Positions 1 to 64,000 of a DNA stretch of 64,000 nt are shown here, one piece after another. A model generated the notes under the pieces. The model was given only the letters and a program-made list of their open reading frames with translations. It was not told where the DNA came from and did not search any database. The stretch is taken from assembly GCA_963805085.1 (NCBI GenBank), contig CAWDTA010000004.1, positions 64,001-128,000 on the forward strand, written 5' to 3'. The DNA comes from an uncultured Veillonellaceae bacterium. Its GTDB lineage: Bacteria > Bacillota > Negativicutes > JARBTT01. Every line of letters begins with the position of its first letter. Positions within the stretch are counted from its first letter, which is position 1. A program made the translations under genes and the position numbers.

Positions 1-57
1 TAAAGAAATCTCAACTCTCTTATCGCGAGGTAAATCTACTCCGGCAATACGTGCCAT
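1..57 (-). CDS. rpsM: 30S ribosomal protein S13, 5' part (runs off window)
   Basis: Manual translation MARIAGVDLPRDKRVEISL with GGAGGTG SD; follows rpmJ. Confidence 0.93.
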   Translation of the reverse strand, partial: MARIAGVDLPRDKRVEISL

Positions 58-79
58 ATATTCAGCACCTCCTTCTTAA

Positions 80-196
<117 letters not shown>

Positions 197-262
197 CTAA
201 TGCCCCCTTTTCTTACATTGTCAATTCATTTGTCTGAAGCCGAACCTCAGCCAGCAAAAAGA

Positions 263-481
263 CTATTTGAAACGGTAGGTTATACGGCCACGTTTTAAAT
301 CATATGGCGTAAGTTCAATAGTAACTTTATCACCAGGTAGGATACGAATGAAATTCATACGAATTTTACCTGAAACATGTGCCAATACAACATGACCATT
401 TTCTAATTCTACTTGAAACATTGCATTAGGCAATGCTTCAAGAACTGTACCTTCAACCTCAATTACGTCTTGTTTGGACAT
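263..481 (-). CDS. infA: Translation initiation factor IF-1
   Basis: [11 protein letters not shown]...GRITYR, canonical IF-1. Confidence 0.98.
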
Positions 482-513
482 GAGATTTCTCCTCCTCGTC
501 CGCTTGTCACAAA

Positions 514-789
514 TTATCTGGGTTGCAAATTTGCGATAGCGTGGCGAATATCTTCATCCGTAACCTTTCGGCTACTAATGAGGCTATCTGCCACAGCTTT
601 TGAAATCCGCTCGTAAACTTTGACATGCCGAATGTTTTTCTTTTTTGGCTTAATAATAGAACGCTCTCTTCCATCAGACAAAAAAACATTTCTACCATTT
701 ATTCCAACGACCAAGTAAATAGTTTCAGCATCACGACCTGTAATACTTTCAACAACCTGACCTACTGAAATGGTTTGAACTAGTGACAC
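514..789 (-). CDS. KOW-domain RNA-binding protein (L14e-like, YbzG-type)
   Basis: [11 protein letters not shown]...LSDGRER...KPKKKNIRH; usual map-infA position in Bacillota. Confidence 0.85.
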
Positions 790-801
790 TGAGGTTCCCC
801 C

Positions 802-1548
802 TTAGCATTTTGTTAAAATTTCTGGCTTATCATCAACAATTGCAATGGTATGCTCGAAATGTGCCGAAGGTTTTCGATCCTTAGTAATAACTGTCCAATC
901 ATCACCTAATGTCTTCACTTCGTGGGTTCCTAGATTTATCATCGGCTCTATCGCTAATGTCATACCAGATTTTAATCGTGGGCCGCGACCAGCCGAACCG
1001 TAATTCGGAATCTGAGGATCTTCATGCATTTTTCTGCCAATGCCATGCCCAACATAGTCACGTACTATTCCGTAACTATACTTTTCTGCAAAGGTTTGAA
1101 CAGCATTAGATATATCTCCGAGACGATTACCCGCTATTGCTTTTTCAATACCTTTGTATAGAGATTGTTCGGTAACATCAAGAAGTTGTTGCATTTCTAC
1201 GCTGACCTCTCCAACAGAAAAGGTCTTCGCAGAATCGCCATTAAATCCATTTATTACCGCACCTATATCAGTACTGACATTATCTCCATTTTTTAACTTT
1301 TTTAAACTAGGTATTCCATGAACAACTTCTTCATTAATAGAAGTACAGATGCTCGCTGGAAAACCACCATAGCCTTTAAAAGCTGGAATTGCACCACAAC
1401 TTCGTATATATTTCTCGGCAATTTTATCAAGCTCGAGTGTACTAACTCCCGGCTTAACAGCGTTTTTAACTTCAACCAGCGTATCCGCCACTATCTTCCC
1501 GGCATCTCGCATGTAATCGATTTCTCGATCAGACTTTAGGATGATCAT
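802..1548 (-). CDS. map: Type I methionine aminopeptidase
   Basis: VVHGIP, GHGIG, HEDP, AIEPM, HFEHT motifs. Confidence 0.98.
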
Positions 1549-1550
1549 CC

Positions 1551-2198
1551 TTATTGGCCCCTCAAGCTAGCAACAACATCGGCAAGTACTTTATCAATAG
1601 ACTGTTTGCCATCAATTTCAGTATATAAACCGTTATCTTGATAGTATTGAATGAGCGGCTTTGTCTGTGAAGAATACACTGTAAGACGTTTTGTCATGGT
1701 AGCTTCGCTATCATCATCTCGCTGGTATGTCTCACCGCTACATTTATCGCATATACCTTCTTTTGCAGTTGGATTGTAAGCTACATGATACGTAGCTCCA
1801 CACCCTCTACAAATCCGGCGACCAGTTGCACGGCTGATTAAATCCTCAGCCGGTACACTGATATTTACTACGCGATCAAGTTTTATTTGTAATTCACCTA
1901 GCGTAGCATCAAGAGCATTTGCTTGCTCAAGGGTACGAGGAAAACCATCTAAAATAAAACCTTTTTTACAATCTGGCTTAGCCAAACGTTCTTTTACAAT
2001 ACCGATTGTTACACTGTCTGGAACCAATTGTCCCGCATCCATACATGCTTTTGCTTGTTTACCAAGTTCGGTTCCCTCTTTTACAGCAGCACGGAACATA
2101 TCTCCTGTAGAAATATGTGGAATACCAAACTTATCCACTAGCATTGCCGCTTGTGTGCCTTTACCAGCACCAGGCGGTCCCATTAATAGGATATACAT
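1551..2198 (-). CDS. adk: Adenylate kinase (Zn lid)
   Basis: [10 protein letters not shown]-loop, LDGFPR, CxxC...CxxC lid. Confidence 0.98.
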
Positions 2199-2214
2199 CT
2201 AAAATTCCTCCCCC

Positions 2215-3471
2215 CTACTTCATGAACCCTTGGTAATGGCGCATTAAGACCATCGCTTCAATCTGCTTCATAGTATCAAGAGCCACACCAACTATAATAA
2301 GTAGGGCAGTACCACCAAAATTCACACCTTGAATATTGGTTGCTGTTGCAACAACATTAGGCAGTATGGCGATAAAAGCAAGAAATATTGATCCAGCAAG
2401 AGTAATTCTGGTCATAACGCGGTCTAAATAATCTGCCGTTGGTTTGCCAGGACGTAATCCCGGAATAAAACCACCGTATTTTTTCAGATTCTCTGCCATA
2501 TCCGATATCTTTACAGTAACCGCAGTATAAAAATATGTGAAGAATACAATCATCAACGCATAAATCGCTGTCTGAAGTGGAGTTCCCCACGCAAAATATC
2601 CCGCAATCGTCTTTACCCATGGTACATCAATAAATTGGGCAATAGTTACTGGAAACATCAGCACGGATGACGCAAAGATTATTGGAATAACACCCGCTTG
2701 ATTAACTTTAAGCGGAATGTGTGTGGAGTGACCACCATACATTTTGCGGCCAACTACACGTTTTGCATACTGAACTGGAATACGACGTTGCCCTTCTTGT
2801 ATCGCAATTACGAGTACAACCATAGCAACAGCGATAATTGCAAAGAATGCAACATTGAAAACACTAACCGTACCTGCTTGCAAGTACTTATAAATCGTAC
2901 CAATACCTTTTGGTAAACTAGCAACGATACCAGCAAAGATAATCAGTGAAATACCATTACCAATGCCTTGTGCCGTAATTTGCTCACCTAACCACATCAA
3001 AAATGTAGTACCAGCTGTTAAGGTAATTGCAATCAATAGTATTGACTCAACACCTGGATTTATAATAGCAGCTTTTAGACCATATGCCATGCCAAGAGCT
3101 TGGATAAAGGCTAAAACCACTGTAGAGTATCGCGTAATCTGGGTGATTTTCTTGCGCCCTTCTTCGCCTTCTTTAGACCATTGTTCAAACTTCGGTACCA
3201 CAACTGTTAAGAGCTGCATAATGATCGAAGCATTGATATATGGGGTAATACTCATTGCAAACACTGAGAATTTACTTAAAGCACCACCGGAAAATAAATC
3301 CATAAGGCCAAAAAGGTTACCACTCGTGAACAATTGTTCAATCACATTAGCATTTACACCTGGAACAGGAATATGAGTTCCTAATCGAAAGATAGCAAAC
3401 ATTACTAATGTAAAAACAATTTTTTGTCTGAGCTCAGTTATCTTGAGTATATTTGCAAGGGCCGAAAACAC
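2215..3471 (-). CDS. secY: Preprotein translocase SecY
   Basis: ITPYINASII, GIGNGISL, FIPGLRPG motifs. Confidence 0.98.
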   Translation of the reverse strand: MFSALANILKITELRQKIVFTLVMFAIFRLGTHIPVPGVNANVIEQLFTSGNLFGLMDLFSGGALSKFSVFAMSITPYINASIIMQLLTVVVPKFEQWSKEGEEGRKKITQITRYSTVVLAFIQALGMAYGLKAAIINPGVESILLIAITLTAGTTFLMWLGEQITAQGIGNGISLIIFAGIVASLPKGIGTIYKYLQAGTVSVFNVAFFAIIAVAMVVLVIAIQEGQRRIPVQYAKRVVGRKMYGGHSTHIPLKVNQAGVIPIIFASSVLMFPVTIAQFIDVPWVKTIAGYFAWGTPLQTAIYALMIVFFTYFYTAVTVKISDMAENLKKYGGFIPGLRPGKPTADYLDRVMTRITLAGSIFLAFIAILPNVVATATNIQGVNFGGTALLIIVGVALDTMKQIEAMVLMRHYQGFMK

Positions 3472-3472
3472 C

Positions 3473-3913
3473 TTAGATCACCTCGACTTTTCCGCCAGCC
3501 GCTGTAATTTTAGCTTCCGCGGATTTTGTAAAGCCGTTAGCGATTACAGTTAATTTCTTCGTAATTTCGCCGTTGCCTAAAATACGTACACCATCATGCA
3601 CATTTTTAAGAACGCCAGCTTCGATTAAAGCAACAGGATCAACTGTTGAACCATCTTCGAAACGATTTAATGTTTCTACGTTCACTTCAGCATATTCGCT
3701 ACCAAATACATTAAAGAATCCACGTTTTGGTAATCTACGATAAAGAGGCATTTGACCGCCTTCAAAACCAGTACGAACACCACCGCCGGAACGAGAATTT
3801 TGACCTTTATGACCTCTACCGGATGTTTTACCTAGACCAGAACCAAGTCCGCGACCAACACGGGTACGTACTTTTTTAGATCCAGCTGCCGGAGCTAATT
3901 CATGTAATTTCAT
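3473..3913 (-). CDS. rplO: 50S ribosomal protein L15
   Basis: GFEGGQMPL motif, spc operon order. Confidence 0.98.
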
Positions 3914-3931
3914 ACAAGCACCTCCTTGAAC

Positions 3932-4117
3932 TTAGTCTTGCAATTCTTCAACTGTAACAAGATGTTCAACTTTGTGAACCATGCCGCGAATAGCCGCAGT
4001 ATCTTCTTGTTCGACTGACGAATTTAATTTGTGTAATCCTAAAGCCTTAACAGTAGCTCTTTGATTTTCAGGTCTTCCTATCAAGCTTCTGGTAAGAGTG
4101 ATTTTTAATTTTGCCAT
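3932..4117 (-). CDS. rpmD: 50S ribosomal protein L30
   Basis: [14 protein letters not shown]; operon order. Confidence 0.96.
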
Positions 4118-4129
4118 CAAAATGCCTCC

Positions 4130-4630
4130 TTAACCCAAAAGTTCTTGAACAGTTTTACCACGAAGTTCAGCCACTAATTCAGCTTTTTTAAGTTGATCTA
4201 AACCTTTTAATGTAGCACGAACCATATTATTAGGGTTAGATGAACCAAGTGATTTTGTTAAGATGTCATGAATACCAGCAAGTTCAAGCACAGCACGTGC
4301 AGGACCACCAGCGATAACACCAGTACCTTTTCCAGCAGGTTTTAATAATACACGACCTGCGCCAAATACACCAATAATTTGATGAGGAATTGTTTTTCCT
4401 ACTAATGAAACATTAATAAGATTTTTCTTAGCATCTTCAATGCCTTTTCTGATTGCTTCAGGAACTTCACCAGCTTTACCTAAACCGGCACCAACGTGAC
4501 CGTTTCCATCACCAACAACAACAAGTGCGCTGAATGAAAAACGACGTCCACCTTTAACAACTTTAGCAACTCTGTTAATATAAACAACTTTCTCTTGTAA
4601 CTCAAGAGCAGTATAGTCGATTCTGGCCAT
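4130..4630 (-). CDS. rpsE: 30S ribosomal protein S5
   Basis: [24 protein letters not shown]. Confidence 0.98.
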
Positions 4631-4654
4631 TAATTTACCTCCTTTTCCAAAAAA

Positions 4655-5014
4655 CTAGAATTTAAGACCCGCTTCGCGAGCTGCTTCAGCTACTGCAGCT
4701 ACTCTACCATGATAGATATAGCCACCACGATCAAATACTACTTCAGTAATACCTTTTTCTACAGCACGTTTTGCAACTGCTGCGCCAACTGCTTTTGCAG
4801 CTTCGATATTACCACCATAAATAGTAAAGTCTTTATCTTTTGAACTTGCTGCAACTAAGGTTACACCATTTACGTCATCAATGATTTGTGCATAAATATT
4901 GCTTAAGCTACGAAACACGTTTAAACGCGGTTTTTGAGCTGTACCAGAAATATTTTTACGAACTCTTAAGTGACGTTTTTGACGACCTTTGTTTTTATCT
5001 GCTTTAAGAAGCAA
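4655..5014 (-). CDS. rplR: 50S ribosomal protein L18
   Basis: [20 protein letters not shown]; TTG start chosen from SD spacing. Confidence 0.96.
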
Positions 5015-5039
5015 GTTAGTCACTCCTTTCACTTAAAGA

Positions 5040-5591
5040 TTACTTCTTGCCTTTACCGCCGGCTTTACCAACTTTACGACGAACAACTTCGCCTTCATAT
5101 TTAATCCCTTTACCTTTGTAAGGTTCTGGTTCTCTATATCCACGAATATTAGCTGCAATAGCGCCAACTTCTTCTTTATTAATGCCCAAAACAATAATTT
5201 TGTTTGGAGCTGGAACTTCTAGAGTAATACCTTTAGGTGGTTCCACTACTACAGGATGGGAGAAACCAAGAGATAAGTTAACGTTTTGTCCAGCTTTTGC
5301 TGCTCTATAACCAACACCGTTGATTTCAAGAGTTTTGCTGAAGCCTACAGTAACACCAATAACCATATTGGAAACTAATGTGCGAGTTAAACCATGTAAT
5401 GATCTATGCTCTTTAACATCTGAAGGACGTTTTACTGTAATAACGTTTTCTTCGATTTCAATTATCATGTCTTTATGCAAAGTACGAGTAAGTTCGCCTT
5501 TAGGACCTTTTACTGTCACCGTATTATCTTCTGCTATTGTAACTGTTACACCAGCAGGAATTGTAATAGGTGCTCTACCAATTCTTGACAT
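5040..5591 (-). CDS. rplF: 50S ribosomal protein L6
   Basis: MSRIGR..., PEPYKGKGI. Confidence 0.98.
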
Positions 5592-5620
5592 CCATACACC
5601 TCCTAGCTACAAAAAATATA

Positions 5621-6019
5621 TTACCAAACGTAAGCGATTACTTCTCCACCAAGACCATTACGACGAGCTTGTTTGTCACTCATAATGCCTTTTGAAGTGG
5701 AAACAATAGCGATACCAAGACCACCAAGTACACGAGGTAATTGTTCGCTTTTAGCATATACACGTAAACCAGGTTTGGAAATACGTTTAATGCCTGTGAT
5801 TACTTTTTCGCGGTTAGGACCATATTTAAGGTTCACGCGAATAACGCCTTGTTTGCTGTCAGAAGTAAAGTCAAAATCTTTAATGAAACCTTCTTCTTTT
5901 AAAATAACAGCAATTGCTTGTTTAATTTTAGATCCTGGTATTTCTACTTTCTCATGATATACGGAGTTTGCATTACGCAAACGAGTTAGCATATCAGCAA
6001 TTGGATCAGTCATTACCAT
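5621..6019 (-). CDS. rpsH: 30S ribosomal protein S8
   Basis: [18 protein letters not shown]. Confidence 0.98.
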
Positions 6020-6045
6020 AGATAGATATCCTCCTTCCGTTAATG

Positions 6046-6231
6046 TTACCAGCTAGCTTTGGTTACCCCAGGGATAGCACCTTTGTAGCTTTGTTCTCTA
6101 AAACAAATACGGCACATTTCGAATTTACGCATGTATCCGTGTGGACGGCCACAAATTTTACATCTATTATATCTACGAACTTCAAATTTCGGTTCGCGAC
6201 CCCATTTTTCAATCATCGCCTTTTTGGCCAC
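6046..6231 (-). CDS. rpsN: 30S ribosomal protein S14 type Z (Zn-binding)
   Basis: 61 aa, RCKICGR...CRICFRE. Confidence 0.97.
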
Positions 6232-6245
6232 AGTAAGTACCTCCT

Positions 6246-6785
6246 TTACGCGCTAAATGGCATTCCCATTAATTTTAGAAGCTCTCTTGCTTCTTCATCT
6301 GTTTTTGCTGTTGTTACAACGATAATATTCATACCACGAATTTTATCAATCTTGTCATATTCAATTTCAGGAAAAATTAATTGCTCTTTAAGACCCATGG
6401 AATAGTTGCCACGTCCATCAAAAGATTTAGCATTAATACCACGGAAATCACGAACACGTGGAAGAGCCACGTTCATAAATTTATCCATGAATTGATACAT
6501 ACGTACGCCACGAAGAGTTACTTTCGCGCCGATTGGCATGCCTTCACGTAATTTCCAAACTGCTAAAGATTTTTTAGCACGGGTTAAGATTGGTTTTTGA
6601 CCAGCGATTAATGTCATATCACTAACTGCTGAATCTAGAACTTTAGGGTTACCTACAGCCTCACCAACACCCATATTAATAATAACTTTGTCAATTTTAG
6701 GTATTTCCATTACGTTTTTATATCCGAACTTTTCAGTTAAAGCTGGAACTACTTCATTAAGATATTTTTCTTTAAGTCTATCCAC
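6246..6785 (-). CDS. rplE: 50S ribosomal protein L5
   Basis: [15 protein letters not shown]. Confidence 0.98.
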
Positions 6786-6814
6786 TGATAGGCTACCTCC
6801 TTTCGCTTCAAATT

Positions 6815-7141
6815 TTATTTATCAACGATTTCTCCGCACTTTTTGCAAGCACGAACTAATTTACCATTAACATCTTTTTTAGCAATACGAGTTGCTTTTG
6901 AACATGCTGGGCATACAAGCATTACTTTAGCCACATGCATTGGAGCTTCTTTAACCATAATGCCACCTTGCGGAGCACTTTGACTAGGTTTCGTGTGACG
7001 TTTTACTTTGTTAACGCCTTCAACGACAACTTTATCTTTTTTAGGTAATGCTTCAATGATTTGACCTTGTTTGCCTTTATCTTTGCCAGACAATACTAAA
7101 ACTGTATCGCCTTTTTTTACGTGCAATTTGTTTTGTGACAA
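6815..7141 (-). CDS. rplX: 50S ribosomal protein L24
   Basis: [19 protein letters not shown] motif; TTG start by SD spacing. Confidence 0.96.
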
Positions 7142-7158
7142 ATAGGACACCTCCTAAC

Positions 7159-7527
7159 TTAGATTACTTCTGGAGCTAGTGAGACGATTTTCATGAAATC
7201 TTTGTCACGCAACTCTCTAGCTACTGGTCCGAAAATACGAGTACCTCTTGGAGTCTTATCATCTTTAATGACAACGGCAGCGTTTTCATCAAAACGAATA
7301 TAAGAACCATCTGGACGACGTAAACCTTTTTTGGTACGTACAACTACAGCTTTAACAACATCACCTTTTTTAACTACACCGCCAGGTGATGCAGATTTAA
7401 CTGCAGCAACAATTACGTCACCAATGTTAGCGAATTTACGATAAGAACCACCAAGTACACGAATGCACATGATTTCCTTAGCACCAGTGTTATCACCAAC
7501 GTTAAGCATTGTTTGTTGTTGAATCAT
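7159..7527 (-). CDS. rplN: 50S ribosomal protein L14
   Basis: [19 protein letters not shown]. Confidence 0.98.
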
Positions 7528-7588
7528 TGTGTTACCTCCTTCTTGAGATTTTCCAGTTCATTTCAAAGGCGAAATAAGCGAATTTTTA

Positions 7589-7846
7589 TTATTTTGCTCT
7601 TGATAGAACTTCAATAACTCTCCAACGCTTATCTTTAGACAATGGACGAGTTTCCATCATTTCAACAGTATCGCCAATATGTGCGTCATTATTTTCATCA
7701 TGCGCTTTGAATTTAACAGTTTGTTTTACCGCTTTTTTGTATAGTGGATGTTGAACAAGACGTTCAACTGCTACTACAACAGTTTTGTCCATTTTGTCAC
7801 TTACCACTTTACCAACTTTAGTCTTGCGATCATTTCTTTCAGTCAT
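7589..7846 (-). CDS. rpsQ: 30S ribosomal protein S17
   Basis: [22 protein letters not shown]. Confidence 0.98.
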
Positions 7847-7906
7847 GCCTGAATAGCCTCCTTCCGTTGCATATCATTTTTTAGCCGCCAAAAATATTCG
7901 CGTGAA

Positions 7907-8101
7907 TTAAGCTTTTAACTCTTGTTCACGTTGGATTGTTTTAATGCGAGCAATTGTTTTCTTTACATCTTTGATACGCATTGGGTTTTCAAGCTGGCCA
8001 GTAGCAAGTTGAAATCTGAGGTTAAATAGTTCTTCCTTTAGAGAAGCAAGTTTTTGGTTAAGTTCAACTTCATTCATATCACGTATATCATTAACCTTCA
8101 T
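7907..8101 (-). CDS. rpmC: 50S ribosomal protein L29
   Basis: [16 protein letters not shown]. Confidence 0.97.
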
Positions 8102-8552
8102 TTACTTCACCGCCCTCTGCTTGCTCTTGAGCCTGTTTTTGAGCTTGTTCACGTGTAACGAATTTTGTTTTAATAGGAAGTTTATGTGCAGCAAGACGCA
8201 TAGCTTCTTTTGCAGTTTCCTCTGTAACGCCATCCATTTCGAACATGATACGACCTGGTTTAACTACTGCTACCCAGTATTCTACTGAACCTTTACCACT
8301 ACCCATACGAGTTTCGGCAGGTTTTGCAGTTACAGGTTTATCTGGGAAAATTTTGATCCAAACTTTACCACCACGTTTGATATAACGAGTCATAGCAATA
8401 CGAGCAGCTTCAATTTGTCTATTGGTAATCCAAGCAGGTTCTAATGCTTGTAAGCCAAATTCACCATGACTTACTGTATTTCCTCTGGTTGCTTTACCTT
8501 TCATACGACCGCGGAACTGTTTGCGGTGTTTTACTCTTTTTGGTAATAACAT
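8091..8552 (-). CDS. rplP: 50S ribosomal protein L16
   Basis: RMGSGKG, IFPDKP. Confidence 0.98.
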
Positions 8553-9223
8553 TATGCTTCGCTCCCTTCGACAGCGGCAGCAACGACTTTTTTCACTTCA
8601 GGTAAAATTTCACCTTTGAAGATCCAAACTTTTACGCCGATAAGGCCGTAAGTAGTGTGAGCCTCAGCAGTACCATAGTCAATGTCAGCTCTTAAAGTAT
8701 GAAGTGGAATACTCCCTTCACGATAAGCTTCACTTCTAGCAATTTCAGCTCCGCCTAAACGACCGCCTACCATTACTTTGATACCTTTAGCACCCATACG
8801 CATTGTACGACCAACCGCTTGTTTCATAGCACGGCGGAACGCAATACGACGTTCTAATTGAGCTGCAATATTTTCAGCTACTAATGTTGAATCTAAATCT
8901 GGTTGCTTAATTTCAGCAATGTTGATATCAACATGTTTAGTAGTTAGTTTTTTCAAACCATTTTTGATTTGTTCGATTCCTGAACCACCACGACCAATAA
9001 CCATACCAGGTTTTGCAGTATGAATCGTCAATTTAAGACGATTTTGACCACGTTCAGTTTCAATTTTAGATACGCCCGCATTGCGAAGTAAAGCTTTCAA
9101 ATACGTACGCACTTTTATATCTTCATGCAAGTTGCTTGCATAGTCTTTATCTGCATACCACTTAGCATCCCACGTTTTAACAACGCCAAGGCGCAAGCCA
9201 TGTGGATTAACTTTTTGACCCAA
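8552..9223 (-). CDS. rpsC: 30S ribosomal protein S3
   Basis: [23 protein letters not shown]. Confidence 0.98.
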
Positions 9224-9239
9224 TTCGTTTCCCTCCTTT

Positions 9240-9572
9240 TTATCTTTCTTTTACAACAACCGTAACGTGACTTGAACGTTTTAAAATTTTAAACGCTTGC
9301 CCACGAGAACGTGGATGAATACGTTTCAATGTAGGCCCTTGGTCTACATATGCCGCAGCGATATAAAGATTATCAACATTCATATCAAAGTTGTGTTCAG
9401 CATTTGCTACAGCTGATTTCAAAACTTTTTCTATAACATCAGCACCAACTTTTGGTGTGAATTTTAAAATTGCAAACGCTTCTCCGATTTGTTTACCACG
9501 GATTAAATCCATAACTATACGAATTTTACGAGGAGCGACGCGAATGTATTTTGCTACTGATTTAGCTTCCAC
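9240..9572 (-). CDS. rplV: 50S ribosomal protein L22
   Basis: [15 protein letters not shown]. Confidence 0.98.
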
Positions 9573-9596
9573 AGATTAGCCTCCTTTCGGCAAAAA

Positions 9597-9878
9597 CTAC
9601 TTAAGTGATGTACGTCTTTCTTCGCCGGAATGCCCTTTGAAAGTACGAGTCGGCGCGAATTCACCAAGTTTGTGACCTACCATATCTTCAGTTACATAAA
9701 CAGGTACATGTTTACGACCGTCATGCACTGCTATAGTGTGACCAACAAAATTAGGAAGAATAGTTGAACTACGTGACCACGTTTTTATAACTTTTTTCTC
9801 ATTAGTTGCATTCATGGCGTCAATTTTTTTAAGAACGCTTTCATGAACATATGGTCCTTTTTTAATTGATCTTGACAA
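9597..9878 (-). CDS. rpsS: 30S ribosomal protein S19
   Basis: [13 protein letters not shown]. Confidence 0.98.
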
Positions 9879-9955
9879 TGATGTATCCTCCTTTCGCCAA
9901 GGCGAGGAACTTAAAATTTCAAGTTTCGCGCCTATATCTTATATCAATCTTTTAA

Positions 9956-10783
9956 TTATTTCGTACGACCTTTGACAATAAACTTGTCAGAGTTCTTTTT
10001 ACGACGAGTTGTAGCACCCATAGCATGTTTACCCCATGGAGTAACAGGATGTTTACGACCAACTGGGCTACGACCTTCACCACCACCATGTGGATGGTCA
10101 TTAGGATTCATTGTTACCCCACGATTAGCAGGACGAATACCTAACCAACGAGAACGACCAGCTTTACCAATTGTAATGTTTTCATGTTCAAGATTACCTA
10201 CTTGACCAATCGTTGCTTTACAATTGATATGAACTTTACGTAACTCACCTGAAGGCATACGAAGAAGTGCATAATCGCCCTCTTTCGCCATTAATTGAGC
10301 ACCTGTACCAGCGGAACGAACCAATTGTCCACCTTTACCGATTTTCATCTCAATATTATGAATCATAGTACCAACAGGAATATTTATAATTGGTAACGCA
10401 TTACCAGGCTTGATATCAGCTTCAGGACCAGATACAATTTTATCCCCAACTTTAATACCGTTAGGTGCTAAGATGTAACGTTTTTCACCATCAGCATAAT
10501 TTAAAAGCGCAATACGCGCTGAACGGTTCGGATCGTATTCAATTGTAGCAACAGTTGCTTGAATATCATCTTTATTCCGTTTGAAGTCAATCACACGGTA
10601 TAAACGTTTGTGACCGCCACCTTGATGTCTTACTGTTAGACGACCTAGATGATTACGACCACCATGTTTTTGTAGACGCTCAACTAGAGCTTTCTCAGGT
10701 TTGTCAGTAGTGATTTCATCGAAACTAGCTACTGTCATGAATCTTCTACCTGCAGAATATGGTTTAAAACTTTTTACTGCCAT
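9956..10783 (-). CDS. rplB: 50S ribosomal protein L2
   Basis: [17 protein letters not shown]. Confidence 0.99.
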
Positions 10784-10815
10784 TGGTTAACCTCCTTTTC
10801 CAAAAACTTAAGCTA

Positions 10816-11103
10816 TTATACACCTTCGAAGAATTCGATGCTTTCGCCAGGTGCAAGTTTAACAATAGCTTTTTTATAATCTGCGCGTTTGCCTTGACTG
10901 CGACCCATACGTTTTACTTTTCCTAACACGTTTACAGTGTTTACTACAAGAACTTTTACTTTGAATATTTCTTGAACAGCAGTTCTTATTTCAACTTTGT
11001 TAGCTGTCTTAGGAACAACAAATGTATATTTGCCTTCTTGCATCAACGCAGTTGTTCTTTCAGTGATAAGCGGACGGATTAAAATATCGCGTGCATTTGC
11101 CAT
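10816..11103 (-). CDS. rplW: 50S ribosomal protein L23
   Basis: RPLITE...YKKAIV; S10 operon order. Confidence 0.97.
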
Positions 11104-11729
11104 TACGCAAGTACCTCCTCAATGCGGGTAACTGCATCTTTAGTAATGAAAAGCTTGTTATGATTTAAGATATCATAAACATTAAGCCCACGAGAACTAA
11201 TAGCTTTTACACCAGGAATATTACGTGAAGATTTTTCCACGTTTTCAATTGCCTCAGCTGTAATGATAAGAGCTTTCTTATCCACACTGAAATCGTTCAA
11301 CATTTGTACAACGTTTTTAGTTTTAGCTTGTTCAAAAGCGATGCTATCAACAATAACTAATTCTCCACTTTGTACTTTTGATGACAACGCACATCTAATT
11401 GCTAAACGACGTTGTTTACGAGGCATTCTGAATGCATATGAACGAGGTGATGGACCAAATACAGTACCACCGCCTACCCAAATTGGTGAACGGGTGCTAC
11501 CTGAACGAGCACGACCAGTACCTTTTTGTTTCCAAGGTTTACGTCCGCCACCGCGTACGAAACCTCTAGTTTTAGTTGCATGCGTACCAAGACGTTGACT
11601 TGCAAGTTGCATCACAACAGCTTGATGAACAACAGCTTCGTTAACTTCTACACCAAATACGCTTTCATTTAATTCTAATTCTTCGCCAGTCTGTTTACCA
11701 GCGATTGTATAGACTGCTACTTTAGGCAT
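11103..11729 (-). CDS. rplD: 50S ribosomal protein L4
   Basis: [12 protein letters not shown]; ATG start at MPKVAV. Confidence 0.97.
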
Positions 11730-11764
11730 AATATAGCACATCCTCCTTTCGAGCTCAAAAGAGC

Positions 11765-12406
11765 TTATTTGTTAGGTTTTACAGTATTTTTAATAACAAC
11801 GTAGCTACCCTTTGGACCAGGAATAGCACCCTTGATTAAAATCAAATTACGGTCAGTGTCTACTCTTACAACGCTTAAACGTTGAAGTGTTACTTTTTGA
11901 GTGCCCATACGACCTGGTAATTTTTTACCTTTTAAGACTTTACCGCCGCCACCACTCATCATTGCGCCAGTTGAACCTGGTTCGCGATGTGATTTAGATC
12001 CATGGCCCATAGGTCCACGACTAAAATTATGACGTTTAATTGCACCAGCAAAACCTTTACCTTTTGCAGTACCAGTAACATCAATTAATTCACCAGCACT
12101 AAATATGTCAACGCCGATTATATCACCAGCATTATATTCAGAAGCATCAGATAAGCGCATTTCGCGAATAAACTTCACTGCATCCGCGCCAGCTTTTGCA
12201 AAATGACCTTTCATAGGTTTTGTAACGTGTTTTTCTTTCATAACACCAAAGCCTAATTGTACAGCATTATAGCCATCATTTTCAACAGTTTTGTTTTGAA
12301 TTACAACAGTTTTACCTGATTCAACAACAGTAACTGGAACAACTTTACCTTCTTCGGTAAAGATTTGGGTCATACCAAGTTTTTTACCTAAAATTCCTTT
12401 AGCCAT
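11765..12406 (-). CDS. rplC: 50S ribosomal protein L3
   Basis: [26 protein letters not shown]. Confidence 0.98.
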
Positions 12407-12424
12407 TCATTCCACCTCCTCTTA

Positions 12425-12736
12425 TTACAATTTAATTTCGATATCCACACCAGCTGGCAAATCCAAACGCATTAAAGCGTCAACGGTTTTGGAAGTTGGT
12501 TCTAAGATGTCAATTAGACGTTTGTGAGTACGCATTTCGAATTGCTCACGGGAATCTTTATTAACATGTGGAGAACGTAAGATTGTAAAAATGTTTTTTT
12601 CAGTAGGTAGTGGAATAGGGCCTGATACCATAGCACCTGTTCTTTTTGCAGTATCTACGATTTTCACCGCGCTTTGATCAAGAGCTTTATGATCATATGC
12701 TTTTAAACGAATTCTGATTTTTTGTTGTTTAGCCAA
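12425..12736 (-). CDS. rpsJ: 30S ribosomal protein S10
   Basis: [22 protein letters not shown]; TTG start after AAGGAGG. Confidence 0.97.
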
Positions 12737-12749
12737 TTTATATTTCCTC

Positions 12750-12838
12750 CTTATCGCCCAGTTTCTAGAACGGACATTTCTCCGTAATAGTTCCCTCACA
12801 AAACGTGAGCAATCTACTACGTCATCGCTTGGGGTACA
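12750..12838 (-). ncRNA. Putative S10 ribosomal leader (S10-Clostridia-like)
   Basis: GCGATGAC...GGAGAAATGTCCG...GGGCGA upstream of rpsJ resembles the clostridial S10 leader as I recall it; needs Rfam confirmation. Confidence 0.6.
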
Positions 12839-12849
12839 AAAATCTTATT

Positions 12850-12877
12850 TATAGGGGCGACTGAAGTCGCCCCTATA
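12850..12877 (-). terminator. Hairpin after tuf
   Basis: TATAGGGGCGAC-4nt-GTCGCCCCTATA perfect stem, weak U-tract (leaky terminator or stabiliser). Confidence 0.7.
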
Positions 12878-12892
12878 GTATTGATACTAAAA

Positions 12893-14084
12893 TTAAGCTT
12901 GAACTTCAGTTACAACACCAGCGCCAACAGTACGGCCACCTTCACGGATAGCGAAACGTAAACCTTCTTCAATAGCAATTGGTGTGATAAGTTCGATAGA
13001 CATTTGAATGTTATCGCCAGGCATAACCATTTCAACACCTTCTGGTAAGTTAACTACACCAGTTACATCAGTTGTACGGAAATAGAATTGTGGACGATAG
13101 TTTGTGAAGAATGGAGTATGACGTCCGCCTTCTTCTTTAGATAAAACGTAAACTTCACCTTTAAATTTAGTGTGAGGTTTAATGGAACCTGGTTTAGCAA
13201 GAACTTGACCACGTTCGATTTCTTTACGTTCAACACCACGAAGTAAAGCACCAATGTTATCACCAGCTACTGCACTATCAAGTAATTTTCGGAACATTTC
13301 AACACCAGTTACAGTAGTTGATTTAGGTTCTTCGCTCATACCAACGATTTCAACATCTTCACCAACTTTAACTTGACCACGTTCAACACGGCCAGTAGCA
13401 ACTGTACCACGACCAGTGATTGAGAAAACGTCTTCAACTGGCATCAAGAATGGTTTATCAGTTTCACGTTCTGGAGTTGGGATGTATTCATCAACAGCAT
13501 CCATTAATTCCATGATTTTTTCTTCCCATATGTAGCGTCGCCTTCAAGAGCTTTTAACAGCAGAACCAGTAATTACAGGAATATCATCACCAGGGAATTC
13601 ATAACTCAGAAAGAAGTTCACGAACTTCCATTTCTACTAATTCCAATAATTCTTCATCATCAACCATATCAGCTTTGTTTAAGAATACTACCATTCAGGC
13701 ACGCCAACTTGACGAGATAAAAGAATATGTTCACGAGTTTGTGGCATAGGGCCATCAGCAGCAGCATACTACTAAGATAGCACCATCCATTTGTGCAGCA
13801 CCAGTGATCATGTTTTTAACATAGTCAGCATGGCCTGGGCAGTCAACGTGAGCATAGTGACGTTTTTCTGTTTCATACTCAACATGAGCAGTATTGATTG
13901 TGATACCACGTTCTCTTTCTTCTGGAGCTTTATCGATCATGGCATAATCCATAAACTCAGCTCCGCCAGCTTTTGATAAAACTTTAGTGATAGCAGCTGT
14001 CAATGTAGTTTTACCATGATCAACGTGACCAATCGTACCAATGTTAACATGTGGTTTATTTCTTTCAAACTTTTGCTTTGCCAT
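12893..14084 (-). CDS. tuf: Elongation factor Tu (broken by probable sequencing indels ~13500-13770)
   Basis: N-fragment [18 protein letters not shown]-fragment ending [10 protein letters not shown]. Confidence 0.95.
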
Positions 14085-14105
14085 TGTTAATAAATCCTCC
14101 TTACT

Positions 14106-16196
14106 TTAATTAACGCCTTTGATTTTTAGCTGATAATGCTTCTGCATATATTTTTAGGAACTTCTTCATAATGATGAAATTCCATGGAATAATTACCACG
14201 TCCTTGTGTTTTAGAACGCAAGTCTGTAGCATAACCAAACATTTCAGAAAGTGGAACGAAGGCATTAATTACTTGTGCACCACCACGAGCTTCCATGCCT
14301 TCAATACGTCCACGTCTAGAGTTAAGATCACCAATAACATCACCCATGTATTCTTCCGGAACAACAACTTCAACTTTCATGTATGGTTCTAAGAATACTG
14401 GACTTGCTTTTGCAGTACCTGCTTTAAAGCCCATAGAACCAGCAATTTTAAACGCCATTTCAGATGAATCGACATCATGGTAAGAACCATCATACAACAA
14501 TAACTTTAATATCAACTATTGGATAACCAGCAACAACGCCATTTTCCATAGCTTCTTTAATACCAGCTTCAATGGGTTAATATATTCTCTAGGAATCGCA
14601 CCACCGACTACTTTATTTTCAAAAGTAAAGCCTTGACCTGGCTTCTTGAGGGTTCAAGTTCAAGCCAAACAGTGACCATATTGACCACGACCACCAGATT
14701 GACGAACGAATTTACCTTCTGCTTTAACTTGTTTACGGATTGTTTCACGATAAGCAACTTGAGGCTTACCTACATTAGCAATCAACTTTAAATTCACGAA
14801 GCATACGGTCAACGATAATTTCCAAATGAAGTTCACCCATACCAGCAATGATACGTTTGACCAGTTTCTTGGTCAGTATGTCATACGGAATGTAGGATCT
14901 TCTTCTGCAAGTCTTGCAAGGGCAATACCCATTTTTTCTTGGTCAGCTTTTGTTTTTGGCTCAACAGCAACCGAAATAACTGGTTCTGGGAATTCCATGG
15001 ATTCAAGAATAATAGATTCTTTTTCATCACAAAGAGTATCACCAGTAGTTGTATCTTTCAAGCCAACTGCAGCTGCGATATCACCAGCTGTAAACCATTT
15101 CGATTTCTTCACGGCGATTTGCATGCATTTGAAGAATACGACCAATACGTTCTCTTTTACCTTTTGTTGAGTTATATACATAAGAACCAGAAGTAAGTGT
15201 ACCAGAATATACACGGAAGAATGCTAATTTACCAACATAAGGGTCAGCCATAATTTTAAAAGCCAACGCTGAGAATGGTATTTTATCATCCGCTTCACGT
15301 TTATCTTCTTCACCAGTATCTGGATTTGTACCTTTAATAGCTGGAATATCAAGTGGTGAAGGCATGTAATCAATTACTGCATCGAGCATTGGTTGAACAC
15401 CTTTATTTTTATAAGAAGAACCACAGAAAACAGGAGTCATTTTGCAATCAATTGTTGCTTTACGAATCGCTGCTTTTAATTCTTCTTCAGAAATTTCTTC
15501 GCCTTCAAGATATTTCATCATCAATTCTTCATCAGATTCAGCAACTGTATCTAAAAGAATTTGACGATATTCATCAGCTTTTTCTTTCATATCTGCAGGA
15601 ATTTCAACTTCTTCGCTAGTTTTACCAAGATCATCTGTATAGATAATCGCGTCCATTTTGATTAAGTCAACCATTCCTAAAAATGTATCTTCAGAACCAA
15701 TTGGCAGTTGAAGTGCAACCGGATTTGCATTTAAACGAGTTTTTAACATGTCAACAACTCTATAGAAATCCGCACCCAAGATATCCATTTTATTAACAAA
15801 CGCCATACGAGGTACATTGTATTTATCAGCTTGGCGCCATACTGTTTCAGATTGTGGTTCAACTCCACCTTTAGCACAGAACACAGCAACCGCGCCATCA
15901 AGCACTCTCAATGAACGTTCTACTTCAACAGTAAAGTCCACGTGACCTGGTGTGTCAATGATGTTAATGCGATGACCTGCCCATTGACAAGTTGTAGCAG
16001 CAGAAGTAATAGTAATACCTCTTTCTTGTTCTTGCTCCATCCAGTCCATAGTAGCAGCACCTTCATGAACTTCACCAATCTTATGCACTTTACCTGTATA
16101 AAACAGAATGCGTTCAGTAGTAGTGGTTTTACCAGCATCAATATGTGCCATGATACCTATATTTCGTGTCTTTTCGAGAGGAAACTGTCTACCCAC
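14106..16196 (-). CDS. fusA: Elongation factor G (multiple probable sequencing indels in 3' half)
   Basis: [37 protein letters not shown] spread over fragment ORFs; stop approximate. Confidence 0.95.
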
Positions 16197-16245
16197 TATT
16201 ACATCGCTCCTTATTAGTGTAAAGATTTTTATTGTATTTTAGATA

Positions 16246-16731
<486 letters not shown>

Positions 16732-16754
16732 TCAAAAATCTTCAAATTAAATCA

Positions 16755-17132
16755 TTATTTTTTCTTAGCGCGTTTTGCACCATATTTTGATCTTGATTGT
16801 GTACGGTTTTGAACACCAGCAGTATCTAACGCACCGCGAATGATATGATAACGAACACCTGGTAAATCTTTTACCCTGCCGCCTCTAATCAAAACAACAC
16901 TATGTTCTTGAAGATTATGACCAATCCCAGGGATATAAGCTGTTACTTCAATGCTGTTAGTAAGACGAATTCTCGCAACTTTTCTCAAAGCGGAGTTAGG
17001 TTTTTTAGGAGTAGTAGTATATACTCTCGTACAAACACCACGTTTTTGAGGACAATCCTTTAAAGCTGGTGCTGTAGATTTCTTTTCCATACTTTCTCTA
17101 CCTTTGCGTACTAATTGGCTAATTGTAGGCAT
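16755..17132 (-). CDS. rpsL: 30S ribosomal protein S12
   Basis: [31 protein letters not shown]. Confidence 0.99.
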
Positions 17133-17218
17133 ACATGCACCTCCTTCCTTCATATCAAAATTTATTATTTAATAATTCCAACTCAATTTTATAAAAAGAG
17201 CTAGAATATTTAACAAGA

Positions 17219-17464
17219 TTACTTCAGAACAGCCACTGCAGCAGCTCCTACTTCAATCGTACAAGCTTCTCCCAATTCACTCATCGTTGAAACCTCAACT
17301 TTGTCGATATTATGCTGCTGGCATAAATCTTTCAGAGGTTGTACAACTCTTAAATCGGCATCTTGTGCAATAAAAACCATTTTACATAAGTCTTTTTTGA
17401 CAGCTTTCGTAACTTGTTTTATACCAATAACTTTTTTGGCAGTCTTCAAAGTGTCGAGCGACAT
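17219..17464 (-). CDS. L7Ae-family RNA-binding protein (YbxF/RulS-like)
   Basis: IGIKQVTKAV...IAQDAD...ELGEACTIEVGAAAVA; directly upstream of rpsL. Confidence 0.92.
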   Translation of the reverse strand: MSLDTLKTAKKVIGIKQVTKAVKKDLCKMVFIAQDADLRVVQPLKDLCQQHNIDKVEVSTMSELGEACTIEVGAAAVAVLK

Positions 17465-17519
17465 TGTATTCACTCCCATATCTACAGATGAATGCTTTTT
17501 TTGTTTCAGGCACTCGTAT

Positions 17520-17548
17520 ATAATAACATGACTCATAATCAATGTCAA
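17520..17548 (-). promoter_or_regulatory. SigA promoter of L7Ae-rpsL (str) operon
   Basis: TTGACA-17 nt-TATTAT with TGn extension. Confidence 0.75.
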
Positions 17549-17875
17549 CACCTGTTTTATCAATCTTTTCATATACACGGCACGTGGTGTATCATTAGTA
17601 ATTATTGTATCATATTTTAAATAAAATATACAATTTATCTTTACATCTATTTAAAATAAAAAAGTTTTTTACAAATTGATTTTAAATTATCTAAAATAAT
17701 ATTATCTTTGTCTATTGGTAGTGATCTGTGTAAAAACATTATTTTTGATCATTTAAAATAGACACTAATGAAATTTATGCATCCGTATCTATTTTAAATT
17801 TATATATATAATAAGGAAGCTTTTTGATTTTATCTAAAAATTCACAACGTAATCCGCTTTATTCTATTAACTTTA

Positions 17876-17919
17876 AAACAGCAAGGATGGTATGTAAATT
17901 CACACCATCCTTGCTGTTT
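17876..17919 (-). terminator. Hairpin terminator after PTS cluster
   Basis: AAACAGCAAGGATGGT...ACCATCCTTGCTGTTT 16-bp stem. Confidence 0.75.
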
Positions 17920-18049
17920 ATCATTTTTTGTACATGGCATCCGTTCTTTACGAAACTACTCAATACTAGATCCAGTTTAGCAATATCTAACGTTACTATC
18001 TGCTCCCTTTTAGTTATGTGAATATAATAGATTTTTTAATCATTTTATA

Positions 18050-19075
18050 TTAATACATACCAAAACTAGCTACATATGCAATCAATACCGCAAGTGGACC
18101 TGTAATTACACGTGAATATAATACAGCTGGAACCCCAAGTTCTATCGTTTCTGGATCTGCTTCTCCTAAACTAAGCCCTACTGGTACGAAGTCACCACCT
18201 ACTTGGGCATTGATTGCAAACAATGCCGGCAACGCATATTGCGCTGGGATATGCCCTAATCCTATTTCCACACCTAAAAGTGTACCTACAACCTGTGCAA
18301 TTACTGCGCCTGGTCCAATAACTGGTGAAATAAATGGCAATGAGCATACTACCGAAATGACTAGCATCCCTGGTAAGGTGCTTGCTAATGGCGAAATTGT
18401 ATTCGCTATTACATCTCCAATTCCTGATGCACTGATAATACCGATTAGCATACTTACAAACGCCATGAATGGTAAAATAGTTTTTACTACCATATCTATC
18501 GTTTCGCGCCCAGCTTGGTAGAATTTATTTACCACTCCACCAACACCAATCCCTAATTTGGTTATAAAATTCTTTTCTTTTCCAGCATTCATCTTTGCAA
18601 GTTCCGCTCTTGCTTGTGCTTTTGTTTTTGGTGCACCTGATACTGGTTCACTAGCGGAGCTTGCACTGCCTGCTGCACTACCATCTTTTGCTGTCAATGG
18701 AGTTCCTTCTGAAGCATACGTAATTGTTTCTACAGTTACTGCCGATACATATAATGATTCAGTAATATATTGCGCCAATGGTCCAACATTACCAACTGGT
18801 GTTAAATTTACAGTAAAGATATTTTTTTTCGGATATACACCACATCTAGCTGTACCACCACAATCGACAACTGCTACCAAAGTTTCTGTATCTGGTACTG
18901 CTGAACTAAATCCATCAATTGCTTCACAGCCTGTCATCTCTGCAATTTTTGCTGCTACTGGATGAATTCCCCCACCAGTAACGCTAATGATTTTATTACA
19001 AGTTTCTGTTGGTTGAATCGTCAAAGGTCCACCCCAACCACCTTTACCCTTAGATATTGTAATTGCCTTATACAT
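18050..19075 (-). CDS. srlE: PTS glucitol/sorbitol-family EIIBC (SrlE-like)
   Basis: [22 protein letters not shown] (phospho-Cys), GPGAVIAQV. Confidence 0.88.
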
Positions 19076-19116
19076 AAATTACTCAATCCTTTCTGTATAC
19101 AAATTTTAATTTATTT

Positions 19117-19638
19117 CTAATTTTCTTCTTTAGATTTCATGTAGGCATAAATTTTTTCTGTTACAACACCACGAATGAAGATAACGACTACCCCAACTAA
19201 GAAATAACGTACTGCTAGATCACCAAGTGGTAATCCAAGCGTCGTAATTCCCGCTGCGATCCCCATGTATACGAAAAGTTCGCCACCATTTGCATGTGGG
19301 AATAATCCTGTGATTGGATGTACAAAACTAACCGCTGCATCATAAAAAGCTGGTTTATGTTTCGCTTTTACAAACCTACCAAAACTATAACACATTGGAT
19401 TTCCTAAGAATAACACCGCTAGCACTGGCAACACTGTATATCTCGTAATAATATTTTGTGTTGCTTGTTGCGCTAATTTGTTCACCCGATCTTCACCAAT
19501 TAATTTAATAACAGAACTCACAGCGGTCATTAAAACCACAATTAAAGGAATAATTCCTGCCACCCAACTTGCAAAAGTACCTGCACCTGCTTTAAAGACA
19601 TCCATAAATCCATTGGCTAAACCTGCAATAAATTCCAT
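19117..19638 (-). CDS. srlA: PTS glucitol/sorbitol-family EIIC (SrlA-like)
   Basis: NPMCYSFGRF, HPITGLFPHANGGELFVY. Confidence 0.88.
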   Translation of the reverse strand: MEFIAGLANGFMDVFKAGAGTFASWVAGIIPLIVVLMTAVSSVIKLIGEDRVNKLAQQATQNIITRYTVLPVLAVLFLGNPMCYSFGRFVKAKHKPAFYDAAVSFVHPITGLFPHANGGELFVYMGIAAGITTLGLPLGDLAVRYFLVGVVVIFIRGVVTEKIYAYMKSKEEN

Positions 19639-19922
19639 AATGATTTTACCTCCCTAATTTTTTCAAAAAATTATCGGCGATACTTACCGTGCTTTAATGT
19701 GTATATTTTACTGTTTATTTGTTTTAGAATATTCTGATATTATTATTTCGTAAAAAGATGCTATATTTTTTTATAAAAGCATGAATTTTATAGAGAATTT
19801 TCTAAATCTTTGTGTTAAGACTAGCGGCTTCTTATATACTCTATTTTGGGCAATATAAGAAGCCCTCAGCCCCTGAAATGAATTCACATAAAAAGTGAAT
19901 TTTTACCCTAGAAAAAATTTTT

Positions 19923-20438
19923 TTATTCACCCATGACAACAATTTTACATTGTCTATCTCTTGGACGATTTGGATCCCAATCAATAAAGTAGTAATAACC
20001 TGTAACTTGATTAATTTGCAATACACCATTTTCAATAGCACTTGTTACACTTTCTCCTACAAGAGATGCTTTGATATGAGCTTCTGTATTTAATAAAGAT
20101 CTTCTGTCTGGTACCAATGCTGAGTCGCAATCTTTTTCACCAAAAGCAACATGTTCAGGCCCTGGATGATAATATTGACATTCTGTCAAACATCTTGGAA
20201 CAATTTTTTCTAAAACATTATTAAAATCAACCTGCAAATACTCATCACCACAATAATTTGTATCATGAGAATATTCTTCATAGATTACCGAACACGTTGT
20301 ATGTGGTGTTGTGATTACGCAAATACCATTTTTCACTTTACTTTTTTCAATAGCTACTCTGACTTCTTTTGTAATTTCATGATAAGATGCTCGGTTTCCA
20401 TTAGATCTCACTACAAGGTTTTCAATATATACTGTCAT
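19923..20438 (-). CDS. YjbQ/UPF0047-family protein
   Basis: EITKEV..GICVITTPHTTCS, AHIKASLVG, YFIDWD..RPR. Confidence 0.8.
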   Translation of the reverse strand: MTVYIENLVVRSNGNRASYHEITKEVRVAIEKSKVKNGICVITTPHTTCSVIYEEYSHDTNYCGDEYLQVDFNNVLEKIVPRCLTECQYYHPGPEHVAFGEKDCDSALVPDRRSLLNTEAHIKASLVGESVTSAIENGVLQINQVTGYYYFIDWDPNRPRDRQCKIVVMGE

Positions 20439-20439
20439 C

Positions 20440-21135
20440 TCATTTTCTCCCATCTTTTTTCGTTTTTTCGATCGCTGCAATCATGTCTTTTACCATTTCT
20501 TTTGGATCTTCAGCACACACAATACCACTTGTACAACCTGTTCCATCTGCCCCTGCCATAATTGTACGGTATACATCATCCGCTGTACTAATGCCTGCTG
20601 CTTGCATAACCAAAATATTTGGATTTATTTTTTTGATGCTGTCAGTTGTTTGTTTGATATAGGCTTGATCACTCGTGTTGCCTGTACCAATAAGTTCAGT
20701 CGGTTCACATAGAATAATATCAGGATCTAGTAAAGCAATTGCTTTTGCCTCTTTGACGGAATCAGCACATACAACTGTATACATTCCCACTTCTTTAGCT
20801 CTTTCAATAATTTTTACTAAATCTACTAAATTTAAAGGATGTTCGGCATGATTTAGAAATACAGCTTTTGCACCAGCTTGTTTTAACGCTTCTGGTACTA
20901 CATATCCCATGCCGCGTCCAGCTTTTAGTGCGTCCATATGCTGTGCTGTTACGATAAGATTTTTTGTGTTTTCTGCAATCAACCTAATATCCGTAAAGGG
21001 TGCTGTAAAAAACACATCAAACTCCTTGCTTTCTGCCCATTTATCAGCTTCAAGTGCCAATTCTAATGATTTCTTTCCATAGAGATATGATTTTGGATTT
21101 ACCATAAAAAATGGTGTTCTTATTTTCTCCCCCAT
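20440..21135 (-). CDS. Archaeal-type (short) triose-phosphate isomerase family protein
   Basis: NPKSY, LNHAEH, CEPTELIGTG, AAGIS; 231 aa. Confidence 0.85.
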   Translation of the reverse strand: MGEKIRTPFFMVNPKSYLYGKKSLELALEADKWAESKEFDVFFTAPFTDIRLIAENTKNLIVTAQHMDALKAGRGMGYVVPEALKQAGAKAVFLNHAEHPLNLVDLVKIIERAKEVGMYTVVCADSVKEAKAIALLDPDIILCEPTELIGTGNTSDQAYIKQTTDSIKKINPNILVMQAAGISTADDVYRTIMAGADGTGCTSGIVCAEDPKEMVKDMIAAIEKTKKDGRK

Positions 21136-21146
21136 ATTTTTACCTC

Positions 21147-22007
21147 CTATTTTTTATATTTAACTGTTTCAAATACTTGATAATAATGGTTCAAACAAGC
21201 TTTCATGCCTTGTTTCGCTTGTGCTATTACTTCATAATAATTTTCTGCTGTTTCTATAGACATTTTATCTTTAGCAGCAATAACGAAATCTGTATATATA
21301 TTAATTTTGGCAATTCCACTCGTTGCACATCTATTTAAATTGGCATCACCTGAAGATGAGCCACCATGCAATACAAGTGGTGTATCCATACTTGCTGCAA
21401 TTTCCTCTAACCTTTTAAAATTAATAACCGGAGTACCTTTATATGTGCCATGTGCTGTTCCAATAGATATTGCCAATGAATCAACATTCGTTTGTTTGCA
21501 CATTTCCACCGCTTCTTCTACTGAGGTGTAAATTGAATCATCATTCTGCCCATAACCACCGCCTTCACCAACACTACCGACAAGGACTCCCGTACCAACA
21601 TGTCCGATTTCAGCTTCTACTACTACACCTTTTGCATGTGCATACTCCACAATTTCTTTGGTAATCGCAATATTTTTTTCTAACACTTCTTGAGAAGCAT
21701 CAATCATAACCGATGTAAACCCTAAATCAATTGCTCGCTTTACTACTACTAAAGATGTACCATGATCTAAGTGTAATACCACAGGAACGTCTACTTTTCC
21801 CCCATAAAATTTACCGAGTAAGGCTGCTTCTTCTAAAGATAAATAAGCTTTATGCACCTCAGCATAACTTAAGATAATAGGCAATTTCATTTCATTGGCA
21901 ACCTCCGTATGTGCCATTACAGAAGTCCAATCAAAGAAATTAGCGGATGGTATTGCTAACTTTTGTTGTTTTGCTTTTTGCAAAAGTTCTTTTGATGTAA
22001 CTAACAT
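21147..22007 (-). CDS. Class II (Zn) ketose-phosphate aldolase, FBA/TBA family
   Basis: LHLDHG, SVMIDAS, EAEIG, IGTAHG, LVLHGGS, KINIYT. Confidence 0.9.
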   Translation of the reverse strand: MLVTSKELLQKAKQQKLAIPSANFFDWTSVMAHTEVANEMKLPIILSYAEVHKAYLSLEEAALLGKFYGGKVDVPVVLHLDHGTSLVVVKRAIDLGFTSVMIDASQEVLEKNIAITKEIVEYAHAKGVVVEAEIGHVGTGVLVGSVGEGGGYGQNDDSIYTSVEEAVEMCKQTNVDSLAISIGTAHGTYKGTPVINFKRLEEIAASMDTPLVLHGGSSSGDANLNRCATSGIAKINIYTDFVIAAKDKMSIETAENYYEVIAQAKQGMKACLNHYYQVFETVKYKK

Positions 22008-22105
22008 AGTCTCACTCCTTTCAGTTATGTTTTCTGAATATTCAGATTTATATTACACTATGTTGACCAAACTCTAGGAGGACCAGCGCTACTGAATAAA
22101 TTATT

Positions 22106-23401
22106 TTATTTGCCGTACATTTTATCTTGTTCTTGACGCAATTTGTAGATAAGCGTGGAAGTATCAAGTTGAATCATATCTTTGGTAATCAGTTGACCTT
22201 TTTTCGCATCTTTCAACATTTTTGCGTTTCTATTTACTAAACCATACGGTACATAGCCTTTAGCATCTGATTCTGCTGATGTTGCGATGGAACCATACGT
22301 TGTGAAACCACCAATACCATCAATTGTTTGACCGGCTTTTAAATCAGTTTTTGCTACTGTGATACATTCACTTACAAGACCATCCATTGGTACAATTGTA
22401 GTTTCACCATCAATTACAGCCTTTGCTACGGTTAATGGCGTTTCAAGGTTACATAAATGATATGGACGATATAAAATCCATAATGGACCATTTCCCATAC
22501 TATGATATCTCATTTGGTATGCAATTTCTTCATTTTCAGTAGACACAGCAACGAATACACCAGGTGCAATACCATTTACATATTCAACAACGCCATGTTT
22601 GCTTAACATACCACCATCTTGCTTCAATCTTAACAGGTCAGCTAAACCTTTTACGTCAGATACGATGCCATGACCACCGATTACATCTGGAACTAAACCT
22701 GTAGCATTAGACATCGCAGTCATTTCTACCATTGTTTTGGTACCATCTTTAAAGGAGCAAAGCATTTTAGGACTCATTTTACGGCGAGTTGCTTCTTCTA
22801 ATACAGAATCTGGATTGCAATCATAATCAAGTTTGTTATTTTTCCCCTTACCCATTACTTTTACATCCATCCCCATTGCTTTTGCAAAACAATATAATTC
22901 CATTACCGCACCTGGTTCGTCACCAGCAGAACCTGTATAAATAACGCCTTGTTCCTGCGCTAATTTTTTGAGGTAAGGTCCAATAACTACGTCTGTTTCT
23001 ACATTTAACATGACACAATGTTTACCATTTTTCATTGCATCAGTTGCTACTTTTGCTCCTACATCAGGTACACCAGTTGCATCAATAGCACATTCTACTA
23101 AATTTACTTGTGATACTAAATTTGCATCTGTTGTTGCTATAAATTTACCCATTTCCATCATTTTATTCGCATCAGCAAGAGTATTGACAATTGCAATTTG
23201 ATCATCTGTAATACCAGCATAGTTAAAGGCATGTATAGCATTTTCAATCGCAATATCAGATACAATTGCCGGTGTAATACCTTGCATTAATGCCATTTGT
23301 GTTACCATACCTCTACCCATTTGTCCTGCACCAACGATACCTGTGCGGATAATTTTTCCTTCTTGTTGACGTTTGATCAATTTTTGATTCATGTTTAACA
23401 T
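22106..23401 (-). CDS. NAD(P)-dependent oxidoreductase with C-terminal SAF domain (COG4091-like)
   Basis: GIVGAGQMG Rossmann, MLNVETD, AGDEPG, GKGKNN, DGTKTMVEM, YRPYHL, AKTDLKAGQTIDGIGG. Confidence 0.85.
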   Translation of the reverse strand: MLNMNQKLIKRQQEGKIIRTGIVGAGQMGRGMVTQMALMQGITPAIVSDIAIENAIHAFNYAGITDDQIAIVNTLADANKMMEMGKFIATTDANLVSQVNLVECAIDATGVPDVGAKVATDAMKNGKHCVMLNVETDVVIGPYLKKLAQEQGVIYTGSAGDEPGAVMELYCFAKAMGMDVKVMGKGKNNKLDYDCNPDSVLEEATRRKMSPKMLCSFKDGTKTMVEMTAMSNATGLVPDVIGGHGIVSDVKGLADLLRLKQDGGMLSKHGVVEYVNGIAPGVFVAVSTENEEIAYQMRYHSMGNGPLWILYRPYHLCNLETPLTVAKAVIDGETTIVPMDGLVSECITVAKTDLKAGQTIDGIGGFTTYGSIATSAESDAKGYVPYGLVNRNAKMLKDAKKGQLITKDMIQLDTSTLIYKLRQEQDKMYGK

Positions 23402-23430
23402 ATAAATCACTCCTACTATTCATTTTTTAT

Positions 23431-23799
23431 TTAAAATATTTCTATAGTACCACCTTTAACTAAATCTTGCGATGTAAATGCATCGCCTTCTAGCATAATG
23501 CATCCTGGTCTTTCTGGTTCATCCCCCCCCTTAAAAGACAAAGTACAGTGACCAAGTTCTTTTAATGTATGCAATGCTTCGTCACCAATCGCTGTAATTG
23601 TAAACACCTTGTCACAAAGAATCAATGTATCTGACACTTTGATATCAGCTAAAATTGGAGATACTCTATGCAAAACTGAAATTTCAGCCAACTCTGGCGG
23701 TGCTGTTTCATTAAAGATGATAATAAAGTTTAAGTCCTTATCATCTAATAATGCTGTTACTTCTTCACCCCACCCAGTAATTTCAGCATTATATTTCAT
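23431..23799 (-). CDS. srlB: PTS glucitol/sorbitol-family EIIA (SrlB-like)
   Basis: IIFNETAPPELAEISVLH, TLKELGHCTL..PGCI. Confidence 0.88.
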   Translation of the reverse strand: MKYNAEITGWGEEVTALLDDKDLNFIIIFNETAPPELAEISVLHRVSPILADIKVSDTLILCDKVFTITAIGDEALHTLKELGHCTLSFKGGDEPERPGCIMLEGDAFTSQDLVKGGTIEIF

Positions 23800-23885
23800 C
23801 GAATCGCCTCCTTTGATAGATTTTTAATCATTTCATATGATAAAACTTACACCTGCTTTAAAAACACCTATAAGTTTTTACCTCA

Positions 23886-24275
23886 CTAAGTTTCTATTGA
23901 ATTCAAACGCATATCCAAAGCATTAATCGCTTGAATATGAGCTTGGTAAATCTTTTGTTTCTTTTCAGGTAGAGCCATATATTCTGCTTTTAAAGCATAA
24001 ATGTTTTTTCCAGCAATATCTTTAAGTTCTCTAAAACCATTAAATATTGTAAAACCTTCCATAACTTCGCCCCCTGTAATTTTCCCTTGATTATCACAGG
24101 CAATGACCACAATATTACCAGGTCTCAATTTTGACTTTCTACTGCCAATGCCCACATTCCCCATTTTATGCAACCTTCGCACAGCTTTTTTATACTGCTT
24201 GACTTGAAGATATGTCCCACTAGCTTGAATTGCCATAAAAACCAACAAAACTGCAATCAATGTTGTAAAATCCAT
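23886..24275 (-). CDS. gutM: GutM/SrlM-family activator
   Basis: N-terminal TM, Q..Y..L..G.VGIG, MEGFTIFNGF; adjacent to srlB. Confidence 0.75.
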   Translation of the reverse strand: MDFTTLIAVLLVFMAIQASGTYLQVKQYKKAVRRLHKMGNVGIGSRKSKLRPGNIVVIACDNQGKITGGEVMEGFTIFNGFRELKDIAGKNIYALKAEYMALPEKKQKIYQAHIQAINALDMRLNSIET

Positions 24276-24289
24276 ATAAATACTCTCCT

Positions 24290-25255
24290 TTACATTTCTA
24301 ATAGTACTTTGGCACAATCAACATCGGTAATTAAAATATTCAAGAATTCTCCTTTTATCGCGCCATACACAGCTTTTGCTTTTTGTGCGCCACCAGCAAT
24401 TCCAATTCTTTGTGGTACTTTCTTTAATTGATCAATTGGCATTCCTGCAACTCGTTCATTAAATTCTCTGAATTTTTCAACTTTTCCAAATTCATTGAAA
24501 AATTGGAGTGATATATCACCAACAGCCCCCAATTTAACAAACTCTTCTAAGATATTTTCATCTACATAGCCAGTATGCATCAAAGTTGAACCTGTTCTAT
24601 CCGGTACACCAATCCCCATAATAACCGTATTTATTTTTCGAAATATTTTAAAAATACTTTTTACTGACTTTTCCATCATAAACCCATTTAGAACATCAAC
24701 ATTAGAGAACACTGCTGGAGCAAAAAATTGTATGCAATCACCGCCAAACATTTTAGCCAATTCCATCGCAATGTAATTCGAGTGAATATCTGCTCTACTT
24801 TCGCCAATACCACCAACAATTGGTACAAAAGTACATTTAATTGGCTCTTTAATACGCTCTTGCATTCTCGTAAGATTTTGTAAAGTCATTCCCATTGTGA
24901 CACCAACGTACTCGCCATCTTCCAGTAACTTTTCTAAAAAGTCAATAGATTCTTCAATCAGTTTACTGCTTGTCCATTCATTTCCAGTTGTAATTGTACT
25001 CGAATCAGCAACAATCACTTCCTTTAAATTGAATTTCTTTTCCAATTCGCGTTCTATTTTACCAAATGTAACACCATAAGGACTTTTAATTTCAATTTTC
25101 ACAATGCCTTGTTCTTTTCCCATTTTTATCATCCGCGAAACAGATGGCCTTGATATTCCCAGCGAATCACAAATCTCTTGTTGGCTTAAACCATCTTCAT
25201 AATATAAACTACAACACTTAAATATCGTTCTTGTATCATCAATAATCTTTTTCAT
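24290..25255 (-). CDS. SorC/DeoR-family sugar-binding transcriptional regulator
   Basis: LYYEDGLSQQEI..LGISRPSVSR HTH; GAVGDI, IAGGAQKAKAV, LITD. Confidence 0.9.
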   Translation of the reverse strand: MKKIIDDTRTIFKCCSLYYEDGLSQQEICDSLGISRPSVSRMIKMGKEQGIVKIEIKSPYGVTFGKIERELEKKFNLKEVIVADSSTITTGNEWTSSKLIEESIDFLEKLLEDGEYVGVTMGMTLQNLTRMQERIKEPIKCTFVPIVGGIGESRADIHSNYIAMELAKMFGGDCIQFFAPAVFSNVDVLNGFMMEKSVKSIFKIFRKINTVIMGIGVPDRTGSTLMHTGYVDENILEEFVKLGAVGDISLQFFNEFGKVEKFREFNERVAGMPIDQLKKVPQRIGIAGGAQKAKAVYGAIKGEFLNILITDVDCAKVLLEM

Positions 25256-25304
25256 TGAAAAACCTCCGATACAGAGTAAGTAACTCATTTGGTTTATAAT
25301 TAGT

Positions 25305-25333
25305 ATTATATCGACATATTATTATGTTTTCAA
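25305..25333 (-). promoter_or_regulatory. SigA promoter of PTS cluster regulator
   Basis: TTGAAA-17 nt-TATAAT about 50 nt upstream of start. Confidence 0.65.
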
Positions 25334-25443
25334 TATCTTAGATGTAGAACATATGTAAAAGTATTATGTGCTTATTTTCACTTTTACATATATTCTATAT
25401 CGTTTATTTAGTAACAATGTGATTATTTTCACTCTTTCAAAAA

Positions 25444-25482
25444 AAGATGACGGTTCATATTTACGCTATGAACCGTCATCTT
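25444..25482 (-). terminator. Rho-independent terminator after araD
   Basis: AAGATGACGGTTCATA/TATGAACCGTCATCTT stem with T-run on minus strand. Confidence 0.85.
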
Positions 25483-25568
25483 GTGCTTTATGATATTAGG
25501 TATCGCATCTCACTCTTTATCCTGAAGACTTTTCTCCTATGCTCATGTTTCCATTCTGAGTTACGATC

Positions 25569-26261
25569 TTATGCTTGCCCGTAGTAGGCATTTTTGCCAT
25601 GTTTTCTTAAATAATGCTTATCCAAAAGTACTTGTTGCATCTGTTGAGTAACTCCATTATTCAAGAGTTTAGAGTGCAAGGCCATAAAGGCAACTTCTTC
25701 TAGCACTACAGCATTATGGACGGCATTGAATGCATCTTTCCCCCAAGAGAACGGACCATGTGAATGCACCAAAACCCCCGGAATATCATTAAAATTTTTA
25801 TTTTGAAATGTTTCAATGATAACTTTGCCAGTTTCTTTTTCATATTCCCCATTAATTTCCGCGTCCGTCATAGGACGAGTACAAGGAATATTCCCATAAA
25901 AATAATCTGCATGTGTTGTTCCTAGTGCTGGAATGTCAAGACTTGCTTGCGCCCATACCGTCGCATAACGCGAATGGGTATGGACAATTCCACCAATGTC
26001 TGCGCTAGCTTTATATAGTTCGATGTGAGTTGCTGTATCAGACGATGGTTTTAGTTTACCTTCCACTACATTGCCTGCAAGGTCTACAACTACCATGTCA
26101 GTAGCTTTCATCTCACTATATTCTACCCCAGATGGTTTGATGACAACCAGCTTAGACGCATGGTCAATTGCTGAAACATTGCCCCAAGTAAAAGTAATTA
26201 ACTTGTATTGTGGTAACATCATATTAGCCTGATACACGGATTCTTTTAATCCTTCTAACAT
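25569..26261 (-). CDS. araD: L-ribulose-5-phosphate 4-epimerase
   Basis: [34 protein letters not shown]. Confidence 0.96.
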
Positions 26262-26328
26262 ATTTTATCTACCCCACCATCATTTATGGTAGCAAAAGAA
26301 CTCTGCTACCACAAGTATTTTTAATAAC

Positions 26329-27810
26329 TTATTTTAATTTCCAAGCAATATCGGCGATTAATAAATCTTGTTTGAAACGATGAAGGTCAATATCTTCTGC
26401 AATATGAACAAACTCAATATCCATCATATTCGCCCAATCTCTAAGTTCATTTGCTGTAAGACTAAAGCTAATGACACTATGATGTGCGCCTCCAGCAGTA
26501 ATCCAAGCTTCAGCTGAAGTTTCAAGATTTGGAAGTGGCTTCCACATTACACGTGCTACTGGTAGATTTGGCATTTCCATAATTGGTTTCACTGCCAATA
26601 CATCATTCACAATCAGACGTAACCTTCCCCCCATATCAATAAGTGACGCACAAATTGCTTTACCACTTGCCCCTTCAAACACCAGCCTTGCGGGATCATC
26701 TTTGCCACCAATACCGAGTGGATGAACTTCTATGCTTGGTTTTGTTGCAGCAACCGTAGGACATATTTCAAGCATATGAGAACCTAAAATCAAACTTTCT
26801 TCCCCAGCAAAATGGTATGTATAATCTTCCATAAGCGAGGTACCACCATCAAGCCCCTGCGCCATTGTCTTCATTACACTAGTCATGGCAGCTACCTTCC
26901 AGTCACCTTCAGGACCAAAGCCATAGCCTTTTTCCATCAATCTTTGCGATGCAAGTCCTGGAAGCTGTTTCATGCCATTTAAATCTTCAAAGGTATTAAC
27001 AAAAGCATCAAAGCCACCTTTTTTCAAGAACGTTTCCATCCCAATTTCAAGTTTTGCCTGATAGCGCACGGATTCAATATTATCTGTTTTTATTGTATAT
27101 GCTTGTTCATATTCTTTTACTATAGCATCAATCTCAGCTTCGCTGACAGCATCAATATATGCTAATAAATCACCAACTGGATAGGTATTCACTGACCAGC
27201 CTAGTTTGATTTGTGCTTCTACTTTGTCGCCTTCTGTTACCGCTACATCCCGCATGTTATCACCAAAACGGGCAACTTTTAACTTTTTGCTTGTCATGAC
27301 ACCAATGGCACTACGCATCCATAAACCAATTTTTTCTTTTATATGTTTGTCTTCCCAATAGCCCACAATAACTTTACGTGGTAAACGCATTCTCGTACCG
27401 ATAAAGCCGTGTTCACGATCTCCATGGGCAGCTTGGTTCAGATTCATAAAGTCCATATCAATCTCTTCATTAGGAATTTCACGATTGAATTGCGTGTGTA
27501 AATGCAAATAAGGTTTTTGTAATTTGCTTAAGCCGCGGATCCACATCTTTGATGGAGAAAAGGTATGCATCCAAGTAATAATACCAGCGCAATTTTTATC
27601 AAAATTTACTTCTTCCATAATATTTTCAATTGCTTCTGAGTTTGTTGCCACGATTTTAAAAATAATTTCTACTGGAAGCTCTTGGGCTTGATTTAGCTTT
27701 TCAACCATAATTTTAGAATGCTCTGCAACTTTTTTCAGTGTTTCTTCACCATAAAGATGTTGGCTGCCTGTAATAAACCAAAATTGACATGTTTTCAAAT
27801 CCTTCATCAT
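26329..27810 (-). CDS. araA: L-arabinose isomerase
   Basis: TGSQHLYG, WMHTFSP, NLNQAAHGDRE, MEDYTY, HMLE. Confidence 0.97.
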   Translation of the reverse strand: MMKDLKTCQFWFITGSQHLYGEETLKKVAEHSKIMVEKLNQAQELPVEIIFKIVATNSEAIENIMEEVNFDKNCAGIITWMHTFSPSKMWIRGLSKLQKPYLHLHTQFNREIPNEEIDMDFMNLNQAAHGDREHGFIGTRMRLPRKVIVGYWEDKHIKEKIGLWMRSAIGVMTSKKLKVARFGDNMRDVAVTEGDKVEAQIKLGWSVNTYPVGDLLAYIDAVSEAEIDAIVKEYEQAYTIKTDNIESVRYQAKLEIGMETFLKKGGFDAFVNTFEDLNGMKQLPGLASQRLMEKGYGFGPEGDWKVAAMTSVMKTMAQGLDGGTSLMEDYTYHFAGEESLILGSHMLEICPTVAATKPSIEVHPLGIGGKDDPARLVFEGASGKAICASLIDMGGRLRLIVNDVLAVKPIMEMPNLPVARVMWKPLPNLETSAEAWITAGGAHHSVISFSLTANELRDWANMMDIEFVHIAEDIDLHRFKQDLLIADIAWKLK

Positions 27811-27854
27811 AAAACCCCCTAAATTTTTTATTTATAAAAATATTAAAATCTATT

Positions 27855-29525
27855 TTATTTAGCAGCTTCTTTTTTAATTTGTTTAAGGCGTTTCATTACG
27901 TCATTATCGCCTCTTCCAAAGTAATCATGAAGCTTATCATATTCTGCGTAAAGTCGATCATACACTACAACATGCTCAGGGATTGGTTGGTACACAATAT
28001 CTTTCAAATTCCCCATTTTTTTCGTTGCATTAAAAATATCATCATAACCGCCTTCTGCTTTGCCCGCAGCAACAGCTGCAAAGATTGCTGAACCAAGTGC
28101 TGGTCCTTGCATTGAGCCAGCAATTTTCACTGGGATATTGCAAATATCTGCATAGATTTGCATTGCCATCGGGTTTTTCTGTGAGATACCACCCGATGCA
28201 TAGAACTCGTCAACTGGCACCCCGCTATCCCGAAATGTTTCAATAATCTTTCTTGTCCCATATGCAGTAGCTTCAATCAACGCACGATAAATTTCTTCTG
28301 GCTTTGATTGTAAGGTAAGCCCTATAATCATGCCCGTCAAATCAACATCAACCAAAACCGACCGATTGCCATTCCACCAGTCAAGTGCTACAAGCCCACT
28401 CTCACCAACGGCAAGCTTACTCGCTTTTTCTGTCAGGTATTGATGTGCACTTATATTTTTCTGTTTTGCAGCTTCGCTATAGCTTTCTGGTAAACAATTA
28501 TTTACAAACCAAGCAAAATGATCGCCAACACAAGATTGACCAGCTTCATAGCCATAGAAACCAGGTAAAACACCATCTTCTACAACCCCACACATCCCTG
28601 GAACAATTTTTTCTTGATCGCCAAGTAAAATATGACAAGTAGATGTTCCCATGATTCCAAGTATTTTTGCTGCACTATCAATTTTTACCGCTGGAATTGT
28701 CACGTGCGCATCTACGTTTCCAACTGCTACTGCTGTGCCGACTTTAAGTCCTGTAAGTTTGGCAGTTTCCGCTGTAATCGAGCCAGCTTTTTGCCCCAAT
28801 GGTGTGATTGGACAATTTAATTTATCTTCTACAACATTCTCTAATCTTGGATCTAAAGCCTTAAAAAATTCTTTTGATGGATATCCATCTGTCTTATGCC
28901 AAATTTCCTTGTATCCAGCTGTACAGGAATTTCTCGTTTGTACACCACACAGCTGCCAGATCACCCAATCTGCTGCCTCAATGAAATAATCCATTTTTTC
29001 ATAAACTTCAGGTGCCTCATCAAGAATCTGCCATAACTTTGGAATTGCCCACTCTGATGAAATTTTCCCTCCATATCGCGCTAACCATTTTTCACCACGT
29101 TCTTCTGCAATTCTATTGAGTTCATTTGCTTTATCTTGGGCAGCGTGATGCTTCCAAAGTTTGATATATGCGTGTGGATTAGACTGATATTCAGCTAGGA
29201 AACATAATGGGGTACCATCCTTTAACACTGGCAATACTGTACAGGCAGTAAAATCAGTACCAATTCCGATAATATCCTCTGGGGAAACCCCAGTTATTTT
29301 AATTAACTCTGGTATGGTGTGCGCAAATACATCCAAATAATCTTGGGGATGTTGCAAGGCCCAATCAACACCTAATGTAGTCCCATCTGGCAAAGATTTG
29401 TCCATTACTGCATGTGGATAGTCATATACACTGCTCATAATTTCTTCACCAGTATTTACCTCCACCAAGACTGCTCTGCCTGAAAGGGTCCCAAAGTCAA
29501 CACCAATCGTATATTTTTTCATCAT
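27855..29525 (-). CDS. araB: Ribulokinase (FGGY)
   Basis: [35 protein letters not shown]. Confidence 0.96.
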
Positions 29526-29598
29526 AAGCCCTCCTAATCTAAATTTCTAAATCTTATATAAATAAATATGTAACTACAATTAATGCCTTTCTTCTTAT

Positions 29599-29651
29599 AT
29601 TTGTCATACAACTTTCGACATAATTATACCTAAAAAATAATATTCTCTGAA
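29599..29651 (-). promoter_or_regulatory. araB promoter with predicted AraR operator
   Basis: TTCAGA-17-TATAAT (29623-29651) followed by ATTTGTCATACAACTT (29599-29614). Confidence 0.7.
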
Positions 29652-30066
29652 TTTTATAAATGATATACTAACTAAAACTATATATTTAACATTAACAGAA
29701 TATAGTTTAACCTTAATCGGTTTAATTATTAATATATTTTATAATAATCAGATTTTTAAGATTATTGCAATTTGTGTAAAAATTTAAATAAAATACATGA
29801 TATTTAAAAGTTGTATATTTTATAATACTATTTATCATACAACTTTTAAGACAGCTATATAAAATTATAACTTTGGGCATGACTTCATATAGCTTTATTG
29901 ATAAAATCAATTAATTACAGACATCAAAATTTAAAAATTATGATTTATAATCTAGCTAAAAGAAAATAATCCAAGCAAATTTATTAAAGCACTAACAATC
30001 GTTAATATAAGTTGTCTGCTACATTGATAATTGTCATACAACTATCAATGTAAATATACACCATTT

Positions 30067-31176
30067 TTATTTATTTGGCAATAGGGTTATGGAAAGATCT
30101 CGAATAGAATTTCTTATAACAAGGTCAGGCTTGAATTTTACATTTGCATCAAAATTTTCCTGATTGATCAAACGAATTAAATTAGTAGCTGCTATTTTAC
30201 CTAACTCCACTTTCGGATGGGAAAAGGTCGTTAGCCCAACAGTTGCAACAACACCCAAATCTGAATTATCAAAACTAATAATAGATAGATCCTTTGGCAC
30301 CTCTTTTTGATTATGTGCTAAAATATCGATTACCCTTAGCGCAATTTGATCATTATAGCAAATAACAGCACTGCAACCTTCTATCCGATTTAATACACGT
30401 TGCTCAAAATTTTCTGCAAAGGATAGTTTAATATCTTCGGTTGTATACCATACCACATTATCTTCATACAGTAACACCGAATGCTTTTTTAACATTTTTG
30501 CACAACCAGCATATCGCAAATGGCCTTGAATATCATCAGATTTAAAAATACCAGCAATTTTGGTATGATATTTGTTTAGTAGATACTTCGCTGCTTCTTT
30601 CCCACAAGCATAATCATCCATAGCTACATAAGGAAATGATAAATCAGCGTAATACCCATTAATAAAAATACAAGGAATACCGTGTTTTTTTATTTGCCTA
30701 AATAAATCAGCATTTAAATTTGGTAAACCACTTTTTGTAGGTTCAATGATGATTCCATCGACACCATTATTTAGCATGGACGATAAAATTTTCATTTCAT
30801 TTTCAATCTTGTTGTACGTGATGGATAATTGCATGGTATAACCATTTTGCGTTAATACATTATCAATTCCTTTAATAATACTAGGAAAAATATAGTCATC
30901 CAAATAGGTCGTAATCACCCCTATATTCATGGTACGCAACTTTGGTACTGCCATTGTAGCTGCTATATAGGTGCCACTGCCTCTTTTGCGTTCTAGGATT
31001 CCTTCATTTTCTAAAACACTTGTTGCCTGCCTAACTGTTTGCCTACTAATAGAAAATTTTTCTCCTAACTCATTTTCTGATTGCAGTCTATCCCCTATAC
31101 AAAGATCACCGTTCGCAATTTGTGCTCTAATCCAATTCATTAACGCTAAATATTTAGGCATATTTTCCTTTTTCAT
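30067..31176 (-). CDS. araR: AraR repressor (GntR HTH + LacI-type sensor)
   Basis: PKY..SENEL..ISRQTVRQA..GSGTY; YIFPSII, IIEPTKS; adjacent to araBAD. Confidence 0.93.
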   Translation of the reverse strand: MKKENMPKYLALMNWIRAQIANGDLCIGDRLQSENELGEKFSISRQTVRQATSVLENEGILERKRGSGTYIAATMAVPKLRTMNIGVITTYLDDYIFPSIIKGIDNVLTQNGYTMQLSITYNKIENEMKILSSMLNNGVDGIIIEPTKSGLPNLNADLFRQIKKHGIPCIFINGYYADLSFPYVAMDDYACGKEAAKYLLNKYHTKIAGIFKSDDIQGHLRYAGCAKMLKKHSVLLYEDNVVWYTTEDIKLSFAENFEQRVLNRIEGCSAVICYNDQIALRVIDILAHNQKEVPKDLSIISFDNSDLGVVATVGLTTFSHPKVELGKIAATNLIRLINQENFDANVKFKPDLVIRNSIRDLSITLLPNK

Positions 31177-31361
31177 AATATAAATATATCCCTTCTCCAA
31201 ACATACATTACGATACACAGTAAAAGCGTACCTTTGTTAACTACTAAACTACTAGTCAATTACACTTCTTTTTAATATTTTCTATTATATATTTTAATTA
31301 TCATATTAGCAAATATAATCGAAAAGATTATTAGCATAGTGTAAACTATTCATCTAATCAC

Positions 31362-31390
31362 AAAAAAGGAGACGGCATATTTGCCGTCTC
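31362..31390 (-). terminator. rpoC terminator
   Basis: GAGACGGCA-4-TGCCGTCTC plus T6 on minus strand. Confidence 0.85.
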
Positions 31391-31415
31391 ATAAATTCAA
31401 TTGCTAAATAATAAA

Positions 31416-39165
<7,750 letters not shown>

Positions 39166-39430
39166 TAAATCCTTCACCCCTTAGCCCAATTTGACTAAAT
39201 TAACACACATGATAACAGAAAATAACTTTTAGTAATGAAATACTAAAAAGGCAAGGTCACTAATATTAATTAAACCTTGCATTTTATTGATGAAATACCA
39301 TTTTCATCCTCCATTATATTACTATTTCCTAGTTTACTGCGTGTTATACCTAAATCGAATATTTTTTTGCGGTAGTCAATCGCATTTTAGCGCATAATAC
39401 AGTTTGATATTATACATTCTGCATTAAAAA

Positions 39431-39459
39431 ATACTATCACACTCACATTGTAATGTCAA
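39431..39459 (-). promoter_or_regulatory. Candidate SigA promoter for rpoB
   Basis: TTGACA-17-TAGTAT with TGTGn extension. Confidence 0.55.
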
Positions 39460-39481
39460 TATTTTTTTTTGTAATATGGTA

Positions 39482-39519
39482 AAAATTAAAGAGTACCATT
39501 TGAGGTACTCTTTAATTTT
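39482..39519 (-). terminator. rplL terminator
   Basis: AAAATTAAAGAGTACC/GGTACTCTTTAATTTT inverted repeat. Confidence 0.8.
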
Positions 39520-39544
39520 AAAAAACTATACTGCTAAGCTAAAA

Positions 39545-39910
39545 TTATTTAATTTCAACAGTTGCGCCAGCTTCTTCAAGCTTAGCTTTGATTGCATCAG
39601 CATCAGCTTTAGCAATTTTTTCTTTGATTGCTTTAGGAGCGCCATCAACTAATTCTTTAGCTTCTTTAAGGCCAAGACCAGTTACTTCACGAACAACTTT
39701 GATAACGTTGATTTTGCTACCACCAGCACTAGTTAGTATAACATCAAATTCGCTTTGTTCAGCAACGGCAGCGCCAGCTACTGGAGCTGCTGCTACAGCT
39801 ACAGGAGCTGCTGCGGATACACCGAATTTTTCTTCTAAAGCTTTTACCAATTCTGATAATTCAAGAACCGTCATGTTCTCAATAGCTTCCATAATTTGTT
39901 CTTTATTCAT
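39545..39910 (-). CDS. rplL: 50S ribosomal protein L7/L12
   Basis: [21 protein letters not shown]. Confidence 0.98.
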
Positions 39911-39967
39911 TATAAATATACCTCCAAAAATTTTAATTAATTTAATTTATTTCATTTTTTTTAGGAA

Positions 39968-40498
39968 TCATGCAGATTCTTTTTGTTGACGAACTGCATC
40001 AAGCGCATAAACCACATTGCGAATAGAACCTTGTAATACGTTGACAAGACCAACAATTGGGGATTGCATACCAGCAAGTACTTGTGCGATAAGCACTTCG
40101 CGTGCAGGTAAAGCAGCAAGAGCTTTAACAGCTTCTGCATCAATTACTTTGCCTTCAACTAAACCAGCTTTAATTTCTAAACCTTCAAGCTTATTTTCTT
40201 TAATGAATTCAGAAATAATTTTTGCTGGAGCTACTGGATCAGTAGCAGATACTGCTAGAGCAGTAGTACCTTCTAAGTATTCATCTAAGCCTTCAATACC
40301 AGCTTCTTTAGCAGCAATACGAGTCATCGTATTTTTTACAACACGATAATCAACCCCTGCCTCACGTAATTTACAACGAAGTTTTGTATCTTGAGCAACA
40401 GTTAATCCGCTATAAGATGTTAAAACAGCACCTTGAGCAGTACTAAGTTTTTCTTTTAAACTAGCGACAACCGCTTTTTTTTCTGAAGTTATAGCCAT
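39968..40498 (-). CDS. rplJ: 50S ribosomal protein L10
   Basis: YSGLTV..LR..LRE, VVKNTM. Confidence 0.97.
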   Translation of the reverse strand: MAITSEKKAVVASLKEKLSTAQGAVLTSYSGLTVAQDTKLRCKLREAGVDYRVVKNTMTRIAAKEAGIEGLDEYLEGTTALAVSATDPVAPAKIISEFIKENKLEGLEIKAGLVEGKVIDAEAVKALAALPAREVLIAQVLAGMQSPIVGLVNVLQGSIRNVVYALDAVRQQKESA

Positions 40499-40529
40499 GA
40501 AATACACCTCCTCTCATAATTTTAAAAAC

Positions 40530-40650
40530 ACAAAACGACCTCTGACTAAGACGCCAGAGGTCGCAGTAGGCATAAGCCATGCTAAACTCCAACCTCGGCA
40601 GGCGGACCTAAATCCGTTATACTTGCACAGTACCTGCTGTCTACAGCCTA
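40530..40650 (-). ncRNA. L10 leader (attenuator)
   Basis: AGACAGCAGG...CCTGCCGAGG kink-turn core plus terminator CGACCTCTG/CAGAGGTCGTTTT upstream of rplJ. Confidence 0.88.
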
Positions 40651-40677
40651 ATCAATTATTAAGTTGTAAAGGCTAAA

Positions 40678-41376
40678 TTAGCCTTTTGCTGAAATTTTTA
40701 GCGGGTTAATCCTAACGCCAGGCCCCATAGTTGTACTAATTGTAATAGCACGCATATATTGACCTTTAGCAGCGGCAGGTTTAACTTTATTTAATGTATC
40801 CATCAAGGTCTGGAAGTTTTCTAATAACTTACCAGCTTCGAATGAAGCCTTACCAATAGGAGCATGAATATTACCAGCTTTATCAGTACGGTATTCGATT
40901 TTACCTGCTTTAATTTCATTAATAGCACGGGTAACATCCAAAGTCACAGTACCAACTTTAGGATTTGGCATTAAGCCTCTAGGTCCAAGGATTTTACCAA
41001 GACGACCTACTGTACCCATCATGTCAGGAGTAGCTACGGCAACATCAAAGTCAGCCCAGCCTCCTTGAATTTTAGCAACAAGTTCATCAGAACCTACAAA
41101 ATCAGCACCAGCTGCTTCTGCTTCTTTGACTTTATCGCCTTTCGCAAAAACTAACACACGTTTAGTTTTACCAGTACCATGTGGCAACACAACAGCACCG
41201 CGAACTTGTTGATCAGCATGTTTAGGATCTACACCTAATTTTACAGCAACTTCAATTGTTTCGTCAAATTTAGCTGTAGCTGTTTTCTTAGCAAGTTCTA
41301 CTGCTTCTTCAGCGTCATATAATTTATCTTCAATCAACTTTGCAGCTTCTTGATATTTTTTACCGAATTTAGGCAT
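40678..41376 (-). CDS. rplA: 50S ribosomal protein L1
   Basis: [18 protein letters not shown]. Confidence 0.98.
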
Positions 41377-41393
41377 TCTTTCTTTTCCCCTTT

Positions 41394-41422
41394 CGTGGTA
41401 ATAACGGTTTTTTCCTCCCACG
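41394..41422 (-). promoter_or_regulatory. L1-binding leader hairpin
   Basis: CGTGGGAGG...CCGTTATTACCACG between rplK and rplA, the Bacillota arrangement. Confidence 0.75.
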
Positions 41423-41444
41423 AGTATAGCATCTTAACTAATAA

Positions 41445-41870
41445 TTAGTCAACAATTTCAATACCCATGCTGCGAGCTGTACCTTCGATCATACGAGTTG
41501 CAGCTTCAACGCTAGCAGCATTTAAATCTTCCATTTTGCTTTCAGCGATTTCTATTACTTTAGCACGTGGTAATTTAGCAACCTTTTTCTTGTTAGGTTC
41601 GCCGGAAGCAGTTTCAATACCAGCAGCTTTCTTAAGAAGAACAGCAGCTGGAGGAGTTTTAGTGACAAACGTAAATGATCTATCCTCAAAAACTGTAATT
41701 TCAACTGGAATGATTAAACCGCCTTGTTGAGCAGTTCTTTCATTAAAATCTTTAACAAAAGCCATAATATTAACACCAGCTTGACCTAGTGCAGGACCAA
41801 CTGGAGGCGCTGGAGTAGCTTTACCAGCAGGTACTTGTAATTTTACAAGTTTGACAACTTTCTTAGCCAT
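41445..41870 (-). CDS. rplK: 50S ribosomal protein L11
   Basis: [18 protein letters not shown]. Confidence 0.98.
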
Positions 41871-41902
41871 ATATATTACACCTCCTTACTATAAAACTAG
41901 AA

Positions 41903-42433
41903 TTAAATTTTTTCTACTTGAGTGAAATCCAGTTCTACTGGAGTTTCACGCCCAAACATATTGACTAAAACTTTAATTTTGCTACGTTCAGGACTAATCT
42001 CTGTAACTGTGGCAGCAAAATTTTCAAATGCGCCAGAGTTAATGTGAACAGCTTGACCAACTTCAATATCAAAGCTAGGTTTAAGCTCTTCAATTCCCAT
42101 GGATTTAAGAATACGTTTGACTTCAGCATCAGTGAGCGGTATAGGTTTAGTTCCAGAACCAACAAACCCAGTAACACCTGGCGTATTGCGAACAATATAC
42201 CAAGATCTATCACTAACAATCATTTCTACCAATGCATATCCAGGGAAAACCTTTTTCTTAGTAATTTTTTTCTTGCCATCTTTATGTTCAACTTCATCTT
42301 CCATCGGTACAACTACACGAAATATTTCGTCTTCCATACCCATTGAATAAACTTTACGTTCAAGATTAGCCTTTACTTTGTTTTCATATCCAGAATATGT
42401 ATGGATTACATACCATTTTTTTTCTGATTCCAT
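41903..42433 (-). CDS. nusG: Transcription factor NusG
   Basis: WYVIHTYSGYE, VRNTPGVTGF, FGRETPVEL. Confidence 0.98.
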   Translation of the reverse strand: MESEKKWYVIHTYSGYENKVKANLERKVYSMGMEDEIFRVVVPMEDEVEHKDGKKKITKKKVFPGYALVEMIVSDRSWYIVRNTPGVTGFVGSGTKPIPLTDAEVKRILKSMGIEELKPSFDIEVGQAVHINSGAFENFAATVTEISPERSKIKVLVNMFGRETPVELDFTQVEKI

Positions 42434-42475
42434 CACTTAAGGGACGAACCTACGTCCCCCACCCCCTTAGCCGCC

Positions 42476-42700
42476 TTATCTTAGAATGACTTCGAGCATT
42501 TTAGCAAACGCAGTATCACAAAACCAAATAAGTATCGAAACAAAAATTACAGCAACAAACACTACCCCTGTATGTGATATAAGTTCTTTTTTGTTAGGCC
42601 ATGATACTTTTTTCATTTCAGACTTAACTTCACGGAAAAATCTTGTTACACGTGAACCATCAGACTGAACAGCTGTTTCTTGAGTAGCCAATCTTTTCAC
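42476..42700 (-). CDS. secE: Preprotein translocase SecE
   Basis: EMKKVSWP plus single TM; start may be TTG at 42691. Confidence 0.93.
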   Translation of the reverse strand: MKRLATQETAVQSDGSRVTRFFREVKSEMKKVSWPNKKELISHTGVVFVAVIFVSILIWFCDTAFAKMLEVILR

Positions 42701-42744
42701 TTCCCCGTCATACTGCTTACGCAGAACACAAAACTGAATCTATA

Positions 42745-42894
42745 TTATTTCGTTTCTTTGTGTAAAGTGTGTTTTTTACAAAACTTGCAGTATTTGTTGA
42801 ATTCCAATCTATCCGGGTCATTTCTTTTGTTTTTATTGGTTTGATAATTACGTTGTTTACATTCAACGCAAGCCAATGTAACTGCATTACGCAT
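42745..42894 (-). CDS. rpmG: 50S ribosomal protein L33 (Zn type)
   Basis: Manual translation [17 protein letters not shown]...[16 protein letters not shown]. Confidence 0.96.
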
Positions 42895-42948
42895 CCTATG
42901 CACCTCTCTTGCCTGTTAAATATACTACATTTCAAATGTCACTAATAT

Positions 42949-42977
42949 AATTTATCATACTTAGCATAAGCTGTCAA
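42949..42977 (-). promoter_or_regulatory. SigA promoter for rpmG-secE-nusG
   Basis: TTGACA-17-TAAATT with TGn extension. Confidence 0.6.
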
Positions 42978-43065
42978 CAGCTTATCCACAACATTTTCAC
43001 TTTTCGTAGTTTCCATTAAAATTGCTGTTTTTATGCAGTTTTGTGTATTTTATCATTATACACAA

Positions 43066-43092
43066 AACAAAAACCCCATTTCAGGGGTTTTA
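43066..43092 (-). terminator. tRNA operon terminator
   Basis: AAAACCCC-6-GGGGTTTT with T-run. Confidence 0.7.
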
Positions 43093-43102
43093 TTACTCTT
43101 TT

Positions 43103-43179
43103 TGGTGGCGGCGCAGAGATTCGAACTCCGGACACTGCGGGTATGAACCGCATGCTCTAGCCAACTGAGCTACGCCGCC
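43103..43179 (-). tRNA. tRNA-Met(CAT), elongator
   Basis: GGCGGCGTAGCTCAG...GCGGTTCATACCCGC...TTCGAATC...ACCA. Confidence 0.9.
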
Positions 43180-43185
43180 ATATTA

Positions 43186-43261
43186 TGGAGCTAATGACCG
43201 GGATTGAACCGGTGACCTTATCCTTACCAAGGATACGCTCTACCGACTGAGCTACATCAGC
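43186..43261 (-). tRNA. tRNA-Thr(GGT)
   Basis: Anticodon arm TATCC-TTGGTAA-GGATA, CCA end. Confidence 0.95.
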
Positions 43262-43282
43262 GATCACTAACTTTATTAGAAT

Positions 43283-43358
<76 letters not shown>

Positions 43359-43390
43359 ATGTTAGATGTTAAAATATTTAACTAAATAAA

Positions 43391-43475
43391 TGGTGGATGG
43401 GGTTGGATTCGAACCAACGAAGGCGGAGCCGGCAGATTTACAGTCTGCTCCCTTTAGCCACTCGGGAACCCATCC
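43391..43475 (-). tRNA. tRNA-Tyr(GTA)
   Basis: GCAGA-CTGTAAA-TCTGC, long variable arm, CCA. Confidence 0.95.
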
Positions 43476-43485
43476 GTTATTTAAC

Positions 43486-43561
<76 letters not shown>

Positions 43562-43577
43562 ATTAGGAACATTATTT

Positions 43578-43606
43578 ATTATACATATTTCTATGTCGTT
43601 TGTCAA
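43578..43606 (-). promoter_or_regulatory. Consensus SigA promoter for the five-tRNA cluster
   Basis: Perfect TTGACA-17-TATAAT. Confidence 0.85.
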
Positions 43607-43632
43607 TAACTTTTCAAAAAAAAAAATATTTT

Positions 43633-43708
<76 letters not shown>

Positions 43709-43762
43709 ATATTAAAATCACCAATCGGTGACAACATACAACATTATTACAACCGATTTTTT

Positions 43763-43791
43763 ATTATATATGTTCCAATTTTATTTGTCAA
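43763..43791 (-). promoter_or_regulatory. Consensus SigA promoter upstream of fMet copy 2
   Basis: Perfect TTGACA-17-TATAAT. Confidence 0.8.
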
Positions 43792-43825
43792 TAATTTTTC
43801 ATGAATTATTTTTGGTTGACTTATT

Positions 43826-43901
<76 letters not shown>

Positions 43902-44071
43902 ATATTAAAGTTACCAACCAGTGACAATATGTAATACTATCATAGTTGAATTCGTTTGTAAAGTGTTTTCTTGATTTTTTTAAAAACTCTATTCTTTCTA
44001 ACAAACCATCTGCATCTAAATTTCAGTATATACGATATATAAAAGAATATACAGTTTTTATTTTCTTATAT

Positions 44072-44106
44072 AAAGCTACAGGCTGTTAAAAGCAGCCTGT
44101 AGCTTT
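44072..44106 (-). terminator. Hairpin after PFK gene
   Basis: AAAGCTACAGGCTG/CAGCCTGTAGCTTT 14-bp stem. Confidence 0.8.
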
Positions 44107-44114
44107 GAGATTAT

Positions 44115-45365
44115 TTAAGCAAGTAAGTAACTATATTTTGCTTTAAATTCTTCGATTGTCATTTTAAAAGTATTTGCCAGCCCTACATCTTCTAAATCAC
44201 TTTCCGCTAAACGAATCATAAATTCTTTCGCGATTTGATAATTCATAGAACTAACGTCTACCCGTCTTACTCTAGTCTTACCCGTTTCTGGATCACGTAA
44301 ATCTTTAAAATAAAGTGGTACTGTTTCATTGTTTTGAATAGAGATCATTGCAGCGCTGCCACCATTCATTAAAAAGCGAACTGCTGCATGCCCTAATGAG
44401 CGCGTATAATCAATATCATAAGAAATAGGTGGTGCACAACGAAGCTCGTAACCAATTTCCTTATCAACAATCGTTATTTTTATACCAATTTTGGCCAATT
44501 CTTTTGCTACTTCTTTTTTAAGCACATCACCAAAATCAAGTTCAGCATATCGAATATGACAATGCTCATCTAAACAAATATCACCAAGAGCCATAAAATC
44601 TTCTTCCGCTATTTTTTCGATAACGCCTTCGGCAATAACAGCAATTCCATAATTACGACCCGTTAGATAACGTTTTACCATAGAACAAGTGAGTAGATCA
44701 ACCACTTGCTGTAATCTAATTTTAGGGGCACTAAACTCTTCAGGAATGATCGTAATGATTGCCCCTGCTGATTTCCCCATACCAAGCGCTAAATGACCCG
44801 CTGTGCGTCCCATAGCTATACCAAAATACCAACGATTATTGGTAGTTCTAGCATCTTCCATGAGATTTTCTAACAACATCGTTCCAAGTGCTCTTGCCGT
44901 CTCATAACCGAATGTTGGTACGCCTTCTGGAAGCGGTAAATCATTATCAATCGTTTTGGGTACATGAACAACGTTAATGGTTCTACCGACTGATGTTGCG
45001 TATTCTGATACCTTCGCTGCACTAAAAGCAGTATCATCGCCACCGATCGTAACAAGATGTGTTACCCCAAGCTCAGTCAATGTATCTACAACTTTTTTTA
45101 AGTCTGATTCTTTTTGGGTTGGATTAAAACGAGACATTTGTAAAATGGATCCACCCGCTAAATGAATTCTACTTACTAAGTCATAATTTAAATGGACAAC
45201 TTTTTTCTCGCCTTTTGCCAACCGAGAAAAACCATCATAAACCCCAACGACTTCCCAGTTATGCTTTTTCGCCTCTAAGGTAACAGCACTAATAACACTG
45301 TTAATTCCCGGTGCTGGACCGCCTCCACATACTATTGCAACTACATTTTTAGTTGATTGAAACAT
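44115..45365 (-). CDS. pfp: PPi-dependent phosphofructokinase
   Basis: GGGPAPGIN, GGDDT (Asp at the PPi-specifying position), PKTIDND, MGR, GYELR. Confidence 0.85.
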   Translation of the reverse strand: MFQSTKNVVAIVCGGGPAPGINSVISAVTLEAKKHNWEVVGVYDGFSRLAKGEKKVVHLNYDLVSRIHLAGGSILQMSRFNPTQKESDLKKVVDTLTELGVTHLVTIGGDDTAFSAAKVSEYATSVGRTINVVHVPKTIDNDLPLPEGVPTFGYETARALGTMLLENLMEDARTTNNRWYFGIAMGRTAGHLALGMGKSAGAIITIIPEEFSAPKIRLQQVVDLLTCSMVKRYLTGRNYGIAVIAEGVIEKIAEEDFMALGDICLDEHCHIRYAELDFGDVLKKEVAKELAKIGIKITIVDKEIGYELRCAPPISYDIDYTRSLGHAAVRFLMNGGSAAMISIQNNETVPLYFKDLRDPETGKTRVRRVDVSSMNYQIAKEFMIRLAESDLEDVGLANTFKMTIEEFKAKYSYLLA

Positions 45366-45583
45366 AGTATTCCCCCTATTTATAAAAATTTATAAGACAG
45401 GCTTATCTTATTTAGCTAAACAATGCTTTAGAACCACATTACTTACTAAAGAAGAGAAAGCAAAGAATATCAAGTAAATAAAATATTACTAATATTCTAA
45501 ATATAATTAATTATGTTGTAATATTCTCCATATAAATTATACATTCCTTCTATATCCATAAAAAACTTTAATACATTTCCTAG

Positions 45584-45823
45584 TTATATAAAATTTTTTA
45601 TATACGCAATAATTCCTAAGCAGGCAAACACGCCTGCAAATTTTGTCAAATATTTTTTATACGTTTGTAACTGTTTGATAAAAGCATCAATATACGAACA
45701 AATAATTGCGAATGCCACACAAATATCACCAGCTGTAAGCCATGTTACCTGACTCAAGAAATCCTCCATTGCATTGCTAAGAAAAATCGCGGCTCCAATC
45801 AACGCCAAATATTCAAATTTCAT
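45584..45823 (-). CDS. Small hypothetical membrane protein (79 aa)
   Basis: AGGAGG SD, three hydrophobic stretches, no recognisable family. Confidence 0.65.
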   Translation of the reverse strand: MKFEYLALIGAAIFLSNAMEDFLSQVTWLTAGDICVAFAIICSYIDAFIKQLQTYKKYLTKFAGVFACLGIIAYIKNFI

Positions 45824-45872
45824 CTTAGATTCCTCCTATAACTGATTTTTACCTAGCATTTTTTCTTAGTAA

Positions 45873-45916
45873 AAAATCTGCCTTTATTAACGCTTATTGT
45901 AATAAAGGCAGATTTT
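45873..45916 (-). terminator. Terminator after gguB
   Basis: AAAATCTGCCTTTATTA/TAATAAAGGCAGATTTT 17-bp stem. Confidence 0.8.
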
Positions 45917-45969
45917 AAATTAGATAAAACGATGAAAAACGTACGAAATCACCATATTTTTTTATGAAT

Positions 45970-47154
45970 TTAAGAGTTCTTTCGTTTATTGTATAAATCA
46001 ACCGTGACCGCAGCTAATAAAACAAGACCTTTTACCACACGCTGAATATCAACAGACCAACCGATCAGTGACATCCCATTGTTTAAAATCCCCATAACTA
46101 AAGCACCGATAACAGCCCCGCTAATGGTTCCGCTACCACCTTGAACAGCCGCGCCGCCGATATAACAAGCAGCAATTGCATCTAATTCGAAACTGTCACC
46201 AGCTTTTGGTGTTGCTGATGCATTACGGGCTGCAAGAACAATCCCCGCCAAAGCTGATAAGAAGCCCATATTGGTATAAACCCAAAACATAACTTTATCT
46301 GTATTAATCCCCGATAAACGAGCTGCATTTACATTCCCACCGACAGCATAAACCTGACGGCCAGCGACTGTATTATTCGTAATAAAAGAATAAATTAGAA
46401 TCAAAATTAACATAATTAACAATACCAATGGAAGTCCCATATAAAGAGCCAATTTAATGGTAATAAAGTTTAAAACAGCAATAATTACTACCAACTTAAT
46501 GATCGGCTGCCAGATGGACGGCACAGCAAAACTATGCTTTATCTTGTTCTTACGCGAGCGCATTTCTAATAAAACAAATACGACGGAGACAAAAATACCA
46601 GCAACAATCGCTAAAAGTTCAACCTTTGTCCCACCAATCTGCGTAAATATTTGTGGCATATAGCCTGCGCCAACTTGCGTAAAACCTTGTGGCAATGGGC
46701 CTTTTGTTTGTCCATTTAATATAACCATAGTAAGACCACGGAAAACAAGCATATTCGCAAGGGTAACAATAAACGGCGGAACTTTTAAAACTGCGATAAA
46801 GAAACCCTGCCACATGCCAACCAAGACACCCATAACCAATACAACAGCAAACGTAATCGGTATAGAAATATGGTAATCAACAACCATAATTGCTGCCGCA
46901 GCACCACAGAAGGCTACCACCGATCCTACGGAAAGGTCGACATTTGCAGTCAAGCAGCATAATAACATCCCAATGGAAAGAATAACAACATAACTATTTT
47001 GCATAACCAGATTATTTATATTCATTGGTGCCGCATTTTTACCATCAGATAAAACTAGAAATATGATATATATTAGAAATAAAGCGATCATCATTCCATA
47101 TTGTTTGAGATTGCTCATCGCAAATTTCTTCTGTTCAAGGCTAGTATTACTCAT
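45970..47154 (-). CDS. gguB: Multiple-monosaccharide ABC permease (GguB/MmsB)
   Basis: DLSVGSV, GGNVNAARLSGI, ATPKAG.FELDAIAA. Confidence 0.85.
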   Translation of the reverse strand: MSNTSLEQKKFAMSNLKQYGMMIALFLIYIIFLVLSDGKNAAPMNINNLVMQNSYVVILSIGMLLCCLTANVDLSVGSVVAFCGAAAAIMVVDYHISIPITFAVVLVMGVLVGMWQGFFIAVLKVPPFIVTLANMLVFRGLTMVILNGQTKGPLPQGFTQVGAGYMPQIFTQIGGTKVELLAIVAGIFVSVVFVLLEMRSRKNKIKHSFAVPSIWQPIIKLVVIIAVLNFITIKLALYMGLPLVLLIMLILILIYSFITNNTVAGRQVYAVGGNVNAARLSGINTDKVMFWVYTNMGFLSALAGIVLAARNASATPKAGDSFELDAIAACYIGGAAVQGGSGTISGAVIGALVMGILNNGMSLIGWSVDIQRVVKGLVLLAAVTVDLYNKRKNS

Positions 47155-47158
47155 TGTA

Positions 47159-48706
47159 TTATTTCTCCCTTCCGATATGATTCATAATAATTTTCATGAT
47201 TCGTTCTTGAGAAAATTCTTCTTTTTTCAATTCTCCAGCAATTTCCCCTTCATTAATTACATATATTCTGTCACAAATTCCAAGCAATTCAGGCATTTCT
47301 GAAGAAATGACAATAACTGCTTTACCAGCATCGGCAAGGGAATTAATTACGGTATATATTTCGTATTTTGCCCCAACATCAATTCCACGCGTGGGTTCAT
47401 CTAAAAGTAATACATCCGGTTCGGATAACATCCATTTTGCAAGAACAACTTTTTGTTGATTTCCTCCAGACAGAGATCCGACGATTTGCTCAATAGAATT
47501 GGCTTTAATATTCATGATCTTACGATAATCTTCTGCCGCATGAATTTCCTCATTTTCATTAATTACATTACGCTTAGAAAATCTCGAACTCAAACTAGAA
47601 AGCGACATATTCCATTTCAAATCATTCGGTAATACCAACCCATATCTTTTACGATCTTCAGATACATAGGCAATTTTATGATCAATCGCATCTTTTATGC
47701 TCTTCAGGCTCAACACCTTTCCGTTTTTCTTCATTTCACCCGATATATTTTCACCATAAGCCTTACCAAATAAACTCATCGCAAGCTCAGTCCTACCCGC
47801 TCCCATTAAGCCAGCTAGACCGACAACTTCACCACTGCGAACATTGAGCGATACATCATTAATAACTTTCCGTTTTAAGTCTAAAGGATTATATACATTC
47901 CAATCCTTAACCCCAAAAACAATATCGCCGATTTTGCTATTTCTTTCCGGATAGCGATTCGTAAGTTCACGACCTACCATCCCTTTAATAATACGATCTT
48001 CCTCGATTTCTTTGTCCGATTTTTCGATTGTTTCGATTGTGTGCCCATCCCGAATAACCGTAATAGAGTCGGCCACACGACTCACTTCATTCAATTTATG
48101 AGAAATCATGATACAAGTAATGCCTTGTTCTTTCAATTTAAGCATGAGTTCAAGCAATATATTACTTTCTTCATCATTTAAAGCAGCTGTAGGTTCATCA
48201 AGAATCAGAAGTTCTACTTCTTTAGCAAGTGCTTTCGCTATTTCAATGAGTTGTTGTTTCCCCACACCAAGTGTATTGACCATTTGGCTCAGATCTTCAT
48301 TGCCCATACCAATTTTACTTAAGACGTCTCTCGCCCGTCTTTCTGTTTCATCCCAATCGATAATCCCTTTGATCGGTGTGATCTCATTTCCCAAAAACAC
48401 ATTTTCCGCAATAGAAAGATACGGAATTAAAGCAAGCTCCTGATGAATGATTACAATTCCCTTTTTTTCACTACTGCGAATATTGTGAAAATTACACACT
48501 TCTCCATGATAAACAATATCACCTGTATACGTTCCATAAGGATATACCCCTGAAAGAACATTCATTAAAGTAGACTTTCCTGCACCATTTTCACCACACA
48601 GTGCATGAATTTCTCCTTTTTTAATGGTAAGGTTAACATCATCTAAAGCTTTAACACCCGAAAATTCTTTGGTAATGTGTCTCATTTCTAATATAAACTC
48701 ATCCAT
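47159..48706 (-). CDS. gguA: Multiple-monosaccharide ABC ATPase (GguA/MmsA)
   Basis: [39 protein letters not shown]. Confidence 0.87.
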
Positions 48707-48792
48707 AAATTTTTGTTCAACTCCTTTTATTACTTCTGGCCGAAAGCACTGTTTCAATGTTTCCAGCCAGAAGTAATCTAAATGCATTTTAA

Positions 48793-49899
48793 CTATTCAA
48801 GATCAGCTTTTTTATAGTAACCGGAGTCAATCAATTCTTTTTGAATATTATTTTTATCTACAGCAATTGGAGTACATAAATAAGAAGGAACTACTTTTTT
48901 ATTGTTATTATAAGAAGTTGTATCATTAATCTCAGGTTGTCCGCCTTCTAAAACTGCTTGCACCATTTTTACACATTTGTCTGCTAAAACACGAGTATCT
49001 TTAAAAATTGTCATCGATTGTTTGCCTGATAAAATATTTTTAGAAGCCATCAATTCAGCATCTTGCCCTGTAATAAGCGGCCATTTTTGACCAACTTTAT
49101 AACCAGCACCTTCTAGTGCAGCTGAAATACCATAACTGATGCCATCAAACGGACTTACTACGATATCGACATTTTTACCTGTGCTGTAATAGCCAGATAA
49201 GATATCTTCCATACGTTTTTGCGCAGTTTCTTGCGACCAACGCAATGTACAGATTGCATCAAAATTTGTTTGACCAGAAGCAGTTACCAATTGTCCTTTA
49301 TCCAAATAAGGTTGTAGAACTTCAAACACACCTGTATTTAAGAAATGCGCGTTGTTATCATCAGGTGAACCAGCAAAGAACTCAATGTTATAAGGTCCTT
49401 TACCTTCTTTTAATCCCATTTTTTCTTCAATGTATTTGCCTATTGCGACACCAACACCCTTATTATCAAACGTTGCATAATAAGAAACACTATCAGTATC
49501 CATTAATAAACGGTCATATGCAACTACTGGAATATTATTTTTCTTTGCTTGTTCTAATACATTTACCAATGCATTAGAATCTATTGCTGCAACAACTAGG
49601 CAATTTGCACCGTTGGTTATCATATTTTCTATTTGCGAAACTTGCGCTTGCACATCATCTTCCGCATATTGTAAATCCACAGTGTACCCTAATTTTTCTA
49701 GTTTTTCCTTCATGTTTTTACCATCTTGGATCCAACGCTGTGAAGATTGTGTAGGCATTGCTACCCCAATTTTTTTAGTGTTTGAGGTATTTGCCTTCGG
49801 TGCTGGATCGGCTTTATCGGTACCACCACAACCAGTTAAAACGAACATCATAATTCCAGCCAATATAAGGGCCACTATTTTTTTGATACTTTTCATCAT
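48793..49899 (-). CDS. chvE: ChvE-type monosaccharide-binding lipoprotein
   Basis: Lipobox LTGC; [35 protein letters not shown]. Confidence 0.88.
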
Positions 49900-50041
49900 T
49901 CTTTCCCTCCTATTGATAATTATAATTAGATACTATATGCAGTAAAAATTTACTTTCCTTTTGCTTTTTATCATTTACAATTTTAATCATCTTATACCGA
50001 ATTAAGCTACATTTTCTCACCAACTCTCGCACTATATTACT

Positions 50042-50081
50042 GTAATTCTTATTTAATATAAAGAAATTAAATAAGAATTAC
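50042..50081. terminator. AT-rich hairpin between the two ABC operons
   Basis: GTAATTCTTATTTAAT/ATTAAATAAGAATTAC 16-bp stem. Confidence 0.55.
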
Positions 50082-50158
50082 GAATAATTAAAGACAGTAA
50101 TTACTTCCTACATATAGCATAAAACTCATTAGAATTGTTTTATCAGAATGGACCTATT

Positions 50159-51181
50159 TTATTTTTTAGCTGCAACGGATTGTTTTGAACTAATTTTTCC
50201 TTTTTTTTCTGTAATTAAAGCTTGCATAATAATAAACAAGCAAAGCAGTGCGCCAACAACAATCTTAGTCCACCAAGCTGATAATGTTCCTTGGAATGTA
50301 ATAAAGGTTAAAATAATTCCTTGTATCAGTACACCAAAGAGTGTTCCTGGGAGAAAAGCAACCCCACCGGTAAGTAAAGTCCCACCAATTACGGAGGATG
50401 CAACAGCATCCATTTCCATACCTACCCCATGCAAGGTATAGCCAGATAGCATAATCCACGAATAAACAATTCCACCTAAAGCAGCGCAAAAGCCACTAAT
50501 AACGTAAACCATAATTTTGGTTTCAAAAGTAGGCAATCCCATCAGAGTAGCTGAATGTTCATTGCCACCAACGGCAAATACAGCTCTCCCAAATTTCGTA
50601 TATTTCAATACTATCGTAGCGATGATTAACACTGTAATGGCAATTATTACGCCAATCGAAATAAAACCTAAGCCAAAGACACTGATTCTTTCACTAGCAA
50701 TCGCAGTATATGTTGGATTTGTAATACTTACGGTCTCCCGCGAAATTACCGCCGTCATTCCTCGAGCAAAGAACATACCCGCTAAGGTAACGATAAAGGG
50801 TTGCATATTAAACTTCGTTATCAAATATCCTTGCACGCTTCCTAGAATAATCCCCATCAAAAGTACAATTCCGACAGCAATGACAACTGGAATTGCCGTA
50901 TATTGTAACATGTACGCTATCATCATACAGGAGAGAGCCACAACGGAACCAACAGATAAGTCGATACCTCCCGTAAGTAACGTAAACGTAATCCCAACGG
51001 TAACGACAATCAATGCCGCATTATCAATAAATAAATTAAAGAATACTTGTGGCTTCATAAAGCCTTGATAGCTCGCCATCCCTATCCCATATAGAATTAA
51101 AAATAAAAGCACAGTTACAATAAAAGAGAAATATTTCGAAGCAATTGCGGCATCTACAAATGGTTTTAATCTGTAAATCAT
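50159..51181 (-). CDS. yjfF: Sugar ABC permease, YjfF-like
   Basis: NLFIDNA, GGIDLSVGSV, IGGTLLTGG, SAWWTKI. Confidence 0.8.
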   Translation of the reverse strand: MIYRLKPFVDAAIASKYFSFIVTVLLFLILYGIGMASYQGFMKPQVFFNLFIDNAALIVVTVGITFTLLTGGIDLSVGSVVALSCMMIAYMLQYTAIPVVIAVGIVLLMGIILGSVQGYLITKFNMQPFIVTLAGMFFARGMTAVISRETVSITNPTYTAIASERISVFGLGFISIGVIIAITVLIIATIVLKYTKFGRAVFAVGGNEHSATLMGLPTFETKIMVYVISGFCAALGGIVYSWIMLSGYTLHGVGMEMDAVASSVIGGTLLTGGVAFLPGTLFGVLIQGIILTFITFQGTLSAWWTKIVVGALLCLFIIMQALITEKKGKISSKQSVAAKK

Positions 51182-52290
51182 GCTTTATTCCCCCCTTGTT
51201 GTTCTAATACACTTTTATCCTGTAAAAGGTTATGTTTTACTGTAGTTATGTGCTCTGTCGGCTTTTTGATACTCTTGTTTTCATTTTTCCAGTTCGACCA
51301 AATCACTCTAAAGCGTTCCGACTGTACCAAACAAAGGATAACCACTACAATCGCTTTAATTACTGGCAGCTGATCCGAGGCAACACCAAACGCATACATT
51401 GTTGTCGTAAGCGTTTGAATTGTAATAGCCCCGATGACACTTCCACCAATATTAAATTTTCCTCCACTTAGTAACGTCCCGCCAAGTGCAACCGCTAAGA
51501 TAGCATCCATTTCCATATTTAACCCGGCATTATTGGCATCGGCCGCTCTAATTAAAGAGCTTTCAATTAAACCAGAAACTCCAGCACAGAAACCCGAGAA
51601 TGCATAGACCAAAAAAATCACTTGATCTACTTTAATCCCGGCAAATCTACTTGCCGTTGGATTAATCCCCACGGATTGAATAAATAGCCCCACGGATGTC
51701 TTTTTATTTACAATATATACCAACACCATCATTGCCAATGCAATAAAAATTGTCGTCGGCAACATACTCCCCGGAATCGTACCACCTATATAACTAAATG
51801 GTTTATAGTATACGGTGATAATCTGACCTTCCGTTAACAATTGTGCGATGCCTCTACCTGCTGTCATCAAAATCAAAGTCGCTACAACTGGTTGTATCTT
51901 AAACTTCGAAACAAGTAGTCCATTCCAAGAACCAGCCAGTACGCCAGCCATTACAGCACACCCCATTGCGATAATGAATGGATTGGCTGCCGTACCATTA
52001 CCTGATCCCCCTAGCATCGTACAACAAACAGCACTAGAAATCGCAATAATAGAACCAACTGAAATATCAATGCCGCTAGTAGCGATAACAAACGTCATGC
52101 CTAATGAAAGAATTATTAACGAAGATGAACGATTTAAAATATCAACTAATCGGCCATAGAAACGACCATCATCGGTCATTTCTATTAAAAAGAAATCTTT
52201 AACAAATACTGCATTAAAAAATAGCAATATTGACAGTGCAAAAAGCGGTAAAAATAAACTATGAGATGTCAGTTTATTTAACTTTTCCAT
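51178..52290 (-). CDS. ytfT: Sugar ABC permease, YtfT-like
   Basis: IQPVVATLILMTAGRGIAQL, ADANNAGL..EMDAILAV. Confidence 0.8.
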   Translation of the reverse strand: MEKLNKLTSHSLFLPLFALSILLFFNAVFVKDFFLIEMTDDGRFYGRLVDILNRSSSLIILSLGMTFVIATSGIDISVGSIIAISSAVCCTMLGGSGNGTAANPFIIAMGCAVMAGVLAGSWNGLLVSKFKIQPVVATLILMTAGRGIAQLLTEGQIITVYYKPFSYIGGTIPGSMLPTTIFIALAMMVLVYIVNKKTSVGLFIQSVGINPTASRFAGIKVDQVIFLVYAFSGFCAGVSGLIESSLIRAADANNAGLNMEMDAILAVALGGTLLSGGKFNIGGSVIGAITIQTLTTTMYAFGVASDQLPVIKAIVVVILCLVQSERFRVIWSNWKNENKSIKKPTEHITTVKHNLLQDKSVLEQQGGNKA

Positions 52291-53804
52291 TAACCTTCAA
52301 CTCCTGCAATTGCCTTCATCACATTTTCAGAGGTAATTTTTTCACCTTCGATTTCAGCAACCTTTTTTCTATCTCTCATTACGATTAACTTCGAGCAAGT
52401 CCTGACCATTTCGTCCATTTCGCTGGAAATAAAAACGATCGACATCATTTTCTCCTTGGCAAAATCAATAACCATCTTTTGTATTTCATTTTTCGTTCCT
52501 ATATCAATACCCCTAGTCGGCTCATCTAGTATCAATAATTCCGGCTCTGTCGCTAACCATCTAGCGATAATTGCCTTTTGTTGATTCCCCCCACTGAGGT
52601 TTTTAATCAGTTGCTCCCGATCGGAGACTTTGATTTTAAGGAGCTTGATATATTTATCAACAATTTTCTCTTGTTCCTTCATTGGTATGTGATGAAACAT
52701 TCCTTGTTTTGCCTGCATCGCTAACATAATATTTTCGCGTACACTTAAATCACCAACGATACCTTGCAACTTTCTATCTTCTGGACAAAATGCAATTTTT
52801 TCTTGCATAGTATCAAGAGGTTCTTTAAATTTTTTTTCTTTTCCTTTCACGATTATACTGCCAGCATGGATTCTATTTACACCAAATAAAAGCTCCGCTG
52901 TTTCCGTTCTTCCTGAACCTAATAACCCTGCAAAGCCAACAACTTCACCTTTATGAATATTCAAATCTACATTACTGATTTTACCTATACTAGAAATCTG
53001 ATCTGCTTGCAAAAACACTTCTGCTCTTGCTTTACTTTTTTCAGTCATCTTATCAAAATCTTTTAAATCAGCTAAATCTTTACCAATCATTTTAGAAATA
53101 AGTTCTACTCTAGGTATTTTGTGAACTTCATACTCTCCCACCAAATCGCCATTCCTTAGAATCGTTACTCTATCACACAATTCATAAATCTGTTCCAAAA
53201 AGTGAGAAACGAAGATAATCCCTAGTCCATCATTTCTCAGTTTTCGAATAACCGTAAAAAGTTTTTTGGTTTCTTGTTCATCAAGACTAGAGGTAGGTTC
53301 ATCAAGAATCAAAATTTTTGCCGATACATCAACAGCCCTTGCAATTGCGATCATCTGTTGAATTGCTACAGGGTAATTATCGAGGGTCTTAGTAACATCA
53401 ATATCGACATTTAAGTTTCTCAATAATTCTTGCGATCTTTTATTCACTTGTTTCCAATCGATAAGGCCATTTTTCATTGGTTCCCTACCAATGAATATAT
53501 TTTCAGCAACCGAAAGATTCGTACATAAATTAACTTCTTGGTATACCGTACTAATACCAACTTTCTGTGCTTCTTGTGTAGACCCCGGCAAAATTTCTTG
53601 ACCTTCTAGTTGAATACTACCACTATCAAGTGGATAAACACCGGTAAGCACTTTAATTAATGTAGATTTTCCTGCACCATTTTCCCCCATTAAGGAGTGA
53701 ATTTCCCCTGCACGCAAAGTAAAATTTACATCATTCAAGGCTTTTACCCCTGGAAAAATCTTATGAATATGATTCATTGCTAGAAGTACAGTTGCTCCAG
53801 ACAC
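52290..53804 (-). CDS. ytfR: Sugar ABC ATPase, YtfR-like
   Basis: [35 protein letters not shown]. Confidence 0.82.
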   Translation of the reverse strand: MSGATVLLAMNHIHKIFPGVKALNDVNFTLRAGEIHSLMGENGAGKSTLIKVLTGVYPLDSGSIQLEGQEILPGSTQEAQKVGISTVYQEVNLCTNLSVAENIFIGREPMKNGLIDWKQVNKRSQELLRNLNVDIDVTKTLDNYPVAIQQMIAIARAVDVSAKILILDEPTSSLDEQETKKLFTVIRKLRNDGLGIIFVSHFLEQIYELCDRVTILRNGDLVGEYEVHKIPRVELISKMIGKDLADLKDFDKMTEKSKARAEVFLQADQISSIGKISNVDLNIHKGEVVGFAGLLGSGRTETAELLFGVNRIHAGSIIVKGKEKKFKEPLDTMQEKIAFCPEDRKLQGIVGDLSVRENIMLAMQAKQGMFHHIPMKEQEKIVDKYIKLLKIKVSDREQLIKNLSGGNQQKAIIARWLATEPELLILDEPTRGIDIGTKNEIQKMVIDFAKEKMMSIVFISSEMDEMVRTCSKLIVMRDRKKVAEIEGEKITSENVMKAIAGVEG

Positions 53805-53841
53805 GCTCCCCACACCTTTCTCGAACCTCAATCAGATGGAA

Positions 53842-53881
53842 CCACGTCCTTACCCATTTTGTCCCATGCATAAGGACGTGG
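53842..53881 (-). other. Intercistronic stem-loop after binding-protein gene
   Basis: CCACGTCCTTA/TAAGGACGTGG; an analogous stem (48729-48777) follows chvE; typical SBP mRNA stabilisers. Confidence 0.6.
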
Positions 53882-53898
53882 CCTATCAAAGAATACTT

Positions 53899-54924
53899 TT
53901 AATATTTTCTCTCTGGTAATATTTTAGCGGCCACATCAGCTGGAAAAATTCCTTCTTCAACATATACATGTTTTTCAACTTTTTCATTGTTTAGAATTTT
54001 TTTCGCAGTTTCCATAATAAGATCCCCTTGTAATGGATTACACTCAACCGTACAGTTAGCTTTACCATCAATCATAGCCTGGAAGATACCTTTTACAGAA
54101 TCAATTGAAATAATGGTGATATCTTTTCCTGGTTTTAAACCAGCTGCTTCGATCGCTTGAATTGCGCCCAATGCCATATCATCATTATGAGCAAATAGAA
54201 TATCAATTTTATCACGATCTGATTTTAAGAAAGATTCCATAACTTCTTGCCCTTTTTGGCGAGTAAATTCACCAGTTTGGGAAAGTAAGATATTATATTT
54301 ATCGGCATTTTTGCTTGCAGCCATTGCATCTTTAAAGCCATTTTGGCGACCAACAGCTACAGAAGATCCAACAGTACCTTCTAATACTGCAATATTAAAT
54401 TTATTACCGCCAGCACGTGGAGCTTTATTTTGCTTTGCCATATATTCATCAATCCACGCGAATACTTTCTTACCTTCTGCTACAGAATCTGTACCAATTT
54501 TTGCAACAAAAAGAGATTCATCACTTAATTTAACATCTCTATCAACGATCATAACTGGAATTTTAGCATCTTTTGCTTCTTTTAAAACTGTATCCCAACC
54601 AGTTTCAACGATTGGTACAAATGCTATAATATCGACACCTTGTGCAATAAAGGAACGAATTGCTTTGATTTGGTTCTCTTGCTTTTGTTGGGCATCTGAA
54701 AATTGAAGAGCAATACCAGCTTTTTGTGCCGCACTCTTTACTGATTCAGTATTTGCAGTTCTCCATTCACTTTCAGCACCAATTTGCGAGAAGCCCATTG
54801 TAATTTTTTTATCAGAACTTGCTGCTTTTTCTTCTTTTGCTTTGTCTCCCGAGGAACACCCTACAACCATCACCATCATAATAGTAGCTAATACAACCGA
54901 AAGGATTTTTTTTAAATTTTTCAT
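53899..54924 (-). CDS. ytfQ: YtfQ-like (galactofuranose/arabinose) binding lipoprotein
   Basis: Lipobox VVGC; GFSQIGAESEWR, DAQQKQENQIKA, AHNDDMALGA, VECNP. Confidence 0.82.
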   Translation of the reverse strand: MKNLKKILSVVLATIMMVMVVGCSSGDKAKEEKAASSDKKITMGFSQIGAESEWRTANTESVKSAAQKAGIALQFSDAQQKQENQIKAIRSFIAQGVDIIAFVPIVETGWDTVLKEAKDAKIPVMIVDRDVKLSDESLFVAKIGTDSVAEGKKVFAWIDEYMAKQNKAPRAGGNKFNIAVLEGTVGSSVAVGRQNGFKDAMAASKNADKYNILLSQTGEFTRQKGQEVMESFLKSDRDKIDILFAHNDDMALGAIQAIEAAGLKPGKDITIISIDSVKGIFQAMIDGKANCTVECNPLQGDLIMETAKKILNNEKVEKHVYVEEGIFPADVAAKILPERKY

Positions 54925-55310
54925 TTTTTACTCCTTTTCAATTCAATTAAATTTGATAACAAACTTTCACTAAACTATGTTTTGCTGGTCTGAAACTCCG
55001 ATAAAACAAATGAAAAAAGTTCTGTTTTCCACCTTCTTTTTTTACAAGCATCTCAAGCGATCCTTGCAGTTTCAGTATCTGTAAACTTTTTGATTCATTA
55101 TAAGCTTTTAACAGCTTACAGATTGTCAAGTTCGTTTTTGTAAATTACTGAATTTTGCGACATCTGTTGAAACACATTTTTGTCTATTAAGTGGAATATT
55201 GTCCATTTTCTGAATATTCACAATAAACAAAACTTGACTTAAATAAATACAACATTGACAAATTCCATCTTTTTATTATATGTATTTACAACTTTTAAAA
55301 ACAGTAATGG

Positions 55311-55363
55311 ATTTGTCATACAACTTATATTATAAGTATATACTGCCTATTAGAATTTTTCAA
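55311..55363 (-). promoter_or_regulatory. Promoter with predicted AraR operator upstream of ABC cluster
   Basis: TTGAAA-17-TATACT (55335-55363) followed by ATTTGTCATACAACTT (55311-55326). Confidence 0.7.
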
Positions 55364-55423
55364 TGTTTTTTTCAATAATCTGGATATGAAAAAATTCATT
55401 TCATTCCAATCCTCGCGCGCACT

Positions 55424-55463
55424 AAAAAACGCTATCTGACTTTACCAGTCAGATAGCGTTTTT
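55424..55463 (-). terminator. sigH terminator
   Basis: AAAAACGCTATCTGACT/AGTCAGATAGCGTTTTT. Confidence 0.88.
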
Positions 55464-56196
55464 AACTATCGCCGAGACCTCCACAGAGACCATGTAACTG
55501 TTTATTAATATTTGTTAATCCATTATAGACACTATTGACATCGGTATCATCACTACGATTGTCTAAATAACGCTCTAATTTACGTTTGACACGTTGCAAA
55601 GCATTATCAATAGACTTAACATGACGATCAAGTTCTACTGCAATTTCTTGGTAAGATTTTCCATCAAGATAAGACATAAGAACTTTCCATTCCAAATCAC
55701 TGAGAATTTGCCCCATCTTTGCCTCAATATCAATAAATTCTTCACGACTAATAACAAGTTCTTCTGGATCGGAAATTTTCGAACCAGATAACACATCCAA
55801 TAATGTACGATCAGAGTCTTCATCATAAATTGGTTTATTCAAAGACACATAGGAATTTAACGGAATATGTTTTTGGCGTGTTGCCGTTTTTATTGCCGTA
55901 ATAATTTGTCTAGTAACACATAACTCCGCAAACGCTCTAAAAGATGACAATTTGTCATTTCTAAAATCTCTAATTGCTTTATATAATCCAATCATTCCTT
56001 CTTGGATTATATCTTCACGATCTGCACCGATTAAAAAGTAAGAACGTGCTTTTGCTCTGACAAAATTTCGATATTTATTAATCAGATAATCTAGTGCGAT
56101 ATTATTATCGTTCGTCTTAGCTTCAGCGACAATTTCTTCATCGGTCATATTCTCAAAATCATTAAATACTTCTTCACTTTGAATATTAACTCGCAT
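55462..56196 (-). CDS. sigH: RNA polymerase sigma factor SigH
   Basis: YFLIGADREDIIQEG, ATRQKHIPLNSY, KSIDNALQRVK. Confidence 0.97.
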   Translation of the reverse strand: MRVNIQSEEVFNDFENMTDEEIVAEAKTNDNNIALDYLINKYRNFVRAKARSYFLIGADREDIIQEGMIGLYKAIRDFRNDKLSSFRAFAELCVTRQIITAIKTATRQKHIPLNSYVSLNKPIYDEDSDRTLLDVLSGSKISDPEELVISREEFIDIEAKMGQILSDLEWKVLMSYLDGKSYQEIAVELDRHVKSIDNALQRVKRKLERYLDNRSDDTDVNSVYNGLTNINKQLHGLCGGLGDS

Positions 56197-56355
56197 CGCA
56201 CCGCCTCCTCAAAATTTCTCTTGTAACGATTTCTATTCACTTTACAAACAATTAGCTTGTACTTTCCACACCGTTCTAGGATCAAAAGTATAAGAAAAAG
56301 AAAATGCGCCTTCGCGCTGTTGATATGGTTAACTATCTACATTTCTTTACAGCAA

Positions 56356-56384
56356 ATTATACCCTAGGGCAATGCCCTAGTCAA
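56356..56384 (-). promoter_or_regulatory. SigA promoter of sigH with internal palindrome
   Basis: TTGACT-17-TATAAT. Confidence 0.7.
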
Positions 56385-56421
56385 GCATCAATTGCCCAGT
56401 TCTATTGTTTTACATAACTAT

Positions 56422-56949
56422 TTAACGTCTTTTTCTAAATTCATCCAATTTTCTGGCAACATCCGCCTTAATTCGACCCCCAAGTTCACTTCTTGATAGC
56501 AAGGCTGGATTGCGAATATATTCTTGCTCAATCTTTTTTTTCGTCTTTATAATATCTTTTCGAAACTCCCGTACTGATACCCGATAAGCACCCGCACCTA
56601 AAATAACTGTTTGTTCGGCATAATCAGAAGTAACAACATAAACTTCTTTACCTTCTCGAACCAAAGTATAGGCTAGCCTTTCTATATAACTATCGGCAGT
56701 TTCACCTTCGTCGGTATAAATGAGTACTAAATTTTTATTTACTTGCTCATACGATTCACTCGTTACCGTAAAAAAGGCATCAAAAACAATCGTGATATCG
56801 TACTGCTGAAATGCCCCATATTCAGTTAAAATATCTATCAGTTTATCTCTCGCAAACTCCAAGCTATCTCTAATTGCAATTAATTCTGGCCAAGCATTGA
56901 TGACATTATACCCATCAATTATGAAATGTTCGCGTTTCCCATTTTTCAT
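56422..56949 (-). CDS. rae1: NYN-domain ribosome-dependent endoribonuclease (Rae1/YacP)
   Basis: IIDGYNVI, VFDA, ETADSYIE, VTSD; position between rlmB and sigH. Confidence 0.88.
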   Translation of the reverse strand: MKNGKREHFIIDGYNVINAWPELIAIRDSLEFARDKLIDILTEYGAFQQYDITIVFDAFFTVTSESYEQVNKNLVLIYTDEGETADSYIERLAYTLVREGKEVYVVTSDYAEQTVILGAGAYRVSVREFRKDIIKTKKKIEQEYIRNPALLSRSELGGRIKADVARKLDEFRKRR

Positions 56950-57054
56950 TTATTTTCTCCTGAACAGGCACTCTATGACAAATTCTTTTATTTACTCAAA
57001 ACATATTATTAATTATAACATAAAAGGTTAGCATTTTCGCTGACCTTAATCGTT

Positions 57055-57867
57055 TTATTTATTTGCTTTTAGCATACGCTGCTTAGCGGATTCAAACATT
57101 AAAATGGAGCCGGCAACAGAAGCATTCAAAGAATTGATCTTGCCGCCCATTGGTATCTGCACTAAAAAGTCACACTGTTCTTTTGTTAAACGACCAATAC
57201 CTTTGCCTTCACTACCAATGACAAGCACTAAAGCGCCCGTTAAATCTGCTTCATAATAGGTTTTGTCCCCATCCATGTCAGCACCAACAACCCACATTCC
57301 CATTTTTTTAAGTTCTTTAATCGTTTGCGCAATGTTACCAATCCTCGCCACTGGAACGTATTCCACTGCCCCAGCTGAAGTTTTTGCTACAGTTGCCGAT
57401 AATGGACAACTCCGGCGTTTAGGAATAAGTACTCCATGCACACCAGCTGCATCTGCCGTCCGCAGGATCGCACCTAAATTATGTGGATCTTCTAGCTCAT
57501 CTAGCAAAACGATAAACGGCGGCTGTCCTAGATCATTTGCTTTTTGTAAAATATCTTCAATCTCAACATATTCCACTGGCGATGCATAAGCAAGTACACC
57601 TTGATGGCGTAACCCTTTCGTTATTTCATCGAGTTTTTTCATTTCAACTTCTTGAATGATCTGACGATTTTCTTTAGCAAGCGCAATGACCTCTTTAATC
57701 GAACCTTGTCGTTCTCCTTTGGCAATTAGCACTTTATTAATAGAACGTCCACTTTTTAACGCTTCCATCACGCTATTGCGGCCGATGATAATTTCATCTG
57801 ATAATTCCTGCTGTTCTTCTTGAACTTCTCTATTGCTTTTATTTTCTTTTCTTCCAGTTTTATTCAT
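57055..57867 (-). CDS. rlmB: 23S rRNA G2251 2'-O-methyltransferase
   Basis: EDPHNLGAILR, GSEGKG, SLNASVA. Confidence 0.95.
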   Translation of the reverse strand: MNKTGRKENKSNREVQEEQQELSDEIIIGRNSVMEALKSGRSINKVLIAKGERQGSIKEVIALAKENRQIIQEVEMKKLDEITKGLRHQGVLAYASPVEYVEIEDILQKANDLGQPPFIVLLDELEDPHNLGAILRTADAAGVHGVLIPKRRSCPLSATVAKTSAGAVEYVPVARIGNIAQTIKELKKMGMWVVGADMDGDKTYYEADLTGALVLVIGSEGKGIGRLTKEQCDFLVQIPMGGKINSLNASVAGSILMFESAKQRMLKANK

Positions 57868-57893
57868 ATCATTACCTCCAACTGTTTCTATAT

Positions 57894-59228
57894 CTATGCT
57901 TTTAAATTTAAAAACTTTTCTTTCATTTGTAACATCTGCCCACAGCTGAGCTTACCTTCGGGGCATTGTCCTAATACACAAGGTGGCAAAGCCTGTTCAT
58001 ATAACGCTAACGATAATTTACGAAGCAGCATTACCTTTTTGGCCGCTAATTCACGAATTTCCCATTGTGCATTCATACAAGTCCGATCGGCCAGCATGGA
58101 GATATCGGCACGGGCGTTAGCAGAAATAATGACTTTTACTTGGTCACAATTGAGTAAAAAGAATAATGCTTGCGCCTCACCATATTTTTCGGCAATGCGT
58201 TTACGGAATGCCTTGATACGCTTTGCTATTTCTTTATATTCTTCACAAAAGATGGACTGTTTAATCGTTTCTGGTACTTTTACGACTCTCGTCTCATCAT
58301 ATAATAAATCTGTTAAACTCTCACGGTAATTTGCCGTGATTCTATGACGCAGTTGTTGATGATAAGTTACTAGGCTACACATCATACCAAAGGTGGTTCG
58401 CGCTTGTTCAGCAATACTTGAATGTCCATAACTTAGGACACGCTCTACGACACCTTTTGCTCTTGCTGGCGCCTCATCACCCCATTTAGCGATTGATTCT
58501 GATGGCGCAATCTTCATTGTACTGGTCATGGCTCCAAAGCCAACCTTCATGTCAAGATCCGTAAATTTATTTAATAAAATCAAGTTATCTCTGGAATTGA
58601 TGCTAGCAAAATACTCTTGATAAAAAGCTTGTAGCAAATCTGTCTTCTTACTATTTTCTTGCTTTGCCATGAGTAACGCAGTGATGCGCTTTGGCAAACA
58701 CCGCTTTAACGCAGCAAGTTCTTCGGTAAACAATGCTCCATATGTAGCATCCATAAATAGACGAAATAAATCAACTAACTTGTCCCCTGCCATAGCAACA
58801 CAAACATTTGTCTTTGTAATAAGGGGCAATATATAACGGGCATCTTCAATTGGAATCCCATATACATAATTCGCTAACTTCGGGCGACCTTTAAATTCGC
58901 CTTCTTTTAATGCTGACATCTTCCCATAAAGTGCAAAAGCTGCCTGTGTAAGTTCTTCAGCTTCTTGATTATCCGCTTCCTCTAATTGAGGCAACGTATA
59001 CGACTGGCGATTCATCGTCACATATCGTTGACTTTGCTGTACATAAGAATCTTTTAGTTCGCAAATTAAGGTACTTTGCAAACGATTGATGCCTTCAAAA
59101 ATAAACGAAAGATTACACGTTCTTAAGAAATCACGTACTTCACTTTCTGTTAGATTACAAATATCATGCGCTTCAAAAAAATCTTCTACTTTATCAATAC
59201 CGGTTGCTTCAAATTGAGCAATTTTCAT
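57894..59228 (-). CDS. thyX: FAD-dependent thymidylate synthase-like protein with two tandem ThyX domains
   Basis: SYVQQSQRY and EDARYILP in N-half; GHSSIAE, HQQLRHR, AQWEIR in C-half; mrnC-thyX-rlmB synteny. Confidence 0.72.
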   Translation of the reverse strand: MKIAQFEATGIDKVEDFFEAHDICNLTESEVRDFLRTCNLSFIFEGINRLQSTLICELKDSYVQQSQRYVTMNRQSYTLPQLEEADNQEAEELTQAAFALYGKMSALKEGEFKGRPKLANYVYGIPIEDARYILPLITKTNVCVAMAGDKLVDLFRLFMDATYGALFTEELAALKRCLPKRITALLMAKQENSKKTDLLQAFYQEYFASINSRDNLILLNKFTDLDMKVGFGAMTSTMKIAPSESIAKWGDEAPARAKGVVERVLSYGHSSIAEQARTTFGMMCSLVTYHQQLRHRITANYRESLTDLLYDETRVVKVPETIKQSIFCEEYKEIAKRIKAFRKRIAEKYGEAQALFFLLNCDQVKVIISANARADISMLADRTCMNAQWEIRELAAKKVMLLRKLSLALYEQALPPCVLGQCPEGKLSCGQMLQMKEKFLNLKA

Positions 59229-59356
59229 TCCATTCACTCTCCAGTTATTCCTGTACATAAATACATATCGGTATATTATAACAATAAATCTTATCCTAAT
59301 GCAATTCATTCACCTAGCCATACGTAGCATAAATTTATGTTTTTTAAAATTTATCA

Positions 59357-59400
59357 TGATAAATGGACTATCACAAGGCTTTGCAATAGTCCATTTATCA
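59357..59400 (-). terminator. Hairpin after mrnC
   Basis: TGATAAATGGACTAT/ATAGTCCATTTATCA 15-bp stem. Confidence 0.6.
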
Positions 59401-59405
59401 TACTT

Positions 59406-59891
59406 CTATTTTAGTTTCGTCTTATCCATCATCTCCTGCGAAATGATGCTAAAAGATTTCCCTACCAATTCCTGTAGGCGTTCATATTTTTCCTCTAGAT
59501 AAAGTGCACCAAGTAACGACTCAAAGCCCGTACTCGCTCTATATTCGGCAACCGTAGCACTCTTTGGCACATGACTTTTTGCATTACGACCACGCCGAAA
59601 TACCGCTTTTTCTTCTTCGGTTAGCAGCTCTTCAATGCCATGATAAGCAACAGATTGCCAAGAAGCCGATACGATTTTTGCCCCAAAGCTATGTAAAACT
59701 TGCACTTTATTTTGTTCATGTGCTAAGAGTCTGCCACGCACATATAAGTTAAAATAGGCATCCCCTATATAGGCAAGGACGAGTGGGTTCAAGGCATCCA
59801 CTCGAATCTCCTTATACTTTTGCTTGACGGCCCCTGACTCATCAGGCTGAAGAACACTATCAACTAAAAATTTAAAATGATCAAACTTCAT
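59406..59891 (-). CDS. mrnC: Mini-ribonuclease III
   Basis: LAYIGDA, RRGRNAK, YRASTGFESLLG. Confidence 0.93.
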   Translation of the reverse strand: MKFDHFKFLVDSVLQPDESGAVKQKYKEIRVDALNPLVLAYIGDAYFNLYVRGRLLAHEQNKVQVLHSFGAKIVSASWQSVAYHGIEELLTEEEKAVFRRGRNAKSHVPKSATVAEYRASTGFESLLGALYLEEKYERLQELVGKSFSIISQEMMDKTKLK

Positions 59892-61330
59892 TATTTCTTC
59901 CACCTAATCCCCGTAGGTGAATCCTCTAACGTTACCCCAATTGCATTCAGCTCATCACGAATTTTATCAGCAGTTGCCCAATCTTTGGACACTCTTGCTT
60001 GTTGACGAAGTTCAATAATAATTTTCATTAGATCTTCTACCATTTCTTCATCCTCCTCACTCGTTTTTTCCCTTATATCTACTAAGATACCCAAGATATC
60101 TGACATATCTTCATATACACCGCGAGCTACCGCAAATGATTCGCTATCATGCTTAATTTTACCAGTCGCAACCGCATGATAATACACATTGATTTCTTTT
60201 GCTAGTGCAAACATACTGCTTAGTGCCAACGCTGTATTGAAATCGTCATCCATCGCTTCATAGAAATCCTGTTTTACTTTTTTTGCAGTACTCACAAGTG
60301 CTTTCGATATATCACTCTCTTCACCTGCTGGCTGTTTTTCAAGCTCTATACTATTTAACATGGCTGTTTTCAAACGTTCCAAACTGCGCGCCGATTCATT
60401 CAAACGTTCATCACTAAAATCAAGCGGACTGCGGTAATGTGTCTCTACAATAAAAAACCGTAAAACTTCTGCTGGATACTGTTTTAAGATATCAAGAACA
60501 GTAAAGAAATTATTCAGTGATTTGCTCATTTTTTCTTCATTGATTGTAATAAATCCATTATGCAACCAATATTTTACGAATGCATGAGAATCCCCACAAC
60601 AGGCTTGTGATTGCGCAATTTCATTTTCATGATGTGGGAAAATAAGATCACTACCACCACCATGAAAATCAAAAGTTTCACCTAAATATTTAAGTGACAT
60701 CGCCGAACATTCAATATGCCAACCAGGGCGCCCAGCACCCCAAGGACTTTCCCACGAAGGTTCACCAGTTTTTGCACTCTTCCAAAGGGCAAAATCCATT
60801 GGATGGTTCTTACGTTCATCAACATTAACGCGCGCACCAGCTTGCATATCTTCTAATTTACGTCCACTTAATTTACCATAGTCCGCAAATTTTTCAACGC
60901 TATAATAGACATCACCATCAACTTGGTAGGCATAGCCTTTCTCCACTAAAGTACCAATCATTGCAATAATTTCATCAATATGATCGGAAACCTTTGGATA
61001 AATATCAGCACGAGTTACATTTAGTTTATCCATTACTTCAAAATATGCTTCAATATACCGTCCAGAAATATCAGCCCAAGTTAGCTTTTCCTGATTGGCT
61101 GTACGAATGATTTTATCATCTACATCCGTAAAATTTTGTACATGCTTTACCTTGTAGCCGGATTTTTTTAAATACCGTTTAATTACATCCCAAGTCACAA
61201 ATGGTCTAGCATTTCCAATATGTGGATGATTGTAAGGTGTAACCCCACAAACATAAATACTAGCTTCACCGGCAACTTGTGGCACAAACTCTTCTTTTTG
61301 TTTTGTTAACGTATTATAAACTTTTAACAT
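59891..61330 (-). CDS. cysS: Cysteine-tRNA ligase
   Basis: CGVT, HIGN, WHIECS, KMSKS. Confidence 0.98.
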
Positions 61331-62060
61331 TGTCTTTTCCCAGCTCCTTTTCCATCTTTTTGATTCTGGCTTCTAGCTGTTGGATATTTCTATGCATACA
61401 CATAAGCATTTCTTCTTCTGGATCTGGTAAATTACCATGTGACAAATCAACATCCTTTTCTTCCTCTGCCTCTGTATCGGTGTCAATAGCCACTAACTTC
61501 ATTCTATTTTCTTCGGCAATTTGCTCTGGTGTCTTTATTTTTTTACCATACATTAAGACAACTTTACCAGGAATACCGACTACAGTCGCATTCGCTGGAA
61601 CTTCTTTCAATACCACCGACCCTGCTCCAATTTTCGCATGATCACCTACAGAAAAAGAACCCAGTACTTTTGCACCCGAAGCAACAACAACATTATTGCC
61701 GATGGTAGGGTGACGTTTTCCTTTTTCTTTTCCTGTCCCGCCTAAAGTAACACCTTGATAAAGGGTTACATTCTTGCCTATTTCGGCAGTTTCACCGATA
61801 ACGATTCCTGAGCCATGATCGATAAATAAACCTTCCCCAATCGTTGCTCCCGGATGAATCTCAATACCTGTTAAAAACCGCGCAAAATTAGAAATCATCC
61901 GTGGAAACAAGATCCAGCCTTTTAAATAAAAATAATGTGATAATCTATGAAACCAAATGGCATGTAACCCTTGATAGCAAAAAATCACTTCCCAAATGCT
62001 TTTCGCCGCAGGGTCACGATCAAATACCACACGAATATCTTTTCTCAAGCGTGCAAACAT
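61314..62060 (-). CDS. cysE: Serine O-acetyltransferase
   Basis: [32 protein letters not shown]. Confidence 0.97.
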
Positions 62061-62094
62061 CGTACTACAACTCCCCCATTTTTCACTAAAAATA

Positions 62095-62335
62095 CATAAA
62101 AAAAGACCATCATCTCATTACAGAGACGATGGTTCGTGGTTCCACTCTGTTTAGGCAAATAAAATTATTTACCTCACTCAATACATATAACGGCTGCTAC
62201 CGATTTAGTCTACTAACTCTTCGACTAAATTGCTCCTGGGTGCATTTGGGTGGCTTCCTTCCTAGTACTAATTACAGCTACGATAGTACCTCTCTGAAGG
62301 AGGAAGTTCACTTACTCTCCCAATCAACACATTTA
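62095..62335 (-). ncRNA. T-box riboswitch, Cys specifier
   Basis: AGAGAG and GCTG boxes, specifier AAA-TGC-A, T-box AACAGAGTGGAACCACG, terminator with U-run; upstream of cysE-cysS. Confidence 0.9.
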
Positions 62336-62386
62336 TCTATTTATCATTCTATGTAAGCGAACACTTATTAGCACCTAAGTTTTTGC

Positions 62387-63850
62387 TTAATTTAGACTAC
62401 TCATCGTTGCATCAATACGAGCAATCACGCGTTTACGACCTAACACTTCAATTAGGCGAACTAGGTCTGGCCCATGCATTTGTCCTGTCATCGCCACACG
62501 AATTGGCATAAATACCTTTTTCCCACCAACTTTTAGTTCCTTGGTAATGGCCTTTAAAATAGGTTTGATATTCGCTGCATCCACTTCTGCTAAAGCATTT
62601 AATTTTTCTTTAAACAAAGCAATGACAGCAGGAATTTCTTCGTCCAGTAAAACATCTTTTGTTTCTTGATCTTCAATCACAACAGCATCTTTAAAATAGA
62701 TGTCAGCATAATCGACGACTTGCGCTACATAGCTCAAATGATCTTGGATAACAGCAATAAATTTGACTAATTTATCTTTATCCTCTGCAGTTAGCTCGCC
62801 ATCGATATAACCTGCTTCTACTAGATGAGGAATTGCTAAAAATGTGATTTTTTCAGCACTTGCGGCTTTCATATAATGGGCATTAATCCAGTTTAATTTA
62901 TCAATATCAAATACTGCTGGATTTTTTGCTACGCGATCCATCGAAAACTCTTGGATAAGTTCTTCTGATGAAAAAATTTCTTGTTCACTGTTTGGTGCCC
63001 AACCAAGTAATGCAAGGAAGTTGTCAATTGCTTCTGGTAAATAGCCCAGCTTGCGATATTGATCAACGGAAGTTGCACCATGGCGTTTACTCATCTTGCT
63101 ACGATCTTTCCCTAGGATAAGGGAAATATGACCAAAAATAGGCACTGGTAAATCAAGTGCTTGATATAACACAACTTGACGTGGAGTATTCGATAGATGC
63201 TCTTCCGCACGAATAACATGACTGATTTTCATTAATGCATCATCAAGTACTACCGCATAATTATACACTGGCGTACCATCGGATTTTACAATAACGAAAT
63301 CGCCAACACCATTCGATTCAAAACTCATTTTACCACGAACTAAATCATCAAAAACAATTTGCTGATTTGCTGGCGTTCTAAAACGAATCGTAGGTTTTCT
63401 ACCTTCAGCAATAAATTTTGCTTCTTGCTCTGCCGTTAATTGACGACATTTCCCTTGATAAATTGGCATCTCATTCTTTGCCATTAAAGCATTACGATCC
63501 GCTTCTAATTCTTCATCAGAACAGTAACAGTAATAGGCTTTACCCTCAGCGAGAAGTTTATCCGTAAACTTTTTATAAATTTCAATACGTTCTGTTTGAC
63601 GGTATGGACCATATTCGCCCCCCACATCAATACCTTCGTCCCAAGTAATCCCTAACCACTTTAACGCGTTTTTGATATTTTCTTCTGACTCCTTGGTTGA
63701 ACGTGCTCTATCTGTATCTTCGATTCTTAAAATTAATTTACCACCTGTTTTTTTAGCAAGTAACCAATTAAATAATGCTGATCTTGCACCACCAATATGA
63801 AATGGACCTGTTGGACTTGGTGCAAATCGTACGCGTACTTCTTCTGACAT
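62387..63850 (-). CDS. gltX: Glutamate-tRNA ligase
   Basis: RFAPSPTG, HIGG, LRIEDTD, KMSKR. Confidence 0.98.
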   Translation of the reverse strand: MSEEVRVRFAPSPTGPFHIGGARSALFNWLLAKKTGGKLILRIEDTDRARSTKESEENIKNALKWLGITWDEGIDVGGEYGPYRQTERIEIYKKFTDKLLAEGKAYYCYCSDEELEADRNALMAKNEMPIYQGKCRQLTAEQEAKFIAEGRKPTIRFRTPANQQIVFDDLVRGKMSFESNGVGDFVIVKSDGTPVYNYAVVLDDALMKISHVIRAEEHLSNTPRQVVLYQALDLPVPIFGHISLILGKDRSKMSKRHGATSVDQYRKLGYLPEAIDNFLALLGWAPNSEQEIFSSEELIQEFSMDRVAKNPAVFDIDKLNWINAHYMKAASAEKITFLAIPHLVEAGYIDGELTAEDKDKLVKFIAVIQDHLSYVAQVVDYADIYFKDAVVIEDQETKDVLLDEEIPAVIALFKEKLNALAEVDAANIKPILKAITKELKVGGKKVFMPIRVAMTGQMHGPDLVRLIEVLGRKRVIARIDATMSSLN

Positions 63851-63927
63851 AAAAATTAAGCCTCCCACAATATTCGTGTAATGTTTATTTTAACAGAATT
63901 TTTCTCACTATGCAAAAGTCTACACAA

Positions 63928-63999
63928 AATAACTGAGATAATCGGACTATCTCAGTTATTTCTAATAGAGAGTGTTACAAGCATCTTGTAACGCTCTCT
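63928..63999. terminator. Two tandem hairpins upstream of gltX (likely end of the upstream gene)
   Basis: AATAACTGAGATA/TATCTCAGTTATT and AGAGAGTGTTACAAG/CTTGTAACGCTCTCT. Confidence 0.6.
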
Positions 64000-64000
64000 T

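Follow-up and report, generated by a model that had tools for sequence, protein, structure and literature searches.

A glucitol-family PTS operon that carries a type II DXP reductoisomerase: a tentative case for methylerythritol catabolism

What is a sugar-alcohol uptake operon for, when its usual sorbitol enzyme is replaced by the type II version of an enzyme of the isoprenoid pathway? The question is raised by nine intact genes on the minus strand (18050-25288) of a 64,000-nucleotide window of DNA from an uncultured Veillonellaceae bacterium. They run in the order SorC, GutM, EIIA, oxidoreductase, class II aldolase, archaeal-type triosephosphate isomerase (TIM), YjbQ, EIIC and EIIBC. Strong family matches bear out this order, as given by the initial annotation.

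A second glucitol-family operon in the genome

The cluster has the transport and regulatory parts of a glucitol (Gut) system: a phosphotransferase system (PTS) made of EIIA (23431-23799; PF03829, 101.5 bits), EIIC (19117-19638; PF03608, 255.7 bits) and EIIBC (18050-19075; PF03612, 235.6 bits, and PF07663, 152.1 bits), and two proteins that would regulate the operon. These are a SorC/DeoR-type sugar-binding transcriptional regulator (24290-25288; PF04198, 197.7 bits), which reaches no equivalog cut-off and likely starts at the ATG at 25255, and a GutM-family operon activator (23886-24317; PF06923, 87.1 bits), which scores 55.2 bits against the E. coli GutM model, under the cut-off of 148. Upstream, the cluster is bounded by a terminator-like hairpin at the end of the araBAD operon (25444-25482, minus strand; a 16-pair stem, then a T run). 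A promoter-like site precedes the SorC-family gene (25305-25333, minus strand; TTGAAA, 17-nt spacer, TATAAT), although its 11 of 12 consensus positions are a consensus match only, and such sites are no commoner in the region than in its shuffles. The two sites set apart the araBAD operon and with it the nearest kinase, araB (29525-27855). Pfam and equivalog profiles matched no SDR/SrlD and no kinase inside the nine genes, confirming an absence remarked on at the outset.

A canonical gut operon, SorC-SrlD-GutM-EIIC-EIIBC-EIIA, lies on another contig of the same genome, and its SrlD passes the cut-off of 307 bits with a score of 411.5. Its EIIC and EIIBC are 46% and 52% identical to those of the cluster. 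The initial annotation had allowed for an srlD encoded elsewhere; the gene is indeed present, but it belongs to this separate operon. Its presence speaks against sorbitol as the substrate of the cluster, which is probably a second, non-sorbitol Gut-family PTS operon, as had been suspected.

The reductoisomerase core and its detachable module

The oxidoreductase (22106-23410; PF21135 DRL_cat, 214.3 bits) had been regarded as a poorly characterised COG4091 protein. By homology, it is a type II DXP reductoisomerase (DRL, or DXR-II). It aligns with Brucella DRL (3UPL/3UPY) over residues 5-433, its full length (E = 2e-102), and keeps Lys191, Lys193, Thr229, Gly121, His250, Arg320, Tyr322, Glu174, Phe178 and Val351, residues named as anchoring fosmidomycin, forming the dimer contact or separating DXR-II from the inactive DLO1 and DLO2 clades (PMC3847144). 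Members of the family have demonstrated DXP-to-MEP activity, and a DXR-deficient E. coli mutant is rescued by 11 members of the clade, a complementation that depends on the rearrangement step (PMC3847144). An enzyme of this family would thus not be expected to produce a ketose-1-phosphate directly, contrary to the first proposal. In the same paper DXR-II has a biosynthetic role, either redundant or alternative, and a patchy distribution that is left unexplained; a search of the paper's text for "PTS", "sorbitol" and "phosphotransferase" returned no occurrence. No paper linking a Gut-PTS polyol operon with DRL was found in the literature searched, in line with the earlier view of a candidate undescribed pathway. 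The genome also encodes a classical DXR (TIGR00243, 502.9 bits) in the usual cdsA-dxr-rseP context, so that the DRL of the cluster is not needed for isoprenoid synthesis.

Gut-PTS and DRL form a conserved core, and the aldolase, TIM-like and YjbQ genes (hereafter the trio) a detachable downstream module. The cluster is conserved elsewhere, as had been anticipated: Propionispira raffinosivorans and P. arboris have the same nine-gene order, with 87-96% protein identity. Among 79 related loci from several phyla, 72 have Gut-PTS genes no farther than 6 kb from DRL, and 67 have an EIIA gene less than 700 nt upstream of it; PTS genes occur in all 31 DRL loci having at least 8 kb on each side. SorC-family orthologues go with the core in most loci. 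In several Anaerostipes-like genomes, two or three Gut-PTS and DRL sets stand in tandem, with DRL copies that are essentially identical to one another. The expected co-occurrence with Gut-PTS was therefore found for DRL, but the nine genes are not one fixed unit.

The trio has its own distribution. Its TIM-like gene, the sole copy of archaeal type in the window's genome, was found in 17 of 301 sampled Negativicutes genomes, all 17 of which carry DRL, and in none of the 267 DRL-negative ones. With the query used, the trio is absent from half of the DRL-bearing genomes of this sample (17/34). Pectinatus haikarae has DRL and the aldolase at one locus and TIM and YjbQ at another; in P. cerevisiiphilus the cluster lacks the aldolase and the genome yielded no TIM-like gene. 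The same query found no trio in the genomes of P. cerevisiiphilus, Pelosinus and Selenomonas GACV-9, nor anywhere in the DRL genomes of Breznakia, Conservatibacter, Brachyspira and Butyricicoccus. YjbQ adjoins the TIM-like gene in most loci holding either.

Candidate routes and substrates

The class II (metal-dependent) aldolase of the FBA family (21147-22007; PF01116, 268.7 bits) keeps the LDH, GTAHG and LHGG motifs, passes only the subfamily model TIGR00167 (222.4 against 215.6 bits) and reaches no cut-off of the FBA and tagatose-bisphosphate aldolase equivalog models. In one locus (L083), a FucA/AraD-type aldolase (PF00596) takes its place beside TIM-like and YjbQ genes, which argues for a ketose-1-monophosphate substrate. 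The enzyme thus probably cleaves such a compound to DHAP and a free aldehyde, and this part of the initial annotation is supported. The archaeal-type TIM homologue (20440-21135; NF003302, 193.9 bits against a cut-off of 132) matches Pyrococcus woesei TIM (1HG3; E = 2e-44), with conserved NPK, LNHAE and EPTELIGTG motifs and phosphate loops. Its relatives elsewhere adjoin RpiB or YjbQ in erythrulose- or erythritol-type clusters. The YjbQ/UPF0047 protein (19923-20480; PF01894, 79.2 bits; start likely at 20438) has the PHTT and AHIKASL motifs common to YjbQ structures of unknown function. In E. coli, loss of pdxB is overcome when yjbQ is overexpressed, through a route inferred to form 2-oxo-3-hydroxy-4-phosphobutanoate (PMC3010111). 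The -CO-CHOH-CH2OP motif of this compound supports YjbQ as a candidate carbonyl-shifting isomerase. Both proteins are more likely to act as such isomerases before the aldolase than, as first thought, on its products.

Our best model, which we favour only tentatively, is that the operon serves the catabolism of 2-C-methyl-D-erythritol (ME) through DRL working in reverse, and then the trio. ME would enter through the PTS as MEP, which DRL would convert backwards to DXP. YjbQ and the TIM homologue would then move the carbonyl from C2 to C4 in two steps, beside CH2OP, to yield 5-deoxy-pentulose-1-phosphate; here the TIM-like enzyme would interconvert R-CO-CHOH-CH2OP and R-CHOH-CO-CH2OP, and YjbQ would be the second isomerase. 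The aldolase would release DHAP and acetaldehyde. ME is reportedly transported by the sorbitol PTS of Salmonella (Testa et al. 2004), a possible transport precedent for a Gut-family system. Bacteria with the operon may live on methylerythritol, a polyol of plants and microbes, or on erythritol, by an undescribed route.

Relatives of the trio also lie directly after Gat-type PTS genes, with no dehydrogenase between. Compared with DRL-linked trios, their TIM-like proteins are 82-91% and their aldolases 86-88% identical in most cases, the aldolase being 39-44% identical in some. Such an arrangement suggests that the substrate of the trio is itself a PTS product, which fits the uptake of deoxyxylulose as DXP. 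One genome (G723) has its single classical dxr inside a Gat-PTS/aldolase/YjbQ/TIM-like operon. As the sole copy, this dxr is a housekeeping gene, and the adjacency is seen in one species only: five further genomes, that of the window among them, were checked and have dxr beside its canonical neighbours, and the same Gat-PTS and trio cluster lacks dxr in about 20 metagenome loci that are closely related. In two Bacilli genomes, genes of an acetoin/pyruvate-dehydrogenase-type complex are interleaved with PTS, DRL and SorC genes; the complex could cleave the acetoin-like DXP, or may be the housekeeping one.

Other observations count against methylerythritol. The DXR equilibrium favours MEP, which is unfavourable to a reverse DRL. 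Seven of the eight Lachnospiraceae genomes with a TIM-like gene lack DRL. In genomes with DRL and no trio, DXP would be a catabolic dead end, which erythrose-4-phosphate or xylulose-5-phosphate would not be. Finally, in some 13 loci (L001, L002, L004, L005, L010, L011, L021, L022, L025, L026, L028, L030 and L056) DRL or the cluster is followed by genes for an ordinary transketolase or transaldolase, which point to entry into the pentose-phosphate pathway.

The main rival is erythritol, which we consider unlikely, if less so than the others. The PTS would make D-erythritol-4-phosphate, the des-methyl analogue of MEP, and DRL would oxidise its C1 alcohol to D-erythrose-4-phosphate, which would enter the pentose-phosphate pathway. 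The chemistry is close, since the aldehyde reduced in the second half-reaction of DXR differs from erythrose-4-phosphate by a methyl group only. PTS and DRL alone would make a complete pathway, in agreement with the many trio-less genomes and the transketolase and transaldolase neighbours. The trio would then be an accessory route, joining erythrose-4-phosphate and DHAP into sedoheptulose bisphosphate, or the equivalent of Brucella EryC/EryH/EryI on tetrulose phosphates; TIM-like genes do occur in clusters resembling ery and erythrulose pathways, with an FGGY kinase and a GlpABC-like dehydrogenase or with a Dak kinase and RpiB. Lactic acid bacteria are known to have an erythritol-4-phosphate dehydrogenase activity without an assigned gene (PMC12542623). 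Yet direct formation of erythrose-4-phosphate leaves the trio without an obvious job although it is embedded in the cluster, and among the Negativicutes sampled the TIM-like gene is confined to DRL-bearing genomes. The FucA/AraD-type swap agrees poorly with the making of a bisphosphate, no Gut-family PTS for erythritol was found in the literature searched, and the DRL keeps the full signature of a clade whose 11 complementing members need the rearrangement (PMC3847144). The cluster-bearing P. arboris DSM 2179 (L002) uses erythritol (PMC10491768, Table 1), which fits this reading as well as the ME model, but sorbitol, D-arabitol, dulcitol and mannitol give positive results too, so that the phenotype does not discriminate.

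It is less probable still that DRL is a polyol-phosphate dehydrogenase, generic or with another specialisation, acting on D-apiitol, a pentitol (xylitol, arabitol) or, by an alternative route, sorbitol. The generic database names of these proteins would allow it, transketolase and transaldolase neighbours agree with a pentulose-5-phosphate product, and the tandem sets of Anaerostipes-like genomes suggest several substrates. D-apiitol, as the hydroxymethyl analogue of ME, could give xylulose-5-phosphate by the same oxidation and rearrangement, which would make the core self-sufficient. Still, sorbitol is already served by the canonical operon, the substrate-anchoring residues are those of the DXP/MEP enzyme, the near identity of the tandem DRL copies argues against specialisation for different substrates, and our analyses gave no sign of apiitol or pentitol use.

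IspD adjoins DRL in three lineages (Dorea-like loci; Selenomonas GACV-9; G393, G443 and G465), a pairing that also speaks for the ME model. In G393 and G443, which have dxs, DRL is the only DXR, so that the pairing there may be simply biosynthetic. This and ME rescue via the sorbitol PTS, said to be the setting named in the title of Testa 2004, favour anabolic salvage, in which the PTS scavenges ME (as MEP) or deoxyxylulose (as DXP) to feed the synthesis of isoprenoids, thiamine and pyridoxal, DRL does no more than exchange material between these pools and the trio genes are unrelated passengers; it is very improbable, because the window's genome has its own DXR-I and an ispD some 40 kb from the cluster, ME salvage into isoprenoids would not require DRL, a full PTS with two regulators in up to three copies per genome exceeds vitamin-scale flux, and in Negativicutes the trio varies together with DRL and persists even where it is split over two loci.

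Comparison with known systems

The cluster shares Gut-family EIIC, EIIBC, EIIA and GutM with canonical srl/gut operons (SrlA/E/B, SrlD, GutM), but has DRL, aldolase, TIM-like and YjbQ genes instead of the SDR SrlD, and its PTS parts share no more than 32-52% identity with those of the canonical operon in the same genome. The proposed last step, from a deoxy-ketose-1-phosphate to DHAP and a short aldehyde, is that of deoxy-sugar routes, whose ketose-1-phosphate aldolases include FucA, RhaD, the 5-deoxyribulose-1-phosphate aldolase DrdA and the PF01116 members YdjI and IolJ. YdjI is among the PDB matches of the cluster aldolase, and a PF00596 member stands in for it in one trio. The cluster enzyme reaches no equivalog cut-off, and its substrate is a candidate only.

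The Brucella erythritol pathway, reportedly set out by Barbier et al. 2014, uses the kinase EryA, the dehydrogenase EryB, EryC and the isomerases TpiA2/EryH and RpiB/EryI to reach erythrose-4-phosphate. No ery gene was found among the profile matches of the cluster. The Brucella pathway has the same logic of carbonyl shifts beside CH2OP: a polyol phosphate is oxidised, and TIM-family and further isomerases then act on a C4-phosphate skeleton, EryH filling a role comparable to that proposed for the TIM-like protein. Uptake is by PTS in the cluster and by FGGY kinase in Brucella; the dehydrogenases are DRL and a GlpD-like flavoenzyme, respectively; the TIMs are of archaeal and of bacterial type; and the cluster has YjbQ in the place of RpiB and an aldolase besides. 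With Brucella abortus DRL/DXR-II, finally, the cluster enzyme shares full-length homology, PF21135 and every residue named in PMC3847144. It differs in its setting, a sugar-alcohol operon of PTS type in a genome with a DXR-I of its own, and in its proposed physiological direction, which would be the reverse of that of known DXR-II enzymes.

A putative type II reductoisomerase in a glucitol-family PTS cluster

The cluster occupies the minus strand at 18050-25288 and encodes a SorC-type regulator, GutM, EIIA-Gut, an oxidoreductase, a class II aldolase, an archaeal-type TIM, a YjbQ/UPF0047 protein, EIIC-Gut and EIIBC-Gut. Family profile matches place all nine minus-strand ORFs in the content and order given by the initial annotation, and profile searches find no SDR among the cluster genes, in line with its statement that SrlD is absent from them. 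The nine genes are intact, unlike fusA (EF-G) and tuf (EF-Tu) at 12893-16196 on the minus strand, each of which is broken across several reading frames, with EF-G domains in separate ORFs (16196-15081, 15214-14873 and 14515-14126) and an EF-Tu GTPase fragment at 14084-13755. These splits look like assembly indel errors rather than real pseudogenes, because the genome is 83% complete and in only five contigs (4.21 Mb), and the window has no Ns. Downstream of the cluster lie an L7Ae-like gene, rpsL, rpsG and fusA. Directly upstream is a complete araB-araA-araD (L-arabinose) operon (25569-29525, minus strand), each gene of which scores above its NCBIfam equivalog cut-off; between the two lie a strong hairpin of terminator type (25444-25482) and, nearer to the cluster, a promoter-like site (25305-25333). 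The AT-rich spacer of 285 nt between YjbQ and EIIC (19639-19922) has no terminator-like site and may hold an internal promoter or regulatory site; Rfam gave zero matches to riboswitches or other known RNAs within the cluster at E values up to 0.1, this spacer included.

The cluster is conserved elsewhere: the same nine genes stand in the same order in the closest named genomes, Propionispira raffinosivorans DSM 20765 and P. arboris DSM 2179, with proteins 87-96% identical. In P. arboris there is no araD, araA or araB match within 8 kb upstream of the SorC gene, and in P. raffinosivorans no ara match in the 3.2 kb visible upstream of it; therefore, the neighbourhood of the cluster differs in close relatives. 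Both species have a transketolase gene after EIIBC.

The oxidoreductase (434 aa; 22106-23410, minus strand) had been taken for a poorly characterised COG4091 protein, a description that does not hold. In Pfam it matches PF21135 alone (214.3 bits, cut-off 27), the family for the catalytic domain of "oxidoreductase DRL", and phmmer aligns its residues 5-433 with residues 8-437 of the chain in the Brucella DRL structures 3UPL and 3UPY of the PDB (E 2e-102). [quoted passage not shown] In that account, Lys191, Lys193 and Thr229 anchor fosmidomycin or the substrate, Glu174, Phe178, Arg320 and Tyr322 form the dimer contact, and Gly121, Thr229, His250 and Val351 are specific to DXR-II as against DLO1 and DLO2. 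The window protein is identical at every one of these anchor, dimer and DXR-II-specific positions, the assignment to DXR-II being made on these named residues, read by position in a pairwise alignment to Brucella DRL. By every sequence criterion applied, the oxidoreductase is thus a type II DXP reductoisomerase (DRL), and public databases give these proteins generic names only. The genome also encodes a classical DXR (TIGR00243, 502.9 bits) in the canonical cdsA-dxr-rseP setting; therefore, DRL is not needed here for isoprenoid synthesis. PMC3847144 records DXR-II alongside an existing DXR, as well as in two genomes without other MEP or mevalonate genes, and no ecological explanation is given there for its patchy distribution. 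The Firmicutes that it names include C. difficile, Listeria, Finegoldia and B. halodurans. A term search of the paper gave no hit for "PTS", "sorbitol" or "phosphotransferase".

A canonical sorbitol operon is present on another contig of the same genome (C2:832401-836895), in the order SorC-SrlD-GutM-EIIC-EIIBC-EIIA, and its SrlD matches the sorbitol-6-phosphate dehydrogenase equivalog NF009050 with 411.5 bits (cut-off 307). This operon adjoins noc/parB-like and parA-like genes. Its PTS parts outscore those of the cluster on the sorbitol models, and share only 32-52% identity with them. Within the cluster, EIIC and EIIBC exceed the NCBIfam Gut equivalog cut-offs (240.2 vs 150 and 484.9 vs 400, respectively); EIIA and GutM fall far under theirs (62.9 vs 165 and 55.2 vs 148). 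Because the genome has a separate canonical operon, with higher scores, and because the PTS parts have diverged, the cluster is a paralogous Gut system, most likely for a substrate other than sorbitol. The doubt of the initial annotation about sorbitol is thus supported, and its statement that the cluster lacks SrlD stands; the genome does encode SrlD elsewhere. A plain sorbitol operon with a non-orthologous SrlD was rejected as the main reading, given the complete srlD operon elsewhere in the genome.

The PTS-DRL core across genomes

We compared 79 loci from named genomes, those encoding the closest DRL relatives (73-96% identical), which come from Negativicutes, Lachnospiraceae, Butyricicoccus, Breznakia, Conservatibacter (Pasteurellaceae) and the spirochaete Brachyspira. 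Gut-PTS genes lie at most 6 kb from DRL in 72 of them, and EIIA is less than 700 nt upstream of DRL in 67. Six of the seven exceptions lack any PTS match; these six are short or truncated loci, or have SorC alone beside DRL. Where the flanks reach 8 kb or more in both directions, all 31 loci have the PTS, and 17 of them also have the TIM-like or the YjbQ gene. More distant DRLs (45-50% identical) from two Bacilli genomes are again paired with EIIA, with EIIC and EIIBC transcribed divergently.

The phylogeny of 102 DRLs (FastTree) mostly follows taxonomy. The cores of Conservatibacter flavescens and Brachyspira catarrhinii nest within Negativicutes clades at 75-79% identity. This nesting of gammaproteobacterial and spirochaete cores indicates that the PTS-DRL module moved between phyla by horizontal transfer. 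Five Anaerostipes-like loci (L013, L142, L152, L156 and L158) carry two tandem Gut-PTS and DRL sets, in which zero-length branches separate the DRL copies and the accompanying PTS sets have diverged. Because the DRL copies are virtually identical and the PTS sets are not, this suggests that DRL alone was recently duplicated or gene-converted at these loci. The existence of context-specialised DRL subfamilies was rejected, since tandem copies with and without the aldolase, TIM-like and YjbQ genes (hereafter, the trio) are virtually indistinguishable in the tree.

Two small Bacilli genomes (G393, locus L095 8445-17264, and G443, loci L096 and L097) have dxs and lack a classical dxr. On one arm of their locus, IspD lies to one side, followed by EIIA-DRL; the divergent arm carries an ORF, EIIC, EIIBC, LipL-like, SorC, E3, E1alpha, E1beta, E2, LipB and LipA. 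The Gut PTS, the sole DXR of the genome (DRL) and a dehydrogenase complex of the pyruvate/acetoin type are thereby interleaved.

The aldolase, TIM-like and YjbQ genes and their feeders

The aldolase matches PF01116 (268.7 bits) and keeps, in PDB alignments, the LDH, GTAHG and LHGG motifs, which we take to be the metal-binding and catalytic motifs of class II aldolases. It passes only the broad subfamily TIGR00167, and reaches neither the FBA equivalog (220.5 vs 343) nor the tagatose-BP equivalog (189.4 vs 443.6), membership of which would imply a bisphosphate substrate. Its alignments to solved FBAs reach only about residue 247-256 of 286, and the distal-phosphate arginine presumably lies in the C-terminal region beyond. 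The genome holds eleven class II (PF01116-type) paralogues that are 31-40% identical to the cluster copy, an unusually large set that suggests many ketose-phosphate pathways. The TIM-like protein passes NF003302 (193.9 bits vs 132) and conserves against 1HG3 (Pyrococcus TIM) motifs that we assume to be the catalytic residues (Lys, His and Glu) and the loops that bind phosphate. It is the sole archaeal-type copy in the genome, and elsewhere such genes occur in polyol- or tetrulose-type clusters, a distribution that does not look like that of a housekeeping glycolytic TIM (DHAP/GAP). YjbQ matches PF01894 (79.2 bits vs 27), shows the PHTT and AHIKASL motifs in alignments to 1XBF and 1VMH, falls slightly below the cut-off of TIGR00149 (61.5 vs 67.75), and has an insertion relative to the solved members, which are about 140 aa long. 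PMC3010111 reports that a pdxB deletion is rescued when yjbQ of E. coli is overexpressed, the route being deduced there to pass through 2-oxo-3-hydroxy-4-phosphobutanoate. This compound carries the same -CO-CHOH-CH2OP motif that figures in the route proposed below, and counts among the support for that route.

The three genes co-occur in variable order and orientation. Among 301 sampled Negativicutes genomes, 34 have DRL and 17 have the TIM-like gene; all 17 also have DRL, and the gene is absent from all 267 genomes that lack DRL. Against a strict tie between DRL and the trio, the TIM-like gene was not found in the other 17 of the 34 DRL-positive genomes, nor in Breznakia, Conservatibacter, Brachyspira, Butyricicoccus, a Pelosinus MAG or Selenomonas GACV-9. 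Several DRL-positive genomes carry the trio at a great distance from DRL, as an independent operon with a SorC- or GntR-type regulator of its own. Pectinatus haikarae has DRL-aldolase within the PTS cluster and TIM-YjbQ at a separate locus; P. cerevisiiphilus has a cluster without aldolase, and a genome-wide search found no TIM-like gene in it. The idea that the trio occurs only with DRL, true in Negativicutes (17/17), fails in Lachnospiraceae, where eight of 251 sampled genomes have the TIM-like gene and seven of these eight lack DRL. One locus (L086, G031:C33, 9812-16078) encodes GntR, Gut-type EIIC, EIIBC and EIIA, a Zn-dependent alcohol dehydrogenase, a class II aldolase and the TIM-like protein, without DRL or YjbQ; therefore, a medium-chain dehydrogenase occupies there the place of DRL. 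At another locus (L083), a PF00596 aldolase of the FucA/AraD family, under every NCBIfam equivalog cut-off, takes the place of the PF01116 enzyme next to TIM-like and YjbQ. Since PF00596 aldolases use ketose-1-monophosphates, this replacement argues that the substrate of the trio aldolase is a monophosphate giving DHAP and a free aldehyde.

The seven DRL-free Lachnospiraceae loci were followed up, and among them the trio is also found behind a different transporter. The operon of the Lachnospiraceae genome G723 (L099) consists of tightly spaced genes for a PRD regulator, galactitol-type EIIA, EIIB and EIIC, a small membrane ORF, aldolase, YjbQ, TIM-like, the classical DXR-I and transaldolase. 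The membrane ORF, between Gat EIIC and the aldolase, has 177 aa, reads as a small two-helix membrane protein, and has no Pfam match at E values up to 1e-6. The operon DXR-I is the only one in G723. The neighbours of dxr are canonical in the genome of the window and in the four further Lachnospiraceae genomes compared, with a peptidase M50 gene downstream in all five and one of the CDP-diglyceride synthase family upstream in four. Of 80 metagenome loci surveyed, chosen by relation to the TIM-like gene of G723, about 25 have the Gat-PTS/trio cluster, and dxr follows TIM-like only in the five that are identical to G723 (L111-L115). Replacement of DRL by classical DXR was thus rejected as a general rule: it concerns one species, and some 20 related loci lack dxr. 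Around 30 further metagenome loci have closely related trio genes after Gut-PTS and DRL, whose products match those of G723 at 82-91% for TIM-like and, for the aldolase, mostly at 86-88% but at some loci at only 39-44%. Evidently the same trio is served by either of two feeders, Gut-PTS with DRL or a dehydrogenase-less Gat-type PTS, and therefore the substrate of the trio must be a compound that a PTS can deliver and that DRL also yields.

Other contexts were also seen among these DRL-free Lachnospiraceae loci. In L102, the trio comes after a Gat-type PTS, and next come a regulator and an iron alcohol dehydrogenase. The TIM-like gene of L100 (G818, 5676-10711) accompanies a Dak1/Dak2 kinase, RpiB and a lyxose-isomerase-like protein, and that of L105 (G768, 600-11041) an FGGY kinase, a GlpABC-like flavoprotein dehydrogenase, two YjbQ genes, an AraA-like protein, DUF4380 and DUF4432, layouts resembling erythrulose/erythritol-type pathways. 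In such clusters with an archaeal-type TIM, YjbQ stands where RpiB would be expected.

A candidate route for 2-C-methyl-D-erythritol, and its alternatives

DXP is the simplest compound that fits the trio substrate as both PTS and DRL product. We propose, tentatively and as a reading that falls short of probable, that the Gut-type PTS would convert 2-C-methyl-D-erythritol (ME) to MEP, and that DRL, working in reverse, would convert MEP to DXP. The Gat-type PTS would provide an alternative entry, from 1-deoxy-D-xylulose directly to DXP. YjbQ would then make a first carbonyl shift, from DXP (CH3-CO-CHOH-CHOH-CH2OP) to CH3-CHOH-CO-CHOH-CH2OP, and the TIM-like enzyme a second one, to CH3-CHOH-CHOH-CO-CH2OP, a step identical to TIM catalysis except that the carbonyl carbon bears a substituent. 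The class II aldolase would cleave this 5-deoxy-pentulose-1-phosphate to DHAP and acetaldehyde. The model is supported by the TIM-like protein, in which the motifs of Pyrococcus TIM for catalysis and phosphate binding are retained. The only documented precedent for transport is the one stated in the title of Testa et al. 2004, that the sorbitol PTS of Salmonella transports ME. Two sets of neighbours also speak for it: IspD adjoins the cluster or DRL in three lineages, and in the two Bacilli genomes the lipoate-dependent E1/E2/E3 complex of the pyruvate/acetoin type, amid the PTS, SorC and DRL genes, could split DXP, which resembles acetoin, into acetyl-CoA and GAP. These IspD and E1/E2/E3 neighbours may nevertheless be housekeeping, because DRL is the only DXR in those two genomes. 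That gut, rumen and plant-tissue bacteria catabolise ME by Gut PTS, reverse DXR-II, YjbQ and TIM shifts and aldolase is a slightly more guarded claim.

Erythritol and ME are one methyl group apart, and the same PTS and enzyme would serve to make D-erythritol-4-P and then D-erythrose-4-P, a central metabolite. We rate this main rival as unlikely. In its favour, it accounts for the PTS-DRL core alone being so common and for the ordinary transketolase or transaldolase genes after DRL or the cluster at about 13 loci, and P. arboris is erythritol-positive (PMC10491768). It explains poorly why the trio is embedded in the cluster and, within Negativicutes, confined to DRL-bearing genomes, the swap of aldolase families, and the Gat-PTS feeder. 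If erythritol were the substrate, a gene could be named for the erythritol-4-phosphate/erythrose-4-phosphate dehydrogenase step, which according to PMC12542623 is still without an assigned gene in lactic acid bacteria. ME and erythritol may well both be used; tandem DRL copies serving different PTS sets are essentially identical in the tree of 102 DRLs. Another polyol, such as D-apiitol, pentitols, or sorbitol (for which the genome has its own operon), is less likely still, and pure salvage is very improbable.

If the ME route is correct, its consequences reach beyond this cluster. So far DXR-II has passed for an enigmatic reserve enzyme of DXR with a patchy distribution, and its near-constant linkage to the Gut PTS (72/79 loci) offers a testable explanation, that DRL is part of a polyol catabolic or salvage module. 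DXR-II would gain a primary physiological role, explaining its patchy and redundant distribution, the YjbQ/UPF0047 family would gain its first real function, and bacterial archaeal-type TIMs would be assigned as well. It would be the first degradative route for MEP-pathway intermediates, bearing on the recycling of those shed by plants and microbes, and would add both a carbon source and a pathway to those known for abundant anaerobes of the gut and rumen (Anaerostipes, Dorea, Selenomonadaceae, Megamonas). It would also matter for reading fosmidomycin sensitivity in organisms with both DXR types.

Each part belongs to a family already known, and as a whole the cluster is one more form of PTS polyol operon. 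What appear to be new are the systematic linkage of DXR-II and Gut-PTS, the proposed reverse use of DXR, and the proposed degradation of DXP via YjbQ and an archaeal-type TIM. Searches of the main texts of open-licence PMC papers and of bioRxiv found no description of the gene set, of ME catabolism or of these three novelties, nor the already published pathway for which the initial annotation had allowed. In Brucella, the TIM-family EryH and RpiB (EryI) move the carbonyl along tetrulose-4-phosphate. The likeness of the cluster to this type of ery pathway is only one of logic, since the FGGY kinase, the GlpD-like dehydrogenase, EryC, the bacterial-type TpiA2 and RpiB are all missing from it. 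With the canonical srl/gut operon the cluster shares the Gut-family EIIC, EIIBC and EIIA, together with GutM, but not the SDR enzyme SrlD.
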